Of a stretch of 64,000 nucleotides of DNA, positions 1 through 64,000 are shown one piece after another (position 1 is the stretch's first letter; each line of letters starts with the position of its first letter). The stretch lies in assembly GCA_014685065.1 (NCBI GenBank), contig GCA_014685065.1_4092.1; one strand, given 5' to 3'. The translations under genes and the position numbers were made by a program. Below the pieces are notes generated by a model. The model worked only from the letters and a program-made list of their open reading frames with translations, was not told the origin of the DNA and searched no databases. This DNA comes from a phage.

Positions 1-102
1 ATGGTATGTTTTTTGGTTTCTGGGCAGGTGAGATTATGCGTGGATTGGGGTTATACTCAATGTACCGTTTAAACACACCAAATCGTTTCCGTGATTTATA
101 AC

Positions 103-131
103 TTGACATAGAAAAAGTAATTATGTATAAT
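103..131 (+). promoter_or_regulatory. sigma70-type promoter TTGACA-N17-TATAAT
   Basis: TTGACA at 103-108, 17-nt spacer, TATAAT at 126-131; upstream of first ORF. Confidence 0.5.
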
Positions 132-132
132 T

Positions 133-163
133 AGAGAACTTCATATGGAGTTCTCTTTTTTTA
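133..163 (+). terminator. hairpin plus T-run (intrinsic terminator or leader hairpin)
   Basis: AGAGAACT / AGTTCTCT stem with 7-nt loop followed by TTTTTTT. Confidence 0.45.
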
Positions 164-175
164 TAAGGTGATAAA

Positions 176-595
176 ATGTTAAATGAACGTATTAAAAATG
201 CACTACATGTATTGAATCAAGAAGTCAATTCTATTCATAAAAGTACTGACCGTTATAAAGTAATGCATGAAATCAAACAAGAATTGGAATCTATTAATAA
301 GGGAGAGTGGTGGTATCTTCAGCCCGAATATCAAACTCGTGAATTAAACGATGTTGAAAAAGAAATTGTCAAATTCATCACTACTCGTTATTGTGATACA
401 TCAGAGAATGATGTATCAGCGAACTTCAATCTTACTAAATTGGAAGTCGAAGAAAAATTCCATTTTGATTGGCTTGATTGGATTGAAATGGTAATGGAAC
501 TAGAAGAAAAATTCAATGTTGAAGTTGATGAAAAGTTCGAGAATAATGAAACTAAGCTGTATGAACTAGTAGAACATATTCAAAAAATGTTGTAA
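176..595 (+). CDS. hypothetical protein with acyl-carrier-protein-like C-terminal helix motif (DWLDWIEMVMELEEKF), attachment Ser replaced by Trp
   Basis: ORF 139 aa, RBS AAGGTG; motif resembles ACP [16 protein letters not shown] from memory. Confidence 0.4.
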   Translation: MLNERIKNALHVLNQEVNSIHKSTDRYKVMHEIKQELESINKGEWWYLQPEYQTRELNDVEKEIVKFITTRYCDTSENDVSANFNLTKLEVEEKFHFDWLDWIEMVMELEEKFNVEVDEKFENNETKLYELVEHIQKML

Positions 596-648
596 AACTA
601 TACAATTGTATACTCTAAATAATATCATCAACTATAGGAGATATTATT

Positions 649-1023
649 ATGAGTATGTTAGAAATAATTGTTTCAAAAATTCTTATTCCATTTTGGAAAC
701 CAATTTCTTTTGTATTATTAATTGGCGGTTCAGCTTATGCTGGTTGGGAAGCTAATACTTATTACAGTGGATATCAACAAAGCATAGAGCAACAAATAGC
801 TAAAAAAGTTGATACCGCCTTGGATAAAATGCAACAAGAAAATGCAAAAAATTACCTTGAAACTAAAAAAATCATGGAAGATAATGCTAAAGTTATTGAA
901 ACAAAGGTTCCTTTTATTGTAGAACGTGAAGTTTATAAGAATGTATGTTTAGATGAAGATGGTGTAAAAGTACTAAATGAACTAAAACAAAATTCTCAAG
1001 CAGCGAGGAATAAATTCAAATGA
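649..1023 (+). CDS. i-spanin-like protein (N-terminal TM helix plus coiled-coil rich periplasmic part)
   Basis: hydrophobic segment ILIPFWKPISFVLLIGG then charged helical region; AGGAG RBS; stop overlaps next start. Confidence 0.4.
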   Translation: MSMLEIIVSKILIPFWKPISFVLLIGGSAYAGWEANTYYSGYQQSIEQQIAKKVDTALDKMQQENAKNYLETKKIMEDNAKVIETKVPFIVEREVYKNVCLDEDGVKVLNELKQNSQAARNKFK

Positions 1024-1328
1024 AAAAATTATTAGTTCCAATGATTTCTTTTTTAATTATAAGTGGGTGTGCCGAGCAAGTAAAACTACAATCCCCCGCA
1101 CCAATTAAACAAGAAATTCTGTTAGAAAGATGTGATGATGATACACCTCTACCACAAAAAATTATGATTGACAAAAATGGTTTTAAAGGTTATGATGGTG
1201 CAGAAATTCTTAAAGTACTTACTCGTTGGGATGCAGTATACAATGAATGTGCTTTAAAACATGACGCATTGATTAAAACTATTCGTGATTTACAAGGTAA
1301 AGATATTAAAATCAATATCAAGGAATAA
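1020..1328 (+). CDS. o-spanin-like lipoprotein
   Basis: signal peptide with lipobox LIISGC, ATGA overlap with upstream TM protein. Confidence 0.45.
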   Translation: MKKLLVPMISFLIISGCAEQVKLQSPAPIKQEILLERCDDDTPLPQKIMIDKNGFKGYDGAEILKVLTRWDAVYNECALKHDALIKTIRDLQGKDIKINIKE

Positions 1329-1329
1329 A

Positions 1330-1941
1330 ATGAACAAATATCATGTTTACTATACGACTAAATTATCACTTCTTGAAGAATTAAATCAACGAAGTACTAA
1401 GATGAAACGCTACACTTTAAATGGAATTACTTTTAGGTATTTCCCACAAAAAGTTCTTACATTTATTAAGAATCCAAAATGCGTGGCATGTGGGATTGAA
1501 GCCACTGAAGTACGCATTGAACGTTCATTTTGTTCTGATCCAGTATATGGTAAACCACATTTAAATATATATGCTGTATGTGGTCTTTATGAAGTGTTGA
1601 TGACAGTTGATCATAATCATCTGGCATCTAAGGGTGGACCTGATTTAGAGTCAAACTTTAATACTATGTGCTCCAGATGTAATCAACTACGTTCGAATAA
1701 AACTGAAACAGTTGATGAGTTTCTTGAGAAAGTTAAAGGTCGTAATCTTCTCCAAGAACATATGAATAATTTCTTTAATGTACAAAAAAAGAAAAATAAC
1801 ATTGACAAGTCGAAACTACTAGAAGAACGTAGGTTACGTCAAGAATTATGGGAAACTGATCATCTATGGCATGTTCGAGAGTTTGGTCGTCATATGAAAG
1901 CTTTGAAAAAAGAACAAAAGAAATTGAATAAACATGATTGA
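1330..1941 (+). CDS. HNH endonuclease
   Basis: CVAC ... DHNH ... N ... CSRCN zinc-finger/HNH motif; ATG at 1330 preferred over track start 1285. Confidence 0.6.
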   Translation: MNKYHVYYTTKLSLLEELNQRSTKMKRYTLNGITFRYFPQKVLTFIKNPKCVACGIEATEVRIERSFCSDPVYGKPHLNIYAVCGLYEVLMTVDHNHLASKGGPDLESNFNTMCSRCNQLRSNKTETVDEFLEKVKGRNLLQEHMNNFFNVQKKKNNIDKSKLLEERRLRQELWETDHLWHVREFGRHMKALKKEQKKLNKHD

Positions 1942-1954
1942 TATGATATTATAG

Positions 1955-1983
1955 GGACTTGAGTATTCAAGTCCTTTTTTTTT
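1955..1983 (+). terminator. intrinsic terminator
   Basis: GGACTTGA gtat TCAAGTCC hairpin then T9. Confidence 0.7.
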
Positions 1984-1994
1984 GGAGAAAATAT

Positions 1995-2267
1995 ATGAAA
2001 ACTAAATTATTTCCACAACAAATAATGATTGAACTGTGCGAACATCAGTCTGGTGAAGTTGTTACAATCAGTGGTGATACGTATTCCATCATTTTAAATG
2101 AACAACAATTTGATCATACAAATCATACGAATGAACTGTATAATCTTATGTTTATGGACGATAAGAGTGAAAAATACTATCATTGTACATATGAACGATG
2201 TATAGATACAACACCATTTTGTAATGAAATGGTTGGTGTTAAATGTTATGAATGTGAAGTGTTATGA
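1995..2267 (+). CDS. hypothetical protein, paralog family A (Cys-rich C-terminus)
   Basis: GGAG RBS; shares MKTKLF...ELCEH...VVTISG...EKYYHCTYER...TPFC...GVKCYE with next ORF. Confidence 0.6.
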   Translation: MKTKLFPQQIMIELCEHQSGEVVTISGDTYSIILNEQQFDHTNHTNELYNLMFMDDKSEKYYHCTYERCIDTTPFCNEMVGVKCYECEVL

Positions 2268-2287
2268 AGTTTTTTAGGTAAAAATAT

Positions 2288-2644
2288 ATGAAAACAAAAA
2301 TCTTTCTACCACAAACCATGATGGAACTGTGTGAACATGATGCAGGAGATGTTGTCACTATTAGTGGTTCCTGGAATGAGAGTACTGAAGACTTTATGCC
2401 AGATGAGGTATATTCTGTTGTTTTAAATGAACAGTACAATACAAGCCGTTGGAATGAACAGTACAATCTAGTTTTTCTTGACAATAACAATGAAAAGTAC
2501 TATCATTGTACGTATGAACGAGGTCTGACAGAACGTAACTACACAACTCCTTTCTGTGATGAAATGGATGGTGTAAAGTGCTATGAAGTTTCTGTTCGTC
2601 AGGTTCCAGTTGTTACTTACAAAACCGAGTGGGATTATCTGTAA
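2288..2644 (+). CDS. hypothetical protein, paralog family A
   Basis: tandem paralog of 1995-2267. Confidence 0.6.
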   Translation: MKTKIFLPQTMMELCEHDAGDVVTISGSWNESTEDFMPDEVYSVVLNEQYNTSRWNEQYNLVFLDNNNEKYYHCTYERGLTERNYTTPFCDEMDGVKCYEVSVRQVPVVTYKTEWDYL

Positions 2645-3042
2645 TGATTAAAGATTTAGATTTTTCAAATTTAGAGATCATCAGTGCAGTGAAGAATATT
2701 ACTGATATGGATGATGAAAAAGGTGTAATGGTAACTATCACTTTCGTAAAGGAAGAGGATAGCTATAAGCATCTTACTGGAATTGAAGAACTAATTCATA
2801 AAACCAATCTTGAGAATGATGGTAAACTCATCAAGCTTCAGGCTTCATATACGCAAAAAACGTCAAATTTTATAGACCTAAATAATGTAGTCAAGGTGGT
2901 ATACAATCATCCTGATCACACATATAGGAACACGACAAGAAATGAAAATGTTGCTAACGATTCGAATATTATCGAAGATGTTGAATTCATAAACACAATT
3001 TTTGATCGTTGTTCTAAGGATTTAAAAAAAGTATACATGTAA
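2644..3042 (+). CDS. hypothetical protein
   Basis: ORF, TAATG overlap start. Confidence 0.5.
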   Translation: MIKDLDFSNLEIISAVKNITDMDDEKGVMVTITFVKEEDSYKHLTGIEELIHKTNLENDGKLIKLQASYTQKTSNFIDLNNVVKVVYNHPDHTYRNTTRNENVANDSNIIEDVEFINTIFDRCSKDLKKVYM

Positions 3043-3043
3043 T

Positions 3044-3071
3044 GGGACATTATATGTTCCAATGATATAAT
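3044..3071 (+). promoter_or_regulatory. sigma70-type promoter GGGACA-N16-TGaTATAAT
   Basis: GGGACA 3044-3049, TATAAT 3066-3071 with TG extended -10; drives ORF-free region. Confidence 0.55.
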
Positions 3072-3344
3072 GTATATAGAAAATGACAACGGACATTGAA
3101 AAATGGACACTGAGAACCTACTTCTCTTGAAAATGTAAAGGATAGATGAGCTTTACCGTTGTAGCGAACAGCAGAAGAAACCTGTTAGAGTACTGGCATT
3201 TAAACAAACACGATGTAAGACCACGAATCACGGCGACACGGCTGTATAAAGAACTCCGATAAGCATACAGAGAGTTCCTAGATAGATGTATAAGGTTCGC
3301 ACCTTACCAGATTTGCTAAGGGAGTTTAAGAATAGCGGACGCAA

Positions 3345-3529
3345 TTTTACAAGAAAGTTGCGTCCAAAATTTGAGAACAGGTACTACTTTGATCGAATAG
3401 AGTTAGTACTGAGTGCTGTTGATGAAAAGACCAGCGACCGTTGCATATGACTGCGATAGAGAGAAACCGAGCAACCCGCTTTCGCTCTCTAAATTTTGGT
3501 ACAAGAAAGATCCGTCCAAAATTTGAGAA
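3345..3529 (+). repeat. duplicated ~33-nt element (two copies: 3345-3377 and 3496-3529) containing exact 17-mer CGTCCAAAATTTGAGAA
   Basis: exact 17-nt direct repeat at 3361-3377 and 3513-3529, each copy embedded in a hairpin. Confidence 0.7.
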
Positions 3530-3567
3530 ATTCGCAATTCGATAATATCCGATGCCATCATCGTCAA

Positions 3568-3592
3568 GAGAGACTTAATTGTCTCTTTTTTA
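3568..3592 (+). terminator. intrinsic terminator inside non-coding region
   Basis: AGAGAC ttaatt GTCTCT then TTTTTTATT. Confidence 0.5.
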
Positions 3593-3731
3593 TTACCTTC
3601 ATTCCCCTGCGGGGGGATGTAATAGTCCTCAACAAATCCCGTCAAGTTTTTAAAGTACATTATCATTTTCAGAAGGAACTAGTTTACGAAGTAAACGCAG
3701 TGACTTCTTGAGTTACGAGAGAACGAAGTGA

Positions 3732-4160
3732 ATGAGTAACACAACGAAAATATACGATAAATCTGAATTAACACAAATGTTATTCAAAGAATATTTTGAG
3801 TTTCAGATAAAAGACGAACATCAATTACCACAGCAATATTTGAAAAGAATTAAAGATCCGTCAGTAATTACTAAAGAAACTAATTTTTATAATAGTATTT
3901 TAGATTTCGTTAAATCAGTTCATACAACAAGACCTATTGTAGTTTTGTTTTTTGATAAATCTATTCCTTTAGTAGTTCCTGAAAATGTATTTTTTATCTC
4001 AGAAACTGATTTAAATAATCAAAGTACTGTAAGTAGATTAAGAAATTGCTTACTTGTAGTATGTGATTCTTCTTTGTATATTAATAGAATACTATGGGAT
4101 AGAAGTAAACGCAATGCAGTTTCGGAAATGAATCCTGAAATTACCTTTATTATTAACTAA
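3732..4160 (+). CDS. hypothetical protein
   Basis: ORF 142 aa. Confidence 0.5.
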   Translation: MSNTTKIYDKSELTQMLFKEYFEFQIKDEHQLPQQYLKRIKDPSVITKETNFYNSILDFVKSVHTTRPIVVLFFDKSIPLVVPENVFFISETDLNNQSTVSRLRNCLLVVCDSSLYINRILWDRSKRNAVSEMNPEITFIIN

Positions 4161-4192
4161 ATAATAAGAGAATAACTCTAAGGAGAGATATT

Positions 4193-4633
4193 ATGGAAGA
4201 TATTAATGATTTACGACACGTAATGGACTTTATCGGAAGTACTGAAGAAGATAATTCATATGATGAAGTACTATTAACTTTTATTGAAAATAGTTTGTTT
4301 TTAAGTTCTGCTGCACATAACTGGCACTTACAATGTCATTTTTATACAAAGCATTTACAATTAGATGAACTATATAAAGAATTACCAGAATATGTAGACG
4401 CATTTGTTGAAGGTATCATGAATAATCGTGGTGCTTTGCAAGTTGGGACTGGTAATAGTTATCGTTTTACACCAATTGAAGATTGTGTACCAATTCTTGA
4501 AGAATATGTTGAGCAATGCAGAGCAATTCATGATATGCTTGAAGAATCGGGTGATTACGGCAGTGTAAACACATTAGAAGATATTATGAGTTTTGTTGAA
4601 GGAACACTTTACAAACTTAAAGTTTTACAATAA
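4193..4633 (+). CDS. ferritin/Dps-like four-helix-bundle protein (tentative)
   Basis: AGGAG RBS; motif AAHNWHLQCHFYTKHLQLDELYKELPEYVDAFVE resembles Dps HWNV..F..LH..fde signature. Confidence 0.35.
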   Translation: MEDINDLRHVMDFIGSTEEDNSYDEVLLTFIENSLFLSSAAHNWHLQCHFYTKHLQLDELYKELPEYVDAFVEGIMNNRGALQVGTGNSYRFTPIEDCVPILEEYVEQCRAIHDMLEESGDYGSVNTLEDIMSFVEGTLYKLKVLQ

Positions 4634-4640
4634 AATATAC

Positions 4641-4670
4641 GGAGAGTCTTTTTGACTCTCCTTTTCTTTT
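4641..4670 (+). terminator. intrinsic terminator
   Basis: GGAGAGTC ttttt GACTCTCC then TTTTCTTTT. Confidence 0.7.
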
Positions 4671-4681
4671 GGAGAAATAAT

Positions 4682-5314
4682 ATGAAATCGCATGAATTAG
4701 CAAAATTACTACTGTCTCAACCGAATCTAGACATTTATCATTATGATGCAGAGAGTGACTTGCATTATCAGAATTTTGATAATAGATTAATGGTTACACC
4801 ATCTGGTATTTTCACCACAGTAAAAACCACATTAGATTATGAAAATGTACTTACTCCATACCATACACCACTCTTGGGTCACGTCCAAATTTTCTTTAAG
4901 GATGGTACTATTACTCCAAAATTGGAGGGTTCACATATCCAAACTGTTCTTAACTTAGAATATGGGTTGGTATTTAACATTCCTTATGAAAAGCCAATTA
5001 TTTTATTAGGTAAAAATCAATCAACACAATTCACTAATCAACATGCTGTTTGTTATACATCCGATGATATTGATTTCATTTCAGTACTGACAGAATATGA
5101 TCCTAATACTTGGCATGAAACATGGGAAAATATGTCATATGATGAAGCAATTGAATGTGGTAAAAATTTAGCCAAAATGTTATTTCCACCGAAAAAAGAA
5201 CTTTCACAAGAACAAAATGAATCATTTTCTAAAGATTTTCCTGATTCTGAATTCAATGTTAAAGCATCAACTACCAAAATTGGTGAATTTCTAAATGAAA
5301 ATCAAAAAGATTAA
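4682..5314 (+). CDS. hypothetical protein, paralog family B
   Basis: GGAG RBS; N-terminus HELAKLLLSQPNLDIYHYD similar to 5684-6268 KDLAALLMQNPEMEVYHEH. Confidence 0.55.
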   Translation: MKSHELAKLLLSQPNLDIYHYDAESDLHYQNFDNRLMVTPSGIFTTVKTTLDYENVLTPYHTPLLGHVQIFFKDGTITPKLEGSHIQTVLNLEYGLVFNIPYEKPIILLGKNQSTQFTNQHAVCYTSDDIDFISVLTEYDPNTWHETWENMSYDEAIECGKNLAKMLFPPKKELSQEQNESFSKDFPDSEFNVKASTTKIGEFLNENQKD

Positions 5315-5687
5315 ATTCCACCAGCATTGTTCTATACATGTCTGTGATGATTGTGGTATACAAATGAGTGATATTTATACAGTTTCCTGTAAAGGTTTCA
5401 AATTCACTCATGGTGAACCTGCTTACTGTTATGGCACAGAAGAAGGTGATATCGAGATAGTACTGAAAGAATTGTTCCAGTACTTGCAAAGTGTCGGTCA
5501 TGATGTTACAATACCCACATATTATGAAGATGATTATGATGCACATGTGGAAGAAAATACATATTATAATCAATTCGTTTATGGTAATGGTTTTATCACA
5601 TACCTACATGAGAATGGTATTGAGGTAAAAACTAAGTACACCAGTGATGATTATGATGATGATAATTCTATGGAGATTGAAGATTGA
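5295..5687 (+). CDS. hypothetical protein (Cys-rich N-terminus, acidic C-terminus)
   Basis: ORF 130 aa. Confidence 0.45.
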   Translation: MKIKKIKFHQHCSIHVCDDCGIQMSDIYTVSCKGFKFTHGEPAYCYGTEEGDIEIVLKELFQYLQSVGHDVTIPTYYEDDYDAHVEENTYYNQFVYGNGFITYLHENGIEVKTKYTSDDYDDDNSMEIED

Positions 5688-6268
5688 AAGCAAAAGACTT
5701 GGCAGCACTGTTGATGCAGAATCCTGAAATGGAAGTGTATCATGAGCACATGCACATTGATGACATGTGTGACGCTTACTATTCACCAGAAAATGTGTCT
5801 GGTATTGAAATCACCCCTAGTGGAGTATTCATCAGTACTGAACGTATTGATTATAATTCCCAGCAAGAAATCAAAACTCCACATAATAAACCTCGCATTG
5901 GTGCAATTGACCTAGTATTTCATCAGGACCGTTTGGTGGAATATGATGAAGACGATGGTACTACCCGAACTGATGTTGAGAATGTTGTTTTTCGTTTTTA
6001 TAATGCATACGAAGACCCAACTACTGGAGAAGATTTCTTCCGTGAGCTATTAGAGGATGGAGAAGTTTATGGTCAGGATGGTACGGTTTTTGTACTAGAC
6101 CCTAACTATGAGCCAGATCACAATACATGGCAATTCTATACACCAGAAGATGTAATGGAAGTTAAAGTACTTATGGATATTGACGATAAATGGAATCCTA
6201 TGTATACTTCAATGACATATGAAGAAGCCAAAGAATACTTCGTTTCTAAACTAAACATTACAAAATAA
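5684..6268 (+). CDS. hypothetical protein, paralog family B
   Basis: paralog of 4682-5314. Confidence 0.55.
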   Translation: MKAKDLAALLMQNPEMEVYHEHMHIDDMCDAYYSPENVSGIEITPSGVFISTERIDYNSQQEIKTPHNKPRIGAIDLVFHQDRLVEYDEDDGTTRTDVENVVFRFYNAYEDPTTGEDFFRELLEDGEVYGQDGTVFVLDPNYEPDHNTWQFYTPEDVMEVKVLMDIDDKWNPMYTSMTYEEAKEYFVSKLNITK

Positions 6269-6285
6269 TAAGGATTCACAAATTT

Positions 6286-6567
6286 ATGAAAATTGTTGCA
6301 AGTGCATGGATGAAACTACCAGATGGTACAACTGCTTTTGAAGAATATGGCTTTGTTGAAAGTGTCGATGAATTAAAGCGTTTCAAAAGTGAAAATGATG
6401 ATGATGTGTTTGATATTGTATTTGTATATCATCATATTCCTAATGATACTGATTATGAACATTATTATTATCATCCTGATTTGTTGGAAACACTTGTATG
6501 CGACAACTATCATGAAATTGATGAAAATACAGCTTTACTAATGTTGAGTACCGTATCTCCGGTATAA
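6286..6567 (+). CDS. hypothetical protein
   Basis: ORF with AAGGA RBS. Confidence 0.5.
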   Translation: MKIVASAWMKLPDGTTAFEEYGFVESVDELKRFKSENDDDVFDIVFVYHHIPNDTDYEHYYYHPDLLETLVCDNYHEIDENTALLMLSTVSPV

Positions 6568-6575
6568 GGAGTAAT

Positions 6576-7055
6576 ATGTATAATCTTATAATTATCCGCG
6601 AACCATATGAATCTGACAACAGTTCAACTGATGGTGAGGTTTTAGTATATCAAAGTTATGAACAAAGTGGTATTGAACATGAATTAAAAGATTATTTACG
6701 TCAACATATATATCTATATCGTACAGAACCACGTGAACAGTATGGAGATATAATGTTTATCGTAACTCATAATGGTGCAGTAATTGAACATGTAAATATG
6801 ACAAATAACATGTATTTTCATAATTACACTGACACGTCTAAAGAATTAGGAAACGATTTCAAGTCTGTTTTCGATGCATTGCGTATCAATTTTTTTAAAA
6901 ATGACAAATTCTGTACTGATATTAGATTAGAAGAAGCAAATACAAAAAAGAAACTTTCTCGAAAATACGAGAGTGATAGAAAAAAAGAACAAGAGATTCA
7001 GCGTTTACACGAATTGATGAAAAAATACCCTAATGAGGTACAGCATGGCTCTTAG
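6576..7055 (+). CDS. hypothetical protein
   Basis: ORF with AAGGAG RBS. Confidence 0.5.
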   Translation: MYNLIIIREPYESDNSSTDGEVLVYQSYEQSGIEHELKDYLRQHIYLYRTEPREQYGDIMFIVTHNGAVIEHVNMTNNMYFHNYTDTSKELGNDFKSVFDALRINFFKNDKFCTDIRLEEANTKKKLSRKYESDRKKEQEIQRLHELMKKYPNEVQHGS

Positions 7056-7383
7056 AGGTTCAAATCAATATAAATGTATTGCAGAGATCAGGAAGAAAGA
7101 TGGAACACTTGTAGACCGAGCATTGAAGCAAGAATATAAAGAACTACGTGATGTGGTGCATAATGATAGTTATGGCGGGATGCGTCGTCAAAAAATTTAT
7201 GAATATCTAAAGAAAGGTTTAGAAATTCAGGTTAATGGTCTTCATTGTATTCAAACAAAAAACGATCCTGATATTCTACGTTTGTTGAAAGAAGATAAGA
7301 TTGAAATGTTTAATGTTCCTATTTCATTCTATGGTAATAAACTAAAATGTAAGCATACTTTCTTGAGGATTAAAAATGGTTGA
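7045..7383 (+). CDS. hypothetical protein
   Basis: ORF; ATG 7045 with GAGG RBS preferred. Confidence 0.45.
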   Translation: MALRGSNQYKCIAEIRKKDGTLVDRALKQEYKELRDVVHNDSYGGMRRQKIYEYLKKGLEIQVNGLHCIQTKNDPDILRLLKEDKIEMFNVPISFYGNKLKCKHTFLRIKNG

Positions 7384-7600
7384 TTCATTTATGAAAAAAA
7401 TCTTTAAAAATTTACTATCTGGATTTGAAAAAGCAGTCCGTCTTATTTTCAGTTCAGTTGTAATGGTTATTACAGTACTGGCATTTTCTCTAGTACTGCA
7501 TTTTGTACCATTCTGGTTAGTCTTTATTGTACTTATTGCTCTGCTAGGTGCACATGTTTATTATGTTTACCGTGACGCATTGGATGATGATAACGATTAA
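7376..7600 (+). CDS. small membrane protein with two predicted TM helices (holin candidate, speculative)
   Basis: two long hydrophobic stretches, GAGGA RBS. Confidence 0.4.
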   Translation: MVDSFMKKIFKNLLSGFEKAVRLIFSSVVMVITVLAFSLVLHFVPFWLVFIVLIALLGAHVYYVYRDALDDDND

Positions 7601-7608
7601 ATGTATTT

Positions 7609-7633
7609 GACCTCACTATGTGGGGTCTTTTTT
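7609..7633 (+). terminator. intrinsic terminator
   Basis: 7-bp stem GACCTCA/TGGGGTC with G-U pair then TTTTTT. Confidence 0.45.
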
Positions 7634-7645
7634 AAGGAAAATTAT

Positions 7646-8098
7646 ATGCTTATAGAAACAGAAACATTTAAGCGTTTTATAGACGTATGTCGTGATACGT
7701 GTTTTTGTTTTCTTTCATCACAAGAACAGTTCGATGCAATGAGTGATGTGTTAGGATATCGCCGTTCGGTATTGATGAATTTTGATGGTCCTTTGATTGA
7801 AGTTCATGATGATGTGTATTCCCTCCAATATGTATCAATTAACAATGCGTTCATTTTTATTGCTGACTCGTACTCAATTGTAGTTGAGGAACGTGGTAAA
7901 GGTATACCAACAACACACTATATTGATTGTCAAAGAACTGATTGTGTTTATAGTTCTGGACTAATACAAACACCAATTCCATATCCTAGCATTTATATAA
8001 ACACACTCCATCGAGAAATTATTGAGTACTGTAATAGTATTTCTGATACAGATACACAGTATTTTCCTATTGTATTATTGAAAGGAGTTAGAATATGA
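7646..8098 (+). CDS. hypothetical protein
   Basis: ORF, AAGGA RBS, start after terminator. Confidence 0.5.
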   Translation: MLIETETFKRFIDVCRDTCFCFLSSQEQFDAMSDVLGYRRSVLMNFDGPLIEVHDDVYSLQYVSINNAFIFIADSYSIVVEERGKGIPTTHYIDCQRTDCVYSSGLIQTPIPYPSIYINTLHREIIEYCNSISDTDTQYFPIVLLKGVRI

Positions 8099-8484
8099 GA
8101 TGGAAGAAACGTCACATTAAGCGTTTTGAGAAAATAATTAAAAAATATTACTCACATAAGTTAGATCCAATGATTCTTCAGCTAAGGACCAGTATGTTTG
8201 ATAGACGTTATCCGCAGTGTTTAGAATCGTACAGTCGTAAGGGTTCCAAGAATGAATACCAGGTGTATCGTTATGATTTATCTGAATTGTTTTTGAATAC
8301 TCGTGTATCAGTACCAATCAAGCTGTACTCAAGGGTAAAACGAAGTAGGGTTCAAGATATTACATATGGATATCTTATGATTGAAATCGACGACCTCAAT
8401 GAAAAAACTGGCAGAAATTACAGTACTTTATGTCTGGAAAATCATGATTCAATAAAAAGAATCATAGAAGAGTTGGGAAAGTAA
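8095..8484 (+). CDS. hypothetical protein
   Basis: ORF, ATGA overlap. Confidence 0.5.
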   Translation: MRWKKRHIKRFEKIIKKYYSHKLDPMILQLRTSMFDRRYPQCLESYSRKGSKNEYQVYRYDLSELFLNTRVSVPIKLYSRVKRSRVQDITYGYLMIEIDDLNEKTGRNYSTLCLENHDSIKRIIEELGK

Positions 8485-8513
8485 GATTTTTAGTGCTATA
8501 ATTGGAGATGAGT

Positions 8514-8858
8514 ATGAAATACATCGATAAAGGTACAGTGGAGACACAGTACTGGAATATCCATATTGCTGGTGATATTCAAACAGCAAGAGAGTACACA
8601 AGAAAGTTTGCGTTTAAGCATGGCTTTTGTGTACAATTAATTCCCTGTGAATATATCTACACTGGCGGTCTTGAAAGTGGGATGTGTGCTCGTATTATTC
8701 AGTACCCACGCTTTCCAAAAGAAGAAGTATATCTCAACCGAGATGTATTAAACTATGCAAAGGGTTTAGCTGAAGAGTTGTGTCAAAAGAGCTTTACTAT
8801 AGAGCGAAATAATGATACAATTTATTATGAAAGTGATGAACCTTTACACAAGAAATAA
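8514..8858 (+). CDS. hypothetical protein
   Basis: ORF, GGAG RBS. Confidence 0.5.
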   Translation: MKYIDKGTVETQYWNIHIAGDIQTAREYTRKFAFKHGFCVQLIPCEYIYTGGLESGMCARIIQYPRFPKEEVYLNRDVLNYAKGLAEELCQKSFTIERNNDTIYYESDEPLHKK

Positions 8859-8869
8859 AAGGAAAATAT

Positions 8870-9001
8870 ATGAATGGACTAAAGAAATTTGGTAAAGATT
8901 TTCTAAAATGTATACGCTATACATATGATGCAAACCCAGAAATGACTGCTATTGTGGGTGTGTTTATTACACTCGTTGTATTAAGCTTTATTGTGGTGTA
9001 A
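8870..9001 (+). CDS. small C-terminally TM-anchored protein (43 aa)
   Basis: ORF below track cutoff, AGGA RBS, hydrophobic tail AIVGVFITLVVLSFIVV. Confidence 0.35.
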   Translation: MNGLKKFGKDFLKCIRYTYDANPEMTAIVGVFITLVVLSFIVV

Positions 9002-9004
9002 CAT

Positions 9005-17732: not shown

Positions 17733-18359
17733 ATGGGAAGACAAATAATTGCAATTAACGGAACTATTGGAAGTGGTAAAGATACATTTGGTGAATCTTT
17801 TATTAATAATGGTTACACACGAATGTCATTCGCAACCAATCTAAAAGATTCAGTTGCTGCTATCTTTGGATGGGACCGTGAAATGCTTGAGGGGTCAACT
17901 AAGGAAAGTCGTAAGATTCGTGAAGAACCGGATCAGTACTGGTGTGATAAGTTAGGTCGTAATGATGTATCCCCTCGATGGGTATTGCAGAATTATGGTA
18001 CTAATATTTTGCGTAAGTATTTTCATAATGATATTTGGGTATTCAGTTTAGAAAAATCAATGCAAGACATAGATGGAAATATCATCATCACTGATTGCCG
18101 TTTTCCAAATGAATTAAAAATGATTAGATCAAATAATGGGACTATTATTGAAGTTCAACGTGTTCTACCACATTGGTATGGTTTGGCTGCCTCTTATAAT
18201 AAAGGGGATATTAATATTAAACCAGTTGAACTAGAATCAGTGCACGAATCTGAGTGGGCTTGGATTGGAATAAACAATCCTGATATAATTGTACAGAATA
18301 ACAGTACTATTGATGATTTACATAAAAAAGCAATGGACATTATTTATTCTAATACATAA
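17733..18359 (+). CDS. deoxynucleoside monophosphate kinase-like (T4 gene 1-like)
   Basis: GTIGSGKDT P-loop and IKD...WG pattern as in T4 dNMP kinase (memory). Confidence 0.5.
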   Translation: MGRQIIAINGTIGSGKDTFGESFINNGYTRMSFATNLKDSVAAIFGWDREMLEGSTKESRKIREEPDQYWCDKLGRNDVSPRWVLQNYGTNILRKYFHNDIWVFSLEKSMQDIDGNIIITDCRFPNELKMIRSNNGTIIEVQRVLPHWYGLAASYNKGDINIKPVELESVHESEWAWIGINNPDIIVQNNSTIDDLHKKAMDIIYSNT

Positions 18360-18453
18360 ATTATAAACAATAAGGACTGGACAATTAAATCCTTCAATAA
18401 ATAAGACTATACGAATATATTTCGAATAACCAATTATTTTTGGAGGATTTAAT

Positions 18454-21117
18454 ATGGCAGGAGATCTACTCTCACCTGGCGTTTCCATTTCAGTAACTGA
18501 TGAAAGTATGAGTACCGCTGCTGCTCCTGGCACTGTACCACTATTTGTAATCGCTACTGCTGAAGACAAACTTGTCCCAGGAAGCAGTGCAATAGCTGCG
18601 GGAACTACTAAAGCAAACGCTGGAAAACTACAGCTTCTAACATCACAAAAAAGTTCACTTGATACCTATGGTACACCAATTTTTCAAATGAATAACGGTT
18701 CTGTTGTTCAAGGTGATGAACTAAACGAATATGGCCTACATGCAGTATATTCTTATCTAGGCATTACTAACCGTGCATATGTAATTCGTGCTGATATCGA
18801 TCTAGCACAACTAGCACCAAGTGCAGAAGCACCAACTGGCCCAGTATCCAATGGTACTTTGTGGTTTGATACCGCACAATCACAAGTAGAAGCGTATGTA
18901 GCGAAGAAAGATAGTCCAAGCAGTTTTTATGATTGGCAACTTAAGCCAGTAACTATTGTAAGTGCTGAAGAAGTTGAAGATGTAAGTCTAGTAGGTTTAA
19001 ATGTTGATGATTTAGTTCTACGTTACAAACCAAGCAATGGTCAGATGCTAATGTATAAACGTTCTGCTTCTGGGCTAGTGCAAATGGAAACTTACCTATC
19101 ACCAATTAACAAAGTTCCAGTTGGCTCAACTGTAGAAAAAGGTAACATTTGGATTCGTGATGGTTACACCCAAAATGGTTCAAACTATTTTGGTACTCGT
19201 TTTGTTATTAAACGTTATGCATCCCTAACTCAAGTTTGGAATATTGTACCAGCATATACTGGTAATTCATTCCAAGAAATTGAAGCGAAAAGTGGTGTAC
19301 TAAACAATAGTTATATCGCATCTCGTTTTGATGAAGATAGTAAGAGTTTCTCTTTCTATATTCAAAGTGCAAAACTAACAACAATTAGTGCTCCTGCTTT
19401 GCCACTTGGTGAAACTATTATTGAACAAGCAGGTGCTGATAGTTATATGACTTTTGTTTATTTGAATAAATCAGTTAAAGTACTAGCAGTTCCACAAGGC
19501 GGTGTTATTAATACCCAAACTATCATCAATAATCTAAATGCAAATGCTGAAATTATTAACGATGGTTTTAAATTTAAACGTGAAACTAATGGTGGTTTAG
19601 TTGTTTCCAATACAAAAGGTTACAGTTTCAAAATCACACAAAGTGGTGATGATATTTTTGCTGAATCTGAACTACAAAAACTAACTGTAGATAGTAACAA
19701 CTACTCTCTAATTAACGTTAATAACTTCCGTGTTAGTTATTCAGTACCACGTAGTGTAGCAAAAGAAGGAACTCTCTGGTATGATTTCGGAAACTCCGAT
19801 AATCTAACTGTAACTATGTATGTTGCTGATGTTGCTAATGATGAATGGGATCTAGTACAAGAAGAAAACAAATATGTACAAGTTGATGAACCAGCGGCTG
19901 ACCGTTTAATTTGGGTTTGTCCTTTGTCTCAAGGCATTGATGGTTATGATTTCTATCGTAACGTTGATGGTGAATGGGTTAAACTTGACAGTACTGACCA
20001 AAGTACACTAAATGGTATGATTTTCCAAGACTTTAATTTCCCAAGCCAAGTTCCTGCTGCGGCATTGTATCAAAATGGTATGCTTGCTGTTGACCTAGGT
20101 AACACTGAAGGTGTTGTTAAGAAAATGGTTAATGGTCAATGGGAAGTTGTTAGTGGTGTAAGTCTTGATGGTGCTGGTCTATTTGGTCGTGCTGCACAAC
20201 GTCAACTAGTAGTTGAAGCACTAGCTGCTGTTATTATTGGTAATGATGACATTCGTTCTGAATTTATTGATTTTAACCTAATTTGTGTACCTGGTTACGT
20301 TGAAACACTTGATGAATGTGTAACTTTAAACACTGATCGTAAAGAAACTGCATTTATTGTTACTGACGTTCCAGCACGTTTGAATCCAACCGGAAACGGT
20401 AGTGCTGTACAACAATGGGCTACTAATGCTAACAATGCACCAAGTAACGGTTCAGTTGGTCGTACAACTGCTTATGATTATGCTGCTCAGTATATGGGTT
20501 GGTGTCTAAGTACTAACGTTGATGGTGAAGAGGTTGCAGTTCCTGGTAGTACTATTGCAATGCGTACATATGCATATAGCGATAGTGTTAGTTATGTATG
20601 GTATCCACCTGCTGGTACAACTCGTGGTGTTGTAACAAACGCTGCAAGTACTGGTTTTATCAACAGCGAAGGTGAATATCAACCAGTAGTATATAACCAA
20701 GGTCAACGTGACGTTATGTATACTAACAACATTAACCCAATTGCAATGCGTCCTAACCGTGGTTTGCTTGTTTATGGAGATAAAACTCTATCTGCTAATC
20801 AAACTTCTGCACTAAGTCGTGTTAACGTTGCTCGTTTAGTTGTTTATATTCGTCGTCAACTAGAAATTATTTCCGAACCATTCCTATTCCGTTTGAATAC
20901 TCCAAGTACTCGTCAGGAATTTAGTGGTGTAGTTAATAGTTTCTTGGCTGAAATTGTTCAACAACAGGGTCTTTATAACTTCGCAGTAGTTTGTGATGAA
21001 AGTAACAATACCGCAGAGCGTATTGACCGTAATGAACTTTGGATGGATATTGCAATCCAACCAACTAAGAGTATTAACTTCATTTACGTACCAATCCGTA
21101 TCGAAAAAACTCAATAA
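18454..21117 (+). CDS. contractile tail sheath protein
   Basis: 887 aa; N-terminus LLSPGV as in T4 gp18; GGAGG RBS; terminator follows. Confidence 0.8.
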   Translation: MAGDLLSPGVSISVTDESMSTAAAPGTVPLFVIATAEDKLVPGSSAIAAGTTKANAGKLQLLTSQKSSLDTYGTPIFQMNNGSVVQGDELNEYGLHAVYSYLGITNRAYVIRADIDLAQLAPSAEAPTGPVSNGTLWFDTAQSQVEAYVAKKDSPSSFYDWQLKPVTIVSAEEVEDVSLVGLNVDDLVLRYKPSNGQMLMYKRSASGLVQMETYLSPINKVPVGSTVEKGNIWIRDGYTQNGSNYFGTRFVIKRYASLTQVWNIVPAYTGNSFQEIEAKSGVLNNSYIASRFDEDSKSFSFYIQSAKLTTISAPALPLGETIIEQAGADSYMTFVYLNKSVKVLAVPQGGVINTQTIINNLNANAEIINDGFKFKRETNGGLVVSNTKGYSFKITQSGDDIFAESELQKLTVDSNNYSLINVNNFRVSYSVPRSVAKEGTLWYDFGNSDNLTVTMYVADVANDEWDLVQEENKYVQVDEPAADRLIWVCPLSQGIDGYDFYRNVDGEWVKLDSTDQSTLNGMIFQDFNFPSQVPAAALYQNGMLAVDLGNTEGVVKKMVNGQWEVVSGVSLDGAGLFGRAAQRQLVVEALAAVIIGNDDIRSEFIDFNLICVPGYVETLDECVTLNTDRKETAFIVTDVPARLNPTGNGSAVQQWATNANNAPSNGSVGRTTAYDYAAQYMGWCLSTNVDGEEVAVPGSTIAMRTYAYSDSVSYVWYPPAGTTRGVVTNAASTGFINSEGEYQPVVYNQGQRDVMYTNNINPIAMRPNRGLLVYGDKTLSANQTSALSRVNVARLVVYIRRQLEIISEPFLFRLNTPSTRQEFSGVVNSFLAEIVQQQGLYNFAVVCDESNNTAERIDRNELWMDIAIQPTKSINFIYVPIRIEKTQ

Positions 21118-21125
21118 AACACTAA

Positions 21126-21150
21126 GGGAACCTTTTGGTTCCCTTTTTTA
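21126..21150 (+). terminator. intrinsic terminator
   Basis: GGGAACC tttt GGTTCCC then TTTTTT. Confidence 0.75.
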
Positions 21151-21512
21151 TTGTTTAAAATTAAATACCTTTATATTGATGTTATAAAGGGACATTATGG
21201 ATATGGAAGAAATACTAAAAAGAACAATACAAGATGTCAGTAAAATAGTTTTAACTCAGTTAGAATCAATACACATACTAAATATATTTTTAAAAAATTT
21301 AGAAGATTGTCGGTATAATTGAAAAATACGAAGTATACACAAATGGAAAATGGTCTATATCAGTAAACTATATTGACCACACTAAACGAAAAAGATACTT
21401 ATATTGTGTTAATATTAATTGGTTCCCTGTTGATGACACTTTAGTTAATTAAAAATATACTTCCAGATAGATAAATAATATAAAGATGTCATTCCATAAT
21501 AGGAGAATATAA

Positions 21513-22199
21513 ATGGCTACAATGCTTGATCGATATGGCGTACCGCTCGCTGGCGGTGGTCGTATCTCTATGAAACAACCAAAAGCAAAATACAAATTTC
21601 GTGTTATTTTCTTTGGTTTTGGTACTAATGATGATGGTAATATGATTACACTAGACACCAATACAGTTGGGGCAGTATCTGTATCACATGAAAACGTCAC
21701 TGTTCATAGTTACAACAGTTCTGCACACTACAAAGGGAAATACACTTGGGATACAATTGATGTTGCTTTCCGTGACTCAGTAGGTAATGCTTCCGCTAAA
21801 GCACTATACAACCAAATGCGTAAAGAATTTAACTACTACAGTCAAGAATCTCGCATGACAGATTCACAATTTAAATTTGAAATGTGGATTCAAGAGCTTG
21901 ATGGTTCTAATAGTGAAAATACAACAAACTTGTTTGAAGGAACATTGAGTACTTGGGTATGTCAAGGTTGCTTTATTGAATCCAGCAACTTTGGTGATTG
22001 GGATTATTCCTCAAGTGAAGCACAAGTTATTTCAATGACTGTTCAACCAGATGGTTGTGCTAAATTGGGTCCAAATGGCGAAGCGTTCGGTGATGAAGTT
22101 AGTGGCTTCGGTAATCCATCAACTGCTACCTCTATTTCTGGTGCACAAACTAATATTAGTAGTACTACTCTACCAGATAGTAACTTCTACGAAAATTAA
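21513..22199 (+). CDS. tail tube protein
   Basis: follows sheath; 228 aa; paralogous to next ORF. Confidence 0.55.
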   Translation: MATMLDRYGVPLAGGGRISMKQPKAKYKFRVIFFGFGTNDDGNMITLDTNTVGAVSVSHENVTVHSYNSSAHYKGKYTWDTIDVAFRDSVGNASAKALYNQMRKEFNYYSQESRMTDSQFKFEMWIQELDGSNSENTTNLFEGTLSTWVCQGCFIESSNFGDWDYSSSEAQVISMTVQPDGCAKLGPNGEAFGDEVSGFGNPSTATSISGAQTNISSTTLPDSNFYEN

Positions 22200-22220
22200 T
22201 TTTATTTAAACTTAATATAT

Positions 22221-22249
22221 AGCCTCGAATCTATTCGGGGCTTTTTTTA
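22221..22249 (+). terminator. intrinsic terminator
   Basis: AGCCTCG / CGGGGCT stem then TTTTTTT. Confidence 0.6.
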
Positions 22250-22293
22250 TGCTAAATAAAGTATAATGCCTTATAAAATAAAAAGAGGTTGCT

Positions 22294-23070
22294 ATGGCAA
22301 ATAACATGATTAATAAATATGGCGTTCCTTTACCATCGGGGCGTAATCGTTCAATGCTACAACCGAAAGCAAAATACAAGTTTCGTGTTATTGTGTATAA
22401 TTTCGGTACTGATATAGATGAACGTGATCACATCGCATTAGATGTTGATAAAATTGATAGACCTACTGTAACATTTAGTACTCATAAACTATATCAATTT
22501 ACTACTAATACTTCCTATATAGGTAGTCATGATTGGGAACCAATTACTATATCTATACGTGATTCAGTTGGAAATGCATCAGCAAAAGCATTATCACGCC
22601 AACTACAAAAACAACTTGACTTTCAACGCAGAATAACTTCAAGAAATGACCAAGATTATGGTTCTTATAAATTTGGTTTAGTTATACAGATGTTGAGTGG
22701 TCGTAACTCAGATGATACACTAGAAAATCTAGGAAGAGATACACTAGTAGATGCTGCAACTGCTGCAACAAATAATGCTGGCTTAGTAAATGCAGTAGAT
22801 CAATTTATTGGTGGTTCTTCTTATAACAGTGCTGGTGTTATGGAATACTTTGTTTTAACCGGATGTGTTATTCAAAACATATCATACGATTCATTAGACT
22901 ATAGTTCAAGTTCTCCAGTTGAAATGGTAGTGACTATCAAACCAGATAATTGTATACAATTTGATAACATTGAAGAAATGTATAGTACCAGAATTAATTC
23001 ACTTTTACCTGAAAATGTCAATCAAGGTTTAGATATCATTGATCGTGTTTTTGGTAGTGTAGGATTTTAA
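22294..23070 (+). CDS. tail tube protein paralog
   Basis: shares GVPL..G...SM.QPKAKYKFRVI and SVGNASAKAL with 21513-22199. Confidence 0.5.
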   Translation: MANNMINKYGVPLPSGRNRSMLQPKAKYKFRVIVYNFGTDIDERDHIALDVDKIDRPTVTFSTHKLYQFTTNTSYIGSHDWEPITISIRDSVGNASAKALSRQLQKQLDFQRRITSRNDQDYGSYKFGLVIQMLSGRNSDDTLENLGRDTLVDAATAATNNAGLVNAVDQFIGGSSYNSAGVMEYFVLTGCVIQNISYDSLDYSSSSPVEMVVTIKPDNCIQFDNIEEMYSTRINSLLPENVNQGLDIIDRVFGSVGF

Positions 23071-23081
23071 GGAGATAATGA

Positions 23082-25189
<2,108 letters not shown>

Positions 25190-25216
25190 CTTAAACGACC
25201 TTATGGAGTTATTAAA

Positions 25217-25753
25217 ATGAATAGATTACAACAAATCCTAACTGAAAAGAAACCAGTTTATGAATACCGAGTTAAGTTTGCAGTTGAACCATCACCGGAA
25301 CAACTTAGTAAAGTAACACAGCGACTAATGGACCGCTATGATGCATTTGAAATTGGTGCACTTAAGAAAACAATTTTTATGGAAAAACCATTAGATTTCT
25401 ATGAATTAGATTGTGGTGAAATTTGGATGTTTGATTTTAAATGTCATCGTGGTGTTCAATCAAACGTACTAATGTATGAAATCGGTAATTTACTAAGTAT
25501 GACCGAAGCACTGATTCGTGTACGCAGTAAAGATGAACCTCGTCAAATTGAAATGACTGACCTAGAAGATGATATCGATTTTGATGATGTTGATGAGCCA
25601 ATTATTGGTGTAGATTTTGGTAAACCAGAAGACAGTTATGATTTAGCTGGTCAACAACGTGCTGAAACAGCAGTTGATGATGCAATTGAAGCATCTAAAA
25701 AAGACAATAAATACTCTCAATATATGAGTGCTGGTTTTGGTAAAAAGGATTAA
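25217..25753 (+). CDS. hypothetical protein
   Basis: ORF. Confidence 0.45.
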   Translation: MNRLQQILTEKKPVYEYRVKFAVEPSPEQLSKVTQRLMDRYDAFEIGALKKTIFMEKPLDFYELDCGEIWMFDFKCHRGVQSNVLMYEIGNLLSMTEALIRVRSKDEPRQIEMTDLEDDIDFDDVDEPIIGVDFGKPEDSYDLAGQQRAETAVDDAIEASKKDNKYSQYMSAGFGKKD

Positions 25754-25756
25754 CAC

Positions 25757-26299
25757 ATGAGTATACTTAATGAAATGTTAGATTATGAAGACAATGAGTT
25801 AAATGAAGCTCGTCCTTATAGTCGTTCACAAAGTGCAGTTGATAGTGCAAAAGGAAAAGTAAAAGGCTTTTTTGGTAGTGGACAGATAGAACAAGGTGCA
25901 CAAGAGGTTGGTGCTGAAGCTAACCGATTGTGGGCCGAGTTTAAACGATATGTTGGACGTAAATATGGTAAAGCTCAACCATCAGTACCTTACGCTGATG
26001 TGGCACAGTTTTTTAAAGGTAACAATCTGGATATTAAACATTTAGGGAACAATCCTCGTCGTTCTTTTACACCAAAAGATGTAGGTACTGCTCTATTAAA
26101 TGCTGCTCGTGATATAATGAATGACTACCGTGACCAACAAGGCGGCGAAGAAAGTTCAGAATCACAACCATCACAATCGACCTCAACTGAGCAACCAGCA
26201 CAACAAGAACAACCAAAAGCACAAGGTTCCAGTATCCCTGATGCTCTACAAAAATTAAGTCCAGAGCAACGCGACCAACTGTTACGTATGCTTTCTTAA
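25757..26299 (+). CDS. hypothetical protein, Q/E/S-rich tail ending LLRMLS
   Basis: ORF 180 aa. Confidence 0.45.
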   Translation: MSILNEMLDYEDNELNEARPYSRSQSAVDSAKGKVKGFFGSGQIEQGAQEVGAEANRLWAEFKRYVGRKYGKAQPSVPYADVAQFFKGNNLDIKHLGNNPRRSFTPKDVGTALLNAARDIMNDYRDQQGGEESSESQPSQSTSTEQPAQQEQPKAQGSSIPDALQKLSPEQRDQLLRMLS

Positions 26300-26312
26300 G
26301 GAGAATCAACAC

Positions 26313-27830
26313 ATGGATAATTTTTTCAGTACTGAAACTACCACAGTTCCTAATGGATATGTATATACGTCACATACTGGTGCAAAATATGTATTTCTTG
26401 AAGGATTCTGGTTCAATGACAATAATATGTTAATGGTAGACCCTAGAAAATACCCATCCATGTACGCAAGTGCTCGACAACAGATTGTCGAGCACAATCT
26501 AGCTTCAAATGAATATAAGATTGGTAACAAATATATTGTTGAAGGTAAAGAGTGTACATTTATTGGTGAAAACCGTTTCAATTCAAAAGATGGAATTCTA
26601 TTAACTGAAAGTGAATTCATCACTGAATTAATGGCAGATGATCATCGAGTATATAATGTTTCTAAAGAAACACTACAAAAAGAATGGAATGCATTAAAAT
26701 TTTACATTCTTCCACCATATGCTGATGATATATCAATTCCAGCAGGTATGGAAGTAAGTGGTTTTAAATTTGTGCCAAAGAATCACCGTTTTGTTGATAT
26801 GAAATCAGGACGAGCAGTTGATCCAGCAATGACCCGTAAACTATCAGATGAAGGTATGCGTATTGCTCGTCAGTTAGCTTCTAAAAATAAACTAATTCCA
26901 ATCAAATCAACCTTAGTTCAAGGCAATACACGTTGTGAGTGGAATGGTAAAGAATTTTGTGATAATGATGGTAATGTAGTAATTCCAGAACAAAATGCAC
27001 ATGCAATTATTAATGCATATCAGCAATTTGTTAAGAATAACCCAAGTGATTTTCCAACATTAACGGGTGAACAAGAACATAGTGAGCAACGTTTTGGTTC
27101 AGGTGAAAAGCCACAACAAGCTTCACAACCTGCTAAACAGCCAGTATTTGCAACTAAAGAATCAATTAATGAAGCAGATGAAGAAATTGAAGAATTTGAA
27201 AGTATTACTGTTCCTGACGGTTATAGAATGACTTCTTCTAAAGGAAAAACATACGCTAAGAAAAATAACTTGTGGTATGATATCGAAAGTAAAAAGCAAC
27301 TTAACACAAGTGCTTCTAAAAGTGTTGAACGAGCAGCACAGCGTGATATTTTCCGTCATAACAATTCCGGTGCTATGAAAATCGGTACAAAAGTTAAATC
27401 CAAACAAGGCAAAGAATATTCGTATGTTGGTGGTGACAGATTCATTAGTGCTGATGGTAAGTTTATACCAAAAGCAACTGCTGCTAAATTACTTGCCAAA
27501 TATGAACAAGATAAAGAAGTTAAAAGTGATGAAACACCTGAAGTAGACTCTGGTACTGAGCAAATTCAATCAAAAGAAGAACCTAAGAAAGAACCAGAAT
27601 CTGAACAAAAACCAGACGAAGTTCCTGAACCAGAAACTAAATCTGAAACAATTGCTGGTGATGATGTACAATCATTAGCTTCTAAAATTAAAGAGTCACC
27701 TTATGCTAAAAAAATCACAGTACTACTAACTCGTGGTGATGAGGTTTCTCTACTTGCTGCTGACATTTTACTTTCAGGTAAAAAGGATGAAACAGTGCAA
27801 ATTTTAAAATCATTAAATAATAATGATTGA
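26313..27830 (+). CDS. hypothetical protein with internal repeats (PNGYVYTSHTGAKY / PDGYRMTSSKGKTY)
   Basis: ORF 505 aa. Confidence 0.5.
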   Translation: MDNFFSTETTTVPNGYVYTSHTGAKYVFLEGFWFNDNNMLMVDPRKYPSMYASARQQIVEHNLASNEYKIGNKYIVEGKECTFIGENRFNSKDGILLTESEFITELMADDHRVYNVSKETLQKEWNALKFYILPPYADDISIPAGMEVSGFKFVPKNHRFVDMKSGRAVDPAMTRKLSDEGMRIARQLASKNKLIPIKSTLVQGNTRCEWNGKEFCDNDGNVVIPEQNAHAIINAYQQFVKNNPSDFPTLTGEQEHSEQRFGSGEKPQQASQPAKQPVFATKESINEADEEIEEFESITVPDGYRMTSSKGKTYAKKNNLWYDIESKKQLNTSASKSVERAAQRDIFRHNNSGAMKIGTKVKSKQGKEYSYVGGDRFISADGKFIPKATAAKLLAKYEQDKEVKSDETPEVDSGTEQIQSKEEPKKEPESEQKPDEVPEPETKSETIAGDDVQSLASKIKESPYAKKITVLLTRGDEVSLLAADILLSGKKDETVQILKSLNNND

Positions 27831-27852
27831 TAACTAAAAGGATTTATTTAAA

Positions 27853-28833
27853 ATGGCTAAAAAAATTAATGAAGCACAAGTTAAAATCGATATCGCAGGT
27901 TTAGAATCTGATGATTTGGAAACACTATCACGTATGTTAGCACTTGCTGGTCAAGCTGAACGTCAAGACCCAGTTGTTGCTGCTCCAGTACCATCAATGG
28001 GGTCTATGACTCCATCTCTTCCACCTATTGCTCCACTAGATCTAGATTCTATTGGTGCTGAAGAAGAAATTGGTGGAATTGAAACTTCAGTTGAAGACCC
28101 ACTAGCAGCGGCAGTTGATGATCTTTCCGCTGATGTTGGTGATTTTGGTGCTGACTCAGATGAAGTTAGTATGGATGCTGAATTTTCAGAACCAGGTGTA
28201 GAAGGTGAAGAAGATTTTTCTCTTGACCTTAGTGGTCAACCTCAACTAGAATCAGTTGAAGAAGACGATGAGGAAGAAGAAGAAATTATTGAAGAAGAAT
28301 TCGATTTTAGTCGTATGCTATCCCTTGCTGGTATTAACGAAGAAGAAGACGAAGATTTTTCCGTAGAGGGTAATCCTGCCACCGATAAAGAAATGAAAGA
28401 TACCCAATTTCTACCAGATCTAAGTATCTCTGAAGATGAAGAACCATCTAACAGTACTGATTACGGTCCATATGGAACAGAAGCTGATGCAGTTCGTGAT
28501 GGTCAACTAAAGACTAATGGTGTTGAAGGTGACCATTTTGTTGTAATTGCAAAAGGCAATCAGTTTTATTGGAGACGTGTTGTAGATGAAGATCTTGACA
28601 ATCGTCCAGAACCTGAGTATTATGATAATGAAGGGAACGAAAATCGTGTTCATAAATTTGAACCAAAATTCCCAGGCACTGCATTAGGAGATAACCCACT
28701 AAATGTTAATGAAAGTGAAGAAGATGATTCACCTGAAGGTAACATTGACTTGGAAGATGATTCTGATGAAGAAGTAGAAGATATTTTTGAAAGTCTCCAA
28801 GAAAAATACAAGAAATTTTTAGGAGACAAATAA
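27853..28833 (+). CDS. highly acidic protein with duplicated SRML(A/S)LAG motif
   Basis: D/E-rich 326 aa, motif at two positions. Confidence 0.5.
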   Translation: MAKKINEAQVKIDIAGLESDDLETLSRMLALAGQAERQDPVVAAPVPSMGSMTPSLPPIAPLDLDSIGAEEEIGGIETSVEDPLAAAVDDLSADVGDFGADSDEVSMDAEFSEPGVEGEEDFSLDLSGQPQLESVEEDDEEEEEIIEEEFDFSRMLSLAGINEEEDEDFSVEGNPATDKEMKDTQFLPDLSISEDEEPSNSTDYGPYGTEADAVRDGQLKTNGVEGDHFVVIAKGNQFYWRRVVDEDLDNRPEPEYYDNEGNENRVHKFEPKFPGTALGDNPLNVNESEEDDSPEGNIDLEDDSDEEVEDIFESLQEKYKKFLGDK

Positions 28834-28834
28834 T

Positions 28835-29230
28835 ATGCAATATAATTATCGTGAACTAGTTGAAGCGTTAGACGAAATTACCGGAAGAGATGAAGACGAA
28901 AGTTTTTCAGTTGAAGTTGAATCCGATGTTGTAGCAGTTGATGTTCTTAAGGATATTACCAAATGTCTTATTAACATTGTTGATAAGATTAAATCTGGTG
29001 AAGACCAAAAAGAAATTGTAGATAAACTACAAAAAGCCTGTGACATTTTGTCTGATATTCGATATAATGATGAAAGTACTGAAGTTGCTGATGACGAAGT
29101 GTTGGAAGCCATTGCAGGTTGTTTTGGTACTGAAGGTATGGGACCAACAATTGACAAAGAAGGTGTACAACACTATAATGAACCTGGTGCACCATCTTAT
29201 GCTGCACGTCAAGGTTTTGTTGGAGACTAA
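28835..29230 (+). CDS. hypothetical acidic protein
   Basis: ORF, AGGAG RBS. Confidence 0.45.
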   Translation: MQYNYRELVEALDEITGRDEDESFSVEVESDVVAVDVLKDITKCLINIVDKIKSGEDQKEIVDKLQKACDILSDIRYNDESTEVADDEVLEAIAGCFGTEGMGPTIDKEGVQHYNEPGAPSYAARQGFVGD

Positions 29231-29233
29231 TAT

Positions 29234-29614
29234 ATGTTTCCAGAACCATCACATAACAGTACTGAATATCAAAATAATTTACTTTCCAAAGTTAGGGAAG
29301 TACATGAATCAGATTCAGAAATAACAGACCGTATGCTTCTGATGTCAATTTTTGAAAATTTCAGAACTGGCGGTGGTTTACGTCTTAGTAAGTTTGGGTA
29401 TGGAATTTGTAAAGAAAATAATCTTTATGAATTTACAAAAATCCCCTTGCAAAGAGAATTTAAAAGTTCTATAATGTTTACATCACTTGACAGAATATGT
29501 ACTTCACCTTACTATGTTGAAGGTCAGTACATATATCTGACAGATGCAATGATAATAACTGAATTAACATTGTGTTGTGATGATTTTAAACAGTTATTTT
29601 CTATTCATATGTAA
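29234..29614 (+). CDS. hypothetical protein
   Basis: ORF, GGAG RBS. Confidence 0.45.
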   Translation: MFPEPSHNSTEYQNNLLSKVREVHESDSEITDRMLLMSIFENFRTGGGLRLSKFGYGICKENNLYEFTKIPLQREFKSSIMFTSLDRICTSPYYVEGQYIYLTDAMIITELTLCCDDFKQLFSIHM

Positions 29615-29637
29615 GAAAAATGAATTAAAAATAAATG

Positions 29638-29665
29638 TTGACAAGATAGAATGATGTGATATAAT
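29638..29665 (+). promoter_or_regulatory. sigma70-type promoter TTGACA-N16-TGaTATAAT (P1 of tandem pair)
   Basis: TTGACA 29638-29643, TATAAT 29660-29665. Confidence 0.6.
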
Positions 29666-29732
29666 AAGCATCAGACATAAAGTTTTCAAGCGTCACAAGA
29701 TGTGAGTTTGAAAAAAAAAGAAAAAAAGTGAT

Positions 29733-29760
29733 TGACAAGTTGAAACGATGTGATATAATG
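29733..29760 (+). promoter_or_regulatory. sigma70-type promoter TTGACA-N16-TGaTATAAT (P2 of tandem pair)
   Basis: TTGACA 29733-29738, TATAAT 29755-29760; near-duplicate of P1. Confidence 0.6.
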
Positions 29761-29928
29761 TTCACATCAAGACAGCAAAGAGATTTACCTTTTAAACACA
29801 CGGATGATTCATGAAGTAACAAAGGAACTGATAAGTTAAATTATTTTAACACAGTTCCTTTACTTTTGCCCACGGATTGGCTATAATAGAAACTTAAACG
29901 ATTTTATCCAACAAAAGGAAATATATAC

Positions 29929-31254
29929 ATGACTACTCAAAACGATATCCTGAACGTTAAACTGACTCCAAAGAAAGCTAAAGAAGCAATGGCACTGGCT
30001 GACATGATTCAAGATAGCCTGATGATTTGGGGTAGCCCAGGTATCGGTAAGTCTGCTATCGCTCGTCAATATGCTGATGAAAATTACCCACTGCGTAAAG
30101 ATAACGTAGCTAAAATCGAGTTCATGAAACAACAAATCGAAGCTGACCCTGAAAATGCTGATCAGCTACGCCGTGAACTGGCTGCATTTGAAGCAAAACT
30201 AATCGACCAAGATACTAACTTTATCGATTTCCGTTTGTCTCAAATTGAACCAAGTGACCTTCGCGGTATCCCTGTACCAGAGAAGCTTTTCCGTAAAACT
30301 GACGGTTCTCTTCTCAAAGAATCTGAGCTTGCTGAAGCAAAAGATTATGTGGCTGAAACTGCTGTAGTATGGGCTGCACCTAAAGTACTGAAATTGTCCG
30401 AAGATTGGAAAGGTGTTATTCTGTTTGACGAAATTAACTCTGCAATGCCTATTGTTCAGGCAGCGTCTTATCAGCTAATCCTCGACCGTTGTGTTGGTGA
30501 GATGAAGCTACCTAAGACTGCACTGATTCTTGCAGCAGGTAACCGTGAAACTGATGGCGGTGTAACGTTCTCTCTTGCTACACCACTGCGTGACCGTATG
30601 ACTCACATTGAGATGATTCCTTATCATCAAGATTGGATTAACGATTATGCGATTGCAAAACGTTTGAACCCAGCAACTGTTGCGTTCATCAACAACACTG
30701 GTTCTAAGTACTTTAACACACTTAGCCCACAAGATCCTTCTCACAGCGGTGGTACTTCTCCACGTTCATGGGAAGCAGTAGCACGCTACGAAGATCTCAA
30801 GAAAAATAAGACAATTGATAAAGAAGTGTTCCGTGCAATGATTGCTGGTCGTGTTGGTGAAGGTGTTGCGACTGAATACATTGAGTACGTTGAGAACGTT
30901 GCTAAACTACCAGATACTATGTCTATTCTGTCTGGTGAAATCAAAGAAATCGACGCAACGCTGGATATTTCTGCGAACTACTTTATCACTCTGAACTTGG
31001 TTTATAAAATTATCGACCTGTTCAATGAGAAGCAAGAACAACGTCTACCAGTGGAAGAATGGGGTAAACTGTGTAACAACTTCATCACCTTCCTAGACCA
31101 TAACTTCTCTGCAACTCAAGCAGAACTGGCAGTACTGGCAATTCGTACCATCACGCTTCATAAGGTTGCGATTTCCATTAAAGATGTACCAGCGTTTAAA
31201 GATTTCATCGCTAAGTACTCTGAACTTGTACGTAAAGCACGCTCTCTTGGCTAA
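29929..31254 (+). CDS. MoxR/RavA-like AAA+ ATPase
   Basis: Walker A GSPGIGKS, Walker B ILFDEIN, AAGNRE sensor region; strong CTG/CGT/GGT codon bias. Confidence 0.7.
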   Translation: MTTQNDILNVKLTPKKAKEAMALADMIQDSLMIWGSPGIGKSAIARQYADENYPLRKDNVAKIEFMKQQIEADPENADQLRRELAAFEAKLIDQDTNFIDFRLSQIEPSDLRGIPVPEKLFRKTDGSLLKESELAEAKDYVAETAVVWAAPKVLKLSEDWKGVILFDEINSAMPIVQAASYQLILDRCVGEMKLPKTALILAAGNRETDGGVTFSLATPLRDRMTHIEMIPYHQDWINDYAIAKRLNPATVAFINNTGSKYFNTLSPQDPSHSGGTSPRSWEAVARYEDLKKNKTIDKEVFRAMIAGRVGEGVATEYIEYVENVAKLPDTMSILSGEIKEIDATLDISANYFITLNLVYKIIDLFNEKQEQRLPVEEWGKLCNNFITFLDHNFSATQAELAVLAIRTITLHKVAISIKDVPAFKDFIAKYSELVRKARSLG

Positions 31255-31274
31255 TTAACAAAGAGTTGTTGACA

Positions 31275-31306
31275 AGAAGGATGCCTAATGGTATCCTTCT
31301 TTTATC
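31275..31306 (+). terminator. intercistronic hairpin plus short T tract (attenuating terminator)
   Basis: 11-bp stem AGAAGGATGCC / GGTATCCTTCT then TTTTAT between the two cassette genes. Confidence 0.5.
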
Positions 31307-31328
31307 TTAACTAAACGAGGAAATATAC

Positions 31329-32753
31329 ATGTCAGATAACAAATCTACTTCCAGATTTAATGAAGTATCTCCGGCACTCCAGAAAGAATGTCAAGAACGT
31401 CTGGTTCTGGCTCGTACATCTTTGATGTTAACTGCACCATTCTTTGGTGTACTCGCTTCACGTTTACGTCCAGTTCCTAATAATACATGGTGTCGTACTC
31501 TAGCAGTGGATGGTAAACATCTATTCTACAACGTAGAATTTGTAATGGGTATTCAAGACCCATCTAAAAAGAAAGAATATGAAGAAGCTATTCGTGAAAA
31601 GCACCCTGAAGTTACAGACGAACAATTAAAAGAAATGACTGAAGGTTTGACTGATGAAAACCTTGTTGCAGTAATTTGTCATGAAATCCTACACTGTGCT
31701 TACGATCACTTCCTTCGTCGTGGTATGCGTGATCCACAACGTTATAACCGTGCAGCGGATTATGCCATTAACCAAATCATCGTTCGTGAGAAAATTGGAA
31801 AAATCCAAAGTTCATGGTTGTATGATAAAAAATATGAAGGTATGACCGCAGAAGAGATTTACATTCTTCTTGAAGAAGAAGAAGAAAAGCAAGATGGTGA
31901 AGGACAAGGACAACCACAAAGCGGTGGTGGTGAAGGTGAAGGTAAAAATCGTGGAACTTTTGGTGATATTAAAGATGGTAAGGGTAAACCAAAAGGTACT
32001 ACAATTGACCAACATGACGTTCCACAAGAAGGTCAAGAAGGTGGTTCTAGTGAACAACAAAAACGCGATTATATGGATGATTTCAAAACAGCAATGATGA
32101 ATGCTGCACGTGCAGGTGGTACACCAGCAGAAATCGCTCGTATGATTAACAACTTCAAAGAACCAAAGATTGACTGGCGTTCAAAACTTCAACGTACTCT
32201 TCGTAGTTGGTTGAAGTCTGATGCAACTTATCAAAATCCAAATCGCCGTTCATGGGGTGCTGGTTTTGGTTCTAATGGTTCATTCTATGGTAATCCAATT
32301 TACCCAGGGATGAAACCAGATGATGATATTGATATTGCGATTGCACTAGATGCTTCTGGGTCTATTTCTGAAGATATGCTTCGTGATTTCATTAGTGAAG
32401 TTCTTGGCATCACTAAACAATTCAAACAGTTTAAGATTCGTATCATGACTTTTGATACTGAAGTTTATACTGTAAAGGATTACAAAACTGGCGAAGAACG
32501 TAAGATTCTGGAATATCCAGTAAAAGGTGGTGGTGGTACTGACTTTGAAGCAGTATGGGTTCATATGAAGAACGACAACTACAAGCCTAAACAGCTTGTA
32601 ATGTTTACTGATGGTGAACCGTGGCAGTCATGGGGTGATCCAAACTACTGTAAAACATTGTTCGTGATTCACAGTAACCCAAATAAAGTTGCACCATTTG
32701 GTGAGACTGTACACTACGAATATGAAGCTGATAAAAAGCGTCAACGTAGTTAA
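31329..32753 (+). CDS. vWA (MIDAS) domain protein with N-terminal HExxH metallopeptidase-like motif
   Basis: HEILH at N-terminal third; DASGS ... TDGE MIDAS residues in C-terminal half; Gly/Glu-rich linker. Confidence 0.65.
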   Translation: MSDNKSTSRFNEVSPALQKECQERLVLARTSLMLTAPFFGVLASRLRPVPNNTWCRTLAVDGKHLFYNVEFVMGIQDPSKKKEYEEAIREKHPEVTDEQLKEMTEGLTDENLVAVICHEILHCAYDHFLRRGMRDPQRYNRAADYAINQIIVREKIGKIQSSWLYDKKYEGMTAEEIYILLEEEEEKQDGEGQGQPQSGGGEGEGKNRGTFGDIKDGKGKPKGTTIDQHDVPQEGQEGGSSEQQKRDYMDDFKTAMMNAARAGGTPAEIARMINNFKEPKIDWRSKLQRTLRSWLKSDATYQNPNRRSWGAGFGSNGSFYGNPIYPGMKPDDDIDIAIALDASGSISEDMLRDFISEVLGITKQFKQFKIRIMTFDTEVYTVKDYKTGEERKILEYPVKGGGGTDFEAVWVHMKNDNYKPKQLVMFTDGEPWQSWGDPNYCKTLFVIHSNPNKVAPFGETVHYEYEADKKRQRS

Positions 32754-32765
32754 GTACTAAATAAT

Positions 32766-32796
32766 GAGAACGGAATTTTCCGTTCTCTTCTTTTAT
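32766..32796 (+). terminator. intrinsic terminator
   Basis: GAGAACGG aatttt CCGTTCTC then TTCTTTTAT. Confidence 0.65.
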
Positions 32797-32800
32797 AAGT

Positions 32801-32828
32801 GGGACAACTTATAAAAATATGATATAAT
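32801..32828 (+). promoter_or_regulatory. sigma70-type promoter GGGACA-N16-TGaTATAAT
   Basis: same GTGGGACAA -35 context as promoters at 3044 and 13790. Confidence 0.5.
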
Positions 32829-32862
32829 AGTTAATGTACCAATATACATGGAGAGTATTAAA

Positions 32863-33108
32863 ATGGAACAAGAAAATAATCAAATTCAACTAACCCTTCT
32901 AGACCTAATCAATGCTGCAAAAATCATGGAAGCTGCTGTTGCACGAAACACCTTTAAAGTTGAAGAACTCGTTGAGGTTGCTCCAGTTGTATCTAAATTT
33001 GTTTCTTTTGCAAATGTAGCTCTTGAAGATATTAAAGCACAAGAAGATGCAGCTAAAGAAGAAGCTGAATCACAAGATAGTGAAACTCAAGAAGATAAAG
33101 GAGAATAA
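32863..33108 (+). CDS. small acidic protein
   Basis: ORF, GAGAG RBS. Confidence 0.45.
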   Translation: MEQENNQIQLTLLDLINAAKIMEAAVARNTFKVEELVEVAPVVSKFVSFANVALEDIKAQEDAAKEEAESQDSETQEDKGE

Positions 33109-33110
33109 TT

Positions 33111-33767
33111 ATGGCAGCTATTCGTCATGTTGGTGTAATGCGTAATACAGGTTCTCGTGTTTTTGTTGTTTGGCGTTCACTACCAGATGATCCTGAACAC
33201 TGCCTTATTGTTTATCGTGATTCACTACCAGAAGCATATGTTCACGCAGTAACTGATATTGTTATGGGTCATGGTCAATCTAATATTGATTTGTGGGAAG
33301 TAATGCATAAAATTGGTTATCTCGATGGACGCAAAATGCTAGATGTTCTACACAATATGCAGCATCTACGTCGCGTTCGTACTTGTGACATTGATATGCA
33401 CACTGGTGGTAATAATAAAATTTCTCTTGATGTTCTAAACAAAGCATTAGATGAAAATCAAGCAAAAGTACAAGAAGATGGTAAAGTAAAAGACTTTAAC
33501 CCATTCAATCCACAAGAAGCGGACACTAAAGTAGAAGAAGCTACTATTGTAGAACAACTTCTCACTGATGCACAAAAATATGAAAAACTGGCTAAAGAAC
33601 ATTATGAACGTGCATATAATTTAGAGCCAAGTTTGCGTCCACAAACACAAGTTGTTGAACAACCGAAAGATAGTAAAACAATTTATCTAGAAATTCCAGA
33701 AGGTATTTCACAGACTAAAGCTATTGAGAAAGTAAAACAACTATTTGCAGAACGTAAAGCAAAATAA
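33111..33767 (+). CDS. hypothetical protein
   Basis: ORF, AAGGAG RBS. Confidence 0.5.
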   Translation: MAAIRHVGVMRNTGSRVFVVWRSLPDDPEHCLIVYRDSLPEAYVHAVTDIVMGHGQSNIDLWEVMHKIGYLDGRKMLDVLHNMQHLRRVRTCDIDMHTGGNNKISLDVLNKALDENQAKVQEDGKVKDFNPFNPQEADTKVEEATIVEQLLTDAQKYEKLAKEHYERAYNLEPSLRPQTQVVEQPKDSKTIYLEIPEGISQTKAIEKVKQLFAERKAK

Positions 33768-33770
33768 AAT

Positions 33771-34364
33771 ATGAAAAAGAATGAATTAGATGAAGCAATA
33801 AAAGGTTTATCTAATGTATGTTTTAGTGGCGGGGCAGCAGGTGCTGACCGCCTTTTTTCTATCTATGCAAAAAATAATGGATTTGAAGTTATTAATTTTT
33901 CATTCAAAGGTCATGAGCATAGTGTAGATGAAAGTACTATATTAGAAATACCATCCAATATTCTATCTGATATTTCTATATTAAATCAACTAAACATTGC
34001 ATGTTACTCGTTACAGCGAAAAGTACCGAAGCCTGGTTCTTATGTTTACAACTTACTTGCAAGGAATAGTTATCAGATACTTAATACAGAAAGAATATAT
34101 TGTATTGCAAATATCACATCACCAACTAAGGTAAGTGGTGGTACTGCATGGGCAGTACAGATGTATATGGATTCAGTTGAAAATCCTGAAATTTATTGTT
34201 ATGATATGAATTCACGTTCAGTATTTTATTTCGATACAGTACTGAAAGAGTTCACACAAACATTCGTCGTTCCAGCACCACATGGTAACTGGACTGGTAT
34301 TGGTTCACGCAATGCCACCGAAAAACATATGGAACATTTTATTACATTTTTCAAGGAAGAATAA
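33771..34364 (+). CDS. SLOG/DprA-like Rossmann-fold protein (SGGAAGAD motif), putative nucleotide-binding
   Basis: VCFSGGAAGADRLFS glycine-rich loop after a beta strand. Confidence 0.3.
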   Translation: MKKNELDEAIKGLSNVCFSGGAAGADRLFSIYAKNNGFEVINFSFKGHEHSVDESTILEIPSNILSDISILNQLNIACYSLQRKVPKPGSYVYNLLARNSYQILNTERIYCIANITSPTKVSGGTAWAVQMYMDSVENPEIYCYDMNSRSVFYFDTVLKEFTQTFVVPAPHGNWTGIGSRNATEKHMEHFITFFKEE

Positions 34365-35293
34365 TGAAACAACTACAAGAACTATATCAAAAAATTCTAG
34401 ATGAAGGCGTAGAAAGCGTTGACCGTACTGGTGTTGGGACAATCAAACTTATCGGTCAACAAATGCGTTTCGACCTTAACGATGGTTTCCCAGCAGTGAC
34501 GACAAAACGTCTAGCTTGGAAAGCAATGACTTCAGAATTACTATGGTTTATTGAAGGTTCCCATGATGAGCGTCGCCTTTGTGAAATTTTGCATGGAACT
34601 CGTGATACCGAAAAGAAAACAATTTGGACAGATAATTACCTAAATCAAGGCGTTGCTCTTGGTTATACTGGTGGTGAATTGGGTCCAGTGTATGGTAAGC
34701 AATGGCGTGAATGGGAAGATTATAAATTTAGTTCCAGTACTGAAGAAATTCAAGAATTAAAAGATAAAGGATACAAAGTTATCGATTATACTGGTTCACA
34801 TGGTGTTGTTATGAAACGTACAACTGACCAATTACAAGAACTAATCAAAGGTATAAAGTCCGATCCATATGGTCGTCGCCACATTCTAAGTGCATGGAAC
34901 GTTGGTGAGCTTGATGATATGACGTTGCCACCTTGTCATAGCTTTGTGCAATTTTGTGTAGTACAAGGGAAACTAAGCTGCATTCTACATCAAAGATCCG
35001 CTGATCTATTTTTGGGAGTTCCATTTAATATCAGTAGTTATTCACTACTAACTCATATGATTGCACAAATTACTGGTTTAGATGTTGGTGAATTTATTTG
35101 GAATGGTGGTGATTGTCACATTTATAAAAACCACGTTGAACAAGTAAAAGAACAACTACAGCGAAAACCTCGTGAATTACCTGAATTGTGGCTTGATCCT
35201 ACAATTACTAATATTGAAGATTTCACAATGGATTCTTTCAAATTAGTGAATTACAACCCAATGCCTACAATTAAAGCACCGATGGCTGTATAA
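34364..35293 (+). CDS. thyA: thymidylate synthase (T4 td-like, uninterrupted)
   Basis: DRTGVGT, TKRLAWK, GPVYGKQWR, SAWNVGEL, PPCH catalytic Cys, near-colinear with ThyA/T4 Td. Confidence 0.9.
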   Translation: MKQLQELYQKILDEGVESVDRTGVGTIKLIGQQMRFDLNDGFPAVTTKRLAWKAMTSELLWFIEGSHDERRLCEILHGTRDTEKKTIWTDNYLNQGVALGYTGGELGPVYGKQWREWEDYKFSSSTEEIQELKDKGYKVIDYTGSHGVVMKRTTDQLQELIKGIKSDPYGRRHILSAWNVGELDDMTLPPCHSFVQFCVVQGKLSCILHQRSADLFLGVPFNISSYSLLTHMIAQITGLDVGEFIWNGGDCHIYKNHVEQVKEQLQRKPRELPELWLDPTITNIEDFTMDSFKLVNYNPMPTIKAPMAV

Positions 35294-35300
35294 ACGAAAA

Positions 35301-35327
35301 GGGAGAACTAATGTTCTCCCTTTTTTT
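35301..35327. terminator. bidirectional intrinsic terminator between converging genes
   Basis: GGGAGAAC taat GTTCTCCC flanked by T-run on plus and A-run upstream. Confidence 0.7.
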
Positions 35328-35328
35328 A

Positions 35329-37293
35329 TTATCTAATTGTTACCAATGTTCTTCCGTCGAAACGTACATCAGGAGTTGAAGGTATACTAAACACTACGTT
35401 AGTGCCGTTAAACGTAACGCTATCGACCTCAACACGAGTATAGACACCAGGACTAACCTGTTCCTGTATCTCTGCTGTGACGATGTTTGAGGCTGTTACA
35501 GTAAGGGTGTAGTAGTTACCACTTAATACCCAAGATGAAATGGTAAAAGCATCGGTTCTCACTGAACCTGAACCAATCGGAACCCATTGACCTTGAACTT
35601 TTTGCATTGAAGTACGCTCGGTATTTGAGTATGCAATCATACCATCAACGCCAACAGAGTTATCAATAGTTGCTAGTACTGGTAATTGGATACCATATCT
35701 ATTAAAACGTGTTCTTATAGTTCCATTATCATAGATACTTACATCAGCATAATTACCCATTGATAGTTTTAAATCAGAACTAACTAATTGGATTGTACTT
35801 TGATTAGTAGTACTTTCTAATGTAATTATACCATTAGCTAATAGATTTATATTTTTAAATTTATTAGTTGTTCCATTGAAATTAGTGTTTGCTGTAAACG
35901 TACTAACTCCATTAACTGTAATTGTATCTGATGCAGCATCGCCTAATATGGTATTACCTTGAATGTTCAAATTACCACTAGCAGTGATATTACTAGCTGA
36001 TGTATCACCAGTCAATGTGCTTGTACCATCAACCACAATATTACCATGAAACGCACTTTCACCATTTTTAAATTCAACTTGTACTTTATTCATTGAACTA
36101 AATGAAATAATATTACTACTAGCACTTAGTCCAACATTAGTATTGGTTGCATTATCAAATCTTAGTACTGGGGTTGATGCTGGGGTTGAAGTTGTTTGGT
36201 ATAATGTTAATGTTGAATTATTAATTCTAATACGTTCAGTTCCCGCAGTACTGAAACCAATTGCATCATCTGCTGGATGAAACATACCAGTATTAGCGTC
36301 TGACCATTTTGCAGGATCATTACCTGGGTTATTGGTTGGATCAAATGGATTGTTATTAAATGTCAATGCTGGTGCTGCTGCACTACCATACACCACACCA
36401 AAACGCCCTGAGCCGCTTGTTCCATCATTATACATGGAATCACCAGTTCTACGTAAACATTCAATCACAACGTTATCTATGGATGTTTGTACGGTTCCTG
36501 CGTTCGTTCTAAATTGACGATGGTTTGCAATCATTACTGTATTGTCATATAATACAGAAGCAGCAGAAATGCTTGTTCTTGACTGGCGTAGACGTATGTT
36601 TTTATCTTCAGTTATAATGATCCAATCACCATCTGATAGTGCGGTTTGGTTCATTGGAACGCCTGAAGCAAATGGTTTGGTTAAGTCAGCATCTGTTGCT
36701 AAATTTTTAAGACCATCATGACCAGTACTAGGAATAGATGCAGTAATAATTCTTGCAAAAGCGTATGTTACAAGTTTAGCACCAGATATATTTGGATTGG
36801 AGTCAACATAATATAAAATTTCAATCCAATTACCTTGACCAGTTGGGTTCGTAGGTGTAAATGTAACCGGACTTGTTTGTGGGTTATTTGCTTCAAAGTG
36901 TGCTTGTGCTGCATCCATAATACCACGAACAACATAATAATCACCATTTAGTGATGCTGCTGGTGCTGGTAGTGGCGTTTGTGCTAAAGGTGGGTCAATA
37001 TCATCTGGAATAGGATTATATGTACCAACAAACTGCAAACCACTAGTTACTGAATCTGGTAATTGGGAAGTAAGAAGTTTACCATTTGCATCTAAGTTTG
37101 CAAAGCGGCGATATGCCATAGTACCATCTTCAAAATCCAGAACACCTTCAAATGATTTCCATTCCTTATTGTATCTAATCATCCCTGATCTTATTACATC
37201 AGCGGTTTCTTTTGATGGTGCTTTCGGTAACTCTAAAAAAGATTTACTATCAATAATTACACCACCATCACCTCTAATTCGATTTATACTCAT
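35329..37293 (-). CDS. tail fibre protein
   Basis: 654 aa, N/T/S/G-rich beta-type composition, GAGGA RBS. Confidence 0.55.
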   Translation of the reverse strand: MSINRIRGDGGVIIDSKSFLELPKAPSKETADVIRSGMIRYNKEWKSFEGVLDFEDGTMAYRRFANLDANGKLLTSQLPDSVTSGLQFVGTYNPIPDDIDPPLAQTPLPAPAASLNGDYYVVRGIMDAAQAHFEANNPQTSPVTFTPTNPTGQGNWIEILYYVDSNPNISGAKLVTYAFARIITASIPSTGHDGLKNLATDADLTKPFASGVPMNQTALSDGDWIIITEDKNIRLRQSRTSISAASVLYDNTVMIANHRQFRTNAGTVQTSIDNVVIECLRRTGDSMYNDGTSGSGRFGVVYGSAAAPALTFNNNPFDPTNNPGNDPAKWSDANTGMFHPADDAIGFSTAGTERIRINNSTLTLYQTTSTPASTPVLRFDNATNTNVGLSASSNIISFSSMNKVQVEFKNGESAFHGNIVVDGTSTLTGDTSASNITASGNLNIQGNTILGDAASDTITVNGVSTFTANTNFNGTTNKFKNINLLANGIITLESTTNQSTIQLVSSDLKLSMGNYADVSIYDNGTIRTRFNRYGIQLPVLATIDNSVGVDGMIAYSNTERTSMQKVQGQWVPIGSGSVRTDAFTISSWVLSGNYYTLTVTASNIVTAEIQEQVSPGVYTRVEVDSVTFNGTNVVFSIPSTPDVRFDGRTLVTIR

Positions 37294-37340
37294 TTAAATA
37301 TTTCCTCAGAATAGATTTATATGATGTATTTATTTTAGTT

Positions 37341-37371
37341 AAAAGAAAAGGCCAAGCATAGACTTGACCTT
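37341..37371 (-). terminator. intrinsic terminator (minus strand)
   Basis: AAGGUCAAG / CUUGGCCUU hairpin then TTCTTTT on minus strand. Confidence 0.55.
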
Positions 37372-37380
37372 AATATGTTA

Positions 37381-38871
37381 TTAAACTACAGAAACCCCAC
37401 TCATTGAAGGTGGAACGATTTGCTCAGCAATTAATAATAAATTAGTGACTGTAAACTTGCCACCATGTGACATTAACGTAATAGGTGTTCCATTAGTTAC
37501 TAGGTTACCATTTTCATCAACACTTAAAAATGTATTAAATGAAATAGTATCAACTGTGATTGTTGGTGTTCTAACTTGGTTAATATTATTAAATTGAGTA
37601 TTTGTAAAATTAATAGCAAAACTCATATTAGATGAACTAGTAGTCCATGTACCGTATATATTTAATTTGAAATTTAGAGATGAATTGAAATTATAAACAT
37701 TTAGCTTATTACTTGTTGTATTGAAGAAACTATCTAGTGTTCCACTAGTGGGGGTCAATGATTTAAGTATTTGAATTAAATTCTGTTCAATACCATCTGT
37801 GAATTGTATATTTAAGTTTGAATAATATAATTCTCTTTTTCTACGAACTAGGTTAGTAGTATTATTACCATTAACAAATAATCCAGAACTATCTGATGTT
37901 AATATATTACCAGAGGTATTACTTATTTTAGACGAAATAACATTACTGTCAATAGTTATACCATTTCCAGCAGTATATGAGGATGGTCCAGTCGGTACAT
38001 ATAACCCATTTACGTCAGTTGTTAAAGTATTTCCTGGTGTTGTGCTTATTTTGGTTGAAATTGTTTCTGAACTAATTGATATACCAGTACCACCAACGTA
38101 ATTTATTCTTGTATTAGGCACAAACAATCCAGTACTGTCAGTAGATAGTATATTACCAGAAGTAGAACTAATTTTAGCACTTATTATATCAGAATTAATT
38201 GAAATTCCGTTACCAGCATTATAAGTTACAGTATTGTTAGGAACAAATAAACCATTGCTAGTAGAAGATAATATATTTTCTGGCGTAGGGTCAACCTCAA
38301 CACTAATCACTTCATCACTAATTACAATCCCATTACCCGCATTGTACGTTATCGAATTATCAGGTACGAATAGACCCGTACTATCAGTTGTAAGGATATT
38401 TCCTAAAGATGTGCTTACTTTTGATGATATAATATTATTATCTATTTTAATACTGTCACTACCTGTATATGTTACTGTATTATCAGGTACATATAAACCA
38501 TCTTCGGCAATAGTAAGGATGTTATTAGGTGATGTACTTATTTTAGTTGAGATAGTATTATCACTTATTGTCACACCAGTGCCACCAGAATACACAATTG
38601 ATGTATTAGGAACATATAAACCATTAGAATCATTACTAAGAATATTTCCTTGTGTTGAACTGATTTTTGTTGATATTAAATTAGAGGTTATTGATATACC
38701 AGTACCACCTTGATAGTTAATAGTGTTATCTGGAACATATAAACCATCACTTTCATGAATTAAAATATTTTTATTTTTAGAACTAATATCAGGTACTGGA
38801 ATCTTACCTATTAGAACACCGTCATAACTGATATCACCATTTACAATAATATCTGTTCTTATATTATACAT
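37381..38871 (-). CDS. tail fibre protein with ~35-aa tandem repeats
   Basis: repeating unit GNIL..D..GL(Y/F)VP(D/N)N...Y.(A/G)G.GI.I....IS.K(I/V)S at least eight times. Confidence 0.55.
   Translation of the reverse strand: MYNIRTDIIVNGDISYDGVLIGKIPVPDISSKNKNILIHESDGLYVPDNTINYQGGTGISITSNLISTKISSTQGNILSNDSNGLYVPNTSIVYSGGTGVTISDNTISTKISTSPNNILTIAEDGLYVPDNTVTYTGSDSIKIDNNIISSKVSTSLGNILTTDSTGLFVPDNSITYNAGNGIVISDEVISVEVDPTPENILSSTSNGLFVPNNTVTYNAGNGISINSDIISAKISSTSGNILSTDSTGLFVPNTRINYVGGTGISISSETISTKISTTPGNTLTTDVNGLYVPTGPSSYTAGNGITIDSNVISSKISNTSGNILTSDSSGLFVNGNNTTNLVRRKRELYYSNLNIQFTDGIEQNLIQILKSLTPTSGTLDSFFNTTSNKLNVYNFNSSLNFKLNIYGTWTTSSSNMSFAINFTNTQFNNINQVRTPTITVDTISFNTFLSVDENGNLVTNGTPITLMSHGGKFTVTNLLLIAEQIVPPSMSGVSVV
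37880..38810 (-). repeat. tandem ~105-nt coding repeats inside fibre gene
   Basis: periodic amino-acid motif in translation. Confidence 0.5.
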
Positions 38872-38887
38872 ATATTTTCCTTATATT

Positions 38888-38920
38888 GAAACAAATAAAG
38901 GCCAACCATAGTTGACCTTT
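38888..38920 (-). terminator. intrinsic terminator (minus strand)
   Basis: AAAGGUCAAC / GUUGGCCUUU hairpin then ATTTGTTTC; near-copy of hairpin at 37341-37371. Confidence 0.5.
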
Positions 38921-38928
38921 ATTATTAA

Positions 38929-39708
38929 TTAACGTATACGTTCAGGAATATCAATACCTTCATATACCCAAGTTGCAGCTTGTTGTGCTTTATAAATTGC
39001 ATCAGGATCTAAATCATTAACTGCATCAATTGCAGCACACTGACGATCACATTCAGCAAACAACTGTTCTACCATCGCAAATGCTTCAGTATATAGTTGT
39101 GTCATTTCAGCAGCAGATAGTTTAACTATTGCATCATCGAGAAATATAGAGACAGTTTCAGCACCAGAAGTTACTTGAGTATAATAATTAAGTAACATTT
39201 GACGACCAGCTAGATCAGTACTATAACGTTGTCCTTTAAACAAATAACCACGATTAATACGTTCACCACGTTCTGCTACAGTTCTGGATTTTAAATCATA
39301 TTTCACATCAGTGATATTCATATCAACGTAATGGTATGTTTTCAGTACTGTTAATGCTTTATACTCTGATGTAGCTTCTTCAATAAATTCAACAACTGGT
39401 TGATTATCATCTTTTAACTTAATAAACTCCAATGGTTGTTCAATAGCATTAACATTGCCAATATTTTTATACACTAACCACCAAAAACCTTCTTCTTTTC
39501 TAACAGCATCATTAGGTTCCACTGGAGAACCATCTTTACTTGAAATACCATAAAGAGTTCTAATATCACTATAAAGATAACGATAGGTTTGTGGATCTTC
39601 TGGTGTAGCACCTGGACGTTCTTTCAATCCTTTTACACCAATTGGGTTAGAAATAATGCTACCCAATTCATAATTTTCTTTTGAATTTCCTTTCACATAT
39701 GTGAACAT
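38929..39708 (-). CDS. hypothetical protein downstream of long fibre gene (possible fibre assembly factor, position only)
   Basis: ORF 259 aa, GAGG RBS. Confidence 0.3.
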   Translation of the reverse strand: MFTYVKGNSKENYELGSIISNPIGVKGLKERPGATPEDPQTYRYLYSDIRTLYGISSKDGSPVEPNDAVRKEEGFWWLVYKNIGNVNAIEQPLEFIKLKDDNQPVVEFIEEATSEYKALTVLKTYHYVDMNITDVKYDLKSRTVAERGERINRGYLFKGQRYSTDLAGRQMLLNYYTQVTSGAETVSIFLDDAIVKLSAAEMTQLYTEAFAMVEQLFAECDRQCAAIDAVNDLDPDAIYKAQQAATWVYEGIDIPERIR

Positions 39709-39771
39709 ATAACTACCTCACTTGTTATGATGGTGTCACCCAAAAGAGTGACACCTTTATTATTATAATTA

Positions 39772-42700
39772 TTAAGCTGTACGTTGTGCAATAAACATAT
39801 CTACAACTGGACTTACACCATCATAAATGACTTGGTAAATGGTCACAGAGTTTGCAGTTTTGTTTAGAGTGCCATCAACAACCGCATAAGTACCATCAGT
39901 AGTAAAGTTTCTGTTACCAGTTGCATCTTGTTTCACATAAATGTATACTGAAGATGCTTTACCACCACCGATTAGACCAGTGATTGGTGCTAGAGTTGTA
40001 TCTTGATCAAGGGTGATAAAGTATACGTTGCTAGTACCATCAGGAGTCCAAGTACCAGTTGGTGCAATAACAGAAGAAGTTACTTGATTAGGAATAACAT
40101 CATATTTTTTAGTAGTTACAGTAGTAGTAGTTAAATCAGCATTAGTTGTTGTTAGTTGACCAGTAACTGTTACATTTTTGTCAAACACAGCATTTTCTTT
40201 GAAAGAAGATGTTGCATTAACAGTTAATGTATCAGCAGCAGCGTCACCTAGAACAACACTACCATTTGCAGTCATTAAACCAGTAACAGTTAAAGTACCA
40301 CCTACGGTTGCTGCACCAGTTACAGATGCACTAGCAAGAGTAGCTGCACCAGAAGTAGTAATTGTAGTTACAGAAGTAGCACCAAGGGTAGCAGTACCAG
40401 TTGCAGAAATATCACCACCGACAGTTAGGTTACCAGAAGTAATACCAACAGTTCCTGTGATATTCGCACCACTTGACATAGTAACTGCACCACCGAATGA
40501 ACCAGTAGTAGTTACTTCAAGAGTGTTACCTTTTAGTAAACCAGTTGCAGTAATGCTTGTTCCTGCGGTAATACTAGTACCAGCAGCAACACTGTTAGTT
40601 GCAGTTAAAGATTTAACAGCCACATCAGAGTTAGCTTGGTTTAGCGTTGCGTTTAGAACACCCGTTACTGTAAAGTTACCATTGTTAACTACGTTACCAT
40701 TGATGGTTAAGTTGTTGTTTTGTGAACCAACATCACCAATAGTTGCAGATTTAGAAATCAATTCTGCACCAGATGTGATATTACCTGCTGCACTAATAGT
40801 ATCAGCAGCAACAACAGCATATGGTTCGATAGTTTGACCACTAACATCGATATCAGCGTTGATACCACCGTCTACACGCAAGGAACCTGCGATGTAAGTG
40901 TTAGGGAAAATCTGAACTGTTTCTGGTTGATCACCAATTTTTGTACCAATTACAACGTTCGCACCAGTTTTAACTGCACCAGATGTTGTTAGTGAACCTA
41001 AAGTTGCTTCACCAACTACACCTAATGTACCACCTACGGTTGCGTTATTAGTAACTGCCAAAGCTGTTCCTTCACCGTTAAGGGTGATAGATGGAGCAGT
41101 CGCTGCACCAGTTACGCCCAATGTACCACCTACGGTTGCGTTGCCATCAGAATGTAGTGTAGTAGCTACAGAAAGACTGTTTGCAACTACATCAGTACTT
41201 GCAAGATCCAATGCACCTGGTGTTAATGTACCAGTAATGTTAACATTATTACCAAAGGTTGCTGCACCAGTAACATCTAGAGTTGTACTAAATGTACCAG
41301 AAGTTGCAGAAACAGCACCAGAATCTAGTGAACCGACAGTTGCTTTTCCAGTTACACCTAGTGTACCACCTACAGTTGCGTCGGTTGTTACACCTAATGT
41401 ACCAGTACTAACTTCTTGAGCGGTTGCTTTACCAGATGCAGTAATAGTTGAAGTAGATACTCCCCCAGTTAATGTGCTTGCACCAGTTACTGCTAAAGTT
41501 GTTGCTGCTGTTACGCTGTTCACGTTAAGGTCAGCACCAGCTAGGTTCAAACCACCTTCAGGAATAAATTCACCCTTCACTGTTAGTTTTTGTACTGTAC
41601 TATCACCAGTGACTGCTAGTGTAGATGCAGTTAAACCACCATTCATACTAGCTGCACCAGTTACACCGAGTGTAGTGGTTACAACAGCACTATTAAGAGT
41701 AGCAGTGTCGGAAATATTAGCACTTGGTGCAGCAATAGTCCCAGCATCAACTTGAATACCACCAGTAACAACTTGGATACCACCAGCATTAACAGTGAGT
41801 TTACCAGCAGTGTTTAAGGTATTTGATACAGTTGTAGCACCAGATAGTGTACTTGTACCAGTAACACTTAGATTACCAGAAATTATTGGGCTACCAGTTA
41901 CATTACCAGTTGTTAGAATTAAATCAGTACCTACAGTTGTAGAACCAGTACTTTCTAATGTTACACCAACAATGTTAGAAGAACTTAGGTTAATTGAACC
42001 TGTTACAGTCAAGTCACCATTAACAGTTGCGTTACCTAGTGAATTTAATGATTTCACTGAAACATCAGTAGTGCTAAGGTCAATTACACCCGCAGTTAAT
42101 GTACCAGATACAGCCAAATCACCAGTGATTGCAGTGTTTTTAGTAATAGAAACACTTTCAGCAGCAGAAGTTAGAGAACCAACAGTCAAAGCACCGCCGA
42201 CAGTGGCGTTATTAGTAACGTTAAGTGCAGTACCAACACCAGATAGTGTTGCAGACGCACCATTAACAGCACCAGAGATATTTGCATTTGCAGCAGATAC
42301 ATCACCTGAAACAGCCGCAGTTGTTGCATTTACTGTAGTTGCGGTAATATCAGTACTTTGTACTTTTGGTAGTAGGTTAACACCTTCAGCACTACTAACA
42401 GTGATGATTCCAGCACTTGTTAGAGATTTTACTGATACATCAGCAGCAGATAGGTCTACAGTACCAGAAACAACAAGGTCACCACCAATATTTGCACCAG
42501 CAGTTGTTGTGATTGATTTAGCATTAACATCAGTTGTTGTTAAATCAATAGCACCTGGTGTTACTGTACCAGAAACTGTTAGGTCACCAGTAATAGATGT
42601 ATTATTAGCAATAGATACACCCGCAGTATTACCAATGGTTGGAACTTCAATAGAAACTGCTGTAACTTTACCAGAAGATGTTACATCAGCAACAGAAGTT

Positions 42701-45297
42701 GCACCAGTTACATTCAAATTAGTAATATTCGCAGTAGTAGAACCTAGAGTTGCAATTGTCGCATCAGTACTTTGTAGTTTAGGTAGAACACTACTAATAG
42801 TTGATTCATTACTAACGATTGCACCAGTACTGGTTAGAGATTTAACTGTTACATCAGCAGCAGTTAGGTCTACTGTACCGTTAACGGTTAAGTTTCCACC
42901 AATTGTTGCACCAGCAGTTGTTGTGATTGATTTAGCGTTAACATCAGTTGATGCTAGGTCGATAGATCCAGGAATCACAGCACCACTAACAGTTAAGTCA
43001 CCAGTGATAGAAGTATTATTACCAATTGTAACACCAGTTACATTGGAAATAGATGGAGTAACTAGAGATGCAGTTGTTGTTTCACCACTTACATTTAAAG
43101 TTGTTCCGACTACAACATCAGCACTTGTACGAACAGATGCTAGATTAGATGGACCTGTTACCGCAAGTTCAGTTGCATTAACAGTATTAATTGTTGCAGT
43201 AGTACTATTAAGTACTGGTAAAACGTTGGCGTTAACCAAATCATTACTTTTAACAATACCAGAAGTTGTTACAGATTTAACGTTAAGGTCAGCGGCTGAT
43301 AAATCAAATGACCCTTGAACAACTAAATCACCACCAATTGTTGCACCAGCAGTTGTTGTAATAGAGTTTGCATTAATATCAGTAGTGCTTAGATCTAAAG
43401 AACCTACAGTTAAACTACCAGTAATATCAACGTTTTCAGTAAAGTTAGTATTTCCAGTAATAGTTGGAGCAGAAAGACTTGTAGCACTAATAGTTGTACC
43501 ATTAATAGTTCCACCACTTAGTATACCACTTGCAGTAATAGTTGGAGCACTTACTTCAGTGGATGCAGTAATAGATGGTGCAGATACAGATGTTGTACCA
43601 GTAATAACACCAGCATTAATAGAACCAGCAGATAATGCACCAGATAGATTTGCAGTAGTACCTGCAATATCACCTGTAACGGTTAGTTTAGCACCTACAG
43701 TAGTATTTCCAGTACTTTCAAGAGTTGCACCTTTCACGTTTGCAGCAGCTACAACAGAGTTAGGAGTTAAGTTTTGACCACTAACATCAACAGTTAGGCC
43801 AGTAACAGTACCAGTGAAATCAACATCATTAAGAATAGTTTTACCACCAACTTGTAGGAATGGTGTACCTGGGGCTTGTGTTTCATTACCAGTGATAGTT
43901 AGGTAATCTAGTTTGTTAAGACCGTTACCAGTAATACCATAGGTAGATAGTGAAGCATTACCAAAAGTTGCGGTTTTTAGAACATTCAATGTTGCAGGTG
44001 AAACAACTTCTGATTGAACTTCGTTAGGTAAAATAACAGTTGGGCGTTGGCCTGGTGCTGTATATCCAAATCCTAATTTAACTGCTGCATCTTGACTGTT
44101 TTGACCCAAGCTAATGGATTTGAAAGAAGCAGTACTATTAAAGCCAGTGATATTTGAACCTAAAGTTACTGCACCAGTTAGTGAAGATGTACCAGTAACA
44201 TTCAATGAAACTGCATTAATATCGTCAAGTTGGAATGTACCACCTAGTAGACCAGAAACGTTAATGTTATTAAAGTTTGCGGTTCCTGTACTTTCAATAT
44301 TTGGAATAGTTGCTGTACCAGTAACTTCAAAGTCAGCAACTTTGGTTTTACCCTTTTGAACTTCCAATAGTGGGGTGTCTGGTGATTGAGTATTGTTACC
44401 AGATACAGTTAGGTAATCTAGTTTGTTAAGACCGTTACCAGTAATACCATAAGAAGAAAGAGAAGCGTTACCAAATGTTGCAGATGTCAAAACTGTTAAA
44501 TTTGCAGGTGACATTAATTCAGATTGAATTTCGTTTTGAAGAACTACAGTAGGACGTTTACCCGGAGCACTGTAAGGGAAGCTTAGTCTGAAGGTTTGAG
44601 ATTCAGAGTTGGAACCAATACGAATGTCTTTAAAAGTAGCAGTACTGTTAATACCAGTTACGTTAGCACCGAAAGTCACTGCACCTTGTTGGTTAGATGC
44701 ACCAGAAACGTTCAATGTTACTGCATTTAAGTCAGAAAGATTAAACTGACCACCTAATGTACCACTAATGGTTACATCTTTAAAAGTAGCAGTTCCAGTA
44801 CTACTAATATCGGTTGTACTTACATTAGTAATTTCTGCGGTATTAGCAGTAATTTTATCAAATGCAGCAGTAGTACCAACATCAGCAGTAATATTACCTT
44901 TAAATGCTGTTGTTTCAGCAACTTCTAAGTTTTTAACTTTAGTTGCTTGTAGAGTGGTTGTACCAGCAGTTTGTGTAAAATCAGAACCAACTGATACAGT
45001 ACCGTTAAAGGTAGCGTTTGAATTAATTGTTGCTGTATCAGACCCGACAACTGCACTACCGATTGTAGTATTACCCTCAACACCAAGACCACCAGAAAGT
45101 GTTGCTTTGCCACCAACATCTAAAGTAGATGTAATGTTGGCAGTTGATGATTCAATGGCAGTAAAAGTTGCATTTGCAAAAGTTACAGTACCATTTACAG
45201 TTAGGTTATTATTGAAAACAGCATTTCCTTTGACTAAAAGATCCTTACCAACCGTACCAGCACCAGTAATATCTAAGTCAGTTTTTATTGAGTACAT
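39772..45297 (-). CDS. long tail fibre protein (1841 aa) with extensive T/G/S/A/V-rich repeats
   Basis: continuous ORF, GGAGGG RBS, low-complexity beta-strand-like repeats. Confidence 0.6.
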   Translation of the reverse strand: MYSIKTDLDITGAGTVGKDLLVKGNAVFNNNLTVNGTVTFANATFTAIESSTANITSTLDVGGKATLSGGLGVEGNTTIGSAVVGSDTATINSNATFNGTVSVGSDFTQTAGTTTLQATKVKNLEVAETTAFKGNITADVGTTAAFDKITANTAEITNVSTTDISSTGTATFKDVTISGTLGGQFNLSDLNAVTLNVSGASNQQGAVTFGANVTGINSTATFKDIRIGSNSESQTFRLSFPYSAPGKRPTVVLQNEIQSELMSPANLTVLTSATFGNASLSSYGITGNGLNKLDYLTVSGNNTQSPDTPLLEVQKGKTKVADFEVTGTATIPNIESTGTANFNNINVSGLLGGTFQLDDINAVSLNVTGTSSLTGAVTLGSNITGFNSTASFKSISLGQNSQDAAVKLGFGYTAPGQRPTVILPNEVQSEVVSPATLNVLKTATFGNASLSTYGITGNGLNKLDYLTITGNETQAPGTPFLQVGGKTILNDVDFTGTVTGLTVDVSGQNLTPNSVVAAANVKGATLESTGNTTVGAKLTVTGDIAGTTANLSGALSAGSINAGVITGTTSVSAPSITASTEVSAPTITASGILSGGTINGTTISATSLSAPTITGNTNFTENVDITGSLTVGSLDLSTTDINANSITTTAGATIGGDLVVQGSFDLSAADLNVKSVTTSGIVKSNDLVNANVLPVLNSTTATINTVNATELAVTGPSNLASVRTSADVVVGTTLNVSGETTTASLVTPSISNVTGVTIGNNTSITGDLTVSGAVIPGSIDLASTDVNAKSITTTAGATIGGNLTVNGTVDLTAADVTVKSLTSTGAIVSNESTISSVLPKLQSTDATIATLGSTTANITNLNVTGATSVADVTSSGKVTAVSIEVPTIGNTAGVSIANNTSITGDLTVSGTVTPGAIDLTTTDVNAKSITTTAGANIGGDLVVSGTVDLSAADVSVKSLTSAGIITVSSAEGVNLLPKVQSTDITATTVNATTAAVSGDVSAANANISGAVNGASATLSGVGTALNVTNNATVGGALTVGSLTSAAESVSITKNTAITGDLAVSGTLTAGVIDLSTTDVSVKSLNSLGNATVNGDLTVTGSINLSSSNIVGVTLESTGSTTVGTDLILTTGNVTGSPIISGNLSVTGTSTLSGATTVSNTLNTAGKLTVNAGGIQVVTGGIQVDAGTIAAPSANISDTATLNSAVVTTTLGVTGAASMNGGLTASTLAVTGDSTVQKLTVKGEFIPEGGLNLAGADLNVNSVTAATTLAVTGASTLTGGVSTSTITASGKATAQEVSTGTLGVTTDATVGGTLGVTGKATVGSLDSGAVSATSGTFSTTLDVTGAATFGNNVNITGTLTPGALDLASTDVVANSLSVATTLHSDGNATVGGTLGVTGAATAPSITLNGEGTALAVTNNATVGGTLGVVGEATLGSLTTSGAVKTGANVVIGTKIGDQPETVQIFPNTYIAGSLRVDGGINADIDVSGQTIEPYAVVAADTISAAGNITSGAELISKSATIGDVGSQNNNLTINGNVVNNGNFTVTGVLNATLNQANSDVAVKSLTATNSVAAGTSITAGTSITATGLLKGNTLEVTTTGSFGGAVTMSSGANITGTVGITSGNLTVGGDISATGTATLGATSVTTITTSGAATLASASVTGAATVGGTLTVTGLMTANGSVVLGDAAADTLTVNATSSFKENAVFDKNVTVTGQLTTTNADLTTTTVTTKKYDVIPNQVTSSVIAPTGTWTPDGTSNVYFITLDQDTTLAPITGLIGGGKASSVYIYVKQDATGNRNFTTDGTYAVVDGTLNKTANSVTIYQVIYDGVSPVVDMFIAQRTA

Positions 45298-45390
45298 TTA
45301 TACCCTCCATTATAACCTTGTTAATATGTATATATTTAGTTTTATTATGCTGTTATCCAACAATTAATACATTATTTGACAAAAGCAAAT

Positions 45391-45428
45391 ATAATAAAAA
45401 ACCAGACTTATTTAGAACAAGTCTGGTT
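45391..45428 (-). terminator. intrinsic terminator (minus strand)
   Basis: AACCAGACTT / AAGTCTGGTT hairpin then TTTTATTAT on minus strand. Confidence 0.6.
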
Positions 45429-45434
45429 AATTTT

Positions 45435-46331
45435 TTACTTACCGGAGATGACAATCTTACCACTGAAAGAAATATCAGAAGTGAAGATTACATCACCAGT
45501 ACTACTAATTTGTGTATCAGTCACTACCAACTCGAATGGAGATGACGCAACACTTCCAGGTGTTTTATTTGCATAAATTGAAATATACAAATTATCTGGG
45601 GTTTGATTGTGTTCGGATGCTGGAATAGTGATTGTGAAATCACCAGCACTAGAAACCCAATCTGCTTGGTTTACTAATTTACTATAAGGTACTGTCATTG
45701 TGGTTGCTCCTATAATGTTTACTTTAACACTTGCATAATCTGTGATTTGACCAATCACATCAATTGTTATATCCCCAATACCACTAACTGTTACTGTGGT
45801 TTGGAATACTGATTCCAATGCAACATTACCTGGGTCACCTTGTAGTTGAATCATAATATCAGAACCTCTACCATGAACTGATTCTGGTAGTGTGTAAGTA
45901 TAATGATCAGTAGTATCTGGTACTAATGTAAATGCAGAAACAGGAACTATTTCAGTAGTTACATATGAGCTATCAGTTCCAGGTGAGCTACCTTTAAATG
46001 GTTTCCAAATACCAAGATCTTTAATATAAATTTGAAGAACATTAGTACTATCAACCAAAAAGTAAACGTCACCATCTAGACCAATAGAATCGGATGGTGC
46101 TGTTGTTCCACGTAAGATACCAGAACTACCACCACCACTGTGTGCGTTTAAATATCCCAATGTAACCAAGTGTGTGTTTGCAGTTGGTTCACCTGCTGAA
46201 ATTGGAAGAAGTTGTGTTCCTGAGTAGTTTTGAATTTGCACAACACTACCATTTGTGGTAATCTGTGCACCATTCTTCCCAAGAATGAAGGACTTCTTCA
46301 TGGTTCCTTCTAAATTAGAAAAAACTGCCAT
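45435..46331 (-). CDS. short tail fibre / receptor-binding protein with conserved N-terminal anchor
   Basis: N-terminus MAVFSNLEGTMKKSFILGKNGAQI shared with next gene; AAGGAG RBS. Confidence 0.5.
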   Translation of the reverse strand: MAVFSNLEGTMKKSFILGKNGAQITTNGSVVQIQNYSGTQLLPISAGEPTANTHLVTLGYLNAHSGGGSSGILRGTTAPSDSIGLDGDVYFLVDSTNVLQIYIKDLGIWKPFKGSSPGTDSSYVTTEIVPVSAFTLVPDTTDHYTYTLPESVHGRGSDIMIQLQGDPGNVALESVFQTTVTVSGIGDITIDVIGQITDYASVKVNIIGATTMTVPYSKLVNQADWVSSAGDFTITIPASEHNQTPDNLYISIYANKTPGSVASSPFELVVTDTQISSTGDVIFTSDISFSGKIVISGK

Positions 46332-46347
46332 TTTAATATAATCTCCT

Positions 46348-48489
46348 TTATGGTAGGGTTATGTAAGTTACGGGTTGGGCGGCTTTTAATGCTGCACCAG
46401 CGGCAGTTGCTGTTATGATAGGATCTGCAATATCAATTCTATATACGTTGTTTACAACATACACTGCACGAGTTATATACGTTCTCAAATCACCACCATT
46501 TTCACCAGCACCAGATATAATAATCTCAGTACCAGCAGCTTTTGCATATTGGTTTTCACCCCATGACACACCCAATGCTTCTATATATGTTTGTCCTACT
46601 ACGGTTTGTCTAATAGTGTCGTATTTTCCGAAAAAAGAACCACCAACGGTCACAATATATTTTCCACCAGATTGCTTATGTATAATAGTACCTTCTGGGA
46701 AATAACGACCACCCGGAAAAGTGTCGTAGGGAATATAATATTGTTCAACTACTGGTATCAGTACTGGGCCACGGTGACCTGTACCATCGATTGCAGTTGT
46801 AACTTTAAAGTTATTAGATGATTGGTCTATTCTGTCTACATACATTTTAGAAAAACTATATTTTGAAACATTACAATCATCTTGAACAACACAGTTAGTC
46901 CAATTAGTATAAGTATATTTAGAGCGAGTATAGATACCACCACCTTCGCCTTCTGTAGAGAGATGTTGACCAATTACGTCTAATTCTTTAGTTCTAATAT
47001 CACTAAATTTAGATGATGATGGTAAACCACGCCAAAGAATTTTAGAACAGGTGATATTGCTCAATTCTGTATTATTTAACCAATTGTCAGAACCGGAAGT
47101 ATAAACAAGTATAGAAGACTCTGGAATATAGAGATTAGAAATTTTAAAGTTTCTAGGTGGTCCAGCAAAACGACCAGAAGTTACACCCCAGTTTATTGAA
47201 ACCATTCTATTTGTGATAGAAGGATCATTAAGCAAATGACCAGTCAACCCATCAATAATGAATTCTTTAGAACCATAAGTTATAACACCAGCAGTGGTTA
47301 ATCCAGTACCGACAGAAACTAAAGATGATGGATAAACTTCATTATTAAGTATTTTAAAGTCCATGCCTAATTCAACGTGGATACATTGTCTAACATTATA
47401 TAGTCTGTTATTTTTAATAACAAAGTTTCTGACATATTGTGTATCTGGTGCATCTAAACCATAAGGACCAGAACCAGCAACACCAATACCAATACCCCAG
47501 TTTGAAAGTGGGATTGGAGCGTTAGAACCATCAACGTTTTCAATTATGTTCCCTTCAATAACAAAACCATCAGGATAGTGTGAGTTAATTACGTTTAGTT
47601 CAATTGCATCACCATATATATCATGTATGTGGTTATATGAATATCTACCAACCTTCATTTTCTCACCAGTACCTTGTTGAAGAACACCATACTTACATTG
47701 GGTCATTTCATTAAAGCAAAAATCTATTGTACCTGGTTGTGTCATGCCTTGCATTAAAAATGCAGCAGTACTTGTGATGTTTATAAATTTATTAAAATAA
47801 AACTTACCATCGCCACCGAAGAATTTTAAATAACATCCAGTAAGTGTTGCAAATTGTATTTGGGAATTAATAACGGATACCATAGTACCACCGTTACCAG
47901 TAATAGTTCCCCCAAACCAAGTTACATCTTCCAGATATATTGCCGTTTTGATACGGTAATTACCACCAGCCTGAATTTGTATTTTATTTTCTTTAGCATA
48001 CGCAGCACATAAATTTACAGCAGCAGTGTCATCAGTTTCGCCATCACCTTTAGCACCAAATTCTTCTGGTGTTATATAAAACTGTGCCTGTTGAACTGTA
48101 CCTCCAGTAATAAGTCCGATGAAATCTCCACCATTTTTACTGGATAGAACTTTTTTATTAATGTATAATGATTTTACCCATGTACCATTGCTTTTTGCAA
48201 AAATATCAACAATACCATCTTCATCAATTTGAAAATACGTATTATTGTTCTTTCCTATATCATCGGTAGGTGGTACAACACCAAATAATGCATTAGGGTT
48301 ATCTTCAAGATATTTTACGTTAACTGCTGAATTAGGATCAGATGAAGTTCCTACCTTCAGTGGTAGGAACTGTTCTCCTAGATAATCTTTTATAGAAACT
48401 GAATCATTGATAAAATTTATTGAAGCACCTTTTTTCCCCAATATGAATTTGGGCTGCATAGTTCCTTCAAAATTAGAAAATACTGCCAT
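46348..48489 (-). CDS. tailspike with right-handed beta-helix (pectate-lyase-like) domain, probable polysaccharide depolymerase
   Basis: N-terminal anchor MAVFSNFEGTMQPKFILGKKGASI; beta-helix-like repeats with GDAIEL, NNRLYN motifs; GGGAGGA RBS. Confidence 0.55.
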   Translation of the reverse strand: MAVFSNFEGTMQPKFILGKKGASINFINDSVSIKDYLGEQFLPLKVGTSSDPNSAVNVKYLEDNPNALFGVVPPTDDIGKNNNTYFQIDEDGIVDIFAKSNGTWVKSLYINKKVLSSKNGGDFIGLITGGTVQQAQFYITPEEFGAKGDGETDDTAAVNLCAAYAKENKIQIQAGGNYRIKTAIYLEDVTWFGGTITGNGGTMVSVINSQIQFATLTGCYLKFFGGDGKFYFNKFINITSTAAFLMQGMTQPGTIDFCFNEMTQCKYGVLQQGTGEKMKVGRYSYNHIHDIYGDAIELNVINSHYPDGFVIEGNIIENVDGSNAPIPLSNWGIGIGVAGSGPYGLDAPDTQYVRNFVIKNNRLYNVRQCIHVELGMDFKILNNEVYPSSLVSVGTGLTTAGVITYGSKEFIIDGLTGHLLNDPSITNRMVSINWGVTSGRFAGPPRNFKISNLYIPESSILVYTSGSDNWLNNTELSNITCSKILWRGLPSSSKFSDIRTKELDVIGQHLSTEGEGGGIYTRSKYTYTNWTNCVVQDDCNVSKYSFSKMYVDRIDQSSNNFKVTTAIDGTGHRGPVLIPVVEQYYIPYDTFPGGRYFPEGTIIHKQSGGKYIVTVGGSFFGKYDTIRQTVVGQTYIEALGVSWGENQYAKAAGTEIIISGAGENGGDLRTYITRAVYVVNNVYRIDIADPIITATAAGAALKAAQPVTYITLP

Positions 48490-48503
48490 TATGACATCCT
48501 CCC

Positions 48504-49619
48504 TTAAATATTATCTTGAATCGGTTGGATAGGAGCTTGCCATGAAAGAGTACAAATAATTTCCATTTTTCCATAAGGACTGTTGTTAACAGAATCGTTG
48601 AATACACATGAAATAATTTCATCAACATCGGATGCTGCATGATTAGTTTCATTAACAATAAAACGCATCTGACGATTGATATCAAAGTAGGAAGTTGGTG
48701 CAATTACAGTCCCACCAATATCTTCTTGTGCTTCACCACCAAAACGTACAAACATATCAGTTACAGGAAGAGAATAAGGTTGTATAACGTTTACATCAAT
48801 ATTAGAAACTACATATCCAGCAGGACACGTACCAATAACTAATAGTGCGTTAGTCCATGAGCTATCTATTGTATTTCTAATAGAAATTGTATCTTTACCT
48901 GGTGCACCTGGTTCGCCTTGTATACCTTGAATACCTTGCTGACCTTCTTTACCACGGAATAGAATACCATCACTCCACTCTTTTGAAGGAGGGGTAGTTG
49001 TAGTTACTTCATCAACATAATATAGTTTTCCATCAGTGTTGTTATAAAAACAATAATCAACTGGAAGATTTTCAATACTTGGAAATTGATCACCACTGCT
49101 ATCAATATGGAAACGACCACGCGGACCTTGTTCACCACGGAAAGGGATACCATCACTCCAAGTGGCAGTTACACTTTGATAGAAATAAAGCTTACCATCT
49201 TGAGTATTATAAAATGTATAGTTATTAAAAAGACCAGTTGTTGGGAAAGAAGTCCCAGCACTATCAATGTGGAACGGCTTACCCGCTTCACCAGTATCAC
49301 CTTTACCAAACTCAACACTAATCCATGTACTTGTCGGATCTTGTGCATCGTTTGATTTAAAGTATAGAGTACTGGTATTGTTAGCCAAGCTTAAGTAGCA
49401 CCACCCAAGTGGTTCACCAACTTTAAATTGTTCGGAAGGAATTTCAAAACCAATCTCATTAGGATAAAAGTTTTTACCATTCTCGCCATTCTGTCCTACA
49501 ACAAGACCTAAATCTTGAATTGTGTTATCTGCATAGGTTACAATTAAATGCCCAGCACCATTAATAACTAGACTTTTGATGCCGGAGTTATTACATGAAC
49601 CATTAAATGAAATTGTCAT
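48504..49619 (-). CDS. fibre protein with collagen-like Gly-X-Y tracts and triplicated module
   Basis: GEQGPRGRF and GKEGQQGIQGIQGEPGAPGKD; ATG 49619 with AAGGGA RBS preferred over TTG at 49655. Confidence 0.5.
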   Translation of the reverse strand: MTISFNGSCNNSGIKSLVINGAGHLIVTYADNTIQDLGLVVGQNGENGKNFYPNEIGFEIPSEQFKVGEPLGWCYLSLANNTSTLYFKSNDAQDPTSTWISVEFGKGDTGEAGKPFHIDSAGTSFPTTGLFNNYTFYNTQDGKLYFYQSVTATWSDGIPFRGEQGPRGRFHIDSSGDQFPSIENLPVDYCFYNNTDGKLYYVDEVTTTTPPSKEWSDGILFRGKEGQQGIQGIQGEPGAPGKDTISIRNTIDSSWTNALLVIGTCPAGYVVSNIDVNVIQPYSLPVTDMFVRFGGEAQEDIGGTVIAPTSYFDINRQMRFIVNETNHAASDVDEIISCVFNDSVNNSPYGKMEIICTLSWQAPIQPIQDNI

Positions 49620-49729
49620 AATATTTCCCTTGTATGAGTTAATGTCATATACCAATATTTATCAGTACAAAATACATTTCGTTATCATTAATAAATAAAT
49701 GAAAGTTCACTACTAAAAGGGCTTAAACA

Positions 49730-50227
49730 ATGGCATTAAGATCAAAAGACTTTCTCTTCAGAAGAAAAACAAAAGATGGTTCATGGCAAGATTTTCCTGA
49801 ATCTGATAGCTGGTATCCAGCTAACTTGGATTATCACTGGAATGAACAAACGTTACCACTAGCAAGTGGTGGCTACTATGGCTGTACTACAGGTTTACAT
49901 ACGATTTCATTTACACTACGTAATTTTATTGGTAGAATTTATGTGTTAGCTACATTAGCTAGTAATCCTACTGATGATGATTGGTTTCCAATTAAATTCA
50001 CTGAAAGTTGTAATTATTATCTTGAATTTACTGATATGGTTATTTTAAATCCAAATGGTGGGGATTTAATTAGACAACAAGGAACAACCGGAACATTTGC
50101 TGAAACAGTAACTGGTAATTTTACTTACCTTAAAGTTGGTATAGACCGTGATTATATTAGTAAGTATCCATCAGATGTCCAAAAAAGTTTAGCTGGGAAG
50201 TTAGAACAAATTTTAATTAACTACTAA
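49730..50227 (+). CDS. hypothetical tail-associated protein
   Basis: ORF 165 aa. Confidence 0.45.
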   Translation: MALRSKDFLFRRKTKDGSWQDFPESDSWYPANLDYHWNEQTLPLASGGYYGCTTGLHTISFTLRNFIGRIYVLATLASNPTDDDWFPIKFTESCNYYLEFTDMVILNPNGGDLIRQQGTTGTFAETVTGNFTYLKVGIDRDYISKYPSDVQKSLAGKLEQILINY

Positions 50228-50236
50228 GGATTAGAA

Positions 50237-50845
50237 ATGAAATTAGAAACAGAACAACCAAAACTATTTGTTAAAGGTCATGTCCTAATTACTGACGTTA
50301 CTGATCCATCAAATCAAAAAATCGTTTTAGATAAATCTAACGCTATTCACCCTGAAAATATGAGTACTGCCATTGCTAATGCGTTAGCATATAATCAAGA
50401 CAGTACTGGTATTCCTATTGGTTCTATTAGCGAGATGCGTTTTGGTAATGGTGGTACAGTAGTTTTAAGTACTGGGCGTGTTACTTATAAAAAACCACGT
50501 GTTACATCATTTGGTGGTTTGTATTCACAAACATATTTGAAAAAAATCAACCCAAGAATTACGGCTGGTATCGATTCACAATATAATAATATTACGACTG
50601 TTCATATTCCAGGACAATCCTATACTGACATCGTGTGTATTTGTACTTTAGGCTTAGGTGAACCATCAGATCAAGGTGTGAGTTCAGGGACAAGCATGGA
50701 CGGAACATATGTGTTTGATGAATTGGGATTATACACCGATGGTGATAGTGGTATTCCTTTAACACATATTATTTTCCACCCAGTTGAAAAAAGTGCAAAC
50801 CGTGTTTTGCAAATTAAATACACTGTGCGTGTACAACTACAATAA
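50237..50845 (+). CDS. hypothetical tail-associated protein
   Basis: ORF, AAGGA RBS. Confidence 0.45.
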   Translation: MKLETEQPKLFVKGHVLITDVTDPSNQKIVLDKSNAIHPENMSTAIANALAYNQDSTGIPIGSISEMRFGNGGTVVLSTGRVTYKKPRVTSFGGLYSQTYLKKINPRITAGIDSQYNNITTVHIPGQSYTDIVCICTLGLGEPSDQGVSSGTSMDGTYVFDELGLYTDGDSGIPLTHIIFHPVEKSANRVLQIKYTVRVQLQ

Positions 50846-50857
50846 TGGGGTCATATA

Positions 50858-51958
50858 ATGAGTGTTAACTATACAATTTATCGAAGTAATGGTAGTGTTT
50901 ATGCTACCATTCCAAATAACGTTATTTTAGGTCCAAATCAGCCAGGTAGTAACCCAGTTCCATTAAATTTAGTTGGTAGAAACAAAGTAAGTTATGGTCA
51001 AGCATGGAATGAAAACTTTTTACATTTAGTTGAAAACTTCAGTTCAGCTTCAGCACCACGTGGTAACGTAAATGGTCAACTTTGGTATCGAAATACTGGA
51101 AGTACTGGTGAGTTATTAATATCATTAGTGGATAATGCTAGACAACCAGCAGATATGGTAAGTGAAGCGGAATGGGCTTCTATTCCAATGATAACTGTAT
51201 TCAACACTGTACCAGATGGTGAAAACAGTGTTATGGGTCGTATGGTATTAACCAGCAATGGTGATTCACTTCGTGTTTTGATGAAAAACAAAGAATGGCG
51301 TGAAATTCAAACATCTCGACCAGAAAACAAAGAATATACATCATTATTAGATATTAACTATGATAATGGAAAAAAATACATAGAGTTTACACAAAGTAAC
51401 AGTACTAAACCAATTGCGTATTTTAACTTAGGTGGTACTTCACAAGTAGATACAAATAACTGGACAACATTAACTAATGGTACTGGTGTCTTTGAATTTG
51501 GTAGCAACTATTTCTATGAATTAAAAATTATGATTAGAGAAGTAAATGATTCTTCTGGTGAGATAGTTTCTCTTCCCTATAATTCAAAAACCTTTTTTAT
51601 AAAAGGGCAATTCTATGTAGATAATCAAGGAACTTTTGTTCCTGGTTCGGTTGGGGCAAGTCAAATGCCAGACCCACGTAGGATTACACAATTAGAATCC
51701 ATAAAAGATGTTATTACCAGTAGTCGCCCAAACTGGGACGTAAATATTGTTATTAATGGTGTAGATCCATCTATCCCAAATCCTAATGGAACATCTAAAG
51801 CTGATTATGAAAATTGGGTTATCAATTCTCTAAACTCAAATAAAAATTTAGGTTTTCGAGTTGATGGTAGCATTAGTAATCTAACTGCTGGTGAATCCGT
51901 TAAACTACAAGCATCCGTGTTGTTAAATATCACAGGTATTCCGATTATTGGAGTATAA
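50858..51958 (+). CDS. hypothetical tail/baseplate protein
   Basis: ORF 366 aa. Confidence 0.45.
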   Translation: MSVNYTIYRSNGSVYATIPNNVILGPNQPGSNPVPLNLVGRNKVSYGQAWNENFLHLVENFSSASAPRGNVNGQLWYRNTGSTGELLISLVDNARQPADMVSEAEWASIPMITVFNTVPDGENSVMGRMVLTSNGDSLRVLMKNKEWREIQTSRPENKEYTSLLDINYDNGKKYIEFTQSNSTKPIAYFNLGGTSQVDTNNWTTLTNGTGVFEFGSNYFYELKIMIREVNDSSGEIVSLPYNSKTFFIKGQFYVDNQGTFVPGSVGASQMPDPRRITQLESIKDVITSSRPNWDVNIVINGVDPSIPNPNGTSKADYENWVINSLNSNKNLGFRVDGSISNLTAGESVKLQASVLLNITGIPIIGV

Positions 51959-51961
51959 AAA

Positions 51962-51989
51962 AAGGAGCCACACGGCTCCTTTTTGTTTT
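51962..51989. terminator. bidirectional intrinsic terminator
   Basis: AGGAGCC acac GGCTCCT then TTTTTGTTTT; converging genes. Confidence 0.65.
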
Positions 51990-52452
51990 AATATCTATAT
52001 GGTAAACTGTTGACAAACTGTGTACCTTCACGTATACTTTCCCATAGTGAGTAAAAATCTTTCATTAAGTTTGTGTTAAGTAAAGTATTTTTAGCACCAG
52101 GGTGTAATGGTTTAGGCCAAGAACCAATTCTAACCCAAGCATAACCAGAGCTTTCATGATTTAAAGTTGGTACAAATTCATTCTCAACTACAATAACAAA
52201 TGAATAATATTTAAATTTACCATTTTTTGTACAAAATACATCAAACGGTATAATATCAATAATGTTAGGTATTGAGTTGCCCAACTCTTCTTTAATTTCT
52301 CTCATCAGACCTTGTAATGGTGTTTCGTTATGTTCAAGCTTTCCACCAACAAATGCCCAGTTGTTAGAATAGGTACTTCTTTCAGAACGCAAGTTTAACA
52401 TCATATGTCCAGTACTTTTTGATAAAAATATAGCACCAACCGCTTCATTCAT
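51988..52452 (-). CDS. NUDIX hydrolase
   Basis: NUDIX box GGKLEHNETPLQGLMREIKEELG; AAGGAGG RBS. Confidence 0.7.
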   Translation of the reverse strand: MNEAVGAIFLSKSTGHMMLNLRSERSTYSNNWAFVGGKLEHNETPLQGLMREIKEELGNSIPNIIDIIPFDVFCTKNGKFKYYSFVIVVENEFVPTLNHESSGYAWVRIGSWPKPLHPGAKNTLLNTNLMKDFYSLWESIREGTQFVNSLPYRY

Positions 52453-52465
52453 AACAACACCTCCT

Positions 52466-53809
52466 TTATTTGTCAGTGAAAGTTATTTTCCAATATCCCT
52501 GACGATACACAGGCATGATACTTTTATGCCATTTAAATTTGTCATTATATCTATAATAACCATTGTCTTCTTTATTATAAATGTAATTTCGTACAGTAGA
52601 TGGTTCAATTAATTGTGCACCATCATTTGTAATTTTAAACAAATAATTTGATGGGATTTCGGTTTCTTTATAAATGATGTTATGTATACTGTTATTTACA
52701 TAATATTGTTCAGGTAATGCATTTGAAAGTACTGAATCTTTCTGCACAAACCCATGTATAGTGTAATCAACAGTATAATTTGTATTATCAAGCTGTACTA
52801 TAATTTTGTTGGCATCTTCATTTTCACCATACGACGCTATATGACCTTTTAGTGGGTTGTCTTCTTCAATAGATTGTTGAAATTTAATCCCTACTTTTTT
52901 ATCATCAAAATTTGGTTCTAGATATTTAAGATATTTTTCCCATGAATATATTCCACCGTTGGGAGAAACCGCAGATAGCGATTGGCTAACCAAGGTAAGT
53001 TGGTATGTATCAGGTAAATTATACTTGGAATTAGTAATTTCTTCAACTTTAATACATAAGTTCTTTGGTGTAAAAACATCTGTTATTATATCTGAATAAT
53101 TTCCCATTTCAAAATCAAATTCGTCACGAGCACCTTTAATATTTGTAGTAATCTGTTGAATTAATTTTGGTTTTTCAACAATAGCTGGTAAAGAAAACCA
53201 TATTGTCGTTTCAAATGTTAAAACCATTATATCCAAATCTGGGTCAGTTCCTTGTGGAAAACCACGAGTAGAAAACTGACAATCTATTAGTTCAACATCA
53301 CTAAGCGATGTCCAATCTAACGGGTTATCAGATAATTGAAGTTGTATACTAGGTGCAAACAAAGTTGAGATTTGTTCGAATAATTCCATTTTAGTTTGAG
53401 TTTGAGTTACCCAAATATTCAAATCAAACGTAAAAGTCCAAGGTACTGGGTTATGTCTTACAATTTTGTATTGTGTGTCAAGATCTTTTGTGTACTCATT
53501 AATAGCAGGGGACTTGTTAGACCCCATTACTATAGTTTCGTTGGCATTAGAACGAATATTTTTACGATCCAACTTTAGTTGATTAACACTTATGGTCATT
53601 ATAGGTGCTGATGGGAGAACATTTTCACTATTCCCATTTATAATTGCTGCTGCCATTCTTGAAATATCGGCATAGCGACATGGAACCTTTTTGTATTTTG
53701 GGTTTCCATTAGCATCAACACCATTTTGTACTTGAAATTCACCAAAAACTCTGATAAGATGTTTCAGTACTCTGCGAAATTGACCGTCATAATAATAATC
53801 TATTTTCAT
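52466..53809 (-). CDS. hypothetical virion protein (baseplate candidate)
   Basis: ORF 447 aa, ATGA overlap with upstream gene. Confidence 0.45.
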   Translation of the reverse strand: MKIDYYYDGQFRRVLKHLIRVFGEFQVQNGVDANGNPKYKKVPCRYADISRMAAAIINGNSENVLPSAPIMTISVNQLKLDRKNIRSNANETIVMGSNKSPAINEYTKDLDTQYKIVRHNPVPWTFTFDLNIWVTQTQTKMELFEQISTLFAPSIQLQLSDNPLDWTSLSDVELIDCQFSTRGFPQGTDPDLDIMVLTFETTIWFSLPAIVEKPKLIQQITTNIKGARDEFDFEMGNYSDIITDVFTPKNLCIKVEEITNSKYNLPDTYQLTLVSQSLSAVSPNGGIYSWEKYLKYLEPNFDDKKVGIKFQQSIEEDNPLKGHIASYGENEDANKIIVQLDNTNYTVDYTIHGFVQKDSVLSNALPEQYYVNNSIHNIIYKETEIPSNYLFKITNDGAQLIEPSTVRNYIYNKEDNGYYRYNDKFKWHKSIMPVYRQGYWKITFTDK

Positions 53810-55299
53810 TCTGTGTCCTTATGTATGCGATAAACAGTATTAGGTTTAACTGCGTCATGTAATGGAACTTTGTTATCACTATTTACAAACTGTGTAAGTG
53901 CTAAGTCTGCACCTTCCCACGGTTTTCTTCCACCATAATCAAAAATAACCCATGAATTCTTAGTTGCATTGAATTCCCATAACGTAACTGGAGTATAATC
54001 GGTGCGATAGAAATAGTCACCATCTACTGCATCAGTTGGGAACATATTTCCTTCAGGGACTGTACCTCGTGCTGGTGGAATTTTAGGACGATAATCTTGT
54101 TGCGAATCAATATTACCATATACACAATTGGACGTGAATGGTTCATTGACATAAGTTACCTTTGGTTCCCCCCACTTGTCATCATTATACTGATAAATGT
54201 GTGGTTCTTTATAAAAAATACAAAAATCTTCCACATCTTCTGGTGGAACATCACTGGTAGTATATTCTACATCACAATTTAACCATTTTTTAGCACTTTT
54301 ATCATATTGATACAACGTATAACCTGTCACATCTGCGTCATTTTCTTTAAAGAAGAAGTCACCATCCATTGGTTTTCTGGGAAAGATGGTTCCACGCTTG
54401 ACTTCCACAGAAATCCATGTATCATTAACAAACTCTTTGAGTACTGGGTATGTTTTTTTCAAAAAATACATTCCATCGGCAGGTTCTTCTGGAAAATCAT
54501 AACCGTTAAGCATATATTTTGATAAATCTACTGTATCAGGTCGATCATCATACAAATGTTCATTTGTATAATGAATATAGGGTACTTCATCATCAGCTTG
54601 CATGATGATACGGTTCATGATATCCATTTCATTGCCATAGTTACTGTTTTCCGACGAACCATCATCGGTATTTCCATTACCATTATTAGGGTCATCTGGA
54701 TTATCAGGATAATTATTGTTACCGAGTAAATCGGAGTACTCAGGTGAGTCGGTTAGCGGTTTAACTCTAAGTTTATAAATGTGATGTTGCCACGTAACCG
54801 AGTATCCCTCAGATGTACGAAATGCATCTTGGACGACATAGAAGCGGTTTAGACCTGTATCTTTACCCAATACATCAAAATCACGTAAATTTGGTAGTTC
54901 TATCACATCCCCTGGCATGATTTTTCTACCTAAACGCTGCATCATTGTATTATAATGGATTGTGATGTCCATAGTGTTGAAATTAAAGAACAATCCTGGG
55001 ATTTTCAAGTCTGGAGTTGCTTCTTGAACTTGATAGACACAACTAAGTGTGATAGCTTCAAGGTTGTAGTTTCTGTTTGGTGTGTCACCAAAAATTAAAT
55101 CGCCAATACTTGACACAACTGATCCTGAAGATGTATAATCACCTCCATAGGATAAGTCAGTGTTGTCAGCAACTTGTTTTGGACCGACATATGCATAAAG
55201 CCACATGTCAACTCCACCAATGTTGTATTGTTCAGCAATGGCAGAATCAATGAACTTGTAATCATTGGTTCTCCCTTTTTTCCACATTCTATATGTCAT
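53806..55299 (-). CDS. hypothetical virion protein (baseplate candidate)
   Basis: ORF; ATG 55299 with GGAGA RBS preferred over TTG 55311. Confidence 0.45.
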   Translation of the reverse strand: MTYRMWKKGRTNDYKFIDSAIAEQYNIGGVDMWLYAYVGPKQVADNTDLSYGGDYTSSGSVVSSIGDLIFGDTPNRNYNLEAITLSCVYQVQEATPDLKIPGLFFNFNTMDITIHYNTMMQRLGRKIMPGDVIELPNLRDFDVLGKDTGLNRFYVVQDAFRTSEGYSVTWQHHIYKLRVKPLTDSPEYSDLLGNNNYPDNPDDPNNGNGNTDDGSSENSNYGNEMDIMNRIIMQADDEVPYIHYTNEHLYDDRPDTVDLSKYMLNGYDFPEEPADGMYFLKKTYPVLKEFVNDTWISVEVKRGTIFPRKPMDGDFFFKENDADVTGYTLYQYDKSAKKWLNCDVEYTTSDVPPEDVEDFCIFYKEPHIYQYNDDKWGEPKVTYVNEPFTSNCVYGNIDSQQDYRPKIPPARGTVPEGNMFPTDAVDGDYFYRTDYTPVTLWEFNATKNSWVIFDYGGRKPWEGADLALTQFVNSDNKVPLHDAVKPNTVYRIHKDTE

Positions 55300-55342
55300 G
55301 TTTGTCTCCAAAATAAATCGGGTATATCTTTATTTACCTTGT

Positions 55343-55370
55343 AGACAAACCGTAAGAATGTGATATAATG
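55343..55370 (+). promoter_or_regulatory. sigma70-type promoter TAGACA-N16-TGaTATAAT
   Basis: TATAAT 55365-55370 with TG extension. Confidence 0.55.
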
Positions 55371-55409
55371 TTTATTAATTAGAGTGACGTGAATCACATA
55401 GGAGAATAC

Positions 55410-57698
55410 ATGAATCTTACTCAATTGTTCAAAAAAAGCGACGAACTGGCAACATCTCTAGGTCATACATTCTTGACTATTGACCACGTAAGTGCCACAG
55501 TACTGACTATTGATAGCATCAAGAACGTATTTGAAGATATGAACATTGATGCAGACAAACTGCACAACCGCCTGATGAACTATCTTAAAAATACAACAGT
55601 TCCACATGCACCAAAAAGTGTTAAAGATGAAGACGCGAATCGCACTTCACTTCTAGTGAATCGCGTTGTACATGAGCTTTCTAAAAAATCAGTTATTGAA
55701 CAACTAAAAAGTGATGATTTTTCGATTGATGCATATTTTGTTCTATTCGAATGTCTGTCTTTCCCTAACACAGCACTAGAAGCTGCGTTGAAAGAAGAAG
55801 GTGTTAGCTGTACTGAAGCTGCACGTGCATTGCAAAAACACGTTGAGTCACTTGATAAGGGTATCAACTTACAAAGTATTAATGACGAACCGATTGGAGA
55901 TAAAAAAGTGGCCCAACAGCAGCAATCATCTAAACAAAAAGGTTTGGAAGACTATACAACGAATCTAACTGCTCTTGCAAAAGAAGGCAAACTAGATCCT
56001 ATGATTGGTCGCCAGAAAGAATTGTCTGCATTGATTGAGACTCTTGCTCGCAAAACCAAAAAGAATGCTATTCTTACTGGTGAAGCTGGTGTAGGTAAAA
56101 CACAAATCATCGACGGTCTTGCACAAGCTATTGCTGACGGCAACGTACCTGAACACCTGAAAGACGTTGAAATTCTTTCACTAAATGTTGGTGCATTGAC
56201 TGCTGGTACTAAGTATCGTGGTGAGTTTGAAGAACGCATCGACAATTTGCTAAAAGAACTAAAGAAACGTGAAAATACTATTGTTTTCATTGATGAAATT
56301 CATATTATGGTTGGGGCTGGTTCCGCAAGTAATGGTTCTATGGACATGAGCAATATGCTTAAGCCAGCACTTTCACGTGGTGAGATTCGTGTAATTGGTG
56401 CAACAACATATGATGAATATCGTAAAAATATCGAGAAAGATAGTGCATTAACTCGTCGTTTTATGAAAATTGATGTAGTTGAGCCGTCAATTGATGAAAC
56501 TCGTGCAATTGTTAATGGTTTGAAACCAACTTATGAAAAATTCCATAATGTTGAGTTCACAACTGATGCAATGGATGCTGTAATTTCTCTCAGTGATAAA
56601 TTCCTGAAGAATAAGCACTTCCCAGATAAAGCAATTGATCTAATGGACGCTGCTGCTGCAAAAGTTCGTTCACGTGACAACAATAGTAAGCTTATTACTG
56701 CCAATTTGATTCAAGAAGTTGTTGCTGGTATTGCCAATTTGGATATCAACGTGGTTGCATGTACTGAAAGTGATCGTATGCGTAATCTACCAGATGCACT
56801 ACGCTCACGTGTATACGGTCAAGAGGAAGCTATTCAAAAATTAGTTGATAACGTGATGGTAGCTCGTGCAGGACTGCGTGACAAATCTAGTGTTCAGGGT
56901 GCATTTATGTTTGTTGGACCATCTGGTACTGGTAAAACAGAAATTACCAAAGCATTAGCAGATGCAACTGGTGCGGAACTGATTCGCTTTGATATGTCAG
57001 AATTTTCTCAAGAACATACTGTTTCTAAACTAATTGGTTCACCTCCAGGTTATGTTGGTCATGATTCTGGTAACGGTTTACTGTTGGATAAAATTGAGCA
57101 GTTCCCTAATGCAGTACTGTTACTTGATGAAATTGAAAAAGCAGATCGTAAAGTACTACTAACCTTCCTACAGGTTTTGGATGAAGGTCGCCTGACTGGT
57201 TCACAAGGTAAAACTGTATATTTTAATAACGTAACTGTTATTATGACTACAAACCTTGGTGCGGCAGATTCAACGAAGCGTAGCATTGGTATGAGCGGTA
57301 GTGATACTGCACAAGACAAGGCAATTAAAGCATTCTTGCCACCAGAGTTTATTAACCGTATTGATAGTATCGTTACGTTTAAAGACCTAAGCAGTGAAGC
57401 TATTGACAGCATCATTGATAAGTTCATGGGCAGTTTGAATGAACAAGTCAAAGACCGCAATGTTAAAGTTACATTGACAAAAGCTGCACGTGAATGGCTT
57501 GCGAAAAATGGGGTAAAAGTTGGCATGGGTGCACGTCCAATGAAACGTACCATTGAACAAAACATTCGTGTACCACTAGCTAAAGAAATGTTGTGTGGTT
57601 CACTTGTGAATGGTGGTAACATTACATTTGATGTTATTGATGGTAAAATCGGTATTAAACCGAAACGTACCAAAGCTGTAGATAAAGCACTGGCATAA
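55410..57698 (+). CDS. clpA: ClpA-like two-ring AAA+ unfoldase (ClpA/B N-domain, D1, D2, no ClpB-type middle domain, IGM loop)
   Basis: two Walker A ([16 protein letters not shown]), Walker B ([15 protein letters not shown]), [22 protein letters not shown] tripeptide loop; near-colinear with E. coli ClpA from memory; AGGAG RBS. Confidence 0.85.
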
Positions 57699-57708
57699 AA
57701 AAAGAAAA

Positions 57709-57733
57709 GGAGAGCAATATGCTCTCCTTTTTT
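57709..57733. terminator. bidirectional intrinsic terminator
   Basis: GGAGAGC aatat GCTCTCC then TTTTTT, A-run upstream. Confidence 0.7.
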
Positions 57734-57734
57734 A

Positions 57735-60700
57735 TTACTTAACTAATAATATATTTTTAATATCATTACCACTAACTTGTAGACTATCAGTGTATACTGA
57801 AAGATCTATAGTGTAACTATTTTGTGTGTAACGTTTTAACATATCATAATTACCTAAATTAATTCCATTGAATGAATATGTAGTATTAAGTTTAAAATCA
57901 TGTTCTGCACTATACATTACTCCACGGAGTAAATTATTTGCATTTCTAACTTCAACTTTTTCATATCCAATCGATATAATATCATTCATGTTCGCGGCAG
58001 AACCGGATAAAACATTATTTCTAATACTATAAGGACTTATTGATTTAGGTTGAGAAACATAGGTTGTATTTTCTTCACTAATGGTTGTGATGTTAGTAAC
58101 CGTGCCACCAACAACACCGATGTACATACCGTCAACCATTGGATATCCATAAACCCATATACCTTCATTATTTCTAAACGGTTGAATAACACTTGAATCA
58201 TATTCAATAACGTTGATTTCTAAACTATCAGTCATTTTAGTTCTTGCTAATTCACTAAGAACTCCCGCACCAGTAATTGGTAGGTTATAACCGTTGTCGA
58301 TAGTAATTCCATCAACATCAAATATTTCGTTAGAGATTATCCAAACGTCAACGTCATCTGGTGTTATTCCGTCATTGTACTTACCACCATTTAAAGTAGT
58401 ATCGTAGAAAACATCATAATTAATTACATCAATTGTGTAATTTCTATTTTGTTCGTACAATTTGATACCATTCTTCACAAATTCTGGGTCAGCAAATGTT
58501 CTAACACGAACAATGTTCAATGCAAGAGGCTGTACTGGCTCATTTTGTTGTGCAAGAGTGATATTATCATAACGGAGAACTGCACCAGTACTCTCATCAA
58601 TCAATTCAATCGTTTCTTTACCTGTATTTCTTACAGTGAATAGGATCGGAGTTGTATTGTTTTTGATGTTAGATACACGCAAGATTGTTTCCCATGTGTG
58701 ATTTTGATATCTCACGAAATCTTCACCATCAGGAGTGAAAATCATCACCTTATCACCATCAGATAGGTCATTGTCAACTATTTCTGCTTCAGTTAAGCTA
58801 TTAATAGATCTCACACGATAGAAATATTTTTCATCAAACTTCGATGTTGTTTTATTAATATCATTTTCAATCTTAGCATATGAAGGAATACTAACAATTG
58901 CTTCTGTATGTTTATATGGATTGATAATTGCCATACCTTCAGTTTGATATCTGCTGTTATCACGTAATTGTACAAGAGATACATTGTCAAACCCATATCC
59001 ATCAACTGTAAATCTAATTTGACCAACATCACGCCCAGAAGGGTTTATGTCAGATATATCCACAATATAAGGATCAACCTCATCATCTTTAACTTCCCAT
59101 TTTATTGAAGAAGTTTGAGATTCTAATGCTAGGTTATCAAATGCATTCATATCATTGAAGTACTTAGCTTCAGTAATACTATCAAGTATATATTGATAAT
59201 CTGAATACATTGGGTTATTTTGATCTAGTGGTAAATCATCTAGATTTATTTCAGCTAGTTCAATCATTTCACCATTTGTGATAAAATAATCTTCCATGAA
59301 ATCATCAATACTTTGTTCATCAGGTATACTTTGATATACACCGTTAACATTTAAGTAAACATATTTTCGTGGAATCATTGTAATTGCATAGATATCAATT
59401 GGGGTTTTACTAAGAATCTCTTCAGCTTTTTCGTACTTATCAGTAGCGTCTTTGTCGAATAACCCTCTCATACCTGCTAATACGTGAATAGCATCAGTAT
59501 AGAAACGGGTATCACCACCGACTTCATCATAACGATAAACATATACACCATACTCAACTTCAAGTTTAACTTTTACTTCATAGTCTGATGCGTCAGGATT
59601 TTTATCTTTAATTAATGAAATATATTTTTGATACAGTTCACTGCTTATTTCAAAATATCCATAGTTATAATCATTACTAGAAGAAAAGCCTAATGGAAGT
59701 CTAGTACTAGGATTGTCATTATAAGTAAGTCCACTAAATCCACAACCAACTTCATCGTGAATTTTCTCATCACTTATATCTTTATAAAGTTTCAAACGGT
59801 TTGCCAATGTGTTATACTGAACATATTGTCTAAGGTCAGTAAACATATCGTTCTGCGTTGATTCTTTATAAACACGCTCCAATGTAGCAGTAAATTCATC
59901 TGTTGCTTCTAAATCTTCCGCATGGTCTTTATACCACTGGTTAACACCATATGCTGTTCCTAATGTTACATCCAATTCTGGATAGTAGATTTGCATTTGA
60001 TAAGCAATAAGAAGATCGAAAGTTTCTTCACTATATTCTGGGAAAGAATATATATAACGTTGTAATTCATAGTTACTAACAGCATCCTTTTCATTGGATT
60101 GATATTTGTTATTAACACTTACTAATTCATTTATGCTTGCCAAATCTGCATTTGGTTTACATTGAATGTTATCGTAATGCATAATAATATCAATTTCTTG
60201 GAATCTTCTATTTGGTGTAATGAAATCACTTGGTAGTGAACCTACCTGTTCCCATTTTTGGGTAATTTCATTAAATTGAGCGTACTCATAATCCCAAATA
60301 TCTTTTTCAGTTTTGACCCAAGAACCGTCAACGAAAATATATCCATTAGGATCTAAATCATTACACAGACCTTTTATTAAATCATCATCAGATGTCTTTT
60401 GCTCTATTTGTGAACGAATTTTAGTTCTATAAGGTTTAACTTCTTCAAAATATTCAACAATTTGATTAATCAAATTATCGTTTGAATAGTTTTGAACTAA
60501 TGATTGTTCCAAACCAACAATATAGATATATGATGTTTTAAATACCCAATCCACAACACTTTGTTCAACATGTACATATTTGACCATATCAAAAACAATT
60601 TCGCTTTGATGTAAATCGAAAGAATTTTTGAGTAAAGCTAGTGCTTTACGAACGTTGATTTCACGATTGCTTAGTGAACCATTATCATTATGAACACTAT

Positions 60701-63700
60701 AATCTGCGTAAAGCATATCATTGAGTTCAACTGTACTGTTTTCACGACCAATCGCTTTCCAATAAATTGAATCGCGTGATTGTGATTTAATATACAATGT
60801 CCAAATGTTTTCACTATCGGTAACTCTGATAATATCGCCAACTTGGTAGTTTTTAGTATTAGCATCTTCTAAGCTTGACTCTTGAGTATAAGTCGTGTTA
60901 CTATCATACCCAACATCATACCAATCAGCATATGACCAGTACTGAGTCATGTCCAATGAAGTTCCCAGTGATTCAACATAATCAGATTGTTTAATCATTT
61001 TATGTTGACCCTCACCTTTGTTCTCTAACGTTATAGTAACAACACTACCCGCGTTTGCTGGACTATTCATTAACTGAATATATCCATTTTCGTCGAAGTG
61101 AATAAAATAAACAGCACTAGAAGTTAATGGATTTGGTAGATATCCACTAGTACTTAAAATAACAGCGTCATTTTCTTTAAATTTATCACTTTCAACTGCA
61201 ATAACTAATTCATTATTGTAAGACAATACACGGAAAGAAACTTCATTCGGATTAACTTCAGTGGTTTTAACATTAAACACATCTTCCATAACAACACTAT
61301 TAGTGGTTATGTTTTGTGACCTATAATAATTATTAGCACTTTCTACAAAGTTTCTACGAGCTTCTATAACATTTTGGAACCAAGTTTTGTTTGAACCTAA
61401 ACCGTTATCAACATCTGGATATAATAAATTAATCACAGAACCTGATTCAGTTGTTTCTTGACCAATTAGTGAGTTCCACATTGAATCCCAAATTAGTGGG
61501 TTAAAGTTATAGCTGTCACCTTCTTTACATAGTTGATACTGGTCATGTTTAACAACTTCAGTACTATCCATATAATAAGAAACAGTTAAAATACTGGTAT
61601 CATCATTCACTTTAAATTGCATATTACTAAGAATAAACGAGTTTTCATTGATTGGAGCGAACCAAGGAATGTTTAGCTGTGTTGGATCTTTAATAATACG
61701 AGCAATGTCAGTACATGATTTTGTTCTGGTATGTAGTGGTGGTACATAAATTGTATCACGTACCCAGAAATAGTATTTTGTCACATAACTATCAGTTGAA
61801 CTATCATATTCCAAAAATGTACTATAATTATCTTCAAGTGCAGTTCCACTTGGTAGATACATAGTATTATTTTTGTTTTTCTTAGCAACATCTTTACAGT
61901 ATTTGTCCCAGTTATATGGCTCAACTGGTGAACAAACCCACTCTAACACATCAATTGTACTATGTGGTAATAAACGACCCCAGTTGTAACGTTTGTATTC
62001 ATTGGTTGCATCAATGTCAACATTACCGTCTGCGTCATAAATTGCACGAGTATAATCCAAATAAAATGCAGTGCTAGTGTTCCACCATACTTGACCAACT
62101 TTATCAGCACCCCAAGCCTGGATTAACTCTCCATTACTATTATACTGTGCAGGATCAACTGGTGAAGTATATGTTACGTTTTGCATAGCCGCACCTGGAA
62201 TAACACCATTAATTGGGTCATAAACGTTTAGATATAGCTCAGTAATGTTAGTACGTTCATCATATGTCGTTGGACGATCAAATAAAGTACTTTGTGGTGC
62301 TTTAAAACTATATTTCTTGTCAATGTAAGCTTGACGTTCATCAGTACTGGCAAAACGTGATACATAACGATACAAACGTGGACGTGTATCTGGATCAGTA
62401 AATTCAATATCAATAGAAGTATCAAATGGAACTACCATAACTTTAGGATCAGAACCAGCAGTATAATATTGACTTTCTACTGTTAAAGTATCTGGCATAA
62501 AGTTAGTTTCATCAACAAAATAATAATAATCACCATCTTCAAGTGGTACATTATCAGTTAAAGTTACTTTACAAAATTGTTCAGCATACACATCGGTATT
62601 TTCAATAGGTGTTATAGAAACCATTTGCACATTAGTATCAACCAATTCAAAAATGTTCCACAAACCATTACCGTCTTTAAACATCCACACAGATTCAGGA
62701 TTTTCACCTTTACCATTAGTATAAGTTATGCGGTCATTATATGCAGTACTGAAATCTTTTGTTGTGTACGATACTTCATCCAATGTTACTGGACCAATAT
62801 CTGGAAGTTGGATATTTTCACTTCTTCCACTACGCATTGGGAATGAGAACTTACCATTTGGACGTGTAATCCAACGAGGATCTTTACCCTGCTCACCGAA
62901 GTATACAATATGATTACCATTACCATTTGAAGTTGCATTTACATCAAAAGAAACCATTTGAGGTTGTTGTTTAAATTGGTCATTGATTAGTTTAAATTGA
63001 AGGTTTTTCTTACCATCAATATTACCATATGTACCAATTTTAAATGCCCATTCTTGTAATGCTTTATATTCATCAGTGTCATATGATTTAGAAACACGAA
63101 GTACACGTTCTAAAACTTGGTTAGTACCTTTATCGTGAATGAATCCTTTATAGAAATCAACACGACTAACATCACTACTAATCATACGCTGTAGATAATC
63201 ACGAGATTGATAACCAATCAAATGGTTTGACAACTCTTGTAATTGTACATCACTTACTGGAGTTTCACTATCATAATAATGTTGGAAATCCGACACTAAT
63301 TTTTCAAATGATGGTAGTGTTCCAGCTTCCAAGATAATAAATCCAGGAGCTTGTAGGCGACCAGTCCATGAACCAGTAATATATCCATACATTTTAATTA
63401 GTTCTTGAATAGAACCATATGTTGGCTGATAAATGTAATCACCAAAAATAGTTTTATCATCAAAAATAACAGCATGTTCATATGAACACAAACTTAAACG
63501 AATCAATGCAATGCGTTTATTAGATTCTAAAGTTCTAACAGTGAAGATATTTCCAATACGAGAAGTTTCAATTTCATATTGGCGAATACCTTGGTTATTA
63601 TCATCAAGTAATGACCATACACCACCATTATTTTGCGTAATAGATTGTACTGAACCAAAGTCTGCCCCAAATTTAGCGTTTGCAGCACTTGGGGTACAAG

Positions 63701-64000
63701 AAATAAATTCACCAGTTACTAGAGAATTCTGACTCCAGATCACGAAATCTTTAGCAATAGTGTTCCAATCTTGTTGAGCACCACTATCATTTACATCTTC
63801 AAAAATCCAACCATGTTCTTTAAGATATTCACCATATCCACAAATAAAAGTATAAACTTCTTGGTAACTATTGAAAACTTTACCATATTCAATTGAAGCT
63901 TCAGACTTCCATTCATTATAATGAACAACATTACGGTTTTCCAATTTAAGAGTTACTTTTCTACCATTTTTTACGGGAAGTTTATATTTAAATTTAGCAC
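57735..64000 (-). CDS. giant virion-associated protein, 5-prime partial (>2088 aa, N-terminus beyond window)
   Basis: reading frame stays open to position 64000; track start is only an in-frame TTG. Confidence 0.6.
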   Translation of the reverse strand, partial: AKFKYKLPVKNGRKVTLKLENRNVVHYNEWKSEASIEYGKVFNSYQEVYTFICGYGEYLKEHGWIFEDVNDSGAQQDWNTIAKDFVIWSQNSLVTGEFISCTPSAANAKFGADFGSVQSITQNNGGVWSLLDDNNQGIRQYEIETSRIGNIFTVRTLESNKRIALIRLSLCSYEHAVIFDDKTIFGDYIYQPTYGSIQELIKMYGYITGSWTGRLQAPGFIILEAGTLPSFEKLVSDFQHYYDSETPVSDVQLQELSNHLIGYQSRDYLQRMISSDVSRVDFYKGFIHDKGTNQVLERVLRVSKSYDTDEYKALQEWAFKIGTYGNIDGKKNLQFKLINDQFKQQPQMVSFDVNATSNGNGNHIVYFGEQGKDPRWITRPNGKFSFPMRSGRSENIQLPDIGPVTLDEVSYTTKDFSTAYNDRITYTNGKGENPESVWMFKDGNGLWNIFELVDTNVQMVSITPIENTDVYAEQFCKVTLTDNVPLEDGDYYYFVDETNFMPDTLTVESQYYTAGSDPKVMVVPFDTSIDIEFTDPDTRPRLYRYVSRFASTDERQAYIDKKYSFKAPQSTLFDRPTTYDERTNITELYLNVYDPINGVIPGAAMQNVTYTSPVDPAQYNSNGELIQAWGADKVGQVWWNTSTAFYLDYTRAIYDADGNVDIDATNEYKRYNWGRLLPHSTIDVLEWVCSPVEPYNWDKYCKDVAKKNKNNTMYLPSGTALEDNYSTFLEYDSSTDSYVTKYYFWVRDTIYVPPLHTRTKSCTDIARIIKDPTQLNIPWFAPINENSFILSNMQFKVNDDTSILTVSYYMDSTEVVKHDQYQLCKEGDSYNFNPLIWDSMWNSLIGQETTESGSVINLLYPDVDNGLGSNKTWFQNVIEARRNFVESANNYYRSQNITTNSVVMEDVFNVKTTEVNPNEVSFRVLSYNNELVIAVESDKFKENDAVILSTSGYLPNPLTSSAVYFIHFDENGYIQLMNSPANAGSVVTITLENKGEGQHKMIKQSDYVESLGTSLDMTQYWSYADWYDVGYDSNTTYTQESSLEDANTKNYQVGDIIRVTDSENIWTLYIKSQSRDSIYWKAIGRENSTVELNDMLYADYSVHNDNGSLSNREINVRKALALLKNSFDLHQSEIVFDMVKYVHVEQSVVDWVFKTSYIYIVGLEQSLVQNYSNDNLINQIVEYFEEVKPYRTKIRSQIEQKTSDDDLIKGLCNDLDPNGYIFVDGSWVKTEKDIWDYEYAQFNEITQKWEQVGSLPSDFITPNRRFQEIDIIMHYDNIQCKPNADLASINELVSVNNKYQSNEKDAVSNYELQRYIYSFPEYSEETFDLLIAYQMQIYYPELDVTLGTAYGVNQWYKDHAEDLEATDEFTATLERVYKESTQNDMFTDLRQYVQYNTLANRLKLYKDISDEKIHDEVGCGFSGLTYNDNPSTRLPLGFSSSNDYNYGYFEISSELYQKYISLIKDKNPDASDYEVKVKLEVEYGVYVYRYDEVGGDTRFYTDAIHVLAGMRGLFDKDATDKYEKAEEILSKTPIDIYAITMIPRKYVYLNVNGVYQSIPDEQSIDDFMEDYFITNGEMIELAEINLDDLPLDQNNPMYSDYQYILDSITEAKYFNDMNAFDNLALESQTSSIKWEVKDDEVDPYIVDISDINPSGRDVGQIRFTVDGYGFDNVSLVQLRDNSRYQTEGMAIINPYKHTEAIVSIPSYAKIENDINKTTSKFDEKYFYRVRSINSLTEAEIVDNDLSDGDKVMIFTPDGEDFVRYQNHTWETILRVSNIKNNTTPILFTVRNTGKETIELIDESTGAVLRYDNITLAQQNEPVQPLALNIVRVRTFADPEFVKNGIKLYEQNRNYTIDVINYDVFYDTTLNGGKYNDGITPDDVDVWIISNEIFDVDGITIDNGYNLPITGAGVLSELARTKMTDSLEINVIEYDSSVIQPFRNNEGIWVYGYPMVDGMYIGVVGGTVTNITTISEENTTYVSQPKSISPYSIRNNVLSGSAANMNDIISIGYEKVEVRNANNLLRGVMYSAEHDFKLNTTYSFNGINLGNYDMLKRYTQNSYTIDLSVYTDSLQVSGNDIKNILLVK

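Follow-up and report, generated by a model that had tools for sequence, protein, structure and literature searches.

A 41-residue tandem repeat joined to an Sf6-type knob in a probable accessory tail fibre of an Asteriusvirus coliphage

Results

The fibre gene is an optional cassette in a block of structural genes

The window, by which we mean the whole 64-kb stretch of DNA that was analysed, belongs to an Asteriusvirus, a jumbo coliphage of the 121Q/PBECO4-like type. The region shares 92-93% identity with Asteriusvirus genomes, which are about 350 kb in size. The gene of interest occupies positions 37381..38871 of the minus strand and is complete in the list of open reading frames (ORFs), encoding 496 aa from an ATG start, with the stop codon included in these bounds. 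It lies within a minus-strand block of tail-fibre and virion-structural genes. Immediately upstream is a DUF4376 virion protein (38929-39708, minus), and the block also holds an 1841-aa tail fibre (39772-45297, minus) and, after the fibre gene, a 654-aa structural protein (35329-37293, minus). A thymidylate synthase gene comes next, on the strand opposite to the structural block. A long antisense ORF (38234-38713, plus strand) was discounted as an artefact of the repetitive sequence on the coding strand.

The whole 496-aa ORF matches PHROG 1030, named 'tail needle knob', with an E-value of 3.8e-70. Annotated orthologues are found in PBECO4, UB, CRJP21 and ELP-22, and these four phages are also the only ones with full-length homologues of the protein. 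The exact 496-aa sequence is absent from a collection of 15 billion proteins, as judged by exact look-up. The gene itself is missing from 121Q, where gp570 and gp569 directly adjoin, and from other records that match only about 90% of the region, while a more distant metagenomic relative that carries the gene shows the same gene order. The fibre gene is an optional cassette in Asteriusvirus.

Two copies of a terminator-like hairpin bracket the gene. One, AAGGTCAAGTCTATGCTTGGCCTT, is followed by a T-run and lies 10 nt past the fibre stop codon (37348..37371, minus); the second, AAGGTCAACTATGGTTGGCCTT (38898..38919, minus), separates the fibre gene from the DUF4376 gene upstream of it. The 64-kb window contains no further copy. 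In 121Q a single copy marks the empty site, without the fibre gene. The presence of a hairpin on both sides of the gene, together with one copy at the empty site, suggests that recombination between the hairpins has removed or introduced the gene.

The protein contains 7.4 units of a strict 41-aa repeat

A preliminary description of this DNA had proposed that the ORF encodes a fibre protein with eight or more tandem repeats of roughly 35 aa. Autocorrelation of aa 21-345 confirmed a strong tandem repeat at the protein level and revised its dimensions. Identity was 47.9%, 49.4% and 44.1% at lags of 41, 82 and 123, respectively; among 1000 shuffled versions, the best of all lags reached 14.9% on average (sd 1.0) and 19.7% at most. 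Successive units start exactly 41 aa (123 nt) apart, without a single indel in between. Autocorrelation and register together define seven complete units at 37921..38781 of the minus strand (aa 31-317), with individual bounds of 38659-38781, 38536-38658, 38413-38535, 38290-38412, 38167-38289, 38044-38166 and 37921-38043. They are followed by a partial eighth unit, NTSGNILTSDSSGLFVNGNN (37861..37920, minus; aa 318-337), which comprises only the first ('A') hairpin. The array thus totals 7.4 units and extends over aa 31-337, or nt 37861-38781. The span first given for it, 37880-38810, was slightly offset.

The unit consensus is xTxGNILxxDSNGLYVPxxxxxYxxGxGIxIxxNxISxKIS. Each unit carries one type A module, GNILxxDxxGL(Y/F)VP, and one type B module, GxGIxIxxxxISxKIS, and the two motifs originally picked out, GL(Y/F)VP(D/N)N and G.GI.I....IS.K(I/V)S, both recur in every unit. 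Ser, Thr, Asn and Gly are abundant in the repeat region.

DNA identity among units is just 47-67%, and for this reason Tandem Repeats Finder, which operates at the DNA level, reported nothing relevant. Repeat detection, suggested at the outset as a check on the array, gave a strongly periodic signal in protein autocorrelation and none with the DNA-level program. A recent DNA duplication or slippage array was rejected on the same two grounds, the empty Tandem Repeats Finder result and the divergence of the units. The repeat is old, with periodicity kept at the protein level.

The repeat is flanked by a short N-terminal segment and an Sf6-type knob

The 30 aa that precede the array, MYNIRTDIIVNGDISYDGVLIGKIPVPDIS (38782..38871, minus), are a presumed virion-attachment segment and are conserved in every relative that has the knob. 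Over its first 12 aa, the segment is similar to the N-terminus of the 1841-aa fibre encoded nearby, with MY(N/S)I(R/K)TD in common, and this likeness hints that the two proteins may share a docking site.

The array is followed by an Sf6-type, TNF-like tail-needle knob (PF16532) at 37420..37848 of the minus strand. The Pfam match covers aa 342-484 with an E-value of 6e-28 and a score of 98.1 bits against a gathering cut-off of 27, and the knob matches PDB sequences 3RWN and 4K6B at E 4e-28. These C-terminal 143 aa are homologous to the knobs of Sf6 gp9 and HS1, with about 41% identity. In the full-length AlphaFold model, the knob has a pLDDT of about 76-87 in its best blocks. A Foldseek comparison of the modelled knob with 3RWN gave E 5e-13 and a TM-score of 0.79 on the target, and the next matches were PRD1 P5, EDA-A1 and TNF/C1q-family folds. 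The knob is accordingly modelled as a TNF-like jelly roll.

In the Sf6 and HS1 knobs, L-glutamate is contacted by E146, K200, S248 and D250 (PMC3741392). E347, K402, S450 and D452 of the present protein align with these Sf6 residues, so that all four contacts are conserved, and the positions are invariant or nearly so in the alignment of relatives. Crystal entries 3RWN and 4K6B each contain three chains, from which we infer that the fibre protein forms trimers. In P22 and Sf6, host specificity was not set by the knob, and glutamate binding could be dispensed with (PMC3741392); a receptor-binding role for this knob is therefore an assumption.

The homology of the C-terminal domain to the Sf6 and HS1 needle knob, and the name of PHROG 1030, could be taken to mean that the protein is a true tail needle, a cell-puncturing plug on the tail axis like Sf6 gp9 and P22 gp26. 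This is most improbable. Needles of the Sf6/P22 type, which belong to podoviruses, join a gp10-binding N-terminal domain to an alpha-helical coiled-coil shaft, whereas the protein described here has an unrelated 30-aa N-terminus and a predicted all-beta repeat shaft and is encoded by a dispensable gene of a jumbo myovirus. Pfam and PDB-sequence searches returned no match beyond the knob, and hence no gp10-binding domain; no coiled coil was found, and long helices are absent from the AlphaFold models. The phage, a jumbo phage with a contractile tail, has fully viable relatives, such as 121Q, that lack the gene, which thus cannot be an essential axial plug. Moreover, knob homologues with unrelated N-terminal parts have already been noted outside P22-like phages, in large virulent phages (PMC3741392). 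The 'tail needle knob' label fits one domain and not the whole protein.

Models and matches point to a triple beta-spiral-type shaft

The full-length AlphaFold model, built on an 11-sequence alignment, gave a shaft pLDDT of about 35-50, too poor for fold comparison, and the knob alone was taken from this model for that purpose. A shaft-only model was made of aa 195-337 as a monomer, using a 37-row alignment of shifted three-unit segments from the protein and its relatives. Its mean pLDDT is 69.4 and its pTM 0.27, the latter as expected because the chain is extended. Every unit of the shaft-only model contains two beta-hairpins with two-residue turns (strands at unit positions 8-10/13-15 and 29-32/35-38), and the same hairpin pattern appears in the low-confidence full-length model. 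The hairpins recur alternately every 21 and 20 residues and are separated by loops of 10-13 residues. G13 of the unit is conserved next to a turn, as are the I/L/V/F/Y positions. As modelled, the repeats follow the beta-spiral pattern of strand, tight turn, strand and loop, with alternating hydrophobic residues and glycine near the turn.

When the shaft model was compared with the PDB by Foldseek, 27 of 350,542 chains matched at E<=10, and the top 19 were all triple beta-spiral proteins. Among them were reovirus sigma1 (3S6X/Y/Z, E 0.015-0.06; also 6GAP/6GAO), the Serratia antifeeding-prophage fibre AfpX13 (8UUR, E 0.03; also 8UUS) and the adenovirus fibre shaft (1V1H and 1V1I). These 19 matches to a monomer model are weak (E 0.015-0.9, TM 0.2 or less), the low TM-scores reflecting the poor global superposition of a lone extended chain. 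Against BFVD, which consists of predicted viral structures, adenovirus fibres made up 24 of the top 27 matches, with E-values from 6.5e-4 and probabilities of up to 0.99. A three-unit sequence profile searched against all PDB sequences ranked two AfpX13 constructs first and second at borderline E-values of 0.008 and 0.015, followed by the Photorhabdus Pvc13 fibre 9QGO (E 0.045) and the adenoviral fibre 8ON5 (E 0.55). In the literature searched, no published description of the AfpX13 structure (8UUR, 8UUS) was found. Two independent methods applied to very large libraries thus led to the same small structural class, each match weak, yet all in agreement. On the strength of these models and matches, a triple beta-spiral-type shaft is the best-supported fold and, in our judgement, a reasonably probable one.

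Some features of the repeat count against a beta-spiral. At 20-21 aa, the pseudo-repeat exceeds the 15 aa that is canonical for adenovirus, no homology is detectable between the A and B halves of the unit, and Pfam Adeno_shaft gave no match to the repeat even at E<=10.

Because other fibrous folds are common in phage fibres, and because the beta-spiral matches are all sub-significant, we considered whether the shaft might be trimeric and beta-structured but differently folded. Candidates are a triple-stranded beta-helix, as in T4 gp5C and gp12, and the interdigitated beta-structure of T4 gp34/gp37; either would leave the plan of anchor, shaft and knob unchanged. Lower-ranked Foldseek matches of the shaft do include the phage tail fibres 9RKV and 7Y5S and lambda Stf-repeat proteins. 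However, triple beta-helix proteins account for none of the 27 PDB matches, the modelled shaft consists of tight hairpins joined by long loops and not of continuous short strands wrapping an axis, and the sequence-profile matches in the PDB are all adenovirus-like shaft proteins. A different trimeric fold is, on balance, unlikely.

The preliminary description had envisaged either a beta-solenoid or a lectin-like array. A single-chain solenoid, or a string of lectin-like mini-domains that bind carbohydrate along the fibre, would accord with the Ser/Thr/Asn/Gly richness of the repeats, seen in many carbohydrate-binding repeats, and with the binding of sialic acid by the body region of reovirus sigma1 (titles of PDB 3S6X/Y/Z). 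Pfam Beta_helix (PF13229) also matches the repeats at E 0.0013, but its score of 18.8 bits is below the Pfam cut-off of 25.9. Indeed, Pfam searches of the repeat region and of distant relatives returned no model for the 41-aa repeat and only sub-threshold noise (Beta_helix, SLH, Ntox43 and others). Neither AlphaFold model is compact or solenoidal (pTM 0.27-0.32), both showing extended hairpins, and two hairpins within 41 aa supply too small a hydrophobic core for a unit to fold by itself. The knob joined to the repeats, moreover, is an obligate trimer, to judge by the crystal entries. We therefore regard a solenoid or an array of independently folded domains as quite improbable. What held up from the preliminary description were the terms 'fibre protein' and 'shaft', which agree with a trimeric knob of the Sf6 type, a cluster of fibre and structural genes, and a long, extended chain of beta-hairpins in the models.

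The repeat family is rare and varies in unit number

When 1.84 billion cluster representatives were scanned exhaustively with HMMER, only 55 proteins were detected at E<=0.001, 19 of them at E<=1e-10. A profile search of a 5.8-billion-protein set returned short fragments only and added little. The repeat family is rare. Its members include proteins with the same N-terminus and knob and other unit numbers, as well as phage proteins with unrelated termini, among them P0008, whose gene adjoins that of a collagen-repeat protein. In P0025 (1811 aa), repeats alternate with globular inserts. P0026 (2200 aa) and the related, 5'-truncated P0027 are very large proteins that resemble bacterial surface proteins and have a signal-peptide-like N-terminus.

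Across relatives, units are spaced about 37 to 54 aa apart. Several relatives carry the first half-unit alone, at a spacing of 23-24 aa, indicating that the 41-aa unit is built of two separable modules. Comparison of A with B half-units detected no homology (hhalign probability 4%), and the idea that they are diverged copies of one hairpin is consequently unsupported.

Repeat number does vary among related phages, a comparison also suggested in the preliminary description. ELP-22 has 9.4 units (578 aa), the window 7.4 (496 aa), and PBECO4 and UB 6.4 (455 aa), while P0002 (291 aa), encoded on a 345-kb contig labelled E. coli, has 2.4. The origin of individual units was traced by mapping half-units among relatives by DNA identity. 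In the window and in PBECO4 alike, unit 2 has the N-part of ELP-22 unit 2; its C-part is that of ELP-22 unit 3 in the window and of ELP-22 unit 4 in PBECO4. Window unit 4 combines the N-part of ELP-22 unit 5 with, less clearly (75% DNA identity), the C-part of ELP-22 unit 6. The termini are nearly identical among the length variants. Shorter shafts are in-register unit fusions, and length shifts in whole 41-aa steps.

Discussion

The ORF probably encodes a homotrimeric accessory tail fibre of three parts, laid out on the plan of adenovirus fibre and PRD1 P5, with a likely beta-spiral shaft of adjustable length. The 30-aa N-terminal segment would dock the fibre to the virion. The 7.4 units would provide roughly 15 hairpins per chain, two non-identical hairpin-plus-loop modules per unit, and, as the model and the weak structural matches suggest, those of the three chains would most likely wind around one another in a rod of the triple beta-spiral type. 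The knob, by homology to that of Sf6, would presumably cap the trimer and set its register, and we assume that it probably makes contact with the cell surface. Since the modular units share one register, exchange between them by recombination may add or remove whole 41-aa steps, altering the length of the fibre while leaving its ends undisturbed. The adenovirus shaft is said, after the 1999 work of van Raaij et al., to rise by about 13 A per hairpin. At that rise, the shaft encoded in the window would be roughly 20 nm long, and shafts of 2.4 to 9.4 units would measure roughly 6 to 25 nm.

Adenovirus fibre has the same overall design: a short N-terminal tail, a hairpin-plus-loop shaft whose length depends on repeat number, and a trimeric jelly-roll knob. 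In the 8ON5 alignment, adenoviral shaft repeats show the same hydrophobic and glycine pattern as the B half-unit, GxGIxIxxxxISxKIS. There is, however, no significant sequence match to adenovirus fibre, and the host here is bacterial. The adenovirus pseudo-repeat of about 15 aa also contrasts with the two alternating types found here, which form a strict 41-aa super-repeat. PRD1 P5 (1YQ5, 1YQ8) and reovirus sigma1 likewise are trimeric fibres in which a beta-spiral region is followed by a jelly-roll head. P5 was the next-best fold match of the knob after Sf6 and HS1, and sigma1 the best PDB match of the shaft. Neither has a sequence relationship to the present protein. Both come from non-tailed viruses, where they form capsid-vertex fibres, and each has a beta-spiral segment far shorter and less regular than the shaft described here.

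Afp13/AfpX13 (8UUR, 8UUS) and Pvc13 (9QGO), fibres of the contractile phage-tail-like machines known as eCIS, gave the best PDB profile matches (E 0.008-0.045) and ranked near the top in the fold comparison. Pvc13 is described as a fibre of three intertwined chains, with central repeats homologous to adenovirus fibres and a C-terminal region like the T4 short fibre (PMC12546770), the latter unlike the Sf6-type knob of the present protein. The N-terminal regions of the eCIS fibres also differ, and their repeats are less regular. Furthermore, eCIS particles inject toxins and target eukaryotic cells, whereas the fibre gene studied here belongs to a coliphage.

Few triple beta-spirals have been solved. 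In 2008, a review of the proteins known to contain one listed only adenovirus fibre, PRD1 P5, sigmaC and sigma1 (PMC2588538), and the set now comprises adenovirus, reoviruses, PRD1 P5 and eCIS fibres. The knob, the adenovirus-like shafts of eCIS fibres, and the general plan as seen in adenovirus and PRD1 P5 are already known. What appears undescribed is the family of 41-aa double-hairpin super-repeats, its pairing with an Sf6-type knob in a tailed coliphage, and the unit-wise polymorphism in length. We tentatively propose, with somewhat less than an even chance of being right, that a tailed E. coli phage possesses a complete fibre of the adenovirus/PRD1 type, in which a triple beta-spiral of 41-aa super-repeats carries a TNF-like knob.

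Such a fibre would bear on how related repeats are interpreted elsewhere. In the eCIS literature, adenovirus-like repeats have been read as a sign of eukaryotic-virus origin or of eukaryotic targets (PMC12546770). If the proposed fold is correct, the shaft repeats of Afp13 and Pvc13 need not derive from eukaryotic viruses or signal eukaryotic targets. The same rare repeat family occurs in other phage fibres and in what appear to be large secreted bacterial surface proteins, such as P0026. Repeats of this kind would then belong to an old bacterial and phage repertoire, that may also have been a source for the fibres of non-tailed viruses.

Proteins of this class are now annotated as 'hypothetical' or, misleadingly, as 'tail needle knob', and a model of the repeat would tidy their annotation. 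The natural 41-aa steps in length, from 2.4 to 9.4 units, offer a ready system for relating fibre length to adsorption, and the shaft is a possible modular spacer for retargeting fibres. As an optional cassette, the fibre gene is a candidate for explaining why therapeutic jumbo phages that are otherwise alike differ in host range.

Repeat units and their relatives

The 41-residue unit of the repeat fibre is a composite of two separable modules, since the one forming the first hairpin (xxGNxLxxxxDGLFVP) recurs every 23–24 residues without the second in several related proteins (P0005, P0007, P0009 and P0025). Dozens of copies of the fibre repeat were also found in two very large proteins, P0026 (2200 residues, with a signal-peptide-like N-terminus) and P0027 (a 5'-truncated fragment). 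In both proteins, the fibre-type repeat is interspersed with a second module of approximately 35 residues (DDQNASEVAVTPAGNITSTDVQAALEELDADI...). By appearance, P0026 and P0027 look like bacterial cell-surface proteins rather than phage fibres. Antisense to the repeat array of the window fibre lies a plus-strand ORF of 159 residues (38234–38713), which is most likely not a gene but a by-product of the stop-poor, repetitive coding strand.

Genomic setting of the repeat-fibre gene

Minus-strand genes close to that of the repeat fibre encode a DUF4376 protein and a tail fibre of 1841 residues (39772–45297). The tail fibre is itself strongly repetitive, with seven stretches matching PHROG 4549 and long recurring blocks such as '...SITTTAGATIGGDLVVQGSFDLSAADLNVKSVT...'. 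Several long spurious ORFs occur on the opposite strand of its gene, for example 41795–43318 (507 residues). Both fibres carry the N-terminal motif MY(N/S)I(R/K)TD(I/L)x(I/V)xG, encoded at 38836–38871 on the minus strand in the repeat fibre, and among ORFs of the window it is present only in these two proteins. Several fibres of this Asteriusvirus phage may share the motif for docking.

Immediately upstream of the repeat fibre, the DUF4376 gene (38929–39708, minus strand) encodes a 259-residue protein matching PF14301 (E = 1.7e-9), whose PHROGs annotation is virion structural or tail-fibre-type. A role as dedicated chaperone of the repeat fibre was considered and rejected, since the gene is kept in the related Asteriusvirus 121Q, where the repeat-fibre gene is absent.

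A terminator-like hairpin with the sequence AAGGTCAA..CTATG.TTGGCCTT occurs once on either side of the repeat-fibre gene on the minus strand (37348–37371 and 38898–38919) and nowhere else in the 64-kb window. At the equivalent site of the 121Q genome (L004, around 7300–7377), which lacks the fibre gene, there is a single copy. The presence of two flanking copies in the window and one in gene-less 121Q suggests that the repeat-fibre cassette has been gained or lost via recombination between hairpins.

What the first reader, a model, noticed from the sequence alone, without database searches (positions are those of the whole stretch)
39772..45297. 1841-aa repetitive fibre gene whose antisense strand yields long spurious ORFs
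Seen: a continuous minus-strand ORF with a good RBS encodes T/G/S/A/V-rich repeats typical of fibre shafts; the plus strand over the same interval carries many long P/V/A/T-rich ORFs (up to 507 aa) that are composition artefacts. The length and repeats suggest an unusually long or branched fibre; repeats may drive recombinational length variation.
Basis: seen in the sequence. Interest (0 to 1): 0.4.

Follow-up and report, generated by a model that had tools for sequence, protein, structure and literature searches.

The report
Jumbo-phage long tail fibre gene
This is the already-annotated, virion-proven long tail fibre gene of a 121Q/phAPEC6-type jumbo coliphage; the long ORFs on its opposite strand are by-products of its odd amino-acid make-up, and its internal repeats do change fibre length between related phages.

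Summary
A 5526-nt minus-strand ORF (39772-45297, 1841 aa, 180 kDa, GGAGG RBS) lies in an Asteriusvirus (121Q/phAPEC6-like) window. It is the orthologue of 121Q gp571, phAPEC6 gp256 and CBB_226, and the last two were detected in virions by mass spectrometry.

The five long plus-strand ORFs are spurious. They share one antisense frame, where stops need sense Tyr/Gln/His codons, and sense aa 660-1168 has 0 Tyr, 0 His and 3 Gln. Synonymous shuffling gives an ORF of 507 aa or more in 20% of trials. In 121Q the 507-aa ORF has four stops and no start. Sense dN/dS is 0.09.

The protein has an invariant N-terminal anchor, two 170-aa modules, a repetitive beta-solenoid shaft and a common fibre-tip domain. 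Relatives gained whole units: JP4 +170 aa (a hybrid module with the switch at a conserved stretch where the window's two modules share an exact 45-nt repeat), JP4/UB +112 aa (bounded by direct repeats 336 nt apart). From aa ~160 onward the gene is a divergent exchanged cassette, a new allele (83% nt identity or less centrally).

Homologues occur in flagellotropic phages, so flagellum binding is the likeliest role, but this is inferred. Overall the gene is ordinary and of low-to-moderate interest.

The parts
39772..45297 (-). Long tail fibre CDS, 1841 aa, 180 kDa (stop codon 39772-39774)
   Evidence: sense dN/dS 0.09 against 121Q, substitutions by codon position 132/65/533
45304..45308 (-). Ribosome-binding site GGAGG, 6 nt before the ATG
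45400..45428 (-). Intrinsic-terminator-like hairpin plus T-run ending the upstream 298-aa gene; an AT-rich spacer of about 100 nt follows before the fibre gene
44836..45297 (-). N-terminal anchor region, aa 1-154. It begins with MYSIKTDL, invariant in the 23 jumbo-phage homologues apart from one T-to-S change, and is nearly identical to 121Q (3 mismatches in the first 480 nt)
44326..44835 (-). Module A copy 1 (aa 155-324). The divergent cassette begins at its start, gene nt ~480
43816..44325 (-). Module A copy 2 (aa 325-494), 62% aa identical to copy 1
44407..44451 (-). Exact 45-nt direct repeat, copy 1 (encodes YGITGNGLNKLDYLT). It lies in the zone where JP4's hybrid third module switches parent
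43897..43941 (-). Exact 45-nt direct repeat, copy 2, 510 nt from copy 1
41932..43464 (-). Shaft units B (aa ~612-1122): 3-4 tandem units of 138-145 aa at 44-54% identity. This is the most divergent part against relatives and the region under the 507-aa antisense ORF
   Evidence: (family D2)
41035..41370 (-). 112-aa shaft unit (aa 1310-1421), single here and tandemly duplicated in JP4 and UB
41326..41381 (-). Direct repeat bounding the 112-aa unit, upstream copy (encodes ..ATVGGTLGVTG..)
   Evidence: (D14)
40990..41045 (-). Direct repeat bounding the 112-aa unit, downstream copy: 86% identical, 336 nt (= 112 codons) away
   Evidence: (D14)
39775..40107 (-). C-terminal tip domain (aa ~1731-1841). 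All-beta, pLDDT 83-93 over roughly the last 100 residues, shared with many phage tail fibres including phiTE's
41795..43318 (+). Spurious antisense ORF, 507 aa
   Evidence: four internal stops and a lost start codon in 121Q; no PHROG hit; overlies sense aa 660-1168, which have 0 Tyr, 0 His and 3 Gln
40178..40837 (+). Spurious antisense ORF, 219 aa, same antisense frame
41084..41419 (+). Spurious antisense ORF, 111 aa, same frame; start codon lost in 121Q
43385..43777 (+). Spurious antisense ORF, 130 aa, same frame
44768..45367 (+). Spurious antisense ORF, 199 aa, same frame; runs out into the intergenic spacer
38929..39708 (-). Downstream 259-aa DUF4376 protein, co-diverged with the fibre body (dS 0.40 against 121Q) and probably co-transcribed. 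Its CBB orthologue (CBB_225) is a virion protein

Best explanation
The minus-strand ORF is the structural gene for the long tail fibre of an Asteriusvirus-type jumbo myovirus.

Shown:
- It is a conserved virion protein under strong purifying selection.
- Its parts are a lineage-specific N-terminal anchor (aa 1-154), two 170-aa 'A' modules, a long Thr/Gly/Ser/Ala/Val-rich shaft with a ~6/12-residue hydrophobic period (beta-solenoid type) built from diverged 112-145-aa units, and a ~110-aa beta-sandwich tip domain common to many phage fibres.
- The opposite-strand ORFs are by-products. In the one antisense frame whose wobble position coincides with the sense wobble position, a stop can only arise opposite a sense Tyr, Gln or His codon, and the shaft almost lacks these residues.
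- The internal repeats are recombination substrates, because related phages carry whole extra units with junctions inside the shared repeat sequences.
- Relative to 121Q, everything from the anchor/module-A boundary to the downstream DUF4376 gene is a swapped, more divergent cassette.

Inferred:
- The protein is a homotrimer about 100-150 nm long.
- It mediates the first, reversible contact with the host, most likely with the flagellar filament.
For: Identity and expression:
- PHROG 4549 'tail fiber', E 1e-223.
- 92% aa identity and the same length as 121Q gp571 and phAPEC6 gp256, in conserved gene order.
- gp256 (180.38 kDa) has 15 unique peptides and CBB_226 has 10 unique peptides in virion MS.
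- dN/dS is 0.09.

Architecture:
-.
- The tip domain has pLDDT 83-93 and matches many fibre C-termini in BFVD.
- The phiTE long tail fibre chain 9cuy_g matches a jumbo-only profile at E 4.5e-70 from its residue 180 to its end.

Antisense ORFs:
- All five lie in one frame with only 30 stops. 29 of them lie opposite Tyr or Gln codons and one opposite the gene's own stop codon.
- The synonymous-shuffle null gives a mean of 423 aa and reaches 507 aa or more in 20% of trials.
- The 507-aa ORF is broken in 121Q, and none of the four antisense ORFs scanned has a PHROG hit.

Length variation:
- JP4 has +170, +6 and +112 aa; UB has +6 and +112 aa.
- JP4's middle module is an A2-5'/A1-3' hybrid.
- The window carries an exact 45-nt repeat.
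- The 112-aa unit is bounded by repeats 336 nt apart.
- Three A modules also occur in the distant homologues P0002, P0011 and P0012.

Cassette:
- dS is 0.35-0.86 in the fibre body and 0.40 in the DUF4376 gene, against 0.01-0.13 in the flanks. The breakpoint is at gene nt ~480.

Flagellum link:
- Homologues occur in phiTE, CR3 and CR8, which use flagella (PMC7344957 and PMC11659082).
- fENko-Kae01 is flagellum-specific and its only long-fibre gene is the homologue (PMC11218385; H92).
- SHEFM2K (92% identical fibre, H61) is described as flagellotrophic (citation in PMC11895373).
Against: - No experiment shows which virion protein binds flagella in any of these phages. The SHEFM2K paper could not be read.
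- The attachment site is unknown, because the N-terminal anchor is not homologous to phiTE's cryo-EM-resolved baseplate anchor.
- Trimer state and length are inferred. The monomer AF2 model of aa 1-500 was useless (pLDDT 47) and the shaft in the C-terminal model had low confidence.
- EM of phAPEC6 and CBB shows only short baseplate fibres (CBB 28.6 nm), so a 100-nm baseplate fibre has not actually been seen.
- The tip domain is highly conserved while the shaft varies, which is unusual for a tip-binding receptor protein.
- The repeats in this allele are mostly old (62% aa, ~70% nt identity), so present-day recombination rates may be low apart from the 45-nt and 56-nt repeats.
Confidence: 0.85

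Rival explanations
1. The protein is not a baseplate fibre. It forms the roughly 120-nm 'hairs' (whiskers) seen on the tail sheath, and perhaps the capsid, of hairy jumbo myoviruses (phAPEC6, CBB, fEgEco12), whose protein has never been assigned. Alternatively, the hairs are these fibres stowed along the sheath.
For: - CBB hairs measure 119.3 +/- 10.4 nm while its baseplate fibres are only 28.6 nm. phAPEC6 shows 'six short tail fibers' plus hairs anchored in three rings. The authors could not assign the hair protein.
- The predicted fibre length is 119 nm (window) and 100 nm (CBB_226) by scaling from phiTE's 512 A for 793 aa, or 124-147 nm for an ideal triple beta-helix.
- RaK2, which has no hairs reported, has no homologue according to the CBB paper.
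- The N-terminal anchor differs from phiTE's baseplate anchor.
Against: - GAP32 has the homologue, but hairs were not reported for it.
- The only relative with a structure (phiTE) has the fibre on the baseplate.
- The gene sits in a baseplate/tail-fibre gene cluster.
- The length scaling is an inference from a predicted model.
- Capsid hairs look like separate trimers.
Confidence: 0.2
2. It is a proximal half-fibre in the T4 gp34 sense. Its conserved C-terminal domain is a joint that carries one or more separately encoded distal receptor-binding proteins (the 259-aa DUF4376 protein, the 496-aa knob protein), which would make a jointed or branched fibre.
For: - It is annotated 'long tail fiber proximal subunit' in 121Q, UB, CBB and GAP32.
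- The downstream DUF4376 gene co-diverges with the fibre body, and its CBB orthologue is an abundant virion protein with 68.5% coverage.
- Both ends of the fibre are more conserved than the middle.
- A knob-domain gene sits in the same cassette.
Against: - No sequence similarity to T4 gp34 was found. The family profile hits only phiTE in the whole PDB, and nothing was found in Pfam or NCBIfam.
- The C-terminal domain is the same small beta-sandwich that ends many fibres, and it also occurs as stand-alone ~150-aa proteins. This looks like a terminal tip rather than a joint.
- No partner interaction was tested.
Confidence: 0.3
3. One or more of the plus-strand ORFs (especially the 507-aa one) is a real overlapping antisense gene.
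For: - The 507-aa length exceeds every one of 500 codon-permutation shuffles.
- The apparent dN/dS in that frame is below 1 (0.23-0.26).
Against: - A synonymous shuffle that keeps the sense protein gives 507 aa or more in 20% of trials.
- The low dN/dS follows from shared wobble positions and is still 2-2.5 times the sense value.
- In 121Q, which has 92% protein identity on the sense strand, the ORF has four internal stops and GTT instead of GTG at its start. Two of the other three antisense ORFs checked also lose their start codon.
- There are no PHROG hits for the four antisense ORFs scanned.
- No antisense CDS appeared in any of the annotated regions inspected.
Confidence: 0.02

Closest known systems
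Asteriusvirus tail fibre: 121Q gp571 ('long tail fiber proximal subunit') and phAPEC6 gp256 ('tail fiber protein', virion MS)
   Same: Same length (1841 aa), same gene order, and 92% aa identity. The N-terminal 160 aa and the C-terminal part are about 97-100% identical at protein level.
   Different: Nucleotide identity is only 86.8% overall and 83% or less in the central shaft (dS 0.5-0.9, against 0.01-0.13 in the flanks). This is a different, exchanged allele of the fibre body together with the downstream DUF4376 gene. The window also has an extra 496-aa knob-domain gene.
JP4 / CRJP21 (2129 aa) and UB (1959 aa) fibre alleles
   Same: Orthologous and about 91% aa identical, with the same architecture.
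   Different: They carry a third A module (JP4) and a duplicated 112-aa shaft unit (JP4, UB), plus a 6-aa insert.
Pectobacterium phage phiTE long tail fibre (PDB 9CUY/9MJN chain g, 793 aa; Certrevirus, flagellotropic)
   Same: Homologous from module A through the linkers and shaft to the C-terminal tip domain (E 1e-28 with the single sequence, 4.5e-70 with the jumbo-only profile). The paper describes the fibre as a trimer with a predicted extended beta-helix.
   Different: It is less than half the length and has one A module. Its N-terminal helical-bundle/globular baseplate anchor (the only part resolved experimentally, residues 14-171) has no counterpart here. Assigning the 793-aa chain to the LTF rather than the STF is my inference from the paper's description.
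Mimasvirus and related jumbo-phage fibres: CBB_226, GAP32 'long tail fiber proximal subunit', fENko-Kae01 / Munch long tail fibre
   Same: Collinear homologues (31-41% identity) with the same MYSIKTDL start, two A modules, a shaft and a tip. Synteny with the DUF4376 gene and thyA is conserved. CBB_226 is in virions, and fENko-Kae01 is flagellum-dependent.
   Different: They are shorter (about 1400-1640 aa), with different shaft units and different hosts.
T4 gp34 (long tail fibre proximal subunit)
   Same: A long trimeric repetitive fibre protein of a contractile-tailed phage. This is the source of the database name.
   Different: No detectable sequence similarity. No gp35/36/37-like partners were recognised next to it. 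The name is a label, not a demonstrated relationship.

Membership tests
Rak2-like jumbo-phage long tail fibre family (PHROG 4549; 121Q gp571 / phAPEC6 gp256 / CBB_226) | Full-length collinear sequence homology | tested here: met
   phrog_4549 at E 1.4e-223; 92% aa identity over 100% of the length to 121Q and phAPEC6; 31-41% identity to CBB, GAP32, Erwinia, Yersinia and Serratia jumbo phages.
Rak2-like jumbo-phage long tail fibre family (PHROG 4549; 121Q gp571 / phAPEC6 gp256 / CBB_226) | Conserved gene neighbourhood (tail protein, structural protein, fibre, DUF4376 protein, ~650-aa structural protein, thyA) | tested here: met
   The window additionally has a 496-aa knob-domain gene.
Rak2-like jumbo-phage long tail fibre family (PHROG 4549; 121Q gp571 / phAPEC6 gp256 / CBB_226) | Invariant N-terminal MYSIKTDL, then two or three A modules and a conserved C-terminal tip | tested here: met
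Rak2-like jumbo-phage long tail fibre family (PHROG 4549; 121Q gp571 / phAPEC6 gp256 / CBB_226) | Product present in the virion | not testable with these tools
   Shown by MS for the orthologues phAPEC6 gp256 (15 peptides) and CBB_226 (10 peptides), but not for this phage.
Certrevirus (phiTE / CR3) long tail fibre | Homologous body: A module, TGTvtGltvDVsGqdltP linkers, shaft and C-terminal domain | tested here: met
   9cuy_g at E 1.3e-28; the jumbo-only profile gives E 4.5e-70 over chain residues 180-793.
Certrevirus (phiTE / CR3) long tail fibre | N-terminal helical 'rip-cord' bundle plus globular domain that docks on wedge 2A and the sheath initiator | tested here: not met
   Chain residues 1-179 do not match the jumbo-only profile. 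The apparent N-terminal match came from including the vequintavirus-type sequence P0024.
Certrevirus (phiTE / CR3) long tail fibre | Flagellum-dependent infection | not testable with these tools
   Reported for phiTE, CR3, CR8 and fENko-Kae01, and (by title and citation only) for Asteriusvirus SHEFM2K.
T4 gp34-type proximal half-fibre | Sequence similarity to gp34 | tested here: not met
   The family profiles hit only phiTE in the PDB sequence set at E <= 0.01. That set holds gp34 fragments, to my recollection. There were no Pfam or NCBIfam hits.
T4 gp34-type proximal half-fibre | Distal partners (gp35/36/37 equivalents) joined at its C-terminus | not tested
   Neighbouring genes show DUF4376 and an Sf6-type knob, with no gp35-37 families. 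No interaction test was possible.
Trimeric autotransporter adhesin (YadA-like) / FliK, as labelled in some records | YadA head, stalk or anchor domains, or FliK domains | tested here: not met
   Pfam scans of the whole protein and of six segments gave only sub-threshold bactofilin-like hits (19.7-20.3 bits against a cut-off of 27.9). The 'FliK' CDSs in CMSTMSU are same-strand fragments of the fibre gene.
Overlapping antisense protein-coding gene | ORF and start codon conserved in relatives, longer than expected given the sense protein, with homologues | tested here: not met
   Four stops and a lost start in 121Q; p = 0.2 under the synonymous shuffle; no PHROG hits.

The most novel reading that the evidence does not exclude
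This fibre family is the never-assigned ~120-nm 'hair' of hairy jumbo myoviruses, or those hairs are the fibres stowed along the sheath. On this reading it is also the organelle that captures the host flagellum. Gain and loss of 170-aa and 112-aa units would tune its length, and exchange of the shaft cassette would retarget it to different flagellins.
Probability: 0.15. Interest if true: 0.6.

Novelty: new member of a known kind. Interest (0 to 1): 0.25.

Why it matters
As it stands, this is an ordinary annotated structural gene, and the main value is negative. The five long plus-strand ORFs should not be called as genes, and the reason is a simple, general rule: Tyr/Gln/His-poor proteins leave one antisense frame open. 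The 'proximal subunit', 'FliK' and 'YadA' labels in related records are not supported.

Two points are modestly useful to phage biologists:
- There is a documented case of fibre-length change by unequal recombination between internal modules, with the junctions identified.
- There is a clean anchor/body cassette boundary that could guide host-range engineering of Asteriusviruses.

If the link to flagellotropism and to the unassigned tail hairs held up, it would answer an open question raised in the CBB (2017) and phAPEC6 (2020) papers.

Tried and rejected
1. Self-BLASTP of the whole protein returned nothing because the identity hit masked the rest. I redid it in chunks.
2. I suspected that the 'flagellar hook-length control protein' CDSs in CMSTMSU and EJP2 were annotated antisense ORFs. 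In CMSTMSU they lie on the same strand as the fibre and are fragments of it, so this idea is rejected.
3. Whole-protein Pfam and NCBIfam scans were empty. Segment scans gave only sub-threshold bactofilin-like hits. The precomputed PF26209 and PF26208 on homologues are not in the local Pfam copy and could not be named.
4. The AF2 monomer model of aa 1-500 had pLDDT 47 and was not used for fold search. No fold could therefore be assigned to module A.
5. Foldseek against the PDB gave only weak matches for the tip domain (best E 0.06, Pa223 capsid spike).
6. The family-profile match to phiTE's N-terminus was an artefact of one vequintavirus-type row. It disappeared with a jumbo-only profile.
7. 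The SHEFM2K paper is not in the library, and the phiTE paper has no supplement held. So the flagellum claim for Asteriusvirus rests on a citation, and assigning chain g to the LTF rests on the text description.
8. Loci fetched in parallel calls did not all reach the sandbox. I worked around this with the alignment tools.
9. The promoter scan found fewer sigma-70-like sites than in shuffles and was not informative.
Full report
**1. Observation**

The ORF list shows one uninterrupted minus-strand ORF at 39772..45297 (ATG start, 1841 aa). Five plus-strand ORFs of 100 aa or more lie inside it: 219, 111, 507, 130 and 199 aa.

The translation is Thr/Gly/Ala/Val/Ser-rich (62% in total). It has only 16 Tyr, 1 His, 1 Trp and 8 Arg, and the calculated mass is 180.04 kDa. 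GGAGG lies 6 nt upstream of the ATG. A terminator-like hairpin of the upstream gene lies at 45428-45400. Downstream, a hairpin without a T-run on this strand is followed at once by the RBS and ATG of a 259-aa gene, so the two are probably co-transcribed.

**2. Where the window comes from**

The gene and its surroundings match about 350-kb Escherichia jumbo phages of the genus Asteriusvirus (121Q, phAPEC6, slurp01, G17, SP27, SHEFM2K, UB, JP4 and others). The orthologue is 121Q gp571, annotated 'long tail fiber proximal subunit', and phAPEC6 gp256. Both are 5526 nt.

The phAPEC6 paper lists gp256 as 'tail fiber protein', 180.38 kDa, with 15 unique peptides and 15.9% coverage in the virion proteome (PMC7247149). 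The Pectobacterium jumbo phage CBB has a collinear homologue, CBB_226 (1553 aa), in the same gene order, also found in virions with 10 unique peptides (PMC5259590). PHROGs places the window protein in phrog_4549 'tail fiber protein' at E 1.4e-223. The sense-strand product is therefore a proven virion component in close and distant relatives.

**3. The antisense ORFs**

All five plus-strand ORFs lie in the same antisense frame. That frame has 30 stops in 1842 codons, against 130 and 226 in the other two antisense frames.

In that frame the third codon position coincides with the sense third position. A stop can only form opposite a sense TAY (Tyr) or CAR/CAY (Gln/His) codon preceded by a suitable wobble base. 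Of the 30 stops, 19 lie opposite Gln, 10 opposite Tyr and 1 opposite the gene's own stop codon. The 507-aa ORF overlies sense residues 660-1168, which contain no Tyr, no His and three Gln.

| Null model | Longest antisense ORF | Trials reaching 507 aa |
|---|---|---|
| Permuting sense codons | mean 209 aa | 0 of 500 |
| Amino-acid order kept, synonymous codons shuffled | mean 423 aa, 95th percentile 658 | 20% |

So the sense protein sequence fully accounts for the ORF.

Against 121Q, substitutions fall 132/65/533 on sense codon positions 1/2/3, and sense dN/dS is 0.09. The antisense frame shows 0.23 only because the wobble positions coincide. In 121Q the 507-aa ORF has four internal stops and GTT in place of its GTG start. 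Two of the other three ORFs checked also lose their start codon. The antisense translations are V/A/P/L/T-rich, and the four that were scanned hit no PHROG family.

I first suspected that the 'FliK' CDSs in the CMSTMSU record were such antisense ORFs. They are same-strand fragments of the fibre gene.

**4. Anatomy of the protein**

A chunked self-comparison, and comparison with 24 homologues, gives the following parts.

- **Anchor, aa 1-154.** This is beta-repeat-like. It starts with MYSIKTDL, which is invariant (one T-to-S exception) in all 23 jumbo-phage homologues, even at 31-36% overall identity. The motif is absent from the vequintavirus-type homologue and from every other ORF of the window.
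- **Two 'A' modules of 170 aa (aa 155-324 and 325-494).** They are 62% identical to each other.
- **Linkers** of the type TGTVTGLTVDVSGQ.LTPNSV.
- **Shaft units of 138-145 aa (aa ~612-1122).** There are three to four, at 44-54% identity. Further units follow, including one of ~112 aa.
- **C-terminal domain of ~110 aa.**

The shaft has a ~5.8/12-residue hydrophobic period and sub-threshold bactofilin-like similarity, which fits a beta-solenoid.

AlphaFold2 on the monomer failed for aa 1-500 (pLDDT 47). It gave a confident all-beta domain for roughly the last 100 residues (pLDDT 83-93). Foldseek finds that domain at the C-termini of many phage tail fibres and as stand-alone ~150-aa proteins (BFVD, rmsd 2-3 A over ~105 residues). 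The PDB gives only weak matches.

**5. Closest solved relative**

The only PDB sequence relative is chain g of 9CUY/9MJN, a 793-aa 'putative tail fiber protein' of Pectobacterium phage phiTE. From the paper's description this is its trimeric long tail fibre. It has an N-terminal helical bundle and globular domain resolved on the baseplate (residues 14-171), followed by a predicted extended beta-helix with a total length of 512 A (PMC11972413).

A family profile containing only jumbo-phage sequences matches residues 180-793 of that chain (E 4.5e-70) but not its anchor. An apparent anchor match seen with another alignment was caused by one vequintavirus-type row. Body and tip are therefore homologous, the anchor is not, and the attachment site of the window protein cannot be inferred by homology.

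No similarity to T4 gp34 was detected, so 'proximal subunit' is a label only.

**6. Length variation and its mechanism**

Orthologues differ in length: 1841 aa (window, 121Q, phAPEC6), 1834 and 1827 aa (ph0011, UE-S1), 1959 aa (UB) and 2129 aa (JP4, CRJP21). The alignment places the differences as +170 aa after residue 400 (JP4), +6 aa after residue 631, and +112 aa after residue 1309 (JP4 and UB).

*The 170-aa gain.* It is exactly one A module. At sites that distinguish JP4's first and third copies, the middle copy follows the third (A2-type) copy for the first ~400 nt and then the first (A1-type) copy to the end. This is the product expected from unequal crossing-over between misaligned A2 and A1. 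The switch lies in the most conserved stretch, where the window's own two modules share an exact 45-nt repeat (44407-44451 and 43897-43941, 510 nt apart).

*The 112-aa gain.* It is a tandem duplication of the unit that in the window is bounded by 56-nt direct repeats, 86% identical and 336 nt (112 codons) apart. They lie at 41326-41381 and 40990-41045 and encode ..ATVGGTLGVTG...

Three A modules also occur in the distant homologues P0002, P0011 and P0012, so copy-number change has recurred. Heterogeneity within a population was not testable here.

**7. A swapped cassette**

Against 121Q, the flanking genes and the first 480 nt of the fibre gene are 97-99.8% identical (dS 0.01-0.13). From gene nt ~486, which is the anchor/module-A boundary, to the end of the gene, dS is 0.35-0.86. 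The downstream DUF4376 gene has dS 0.40.

The central shaft is at most 83% nt-identical to any phage in the collection. The window also carries a 496-aa gene with an Sf6-type knob domain between the DUF4376 gene and the next conserved gene. That gene is absent from 121Q, phAPEC6 and JP4.

This is the usual picture of host-range module exchange behind a conserved anchor. The allele is new, but the gene is not.

**8. Likely function**

*Shown:* a conserved virion fibre protein.

*Inferred, length:* a homotrimer of roughly 100-150 nm. Scaling from phiTE's 512 A for 793 aa gives 119 nm. An ideal triple beta-helix gives 147 nm. Three separate single-chain solenoids would give only ~49 nm.

*Inferred, role:* first contact with the host, most likely the flagellum. 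Homologues occur in the following phages.

| Phage | Reported receptor evidence | Source |
|---|---|---|
| phiTE, CR3, CR8 | Flagella are the receptor, whereas other Vequintavirinae use LPS and differ in fibre proteins | PMC7344957, PMC11659082; |
| fENko-Kae01 | Resistant mutants map to fliC, fliG, flhA and flgH; the authors found a single long-fibre gene, which is the homologue | PMC11218385; |
| SHEFM2K (Asteriusvirus; fibre 92% identical) | Title 'flagellotrophic jumbophage' | Cited in PMC11895373; paper not readable, |

This is a correlation across three lineages, not a binding experiment.

**9. An open point**

EM of CBB and phAPEC6 shows only short baseplate fibres (28.6 nm in CBB), plus ~119-nm hairs on the tail whose protein is unassigned. 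A fibre protein of 1553-1841 aa is far too long for the short fibres and about the right size for the hairs.

GAP32 has the homologue but no reported hairs, and phiTE's homologue is on the baseplate, so I rate the 'hair' reading at about 0.15-0.2.

**10. Verdict**

This is a known kind of gene (annotated, and MS-verified in relatives) in a new allele. Interest is low to moderate.

Noticed in passing
window 37381-38871 (-): A 496-aa gene with a C-terminal Sf6-type tail-needle-knob domain (PF16532, E 6e-28; phrog_1030) lies between the DUF4376 gene and the 654-aa structural gene. It is absent at this position in 121Q, phAPEC6, JP4 and CBB. BAU.Micro_ELP-22 has it, and UB has a 455-aa gene there. 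It looks like an accessory receptor-binding cassette.
   Followed up: partly
window 38929-39708 (-): The 259-aa DUF4376 protein just downstream of the fibre has co-diverged with the fibre body (dS 0.40 against 121Q, versus 0.01-0.13 for the flanks). Its CBB orthologue, CBB_225, is an abundant virion protein (16 peptides, 68.5% coverage). It is a possible fibre partner or tip component.
   Followed up: partly
window 46348-48489 (-); L003 4344-4949: A 713-aa pectate-lyase-like 'colanic acid-degrading' tailspike gene lies two genes upstream of the fibre. JP4 annotates only a 606-nt remnant at that position.
   Followed up: no
L007 (CMSTMSU) 69-6642; PBECO4 record KC295538 343191-347531: In the CMSTMSU and PBECO4 records the fibre gene is split into several same-strand CDSs labelled 'flagellar hook-length control protein', 'hypothetical protein' or 'YadA domain protein'. 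These are probably frameshift sequencing errors and misleading names.
   Followed up: partly
records PP777464 (fEgEco12), OQ718158 (vB_Ec-M-J), PQ471515 (Turkey3), MH791411 (Ecwhy_1): A more distant Asteriusvirus clade (50-59% aa identity) annotates two adjacent 'long tail fiber proximal subunit' genes where the window has one; for example, P0004 is 1049 aa and covers 61% of the query. I could not tell whether this is a real split or a frameshift.
   Followed up: no
window 57735-63944 (-): This is another very long ORF (2069 aa, TTG start) near the end of the window. I did not examine it.
   Followed up: no
window 38234-38713 (+), 23708-24160 (-), 57059-57673 (-): Three other ORFs of 150-204 aa lie antisense to longer genes elsewhere in the window. 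They are probably the same kind of artefact, but I did not test them.
   Followed up: no
homologues P0001-P0024: Homologues carry precomputed Pfam accessions PF26209 (nearly all) and PF26208 (phage A73). These models are not in the local Pfam copy, so I could not learn their names or extents.
   Followed up: partly
window 35329-37293 (-), aa 411-475: The 654-aa structural protein has a short stretch resembling the fibre's N-terminal beta-repeats (35% identity, E 1.6e-4).
   Followed up: no

Follow-up and report, generated by a model that had tools for sequence, protein, structure and literature searches.

A jumbo coliphage of the PBECO4/121Q type encodes two adjacent tail proteins, one a predicted colanic-acid hydrolase, that share an N-terminal module

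Two neighbouring genes of a jumbo coliphage encode tail proteins of 713 and 298 amino acids with a common N-terminal domain and unlike sequences after it. Both lie in a stretch of 64,000 nucleotides that we analysed as a whole (the window). Its source is a PBECO4/121Q-type phage (Asteriusvirus): the window DNA is 98.4% identical to phage slurp01 and ~98% identical to PBECO4 and 121Q. The probable explanation of the pair is that a virion-type colanidase tailspike and a conserved tail protein share a two-part docking module (hereafter the anchor), the colanidase fusion having been inserted in this lineage. The case draws on homologies, gene order, distribution among phages, domain boundaries and the presence in virions of an orthologue of the smaller protein. 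We infer that the colanidase is attached to the virion through its anchor, and that it is trimeric.

Both open reading frames are those named in a preliminary description of this DNA, on the minus strand at 45435-46331 (298 aa) and 46348-48489 (713 aa). The features of the locus, in window coordinates, are as follows.

45400..45428, minus strand: intrinsic-terminator-like hairpin, a 13-bp stem then a T-run, after the 298-aa gene
45435..46331, minus strand: 298-aa conserved virion structural protein gene, orthologue of 121Q gp572, GAP32_221 and CBB_227
45435..45995, minus strand: two predicted small beta-sandwich domains with an invariant FSGK..ISGK end (residues 113-298 of the 298-aa protein, plus stop)
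45996..46331, minus strand: anchor of the 298-aa protein, sub-modules A and B with a Gly-rich linker between them (residues 1-112)
46348..48489, minus strand: 713-aa predicted colanidase tailspike gene, orthologue of 121Q gp573 and PBECO4 gp547
46348..48168, minus strand: predicted catalytic module, WcaM/PF27800-type and pectate-lyase-like, with the C-terminal part (colanidase residues ~108-713, plus stop)
48169..48300, minus strand: anchor sub-module B, a predicted small four-strand beta unit with a conserved Trp at its end (colanidase residues 64-107)
48301..48489, minus strand: anchor sub-module A, MAVFSNFEGTM..FILGKKGA... (colanidase residues 1-63)
48504..49655, minus strand: 'tail protein' gene, a 383-aa mechanical ORF, orthologue of 121Q gp574

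The three protein-coding genes appear to form one transcription unit, with the 'tail protein' gene first and the terminator closing it. This reading follows from the short gaps and from the hairpin after the 298-aa gene: the stop codon of the upstream gene lies 14 nt ahead of the colanidase ATG, and 16 nt separate the 713-aa and 298-aa genes, each of which is preceded by a Shine-Dalgarno-like sequence. Sigma-70-type promoters were not found above chance (20, with 22.9 expected), and we therefore claim none. The product of the first gene matches phrog_13565 'tail protein' (E=7.5e-220) from residue 13 onwards, and Met13 is the annotated start in relatives. This gene stands immediately upstream of an anchor-bearing gene in every Rak2-like genus examined. 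A 375-aa match in a viral fold search prompted a comparison of the 'tail protein' with the 298-aa family and with the anchor; kinship was rejected at an hhalign probability of 0.1-0.2%. The variable receptor-binding-type gene of the cluster sits elsewhere, at 37381-38871, and the giant fibre gene occupies 39772-45297.

The 713-aa enzyme is already known, its PBECO4 counterpart being the same gene. It shares 709 of its 713 residues with PBECO4 AGC35227, a 'putative colanic acid degrading protein', and matches phrog_6117 'colanic acid degradation' with E=5e-264. Homology to a solved colanidase spans the whole catalytic body: residues 96-712 match chain residues 11-623 of PDB 6E0V (phi92 gp150) with E=1e-236. 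The motifs GDAIEL and NNRLYN, singled out earlier as beta-helix-like repeats, are present and fall within this aligned region. The capsule depolymerase suggested in the preliminary description is borne out in that the protein is predicted to depolymerise a polysaccharide and to belong to the pectate-lyase-like, beta-helix class; homology to phi92 gp150 and 99% identity to the PBECO4 protein place it as a colanidase. Its match to PF12708 (E=5.9e-5) falls under the curated cut-off; homologues are tagged PF27800, and some carry PF13229 Beta_helix or the name 'right-handed parallel beta helix'. The activity itself we take from the literature on the two homologues, by which the 713-aa protein would be a colanic-acid hydrolase. 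[quoted passage not shown] 2015 (AEM 81:900), and one in PMC13450770, citing Xu et al. 2025, reports that phi92 gp150 hydrolyses colanic acid at the beta-1,4 Glc-Fuc bond. By tblastn the catalytic module occurs in 255 phage records (~58% identity in Justusliebigvirus), and in other phages it follows at least five other N-terminal anchors (PF26208, PF18668, PF09008, PF12571 and PF03906).

The neighbouring gene product is, by homology, the ~290-aa structural protein that Rak2-like jumbo phages conserve in their tails, and a full-length member of phrog_10468 'virion structural protein' (E=5.5e-100). Save for one 203-aa fragment, its 73 homologues are 285-309 aa long at 100% coverage; they are 41-100% identical and come from phages of E. 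coli, Cronobacter, Yersinia, Erwinia and Salmonella. The C-terminal domains of the family are conserved, with mean pairwise identities of 43-54%, and its C-terminal motif is invariant. Moreover, the orthologue CBB_227 was detected in CBB virions by mass spectrometry (PMC5259590 Table 4). The family keeps its position between the 'tail protein' and giant fibre genes in 121Q, GAP32, EJP2 and CBB; in 121Q the colanidase gene lies there too, and in the other three it is absent and the order is simply 'tail protein', ~290-aa protein, giant fibre. The preliminary description gave the 298-aa protein a short beta-rich tail; the predicted structure of the protein is almost entirely beta-strand, broken by three brief helical turns. 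The further proposal that it is a swappable receptor-binding protein is contradicted by the full-length homologues and their conserved C-terminal domains.

The likeness between the two N-termini reflects true homology (BLASTP, 42/109 identities or 39%, E=7e-20). Identity is 77% over residues 1-22, 29% over residues 23-63 and 32% over residues 64-104. The preliminary description, which had the two starts near-identical for ~60 residues, thus overstated the identity (47% over the first 60) and understated the extent, since homology reaches ~residue 105. In the DNA, near-identity is confined to the first 33 nt (30/33); past codon 11 the two genes differ at both synonymous and non-synonymous sites. 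The similarity is kept in relatives, where the anchor is conserved: 18 alignment columns are invariant across both families, and anchors inside the colanidase family are 58-86% identical. Between families, residues 1-22 are ~75% identical, which is about the level found within a family and so argues for selection on the anchor.

Within the window, a profile of sub-module A finds only the 713-aa ORF (E=1e-30) and the 298-aa ORF (E=2e-35), and no other anchor carrier was found among the remaining window ORFs or the extra fibre genes of vB_Ec-M-J. The consensus of residues 1-~65 is MA[VI][FY]SN.[ED]GT...[IL]GK.G...P...P...T..Y. The module is autonomous, because RaK2 retains it alone: the RaK2 orthologue, ORF061w, is a 115-aa anchor that ends at the fusion-junction boundary. 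Comparison with T4 gp10-like proteins, the AD/D1/D2 domains of CBA120, the T7 gp17 N-terminus and the P22 head-binding domain revealed no homology, and a sequence-profile search matched no solved structure at E <= 10. Fold searches gave weak or generic matches that serve as hints only, with collagen-like and tail-fibre proteins in BFVD.

Two anchors per genome occur only in PBECO4/121Q-type Asteriusvirus records; elsewhere, Asteriusvirus EJP2 included, there is one. In a library of 1.8 billion proteins sub-module A always starts at residue 1, in carriers of 99-1366 aa; Pfam PF27114 'Phage_tail_beta' is a possible equivalent of it. Sub-module B (~65-107) recurs in collagen-like fibres. Metagenomic copies of sub-module A head Beta_helix bodies, BNR/sialidase-like bodies with CBM5/12, and Peptidase_S74 fibre bodies; across genomes the anchor is further seen in front of the colanidase and of the ~290-aa body, and on its own. 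One unrelated phage contig (L008) encodes two different proteins with sub-module A; these two also have a region in common past it. In another phage the anchor-colanidase fusion occurs at a different genomic position, and a chimeric protein (P0006, from SRR31729320) joins the anchor, the colanidase and the 290-aa protein's last domain, in that order, with both ends of the virion protein kept.

The modular cassette put forward in the preliminary description therefore holds in part. Modularity is real, with the anchor on various bodies in metagenomes, but in PBECO4/121Q-type Asteriusvirus the cassette is constant: the 713-aa/298-aa pair is the same across 34 close relatives. The C-terminal swapping predicted among related phages did not appear at this locus in any sequenced relative, no relative in the phage collection has a different body there, and the other records are single-copy. 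Nor does anything in the analysis show the branched multi-receptor tail that had been envisaged.

In the mechanism we propose, a module of ~105-112 residues would dock both proteins at the same kind of baseplate or tail-periphery site. Docking would probably be determined by the almost invariant first ~22 residues; the second part of the anchor may serve as a small unit for oligomerisation or as a neck. The PBECO4/121Q lineage would have gained a copy of the anchor joined to a colanidase body that is horizontally mobile, by insertion between the 'tail protein' and ~290-aa genes. Envelope stress or selection by phages makes E. coli overproduce colanic acid, and a virion-borne enzyme could cut this capsule and so let the phage reach its receptor on the cell surface.

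Could the colanidase instead be a soluble enzyme outside the virion, a 'moron' freed at lysis to act on biofilm or capsule? Its N-terminal likeness to the neighbour would then be a relic of capture with no docking role. PHROGs does place the colanidase family in the category 'moron, auxiliary metabolic gene and host takeover', the 121Q annotation labels gp572 and gp574 structural and leaves gp573 without that label, and GAP32 has a distant colanidase-like gene, free of the anchor, among non-structural genes. The purified PBECO4 enzyme reportedly degrades colanic acid and works in trans. The phAPEC6 proteome table contains neither protein, and that record annotates neither gene; the 121Q capsid paper and the Sharanji paper contain no virion proteomics on either protein. 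We nevertheless consider a soluble enzyme unlikely. A relic is hard to reconcile with an anchor that is conserved throughout the colanidase family and whose first 22 residues vary no more between families than within them. The gene sits inside a tail-gene unit, homologues in other phages bear tailspike or fibre anchors (PF09008, PF03906 and PF18668), and the chimera retains both virion-protein ends around the enzyme.

A different objection accepts the common anchor and takes both products for receptor-binding proteins of a host-range cassette with exchanged C-termini, the 298-aa protein being a non-enzymatic binder. Both genes lie within the fibre gene cluster, the beta-sandwich domains of the 298-aa protein weakly match adhesin and lectin-like folds, conservation within the protein is lowest in the third domain (43%), and metagenomic sub-module A is joined to various enzymatic bodies. 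This reading too we judge improbable: the homologues keep one length and architecture (apart from the fragment) across at least five host genera and end in an invariant motif, RaK2 does without the 298-aa body entirely, the pair is unchanged in the close relatives, and no phage-collection relative offers another body at the locus. Least probable is that the 5' end of the 298-aa gene was recently duplicated in tandem at this locus to give the pair, or that gene conversion maintains the likeness. The genes are indeed adjacent and in the same orientation, and their first 33 nt are nearly the same, but the pattern of identity led us to reject such events. Colanidase anchors are about equidistant from all 290-family anchors (mean 38%, range 31-46%), and these values are no higher than the lowest one found inside the 290 family (46%); synonymous and non-synonymous sites both differ after codon 11; and the fusion at another position in another phage speaks against a local event. 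Judged by sequence, the two anchors are old paralogues, ~38% identical, and not the product of recent duplication.

The colanidase and its neighbour are thus an ordinary, largely characterised case of modular phage tail proteins. What the analysis contributes is the domain map: the module ends at ~residue 107, is autonomous and is common to a virion protein, and its part A is reused on other enzymes. The map alters no general concept; its use lies in engineering or re-targeting the tail enzymes of jumbo phages and in reading future cryo-EM maps of these baseplates. More tentatively, residues 1-~65 might be a docking adaptor that mounts colanidases, beta-helices, sialidase-like propellers and S74-chaperone fibres in many uncultivated phages, the tail socket being fixed in Rak2-like phages. 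If so, the ~290-aa protein would occupy that socket, RaK2 would fill it with the bare 115-aa anchor, and Asteriusvirus would add the colanidase; the first ~22 residues could serve as a portable tag for loading depolymerases onto jumbo-phage tails; and the chimera would be a snapshot of the insertion of an enzyme into a structural protein. Overproduction of colanic acid (mucoidy) is a common E. coli route to phage resistance. A virion-borne colanidase would be a counter-measure to it, of practical interest for phage cocktails.

Among known systems the closest is PBECO4 gp547, which has the same length and neighbours and shows no difference of substance; in the literature accessible to us we found no mention of an anchor shared by the colanidase and its neighbour. 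The 298-aa protein likewise does not differ from the other members of phrog_10468 (GAP32_221, CBB_227 and 121Q gp572). WcaM (PF27800), a protein of the bacterial colanic-acid gene cluster, has a family tag in common with phage colanidase bodies; it is bacterial and without a phage anchor. One colanidase homologue is called WcaM by its source, and the phage enzyme is wrongly entered as 'colanic acid biosynthesis protein' in several phage records. Homology to phi92 gp150 of Justusliebigvirus (PDB 6E0V/6E0W) takes in the catalytic body, starting at residue ~96-108 and running to the C-terminus. However, phi92-type proteins are ~800 aa long and start with a ~190-aa PF26208 anchor, whereas the protein described here has a ~107-residue module of the Rak2 clade in its place. 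TSP1-4 of CBA120 and gp526-gp534 of RaK2 (with the anchor domain of gp528) embody the same principle, that of modular tailspikes in which a conserved N-terminal attachment module carries an exchangeable enzymatic body (PMC10253068).

Two adjacent proteins encoded in the window share an N-terminal anchor module. Both reading frames lie exactly where the preliminary description had placed them:

46348-48489, minus strand, 713-aa protein, a colanidase
45435-46331, minus strand, 298-aa protein

BLASTP between the two proteins gives a single significant segment (residues 1-109 against 1-104, 39% identity, E=7e-20) and no further significant similarity beyond it. The resemblance is real and far past chance. 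It had been described as near-identity over about 60 residues, which overstates its strength and understates its length: identity is 47% over the first 60 residues, and the homology covers about 105. Identity is 77% for residues 1-22, 29% for 23-63 and 32% for 64-104, and near-identity of the DNA is confined to the first 33 nt (30/33). A search of all ORFs of the window found the module in no others. The original observation is thus confirmed in part, and its interpretation is partly supported.

Across 45300-49700 the window shares 98.4% identity with Escherichia phage vB_Eco_slurp01 and ∼98% with PBECO4, 121Q, G17, phAPEC6 and others. These are Asteriusvirus, Rak2-like E. coli jumbo myophages with genomes of ∼350 kb. 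On the minus strand of 121Q the order is gp574 ('tail protein'), gp573 ('colanic acid degradation'), gp572 ('virion structural protein') and then the giant fibre gp571. The order in GAP32, EJP2 and CBB is ClpA, a structural protein, a gp15-like protein, NUDIX, three reverse genes, the 'tail protein', a ∼290-aa protein and the giant fibre. Because this conserved order runs straight from the 'tail protein' to the ∼290-aa gene, the colanidase is a lineage-specific insertion between them. The surrounding features are:

48504-49655, minus strand, 'tail protein' ORF, 383 aa from a TTG by mechanical ORF call
45428-45400, minus strand, hairpin with a 13-bp stem and a T-run, 3' of the 298-aa gene
39772-45297, minus strand, giant fibre, 1841 aa, rich in T, S, G, A and V and internally repetitive
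41795-43318, 43385-43777 and 44768-45367, plus strand, antisense open frames of up to 507 aa inside the giant fibre

Only 14 nt separate the 'tail protein' stop codon from the colanidase ATG, and 16 nt the colanidase stop from the 298-aa ATG; each ATG is preceded by a Shine-Dalgarno-like sequence. Promoter-like matches in this transcription-unit analysis were no commoner than in shuffled sequence. Relatives annotate the 'tail protein' as 371-375 aa and its PHROG match starts at residue 13, so translation probably begins at the Met13 ATG (∼49619). Its residues 235-253 form a short collagen-like G-X-Y stretch (weak PF01391 match). The antisense frames look like composition artefacts rather than genes.

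The possible capsule depolymerase of the preliminary description is indeed one and, more specifically, a colanidase. The crystallised part of phi92 gp150 (PDB 6E0V/6E0W) aligns with its residues 96-712 (E=1e-236), it falls in the PHROG family 'colanic acid degradation' (E=5e-264), and it matches the 'putative colanic acid degrading protein' of PBECO4 (AGC35227) at 709 of 713 residues. The recombinant ORF547 product of Kim et al. reportedly degrades colanic acid and rescues T7 infection of a mucoid mutant. The PBECO4 homologue is termed gp547 in PMC10059673, with a citation of Kim et al.; phi92 gp150 is reported to hydrolyse the β-1,4 bond between glucose and fucose of colanic acid (PMC13450770, citing Xu et al. 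2025). Colanic-acid hydrolase activity is reported for the PBECO4 and phi92 proteins, and the enzyme was already known and tested. A β-helix fold is predicted from family evidence: the 713-aa protein has a sub-threshold PF12708 match, and among its homologues some bear PF13229 or PF27800/WcaM tags or the name 'right-handed parallel beta helix'.

Database labels for this gene vary. The GenBank records of slurp01, Sharanji, BF17, fEgEco12 and UE-S1 mislabel the phage colanidase 'colanic acid biosynthesis protein', a name presumably transferred from bacterial WcaM, and CRJP21 labels the region 'MutT/NUDIX hydrolase family protein'. Escherichia phage vB_Ec-M-J has the colanidase annotated as two CDS in different reading frames, a frameshift or sequencing error; the 713-aa gene is intact in close relatives such as BF17.

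The catalytic body is highly mobile. It is present in 255 phage records, at ∼58% identity in phi92-like Justusliebigvirus, ∼37% in rV5-like phages and ∼30% in small podoviruses, Phapecoctavirus, and Kosakonia and Klebsiella phages. At least five N-terminal anchors precede it in the protein database: PF26208, PF18668, PF09008 (P22 head-binding), PF12571 (tail collar) and PF03906 (T7 fibre N-terminus). A sister genus has acquired a colanidase-type enzyme independently: GAP32_128 (NC_019401.1, locus 2183-4204; 673 aa, ∼28% identity with the window's catalytic body) lacks the anchor and lies at an unrelated locus among non-structural neighbours (GroES, TyrRS).

The 298-aa protein does not behave as the swappable receptor-binding protein it had been taken for. 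Among its 73 database homologues, 72 are 284-309 aa long with 100% query coverage and 41-100% identity; the other is a 203-aa fragment. The phages that encode them infect E. coli, Cronobacter (GAP32), Yersinia (fHe-Yen9-04), Erwinia and Salmonella. Invariant residues occur over the full length, including a C-terminal FSGK..ISGK motif. Pairwise identity averages 64% and 60% in the two parts of the anchor, and 43% and 54% in the two C-terminal domains. Judged by alignment, this profile fits a conserved structural component rather than a receptor-binding tip specific to the host. Mass spectrometry found the CBB orthologue, CBB_227, in virions (5 peptides, 32% coverage; PMC5259590 Table 4).

The presence/absence-variable gene of receptor-binding type in this cluster is another one, not the colanidase/298-aa pair:

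37381-38871, minus strand, 496-aa ORF with a C-terminal Sf6-type tail-needle-knob domain (PF16532, E=6e-28; phrog_1030)

It sits between the gp569 and gp570 homologues in 5 of 20 matching Asteriusvirus records (two of PBECO4, ELP-22, CRJP21 and UB), and is missing from 121Q, slurp01, G17, phAPEC6, Sharanji and others, where the match is limited to ∼74 nt of flank.

How old is the anchor pair? With the colanidase N-terminus as query, tblastn found 72 phage records, all Rak2-like. PBECO4/121Q-type Asteriusvirus genomes carry two copies. RaK2, K64-1 and other Klebsiella phages, GAP32, CBB, Erwinia, Serratia and Yersinia phages, Xanthomonas XaC1, Salmonella Munch, 7t3 and SE_PL, and E. coli EJP2 carry one. 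The colanidase anchors are about equidistant from every anchor of the 290-aa family (mean 38%, range 31-46%), at or below the lowest identity within that family (46%). The two anchors are therefore old paralogues, and a recent local duplication was rejected. In the vB_Ec-M-J subgroup, whose identity to the window is ∼80%, two additional 'tail fiber' genes, EcMJ_304 and EcMJ_305, separate the giant fibre from the 298-aa homologue; the anchor is absent from both. These genes and the divided colanidase lie at 7006-11926 and 12959-15101 of that locus.

When 1.84 billion representative proteins were searched with a profile built from 18 anchors, the 395 matches split the module into sub-module A (residues 1 to ∼65) and sub-module B (∼65-107/112). 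Sub-module A is invariably at the extreme N-terminus, in proteins of 99-1366 aa. The bodies behind it include a right-handed β-helix (metagenomic protein P0147), a Peptidase_S74 chaperone domain typical of fibres (P0143) and, in six proteins of ∼1200-1366 aa, BNR/sialidase-like propellers with CBM5/12. Sub-module B, a motif of ∼45 aa, recurs 4-15 times within large proteins, several of them with collagen repeats. No solved structure matched the anchor by sequence. An unrelated ∼120-kb phage contig encodes two different tail proteins both headed by sub-module A, so the arrangement of two proteins with one anchor arose more than once.

Natural variants fix the domain boundary. RaK2 ORF061w (115 aa) consists of sub-modules A and B alone; it shares 60% identity with residues 1-112 of the 298-aa protein and stops just past a conserved Trp-Lys-Pro. 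In the metagenomic protein P0006 (792 aa), anchor and colanidase are followed by the C-terminal ∼90 residues of the 290-aa family (E=5e-26 and 5e-13). In a related phage (Logan SRR31729320 contig, 6320-8698), its gene follows the gp569 homologue and adjoins thymidylate synthase, a different fibre-cluster position from that of the window colanidase; the contig stops short of where a separate ∼290-aa gene is expected.

We propose that the first ∼107 residues would mount the colanidase on the virion, at the kind of site that the conserved 298-aa protein also uses. Residues 1-22 are the best candidate contact because they are as conserved between the families as within them, and sub-module B may serve in oligomerisation or as a neck. 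The giant fibre, strongly divergent among genera (30-37% identity), is missing from RaK2, which retains the 'tail protein' gene; this gene content of RaK2 argues weakly for an anchor partner other than the giant fibre. Once mounted, the enzyme would strip stressed or mucoid E. coli of their colanic-acid layer, giving the phage access to its receptor. We rate lower a soluble colanidase that is not bound to the virion: the PHROG category, and the fact that no proteome evidence for the colanidase was found, allow it, but the anchor is conserved, the gene sits within the tail-gene unit, and the architecture of P0006 also speaks against it. The absence of gp254 and gp255 (colanidase and 298-aa protein) from the published phAPEC6 virion proteome is uninformative because the phAPEC6 record (MK817115.1, locus ∼4000-7190) has no CDS for either; the DNA is 97.8% identical to the window.

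In the available literature we found no description of the gp573/gp572 N-terminal paralogy, the two-part anchor and its wide use, the bare anchor of RaK2 or the sandwich chimera P0006. These are useful details on a known kind of system: the anchor-plus-body modularity seen here is textbook, like that of CBA120 and of RaK2 gp526-534 (PMC10253068).

Follow-up and report, generated by a model that had tools for sequence, protein, structure and literature searches.

An intact MutT-like NUDIX hydrolase gene next to the tail-sheath stabilizer gene of a 121Q-like jumbo coliphage

The NUDIX gene and its transcription unit

The window, the whole stretch of 64,000 nucleotides of phage DNA that was analysed, belongs to an Asteriusvirus, a 121Q-like jumbo coliphage. 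Its minus strand carries, at 51988..52452, an open reading frame for a protein of 154 residues that begins MNEAVGAIF. This protein is 100% identical to gp578 of Escherichia phage 121Q and to gp249 of phAPEC6, and tblastn returned 100% identity in 121Q, PBECO4, SHEFM2K and others. It matches the Pfam NUDIX family PF00293 over residues 4-122 (E = 2.6e-15, 57 bits against a gathering cutoff of 21.1) and phrog_1198, 'MutT/NUDIX hydrolase', at 4.6e-45. The 154-residue minus-strand NUDIX gene of the original prediction is thus borne out, and it is a real, intact, MutT-like hydrolase gene. The span first given for it, 51962-52452, does hold the gene, but its lower end falls inside a terminator, since the coding sequence ends at 51988. 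The gene already carries a MutT/NUDIX annotation in 121Q (the RefSeq label of gp578 is 'MutT/NUDIX hydrolase') as well as in dozens of its jumbo-phage relatives; no biochemical characterisation of the gp578 orthologs was found in the literature searched.

The location among tail and baseplate genes that had been claimed is correct, the gene lying directly downstream of that for a T4-gp15-like tail-sheath stabilizer (gp579; 52466..53809, minus strand), a designation that comes from annotation and from matches of its orthologs to PF16724 (T4-gp15_tss). The first gene of the unit (53806..55299, minus strand) corresponds to 121Q gp580 and is annotated as encoding a structural protein, the ortholog of which, CBB_234, has been seen by MS. 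The gp579 and gp580 genes overlap by 4 nt, and a gap of 13 nt separates gp579 from the NUDIX gene. The ribosome-binding site had been called strong, and a perfect Shine-Dalgarno sequence, AAGGAGGTG (52458..52466, minus strand), can indeed be read straight from the DNA, with a 7-nt spacer to the ATG; it overlaps the TAA stop codon of the gp15-like gene.

A T4-late-promoter-like element, TAAATAAA (55329..55336, minus strand), lies 30 nt upstream of the gp580 ATG, with the motif starting at -37, and is the predicted promoter of the gp580-gp579-NUDIX unit. A TAAATA core is found at -36 to -39 before the start of the first gene in the corresponding units of the window, RaK2, CBB and the Vibrio phage. 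The motif ATAAATA is rarer in the window than expected (10 copies against about 51), and seven of the ten copies sit 29-51 nt upstream of gene starts on the same strand; it has been described as a late motif for CBB and GAP32 (PMC5259590). A scan of the window for sigma-70-type promoters was uninformative, with 37 matches against 30 expected. Transcription may alternatively start at an internal promoter within gp579.

A two-way intrinsic terminator hairpin (51959..51984, both strands) was found by terminator scan between the NUDIX gene and the convergent gp577-like gene. It has the form GGAGCC-N4-GGCTCC, flanked by an A-run and a T-run, and its folding energy is -16.7 kcal/mol on the plus strand and -16.2 on the minus strand (z-scores of -5.4 and -4.5). 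Because it is stable on both strands, it should be able to terminate both convergent units. The bidirectional terminator of the original prediction is therefore there, but it does not flank the gene, as it stands on the 3' side only. The same GGAGCC/GGCTCC hairpin follows the RaK2 NUDIX ortholog. These motifs suggest late co-transcription, and the predicted late operon ends with the NUDIX gene.

NUDIX box, fold and C-terminal region

When all six frames were scanned with the pattern G-x5-E-x7-REUxEExG, only two strict NUDIX boxes were found in the window. One of them, GKLEHNETPLQGLMREIKEELG (52279-52344, minus strand), lies in this gene and confirms that its box is canonical. The complete 23-residue box, GKLEHNETPLQGLMREIKEELGN (residues 37-59; 52276..52344, minus strand), follows the consensus as G37-KLEHN-E43-TPLQGLM-R51-E52-I-K-E55-E56-L-G58-N59, with catalytic and metal residues E43, R51, E52, E55 and E56; its single deviation is the Asn at the last position, which is normally hydrophobic. 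Loss of the catalytic glutamates, which would have spoken against an active enzyme, was looked for in two alignments of 50-56 homologs, namely A2, which contained six cellular MutT-like sequences, and A3, which was restricted to phages. The five box residues are invariant in both, and the complete set of residues invariant in 56 homologs comprises R22, G36, G37, E43, R51, E52, E55, E56, P95, E100 and W106.

The AF2 model of the protein (pLDDT 91, pTM 0.85) adopts the alpha/beta/alpha NUDIX fold with the box as a loop-helix-loop, in which a helix spanning residues 45-60 bears R51, E52, E55 and E56, and Foldseek assigned this model a probability of 1.0 for more than 500 NUDIX structures. From the invariance of the catalytic residues and a dN/dS of about 0.1, the protein is predicted to be competent as a metal-dependent pyrophosphohydrolase. 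Downstream of the box, at about residues 92-121 (52090..52178, minus strand), the invariant and near-invariant columns of A3 define two motifs specific to this family, EF(V/I)PxLNxESSGYAW and WPKPLHPGAK, with E100, W106, L116, H117 and G119 among the invariant residues; they mark a putative substrate-specificity region. According to the AF2 model and the alignment, an extra helix (residues 127-142) and a tail follow, and the enterobacterial members of the family have in common a conserved C-terminal FxNSLP.

A second NUDIX gene in the window

The second NUDIX gene (13860..14291, plus strand; 121Q gp540) belongs to the T4 NudE/e.1 clade and is annotated as an open reading frame starting at 13890 or 13893 and ending at 14291. 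Its first 21 or so codons, counted from the ATG at 13860, are in another frame, owing to one extra base near 13917-13923 relative to the intact ortholog of Klebsiella phage K64-1. The claim that the window holds two NUDIX genes, one of them frameshifted, is thus accurate, the 1-nt frame break being genuine. The protein encoded by 13890..14291 is 36% identical to T4 nudE, and the two NUDIX proteins of the window align with each other over the box region only (38% over 45 aa). As one is MutT-like (phrog_1198), the other falls in the T4 NudE clade and only the box is common to both, distinct substrates, as had been proposed for them, are plausible.

Conservation and descent

The same gene stands in the same place, after the gp15-like gene, in 121Q (gp578), phAPEC6 (gp249) and PBECO4. 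Orthologs in other genera, namely RaK2 gp066, CBB_232, GAP32_226 and PA5oct gp161, are 47-80% identical, and the order of gp15-like gene followed by NUDIX gene is found in 121Q, RaK2, CBB, Vibrio phage 2.275.O and Paride/PA5oct. Metagenomic homologs with 41-52% identity retain the linkage of the two, with genes inserted between them. The NUDIX protein is conserved more strongly than its structural neighbours, with amino-acid identities of 80, 71, 61 and 47% against 59, 61, 39 and 35% for the adjacent gp15-like protein. The dN/dS of the gene is 0.10-0.14 in comparisons with RaK2 and CBB, and its GC content (0.32) equals that of the neighbouring genes. In view of GC content, depth of synteny and conservation, a recent horizontal acquisition was rejected. 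Among the Rak2-like and PA5oct-like jumbo myoviruses this is a strongly conserved core gene that has been inherited vertically, and throughout the history of the Rak2/PA5oct clade it has kept its fixed place at the end of the tail-completion operon.

Virion proteomes

That the enzyme might be packaged, an idea raised by its placement, can be confronted with published virion proteomes, of which those of phAPEC6, CBB, PA5oct and Eneladusvirus were counted, and that of RaK2 was not. In phAPEC6, which encodes the identical protein, gp248, gp250c, gp251c and gp253 were found by MS and gp249 was absent (Table 1 of that study). The MS table of CBB virions lists CBB_230, 231, 233 and 234, with CBB_232 absent, and in the PA5oct GenBank record the note 'ESI-MS/MS' stands on gp159, 162, 163 and 165, with none on gp161. 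Among the 89 virion proteins of Erwinia Eneladusvirus (Table S5), the tail-sheath stabilizer is present and no NUDIX protein appears. The gp15-like protein was detected in virions of all four phages. These proteomes list 62 to 93 proteins each, among them the low-copy gp15-like protein and some identified by one peptide. The NUDIX protein should yield ten good tryptic peptides spanning 142 of its 154 residues, including STYSNNWAFVGGK, LEHNETPLQGLMR and DFYSLWESIR, and a technical miss in all four data sets is therefore unlikely. With flanking proteins detected in each proteome and the NUDIX product in none, the packaging claim fails, and an ordinary phage enzyme of the cytoplasm is the most likely reading of the protein; virions may nevertheless contain a few copies of it.

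Relationship to characterised NUDIX enzymes

As the six cellular MutT-like sequences in A2 might favour MutT, a profile search of the PDB run with A2 was repeated with the phage-only A3. The two gave an identical ranking, and the E-values were weaker with A3, for which MutT came first (2e-11 for 5x1x, and 5e-11), followed by NudI (YfaO; 3e-10), NudG (ORF135; 2e-9), BdRppH (4e-9) and Dcp2 (1.5e-8). No ADP-ribose, NADH or Ap4A hydrolase occurred among the PDB matches of the A3 profile, nor did any CoA pyrophosphatase or other ApnA hydrolase. The best NCBIfam matches were likewise the MutT, NudG and NudI models, with every NCBIfam model scoring below its equivalog cutoff: MutT TIGR00586 reached 35.2 bits against 97.9 and NF008044 36.8 against 148, NudG NF007834 32.1 against 156, NudI NF012016 31.8 against 95, and the RppH models NF001936-8 and TIGR02705 at best 27.9 against 118. 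Foldseek against the PDB placed NudI/YfaO on top (27% identity), and below it NUDIX structures of every type followed at much the same level, so that this search does not discriminate between subfamilies and was set aside for that purpose.

MutT is an 8-oxo-(d)GTP diphosphatase, and NudG a pyrimidine (d)NTP diphosphatase. The protein has in common with MutT, NudG and NudI the fold and a 'W-x-F-x-GGK-x-E' lead-in to the box, and it differs from them in its own invariant motifs, EFxPxLNxESSGYxW and PLHPGAK, and in the extra C-terminal helix. Base recognition by E. coli MutT involves the C-terminal residues D77 and N119. In hhalign against E. coli MutT, only residues 2-58 aligned (to MutT 5-59), the C-terminal half was unalignable and the base-recognition region of MutT had no conserved counterpart; a manual alignment of N119 to L116/H117 was discarded as unreliable, since hhalign leaves this half unaligned. 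Downstream of the box, E100...W106, an acidic residue with a Trp six positions on, resembles E98...W104 of MutT. Because the base-recognition region is not conserved, it is solely the catalytic core that carries an assignment to NTP substrates. Subfamily signatures outside the box were reportedly defined by Dunn et al. in 1999 (ADPRase Pro+16, the NADH-pyrophosphatase motif SQPWPFPxS, the CoA-pyrophosphatase motif LLTxR[SA]x3Rx3Gx3FPGG, ApnA Tyr+16-18). In the NUDIX protein, the ADPRase Pro+16, SQPWPFPxS, the CoA motif and the ApnA Tyr+16-18 are all absent, positions +15 to +18 being C, T, K and N. Among characterised enzymes, the family stands closest to the enterobacterial (d)NTP pyrophosphohydrolases MutT, NudG and NudI.

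T4 NudE/NudE.1 (e.1) is likewise a small single-domain phage NUDIX enzyme, and membership in its clade was considered and rejected, as similarity is confined to the box and it is the paralog at 13890..14291 that matches T4 nudE. In a BFVD fold search, a NudE protein ranked only 38th (TM 0.57).

Proposed function

The explanation that we favour, with a rough probability of 0.55, is that of a soluble, non-virion, catalytically competent NUDIX pyrophosphohydrolase, expressed late and most likely acting on (d)NTP-like substrates. Transcription would run from the late promoter through gp580, the gp15-like stabilizer gene and the NUDIX gene to the terminator, and the NUDIX cistron would be translated from its own strong ribosome-binding site; standing last on a late transcript, it would let the enzyme accumulate in the cytoplasm late in infection. 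E52, E55 and E56 of the NUDIX helix would hold Mg2+ or Mn2+ ions that, together with E43, R51 and the invariant E100 further downstream, would activate a water molecule to cleave the pyrophosphate bond of a nucleoside-diphosphate-X compound, with the conserved K38 (of 'GGK') and R22 contacting the phosphates. Since the catalytic core is closest to those of MutT, NudG and NudI, (d)NTP hydrolysis is the most likely reaction, in which a (deoxy)nucleoside triphosphate or a close NTP-like compound would be converted to NMP and PPi. The enzyme might then serve in 'house-cleaning' or shaping of the nucleotide pool during late replication and packaging. Nucleotide-pool enzymes are usually products of early or middle genes, so that a late operon would be an unusual home for an enzyme that sanitises the pool, which counts against this explanation.

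A less likely alternative is that the protein acts on RNA 5' ends, as a pyrophosphohydrolase or decapping enzyme of the RppH, BdRppH or Dcp2 type, which would convert 5'-triphosphate or NAD/NpnN-capped RNA to 5'-monophosphate RNA and so expose host or early phage transcripts to RNase E-dependent decay at a late stage of infection. BdRppH of Bdellovibrio (3ees) is the best single-sequence PDB match (4e-7) and remains among the matches of the phage profile, to which Dcp2 catalytic domains align over nearly the full length (residues 7-137); weak matches to NCBIfam RppH models, and weak Nudt16-like Pfam matches in the query and its homologs, point the same way. Once the family profile is used, however, BdRppH and Dcp2 score below MutT and NudI, and in every such search MutT, NudI and NudG outscore RppH and Dcp2; all RppH equivalog cutoffs are missed widely. 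In addition, no RNA-binding extension is evident in the model of this 154-aa single-domain protein. T4 NudE.1, the sole phage NUDIX protein with in vitro RNA-decapping data, decaps NAD-RNA and shows that such chemistry exists in phages (bioRxiv 10.1101/2024.04.04.588121), but the NudE.1-clade paralog in the same genome would cover this activity.

The invariant specificity region peculiar to this family (EFxPxLNxESSGYxW, PLHPGAK), the fixed place of the gene and its conservation beyond that of the surrounding structural proteins are the basis of an improbable reading, in which the substrate would be new to NUDIX enzymes, perhaps a modified nucleotide or else an alarmone or nucleotide signal of late infection, or in which a sub-stoichiometric virion enzyme would disarm nucleotide-based defence on entry.

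It is very improbable that the protein is an anti-defence enzyme that destroys immune signals derived from ADP-ribose or other nucleotides, or that recycles ADPr. Iyer and colleagues have proposed an anti-defence or ADPr-related role for many phage Nudix domains, which have been assigned to NAD/ADPr conflict systems (PMC7824862; PMC9503650), a distant phiRSL1 homolog (37% identity) adjoins an NMN adenylyltransferase-Nudix gene and pncB, and one structural neighbour in BFVD is labelled ADP-ribose pyrophosphatase. Against this, phage Nudix proteins of the ADPr type fall in the NudE and NadM clades, T4 NudE itself acting on ADPr, FAD and Ap3A (PMC9503650), and the protein belongs to neither; the ADPRase Pro+16 and the NADH-pyrophosphatase motif are absent, and no ADPRase, NudC or NadM structure is found in the profile matches at 1e-5 or better. 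From an immune-evasion enzyme one would expect early expression or presence in the virion rather than a late product outside it. In the recent anti-defence literature searched (NARP3, Kongming and others), nothing concerned the NUDIX family of 121Q gp578.

Similarly improbable is a low-copy virion protein, tail-associated or injected, that would act at once on entry. Such a role would fit the position of the gene among structural genes of a late operon, immediately behind the gp15-like gene throughout a deep clade, packaging has been argued in general for Nudix genes within morphogenesis clusters, and Nudix-portal and Nudix-MuF fusions exist (PMC9503650). Moreover, phrog_15528, 'portal protein', matches the box region, and the FxNSLP tail of the enterobacterial members might, speculatively, be a docking peptide. 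The protein is nonetheless missing from four independent proteomes in spite of being highly amenable to MS, and the unrelated genes between the gp15-like and NUDIX genes of distant relatives argue against an obligate structural pairing. Non-structural genes are also common inside T4-like tail clusters, for instance T4 gene 1, which encodes dNMP kinase. Least probable of all is a hydrolase of (p)ppGpp or another stress nucleotide that would sustain host translation during late protein synthesis: E. coli MutT and NudG, which count among its nearest characterised relatives, are reported to degrade (p)ppGpp, an argument by kinship, and late timing would suit suppression of the stringent response, but a comparable proposal for cyanophage MazG reportedly did not hold up in experiments.

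Implications

For the Rak2-like and PA5oct-like clade, the packaging prediction fails against four virion proteomes, and placement among morphogenesis genes should therefore not be taken as evidence of packaging. As it stands, the locus matters little, its annotation being known and the packaging idea already published in general form. The modest positive point is that the NUDIX gene encodes a conserved core enzyme of a large clade of jumbo phages, with a distinct specificity region.

The NUDIX Gene and Its Relatives

The NUDIX gene at 51988..52452 (-) encodes a protein of 154 aa, and no competing open reading frame of at least 40 aa was found to overlap it. A strict pattern scan of the window's six frames yielded two NUDIX boxes, one in this gene (GKLEHNETPLQGLMREIKEELG, 52279-52344 (-)) and the other at 13950-14015. 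The protein matches the Pfam NUDIX model with 57 bits (gathering cutoff, 21.1) and PHROG 1198 'MutT/NUDIX hydrolase' over its full length (4.6e-45), and the original prediction was right to identify it as a NUDIX hydrolase. The strong ribosome-binding site that had been described is also present, as a Shine-Dalgarno sequence (AAGGAGGTG) that overlaps the preceding gene's stop codon and ends 7 nt before the ATG, a start codon backed by homologs that begin within 1-3 residues of it. As for the bidirectional terminator said to flank the gene, a hairpin at 51959-51984 is predicted on both strands (-16.7 and -16.2 kcal/mol; z -5.4 and -4.5) and, being bordered by U-runs on both sides, can serve both convergent units, but it flanks the gene on its 3' side alone.

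The gene has already been annotated in public records. The surrounding 3 kb share 99.4% identity with Escherichia phage 121Q and approximately 98% with PBECO4, phAPEC6, SP27 and further Asteriusvirus jumbo myoviruses (~350 kb), and the window's first 25 kb are 98.6% identical to 121Q; from these identities, the window belongs to a 121Q-like, 'Rak2-like' jumbo coliphage. A 100% identical protein is encoded by 121Q (gp578; YP_009102165, 'MutT/NUDIX hydrolase'), PBECO4, SHEFM2K, UB and others, including phAPEC6 (gp249). Annotated orthologs are found in RaK2 (gp066) and K64-1 (79%, tblastn), in CBB (CBB_232), GAP32 and the Erwinia and Yersinia Eneladusviruses (about 71%), in a Vibrio phage (62%), and in the Pseudomonas Wroclawviruses PA5oct, Paride and MIJ3 (54% over the core), with remoter homologs in phiRSL1, BcepSauron and Motura (28-37%). 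In total, 101 phage records, jumbo phages almost throughout, contain a homolog. The start of the Wroclawvirus gene is annotated inconsistently, giving 163 aa in Paride (L007, 4929-5420), where the annotation overlaps the gp15-like gene, and 105 aa in PA5oct (L009, 3981-4298); an alignment to enterobacterial homologs points to a start between these two, near 'KIAVGTLFIS'.

The loss of catalytic glutamates, named beforehand as evidence against the enzyme, did not occur. Residues E43, E52, E55 and E56 are invariant in 56 homologs, as are R22, G36, G37, R51, P95, E100 and W106, and a further set (G6, G58, F80, Y82, E92, F93, N98, G103, L116, H117 and G119) is invariant in the 50 members of the phage clade. 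The protein is better conserved than every structural neighbor, with identities to RaK2, CBB, Vibrio phage and Paride of 80, 71, 61 and 47%, as against 59, 61, 39 and 35% for the gp15-like protein, and its dN/dS values, which are rough because synonymous sites are near saturation, are 0.14 relative to RaK2 and 0.10 relative to CBB. Its GC content (0.32) equals that of its neighbors.

Gene Neighborhood and Predicted Late Transcription

The structural gene gp580 (53806..55299 (-)) overlaps by 4 nt the gene of the T4-gp15-like tail-sheath stabilizer (52466..53809 (-)), with 13 nt between the latter and the NUDIX gene; downstream lie three convergent virion protein genes, gp575-577 (49730..51958). 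The order of the gp15-like and NUDIX genes is kept in 121Q, RaK2, CBB, Vibrio phage 2.275.O and Paride/PA5oct. Near metagenomic homologs (41-52% identity), PF16724 (T4-gp15_tss) is still close by, sometimes with one to six unrelated genes in between, while the phiRSL1 homolog (37% identity) is surrounded instead by genes of NAD and nucleotide metabolism. Judging from gene order, the linkage is ancestral, with no obligate coupling. A gene for a ClpA-like AAA+ ATPase of 769 aa (55389-57698 (+)) lies on the opposite strand with structural genes on both sides, and RaK2, CBB and the Vibrio phage likewise have it next to the three-gene unit; the stretch of the phAPEC6 virion mass spectrometry table that jumps from gp245 to gp248 does not include its ortholog gp246c.

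CBB has been described as having a gp55-like sigma factor and, ahead of structural genes, a T4-late-like motif, ATAAATA (PMC5259590). The window contains 10 copies of this motif where composition predicts approximately 51, an about five-fold depletion, and 7 of them precede the start of a structural gene on the same strand by 29-51 nt; copies are located for example at 18397, 21471, 25182, 25707 and 49691 (+) and at 37327 and 49656 (-). This pattern suggests a real late-promoter signal, with selection acting against the motif at other sites. The copy at 49656-49662 (-) sits 37 nt upstream of ATG 49619, the start of the gp574-like gene in the 121Q annotation, and therefore supports this shorter form over that of a mechanical ORF list, which runs to TTG 49655. 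A variant of the motif (TAAATAAA, 55329-55336 (-)) precedes the gp580 ATG by 30 nt. The window, RaK2, CBB and the Vibrio phage share a TAAATA core whose distance from the start codon of gp580 or its ortholog is 36-39 nt. No such motif was found between gp580 and the NUDIX gene. From these observations, we infer that the NUDIX gene would be the final cistron of a late transcript that stops at the hairpin.

The Second NUDIX Gene

The original prediction also reported two NUDIX genes, one of them frameshifted, which was borne out. The gene at 13890..14291 (+) corresponds to 121Q gp540, 'NudE nudix hydrolase', of the T4 NudE/e.1 clade (36% identity to T4 nudE); its product matches 1272 phage records and has the box region alone in common with the first protein (38% over 45 aa). 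Its first ~21 codons, including the first β-strand (MRYSCGIIFYRDGQILIGHTT, ATG 13860), are in another frame. Relative to the Klebsiella phage K64-1, whose ortholog is a single uninterrupted frame, ACAACAC near 13917-13923 contains one additional base, and the 121Q sequence is identical to that of the window. Among the matches listed, Asteriusvirus tblastn alignments begin at residue 17-22. The gene could carry a fixed N-terminal truncation, be a pseudogene, or undergo a programmed +1 frameshift.

It is part of an island at 12670-15597 (+) that encodes a CCA tRNA nucleotidyltransferase (12670-13782), a glutaredoxin (14293-14541) and a macro-domain (Appr-1-p processing) protein (15121-15597), in the same order as in Erwinia Eneladusvirus annotation tables. 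Judging by its content, the island may be an RNA-repair or ADP-ribose module that is distinct from the first NUDIX gene. The Erwinia phages pEa_SNUABM_12/47/50 have three NUDIX genes, whose neighbors are a Sir2-like gene, tRNA nucleotidyltransferase and glutaredoxin genes, and a tail-sheath stabilizer gene, respectively (PMC7760394, supplementary tables). Only the latter two are represented in the window; a Sir2-linked gene, should this phage have one, is located outside it.

Proposed Packaging in Virions

Its location among virion genes had raised the possibility of a packaged enzyme. This idea is not new, as Iyer and colleagues, pointing to fusions of Nudix domains with portal and MuF proteins, argued for likely packaging wherever phage Macro, NADAR and Nudix genes are located in the midst of morphogenesis genes (PMC9503650). 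For the present family, it is contradicted by four virion proteomes, in which neighbors were detected and the NUDIX ortholog is absent. In phAPEC6 (62 proteins; PMC7247149, Table 1), gp244, gp245, gp248, gp250c, gp251c and gp253 were identified, without gp249; in CBB, CBB_230, 231, 233 and 234, without CBB_232 (PMC5259590). In PA5oct (93 proteins; MK797984), gp159, 162, 163 and 165 are noted 'ESI-MS/MS' and gp161 carries no such note, and the 89 proteins of the Erwinia Eneladusviruses include the tail-sheath stabilizer and no NUDIX/MutT entry (PMC7760394, Table S5). A stoichiometric component of this size should have been seen, because in-silico tryptic digestion yields 10 peptides of 7-30 aa covering 142 of the 154 residues, and because the gp15-like protein, whose T4 counterpart is present in six copies per virion (RaK2 paper), was detected in all four. 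Proteomes differ in depth, given that the gp580-like protein was found in CBB (CBB_234, 12 peptides) and that its ortholog gp247 is missing from the phAPEC6 list. At most, virions may contain trace, sub-stoichiometric amounts of the enzyme.

Subfamily and Likely Substrate

The AlphaFold model (pLDDT 91, pTM 0.85) predicts a classical NUDIX fold in which residues 45-60 form the box helix and residues 127-142 an extra C-terminal helix. In single-sequence searches, the best PDB matches are BdRppH (3ees, 4e-7), MutT proteins, NudI, Dcp2 and NudG. With six cellular MutT-like sequences in the profile, MutT was matched at 4e-20; as these could make the result circular, the profile was rebuilt from phage-clade members alone, and the order was unchanged (MutT 2e-11 and 5e-11, NudI 3e-10, NudG 2e-9, BdRppH 4e-9, Dcp2 1.5e-8), with no ADP-ribose, NADH, CoA or Ap4A hydrolase among its PDB matches. 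Foldseek placed NudI/YfaO first (27% identity, TM 0.66-0.81), followed by an undifferentiated run of NUDIX types. All NCBIfam equivalog models scored far under their cutoffs, residues 2-58 alone align with E. coli MutT by hhalign, and the ADPRase Pro+16, NADH-pyrophosphatase SQPWPFPxS, CoA motif and ApnA Tyr signatures are all absent. Taken together, these comparisons argue for a MutT/NudG/NudI-like catalytic core with the lead-in 'WxFxGGKxE'. The putative specificity half, EFxPxLNxESSGYxW and WPKPLHPGAK, is confined to this phage family. Our best guess for the substrate is of the (d)NTP type, and an RNA 5' end comes second.

Packaging was the one interesting interpretation of this gene, and published data for its family oppose it. 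What remains is a predicted, ordinary-looking MutT-like phage enzyme, which is a reasonable, low-priority candidate for biochemistry because of its deep conservation, its fixed place at the end of a tail-completion operon and its private specificity motifs.

Follow-up and report, generated by a model that had tools for sequence, protein, structure and literature searches.

The AAA+ unfoldase ClpA of E. coli has chaperone activity when alone and, together with ClpP and ClpS, makes up the ClpAPS protease. Its structures (1KSF, 6W1Z) show the N-domain, D1 and D2 arrangement, and an IGL loop marks the ClpP-docking position. Jumbo phages also encode such proteins, and in most Rak2-like phages the conservation of ClpA has been described as high (PMC6102473). 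Homologues at 53–76% identity to the protein described here are found in RaK2, K64-1, Munch/SE_PL, GAP32, CBB, fHe-Yen9-04, pEa_SNUABM, XbC2 and XaC1, and in Rak2-like jumbo phages ClpA co-occurs with ClpP and a ClpS-like gene while the docking tripeptide varies by genus. PA5oct-like Pseudomonas jumbo phages and Agrobacterium phage Atu_ph07, the latter with seven Clp-family genes, encode a ClpA-type protein at ∼41% identity and a ClpP in the same genome. In the literature we found no biochemical or genetic study of any member of this phage ClpA clade, no paper treating Asteriusvirus and ClpA together, and nothing relevant on Clp in phAPEC6 or PA5oct; the PA5oct omics paper makes no mention of Clp.

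The window, the 64-kb stretch of phage DNA analysed here, is 98–99% identical in DNA to 121Q, PBECO4 and G17 and on this identity belongs to an Asteriusvirus jumbo phage, another isolate of the 121Q/PBECO4-like giant coliphage genus. Its clpA-like gene occupies positions 55410..57698 of the plus strand and encodes 762 aa followed by a TAA stop. The six-frame list of open reading frames opens the same frame at a GTG (55389..57698, +, 769 aa); the ATG at 55410 is the likely start, since a putative ribosome-binding site (AGGAG, 55400..55404, +) precedes it by 5 nt. An earlier note, made from the letters of the window, had described a 762-aa plus-strand frame between minus-strand virion genes, and the frame list and flanking annotation bear this out. 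The span given there (55343-57733) runs from promoter to terminator and is wider than the coding sequence. By tblastn the product is 99.6% identical in amino acids to 121Q gp581 ("ClpA-like"), its orthologue, and it matches PHROG 4871 ('ATP-dependent protease') with 1036 bits, residues 2–756 aligning to profile positions 11–761 of 764. Gp581 and the PBECO4, G17 and phAPEC6 orthologues are 98.4–98.9% identical in DNA from promoter to terminator, with the same flanks and orientation and no substantive difference. Public records of a known phage family already carry the gene, annotated as ClpA-like, and its novelty is low.

Profile matches and alignments describe a two-ring AAA+ protein near-colinear with ClpA, in agreement with the earlier note. 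The Pfam matches are Clp_N, AAA, AAA_lid_9, AAA_2 and ClpB_D2-small. ClpA is the best NCBIfam model (755 bits, a single full-length stretch, with the HMM alignment beginning at residue 3), and among PDB entries 1KSF, E. coli ClpA, matches best (606 bits), residues 17–741 being colinear with 20–734; because of this colinearity with a solved ClpA, the fold is taken as settled. Identity to E. coli ClpA is 42–44%, about the distance that separates E. coli ClpA from E. coli ClpB (42.7%). The NCBIfam equivalog cutoffs are not reached (755 versus 993 bits for TIGR02639 and 656 versus 1350 bits for NF008263), and by the NCBI criterion the phage protein is ClpA-like, yet not an equivalog. It differs from E. 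coli ClpA in its N-domain: approximately aa 1–177 (55410..55940, +), assigned by Pfam, the ClpA HMM and alignment to a divergent Clp_N-type domain plus linker, carry an insertion of ∼14 aa that E. coli ClpA lacks, and the Pfam Clp_N match is weak (21.7 bits, cutoff 20.7) and covers the first repeat only (aa 11–59).

All AAA+ motifs are intact and, in the alignment, near-invariant across 120 homologues. The D1 core motifs (56079..56462, +) comprise Walker A GEAGVGKT (56079-56102), pore-1 KYR (56211-56222), Walker B FIDEIH (56286-56303) and the arginine fingers RRF (56454-56462), and those of D2 (56916..57542, +) comprise Walker A GPSGTGKT (56916-56939), pore-1 GYVG (57048-57059), Walker B LLLDEIE (57117-57137), the arginine finger FINRID (57348-57365) and sensor-2 GARPM (57528-57542). 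GARPM is kept in every one of the 120 homologues and LLLDEIEKA in 116; the alignment (121 sequences) was made by MAFFT with fast settings, loop segments being rechecked alignment-free.

The ClpB/Hsp104 and ClpV disaggregases have the D1 and D2 cores in common with the phage protein (634 and 549 bits, respectively), yet their models match it in two separate stretches, owing to its lack of an M-domain. This coiled-coil domain is missing between D1 and D2 when the phage protein is aligned with both ClpA and ClpB of E. coli, as it is in ClpA itself, and the claim that no ClpB-type insert is present therefore stands. In a neighbour-joining tree of 720 columns, which sampled one ClpB as the outgroup and included neither ClpC nor ClpV, the phage sequences fall into one monophyletic group, whose sister is cellular ClpA. 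NCBIfam scores, motifs, the docking-type loop and the tree all point to a ClpA-type rather than a ClpB/ClpV protein. Loss of the docking loop, loss of Walker residues and a phylogeny with ClpB or ClpV had been named as observations that would speak against this assignment; when examined, none was found for this gene. By these comparisons it is a real, intact gene for a ClpA-type unfoldase.

Minus-strand virion genes flank clpA on both sides. The earlier note had the gene running against the grain of a tail-fibre cluster; the opposite strand is correct, but the cluster is one of tail-completion and baseplate genes, with T4 gp15-like and T4 gp6-like members as well as a giant protein of the virion, 3,323 aa long in 121Q, and not strictly a tail-fibre cluster. 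Nor does the gene appear to have been inserted, as had been supposed: CBB (Mimasvirus), the one other genus checked, keeps the same gene order and orientation at 62% protein identity, and both GC (38.7%) and GC3 (0.26) match the neighbouring genes. Judged from gene order and composition, the position is one of ancient conserved synteny, not of recent insertion. Recent capture from the host was rejected on the same GC content, on the synteny across genera and on the 42–44% identity to E. coli ClpA. A decaying or non-functional passenger gene of host origin might be suspected from the score below the NCBIfam ClpA cutoff and from the divergent N-domain. However, this is extremely improbable: the catalytic motifs are all intact and conserved at the frequencies given above, the clade numbers ∼114 representatives at 53–93% identity, many of them on contigs of 330–378 kb, and the composition is fully phage-adapted. 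The conservation of the clade effectively refutes the passenger reading.

At the ClpP-docking position of E. coli ClpA the phage protein has the tripeptide IGM (aa 626–628; 57285..57293, +), as first reported from the letters; alignments to 1KSF and to MG1655 ClpA, both reading KSIGL, set it against I617-G618-L619. The loop has the same length in the two proteins and a hydrophobic-Gly-hydrophobic tip (IGL-I-H in E. coli, IGM-S-G in the phage), although methionine is not among the third residues of the canonical [ILV]-G-[FL]. ClpB, in contrast, reads RFGELD at this position and is without the docking tripeptide. Within the phage clade the tip is hydrophobic-small-hydrophobic in most of 73 distinct loop variants, the tripeptides including IGM, MGM, IGV, LGM, VGM, VGF, IGA, IGG, MSM and MNM, among others. 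Since the tripeptide is variable, and degenerate in some lineages (IGG, IGA, MNM, MSM), some members of the clade may dock only weakly or may have lost docking.

The earlier note saw neither clpP nor clpS adjacent to clpA in the window, and the 121Q annotation of the matching stretch agrees. The description of the gene as stand-alone is not supported at the scale of the genome: the closest relatives encode their own ClpP (gp464 in 121Q) and a ClpS-like adaptor (gp48), both outside the window. In 121Q the clpS-like gene, clpP and clpA lie at 34, 214 and 298 kb, so that ClpP is 84 kb and the ClpS-like gene 264 kb from clpA, whereas clpS and clpA adjoin in E. coli; in PA5oct-like phages ClpA and ClpP are only ∼13 kb apart. 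For the source genome we infer ClpP and the ClpS-like protein from the closest relatives, to which the clpA stretch is 98–99% identical in DNA; gp464 is 100% identical in PBECO4 and SD-6_S16, and gp48 in SD-15_S21 and PBECO4.

Its profile scores and residues identify gp464 as a genuine ClpP. It matches Pfam CLP_protease with 141 bits over its full length, with the Ser-His-Asp triad and the N-terminal loop intact, scores 152 bits against the NCBIfam ClpP model versus 51 bits for the ClpP-related head-maturation model, and aligns to solved ClpPs at ∼130 bits, N-terminal axial-loop region included. The triad of the phage ClpP is kept in seven phage genera. The RefSeq label of gp464, "head maturation protease", traces to the broad PHROG 94, and because 121Q has a separate Peptidase_S77 (T4-type) prohead protease in its head module (gp601), gp464 would not be needed for head maturation. 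As a partner of ClpA, 121Q gp473 ("ClpP-like") was rejected: its 16.7 bits fall short of the Pfam cutoff, its N-terminus resembles a signal peptide, and the catalytic Asp is left unaligned. The "HslV-like" gp475 reaches only 19 bits, and HslU is absent from the genome annotation.

The ClpS-like protein gp48 matches Pfam ClpS with 24.7 bits (cutoff 23), as do five of five gp48 orthologues (best E-value 7e-11), and hhalign pairs it with E. coli ClpS at 95.5% probability. At the N-degron pocket of E. coli ClpS, which we take to be N34, D35, T38, M40 and H66, gp48 keeps D35 and T38 and carries N34D, M40A and H66N, retaining the polar character; its N-terminal 70 aa are conserved rather than a short disordered extension. 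ClpA and ClpP at no less than 60% identity are found in 71 and 70 records and the ClpS-like protein in 72, largely from the same Rak2-like genera. No match of the gp48 type was found in PA5oct-like phages or Atu_ph07. Since the relatives encode ClpP and a ClpS-like protein, and these are co-distributed, a phage-encoded partner is at least as likely as host ClpP.

This bears on the suggestion that the phage may hijack host ClpP, in which phage ClpA would dock via IGM on E. coli ClpP and redirect host proteolysis, the phage ClpP-like protein having some other role. IGM differs only conservatively from IGL, with which it aligns, the predicted sigma-70-type promoter described below would permit expression while host ClpP is abundant, and the RefSeq label of gp464, together with one ClpP peptide detected in CBB virions, could be taken to place the phage ClpP elsewhere. 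However, the lineage keeps a full-length, triad-intact protein that scores as ClpP in addition to the S77 prohead protease, and a conserved host pocket predicts a conserved tripeptide, whereas the tripeptide is seen to vary widely across phages whose enterobacterial hosts are closely related. Relative to E. coli, the docking pocket of the phage ClpP (residue list from bioRxiv 10.1101/820209) is identical at Y62 and M92 alone and has the non-conservative changes Y60T, F82S, L114G and R192P. The varying tripeptide and the differing pocket fit a phage-internal ClpA–ClpP pairing; for covariation between the two, only seven genus-level pairs were compared, too few for any signal. The host-ClpP proposal is compatible with a phage-encoded Clp protease, but in view of the ClpA, ClpP and ClpS-like proteins in ∼70 records each it calls for revision, and we consider it quite unlikely.

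Both the promoter and the bidirectional terminator attributed to the gene were found as predicted elements. The putative sigma-70-type promoter (55342..55369, +) matches the consensus at 11 of 12 positions, with TG before the −10, and consists of a TAGACA −35 (55342-55347), a 16-nt spacer and an extended −10, TGaTATAAT (55361-55369). It stays a prediction because such sites are not enriched in the whole stretch (11 found, 11.3 expected); CBB has an extended −10 (TGcTATAAT) at the equivalent place upstream of its orthologue. The predicted intrinsic terminator is a hairpin, GGAGAGCA-ata-TGCTCTCC (57705..57731), flanked on both sides by A-runs and T-runs and acting in both directions, in common for clpA and the convergent giant virion-protein gene; the G17 annotation has a terminator at the matching place 3′ of clpA, and CBB has a hairpin of different sequence at the equivalent position. 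Together these predicted elements would make clpA a transcription unit of its own, under a promoter of host-RNAP type, inside a late virion-gene cluster. The T4-type late promoter TATAAATA is found once in the 64 kb, where 10 copies are expected, and ATAAATA, expected 37 times, is found 10 times, neither of them upstream of clpA; being rare in the window and absent there, the late motif cannot assign clpA to the late class. The timing of clpA is read from the promoter type.

The neighbourhood lends itself to another explanation, a ClpP-independent chaperone or unfoldase for virion assembly that would remodel or hold very large tail and baseplate proteins, for instance the giant one encoded next to clpA. 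The place in the tail-completion/baseplate module is kept from Asteriusvirus to Mimasvirus CBB, and the chaperone activity of E. coli ClpA alone would suit such a role. Iyer et al. 2021 (PMC7824862) put forward two possible roles for ClpA or ClpX in jumbo phages, the translocation of unfolded proteins or help with virion assembly. However, a predicted promoter and terminator of its own set clpA apart in transcription from the late genes around it, the PA5oct-like homologue adjoins a clamp loader and PhoH rather than tail genes, and the docking-type loop and the co-distribution with ClpP and the ClpS-like protein are left unexplained. The CBB orthologue is missing from the virion mass-spectrometry list, in which both its neighbours appear; this counts against a structural role, while a chaperone in assembly would be compatible with it. 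The earlier idea of virion protein handling finds its support in gene position; overall, an assembly chaperone strikes us as unlikely.

The reading we favour, with slightly more confidence than doubt, is that the clpA product is the unfoldase component, a hexamer with two AAA+ rings, of a Clp protease encoded by the phage. The divergent N-domain, probably together with the phage ClpS-like adaptor (the gp48 orthologue), would select substrates, and the IGM-bearing helix-loop-helix would dock the ClpA hexamer onto a tetradecamer of ClpP, most likely that encoded by the phage (the gp464 orthologue), whose pocket is unlike that of the host. The unfoldase would probably be cytoplasmic during infection, serving proteostasis or selective degradation, and not part of the virion. 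The physical ClpA–ClpP–ClpS pairing, the expression timing and the substrates are what we infer from sequence. More tentatively, and with doubt outweighing belief, the Rak2-like ClpA–ClpP–ClpS set may be a self-contained, host-orthogonal machine, in which a Met-rich, rapidly varying tripeptide and a remodelled pocket in ClpP, which also bears an extension at its C-terminus specific to the phages, would have co-evolved away from host ClpAP. If so, there would be no cross-talk with host partners, and the machine would degrade proteins chosen by the phage, for example host defence proteins or N-degron-bearing targets delivered via the altered-pocket ClpS-like adaptor; it would also offer a natural ClpAP pair orthogonal to that of the host, useful for the study of docking specificity.

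The main correction is to consider clpA alongside the clpP and clpS-like genes of the phage, instead of treating it as a solitary unfoldase that depends on host ClpP. Among isolates of these 350-kb coliphages, several have O157:H7 or another pathogenic E. coli as their host; phages of this kind are often discussed as biocontrol agents. Approximately 3.5 kb of the phage genome is spent on a conserved set of unfoldase, peptidase and adaptor; should the three work together as a protease specific to the phage, targeted proteolysis would be a route to host takeover or counter-defence.

The clpA gene is carried by an ORF at 55389-57698 (+), which in the six-frame list is a long plus-strand ORF amid minus-strand ORFs. 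Its first in-frame ATG, at 55410 and 3' of an AGGAG (55400-55404, +), is also the start annotated in phage G17 and yields the 762 aa given in the earlier note. Pfam matches comprise Clp_N (weak), AAA, AAA_lid_9, AAA_2 and ClpB_D2-small. The top NCBIfam model is ClpA (TIGR02639, 755 bits, below the equivalog cutoff of 993), matched in one stretch (residues 3-740 vs 5-732 of 734), whereas the ClpB (634 bits) and ClpV (549 bits) models are each matched in two. Among solved structures E. coli ClpA scores highest (606 bits), and the two proteins align colinearly (17-741 vs 20-734). In a three-way alignment with MG1655 ClpA (44% identity) and ClpB (40%), an M-domain is absent, the D2 Walker B is intact and IGM (aa 626-628) lies opposite I617-G618-L619 of E. 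coli ClpA. The remaining motifs are likewise intact, both in D1 (Walker A GEAGVGKT, Walker B FIDEIH, pore loop KYR, arginine fingers RRF) and in D2 (Walker A GPSGTGKT, pore loop GYVG, arginine finger NRID, sensor-2 GARPM); that the gene is a decaying passenger is highly improbable. In a neighbour-joining tree the phage clade is monophyletic and sister to cellular ClpA, with ClpB outside. Profiles, structure match, motifs and tree thus bear out the ClpA-like identity proposed in the earlier note, together with its IGM at the IGL position and its lack of a ClpB-type coiled-coil insert; neither the docking loop nor a Walker motif is lost, and in the tree, where one ClpB represents the disaggregases, the protein does not group with it.

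The feature is real, already known and annotated. Over a 2.45-kb stretch bearing clpA, identity to Asteriusvirus jumbo phages (SD-15_S21, PBECO4, 121Q, G17, phAPEC6, slurp01 and others) is 98.4-98.9%, and PHROG 4871 spans the full-length protein (1036 bits). By tblastn, 71 phage records match at ≥60% identity, all Rak2-like genera included, and PA5oct-like Pseudomonas jumbo phages carry a homologue at about 41% that adjoins clamp loader and PhoH genes. In a large protein database, ∼114 cluster representatives share 53-93% identity with the protein, and many of them lie on 330-378 kb contigs; after these, identity falls sharply to ≤45%. The family is in the literature, including Attai et al., and phage ClpA, ClpX, ClpP and ClpS have been listed with suggested roles in translocation or virion assembly (Iyer et al. 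2021, PMC7824862); our literature search for an experimental study of the phage clpA family found none.

From MutT (-), the local genes run through T4 gp15-like (-), structural (-), ClpA (+) and giant virion protein (-) to gp6-like wedge (-); this order, with clpA on the plus strand between minus-strand virion genes, is shared by G17, 121Q and the more distant Rak2-like Pectobacterium phage CBB. Recent insertion, as the wording of the earlier note implied, is unsupported, because GC (38.7%) and GC3 (0.26) are close to those of the neighbouring genes and far from the E. coli GC of roughly 51%. This setting brings to mind a chaperone that works without ClpP in assembling the giant tail or baseplate proteins, which we consider unlikely. 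In CBB virion mass spectrometry the neighbours CBB_233, 234 and 236 were detected but ClpA (CBB_235) was not, and ClpP (CBB_104) was represented by a single peptide (PMC5259590). A 441-aa protein elsewhere in the virion-gene region (29929-31254, +), orthologous to 121Q gp563 (annotated "ATPase"), matches AAA only at the borderline (21.3 bits) and may be a second AAA-type ATPase there.

In line with the promoter and bidirectional terminator of its own that the earlier note had described, clpA has a predicted sigma-70-type promoter, TAGACA-16-TATAAT with a TG extension (55342-55369, +; 11/12 positions), and a hairpin at 57705-57731, flanked by A-runs and T-runs and predicted to be able to terminate both convergent genes. 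The promoter is still a prediction, since sigma-70-like matches are not enriched in the stretch (11 observed vs 11.3 expected). The CBB orthologue (62% protein identity) is likewise preceded by an extended -10 (TGcTATAAT), and a hairpin again lies at the same position, so that an autonomous transcription unit appears conserved; the hairpin sequences and -35 regions differ, and the promoter likeness is confined to the extended -10. The promoter type suggests early or middle transcription by the host RNA polymerase holoenzyme. In CBB, RpoD-like -10 promoters precede presumed early and DNA-synthesis genes and ATAAATA precedes structural genes. In the window this T4 late-promoter motif is far rarer than expected, both as TATAAATA (1 observed vs 10 expected) and as ATAAATA (10 vs 37); two of the few ATAAATA copies, at 49656-49662 (-) and 49691-49697 (+), face outward from the gap that separates two divergently oriented structural genes, an arrangement consistent with the late-promoter motif proposed for CBB. 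Within the minus-strand orthologue of 121Q gp580 (structural), a perfect 12/12 consensus TTGACA-18-TATAAT (55110-55139, +) is followed about 100 nt 3' by a terminator-like hairpin (55243-55272, +), which could yield a short RNA antisense to the 5' part of the gp580 orthologue or be due to chance.

The unfoldase does not stand alone at the genome level. The whole 121Q record was read, the window corresponding to approximately 243-307 kb by coordinate offsets, and both clpP and a clpS-like gene were found in this relative, as was gp601, all outside the stretch matching the window. The product of gp464 (231 aa; L006:14364-15059) is, by its profile matches and motifs, a genuine ClpP: it matches Pfam CLP_protease over its full length (141 bits), scores 152 bits for NCBIfam ClpP vs 51 for "head maturation protease, ClpP-related", matches solved ClpPs at about 130 bits with the N-terminal axial-loop segment covered, and retains an intact catalytic triad, with Ser in AASMG, His in MCHQ and Asp in DRD. 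Its RefSeq name, "head maturation protease", was probably carried over from PHROG 94, a broad family, because a separate T4-type prohead protease, gp601 (Peptidase_S77, 74.6 bits), lies in the head module alongside the genes for portal, scaffold and major capsid protein. All seven phage ClpPs (gp464 and L014-L019) end in a conserved extension of about 25 aa (…GIILGxRNExGxxxVKRRGGVEEWV), absent from E. coli ClpP, which directly follows a strand forming part of the unfoldase-docking pocket. Two other 121Q proteins, gp473 (L006:18420-19028; a very divergent second ClpP fold with a signal-peptide-like N-terminus, PHROG 26024) and the adjacent gp475 (L006:19356-19952; a faint HslV match of only 19 bits), do not look like ClpA partners.

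The adaptor candidate, gp48 (181 aa; L002:34461-35006), passes the Pfam ClpS threshold (24.7 vs 23). All five orthologues, from five genera, match ClpS (best E-value 7e-11), and their profile matches E. coli ClpS at 95.5% probability. In gp48 and its orthologues (L021-L024) the ClpS core is preceded by a conserved N-terminal region of ∼70 aa (KASYKDSVYYIAG..DIT.YV) and followed by a ∼40-aa C-terminal tail (…LIRRDYPxD); in canonical ClpS the extension is instead short, disordered and of low conservation. The ClpP family is present in 70 phage records at ≥60% identity and the ClpS-like family in 72, every one from a Rak2-like genus, in agreement with the 71 for ClpA. Among the window's nearest relatives, copies 100% identical to those of 121Q occur in SD-6_S16 and PBECO4 for ClpP, and in these and SD-15_S21 for the ClpS-like protein. 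The gp48 gene is flanked by an IF3 homologue and a KTSC-domain protein. Within the window lie genes for a ribosome-associated factor of the HPF/RaiA type (Ribosomal_S30AE, 37 bits; 10738-11070, +) and a CCA-adding/poly(A)-polymerase-family nucleotidyltransferase (12670-13782, +), which with the IF3 homologue of relatives give the lineage several translation-related genes. It also holds, between the gp569 and gp570 orthologues, a 496-aa ORF (37381-38871, -) whose C-terminal part matches the Sf6-type tail-needle-knob domain (PF16532, 98 bits); 121Q has no gene there, which explains a coordinate shift of about 1.5 kb, and the product is probably an extra receptor-binding tail protein differing between isolates.

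Between MTTNLG and PEFxNR, the loop of the phage clade is as long as in ClpA but varies at its tip (IGM, LGL, IGV, IGA, IGG, MNM, MSM, LGM, MGM, VGF, IGF and others; 73 distinct segments); the tips found in cellular ClpA relatives of this set are IGL, IGF or MGF. In E. coli ClpP, the pocket for I617-I620 comprises A52, L48, F49, F82, L23, Y60, Y62, I90, M92, F112, L114 and L189, with polar contacts from R192 and E26 (bioRxiv 10.1101/820209). Of these, gp464 keeps only Y62 and M92 as identical residues, with conservative changes L23M, L48V, F49W, I90V, F112L and L189I and non-conservative changes A52S, Y60T, F82S, L114G and R192P. With seven genus pairs, the sample is too small for any loop/pocket covariation to be shown. 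Because the tripeptide varies among phages of closely related hosts and the phage pocket is remodelled, we infer that a phage-internal ClpA-ClpP pairing is a better fit than docking to host ClpP, which is conserved. Docking to host ClpP, though compatible with the phage-internal pairing, seems quite unlikely. The reading of a lone unfoldase dependent on host ClpP, towards which the earlier note pointed, loses weight because the lineage has ClpP and ClpS-like genes of its own.

On balance, we lean towards a Clp protease encoded by the phage, with ClpA as its unfoldase. The N-domain of ClpA together with the ClpS-like adaptor would choose substrates; the KYR and GYVG loops would thread them, and the IGM loop would serve for their delivery into phage ClpP. 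A mixture of this reading with its rivals, or something different, retains a share of the probability. The hypothetical orthogonal phage ClpAPS machine is the sole part of these observations that could become notable.
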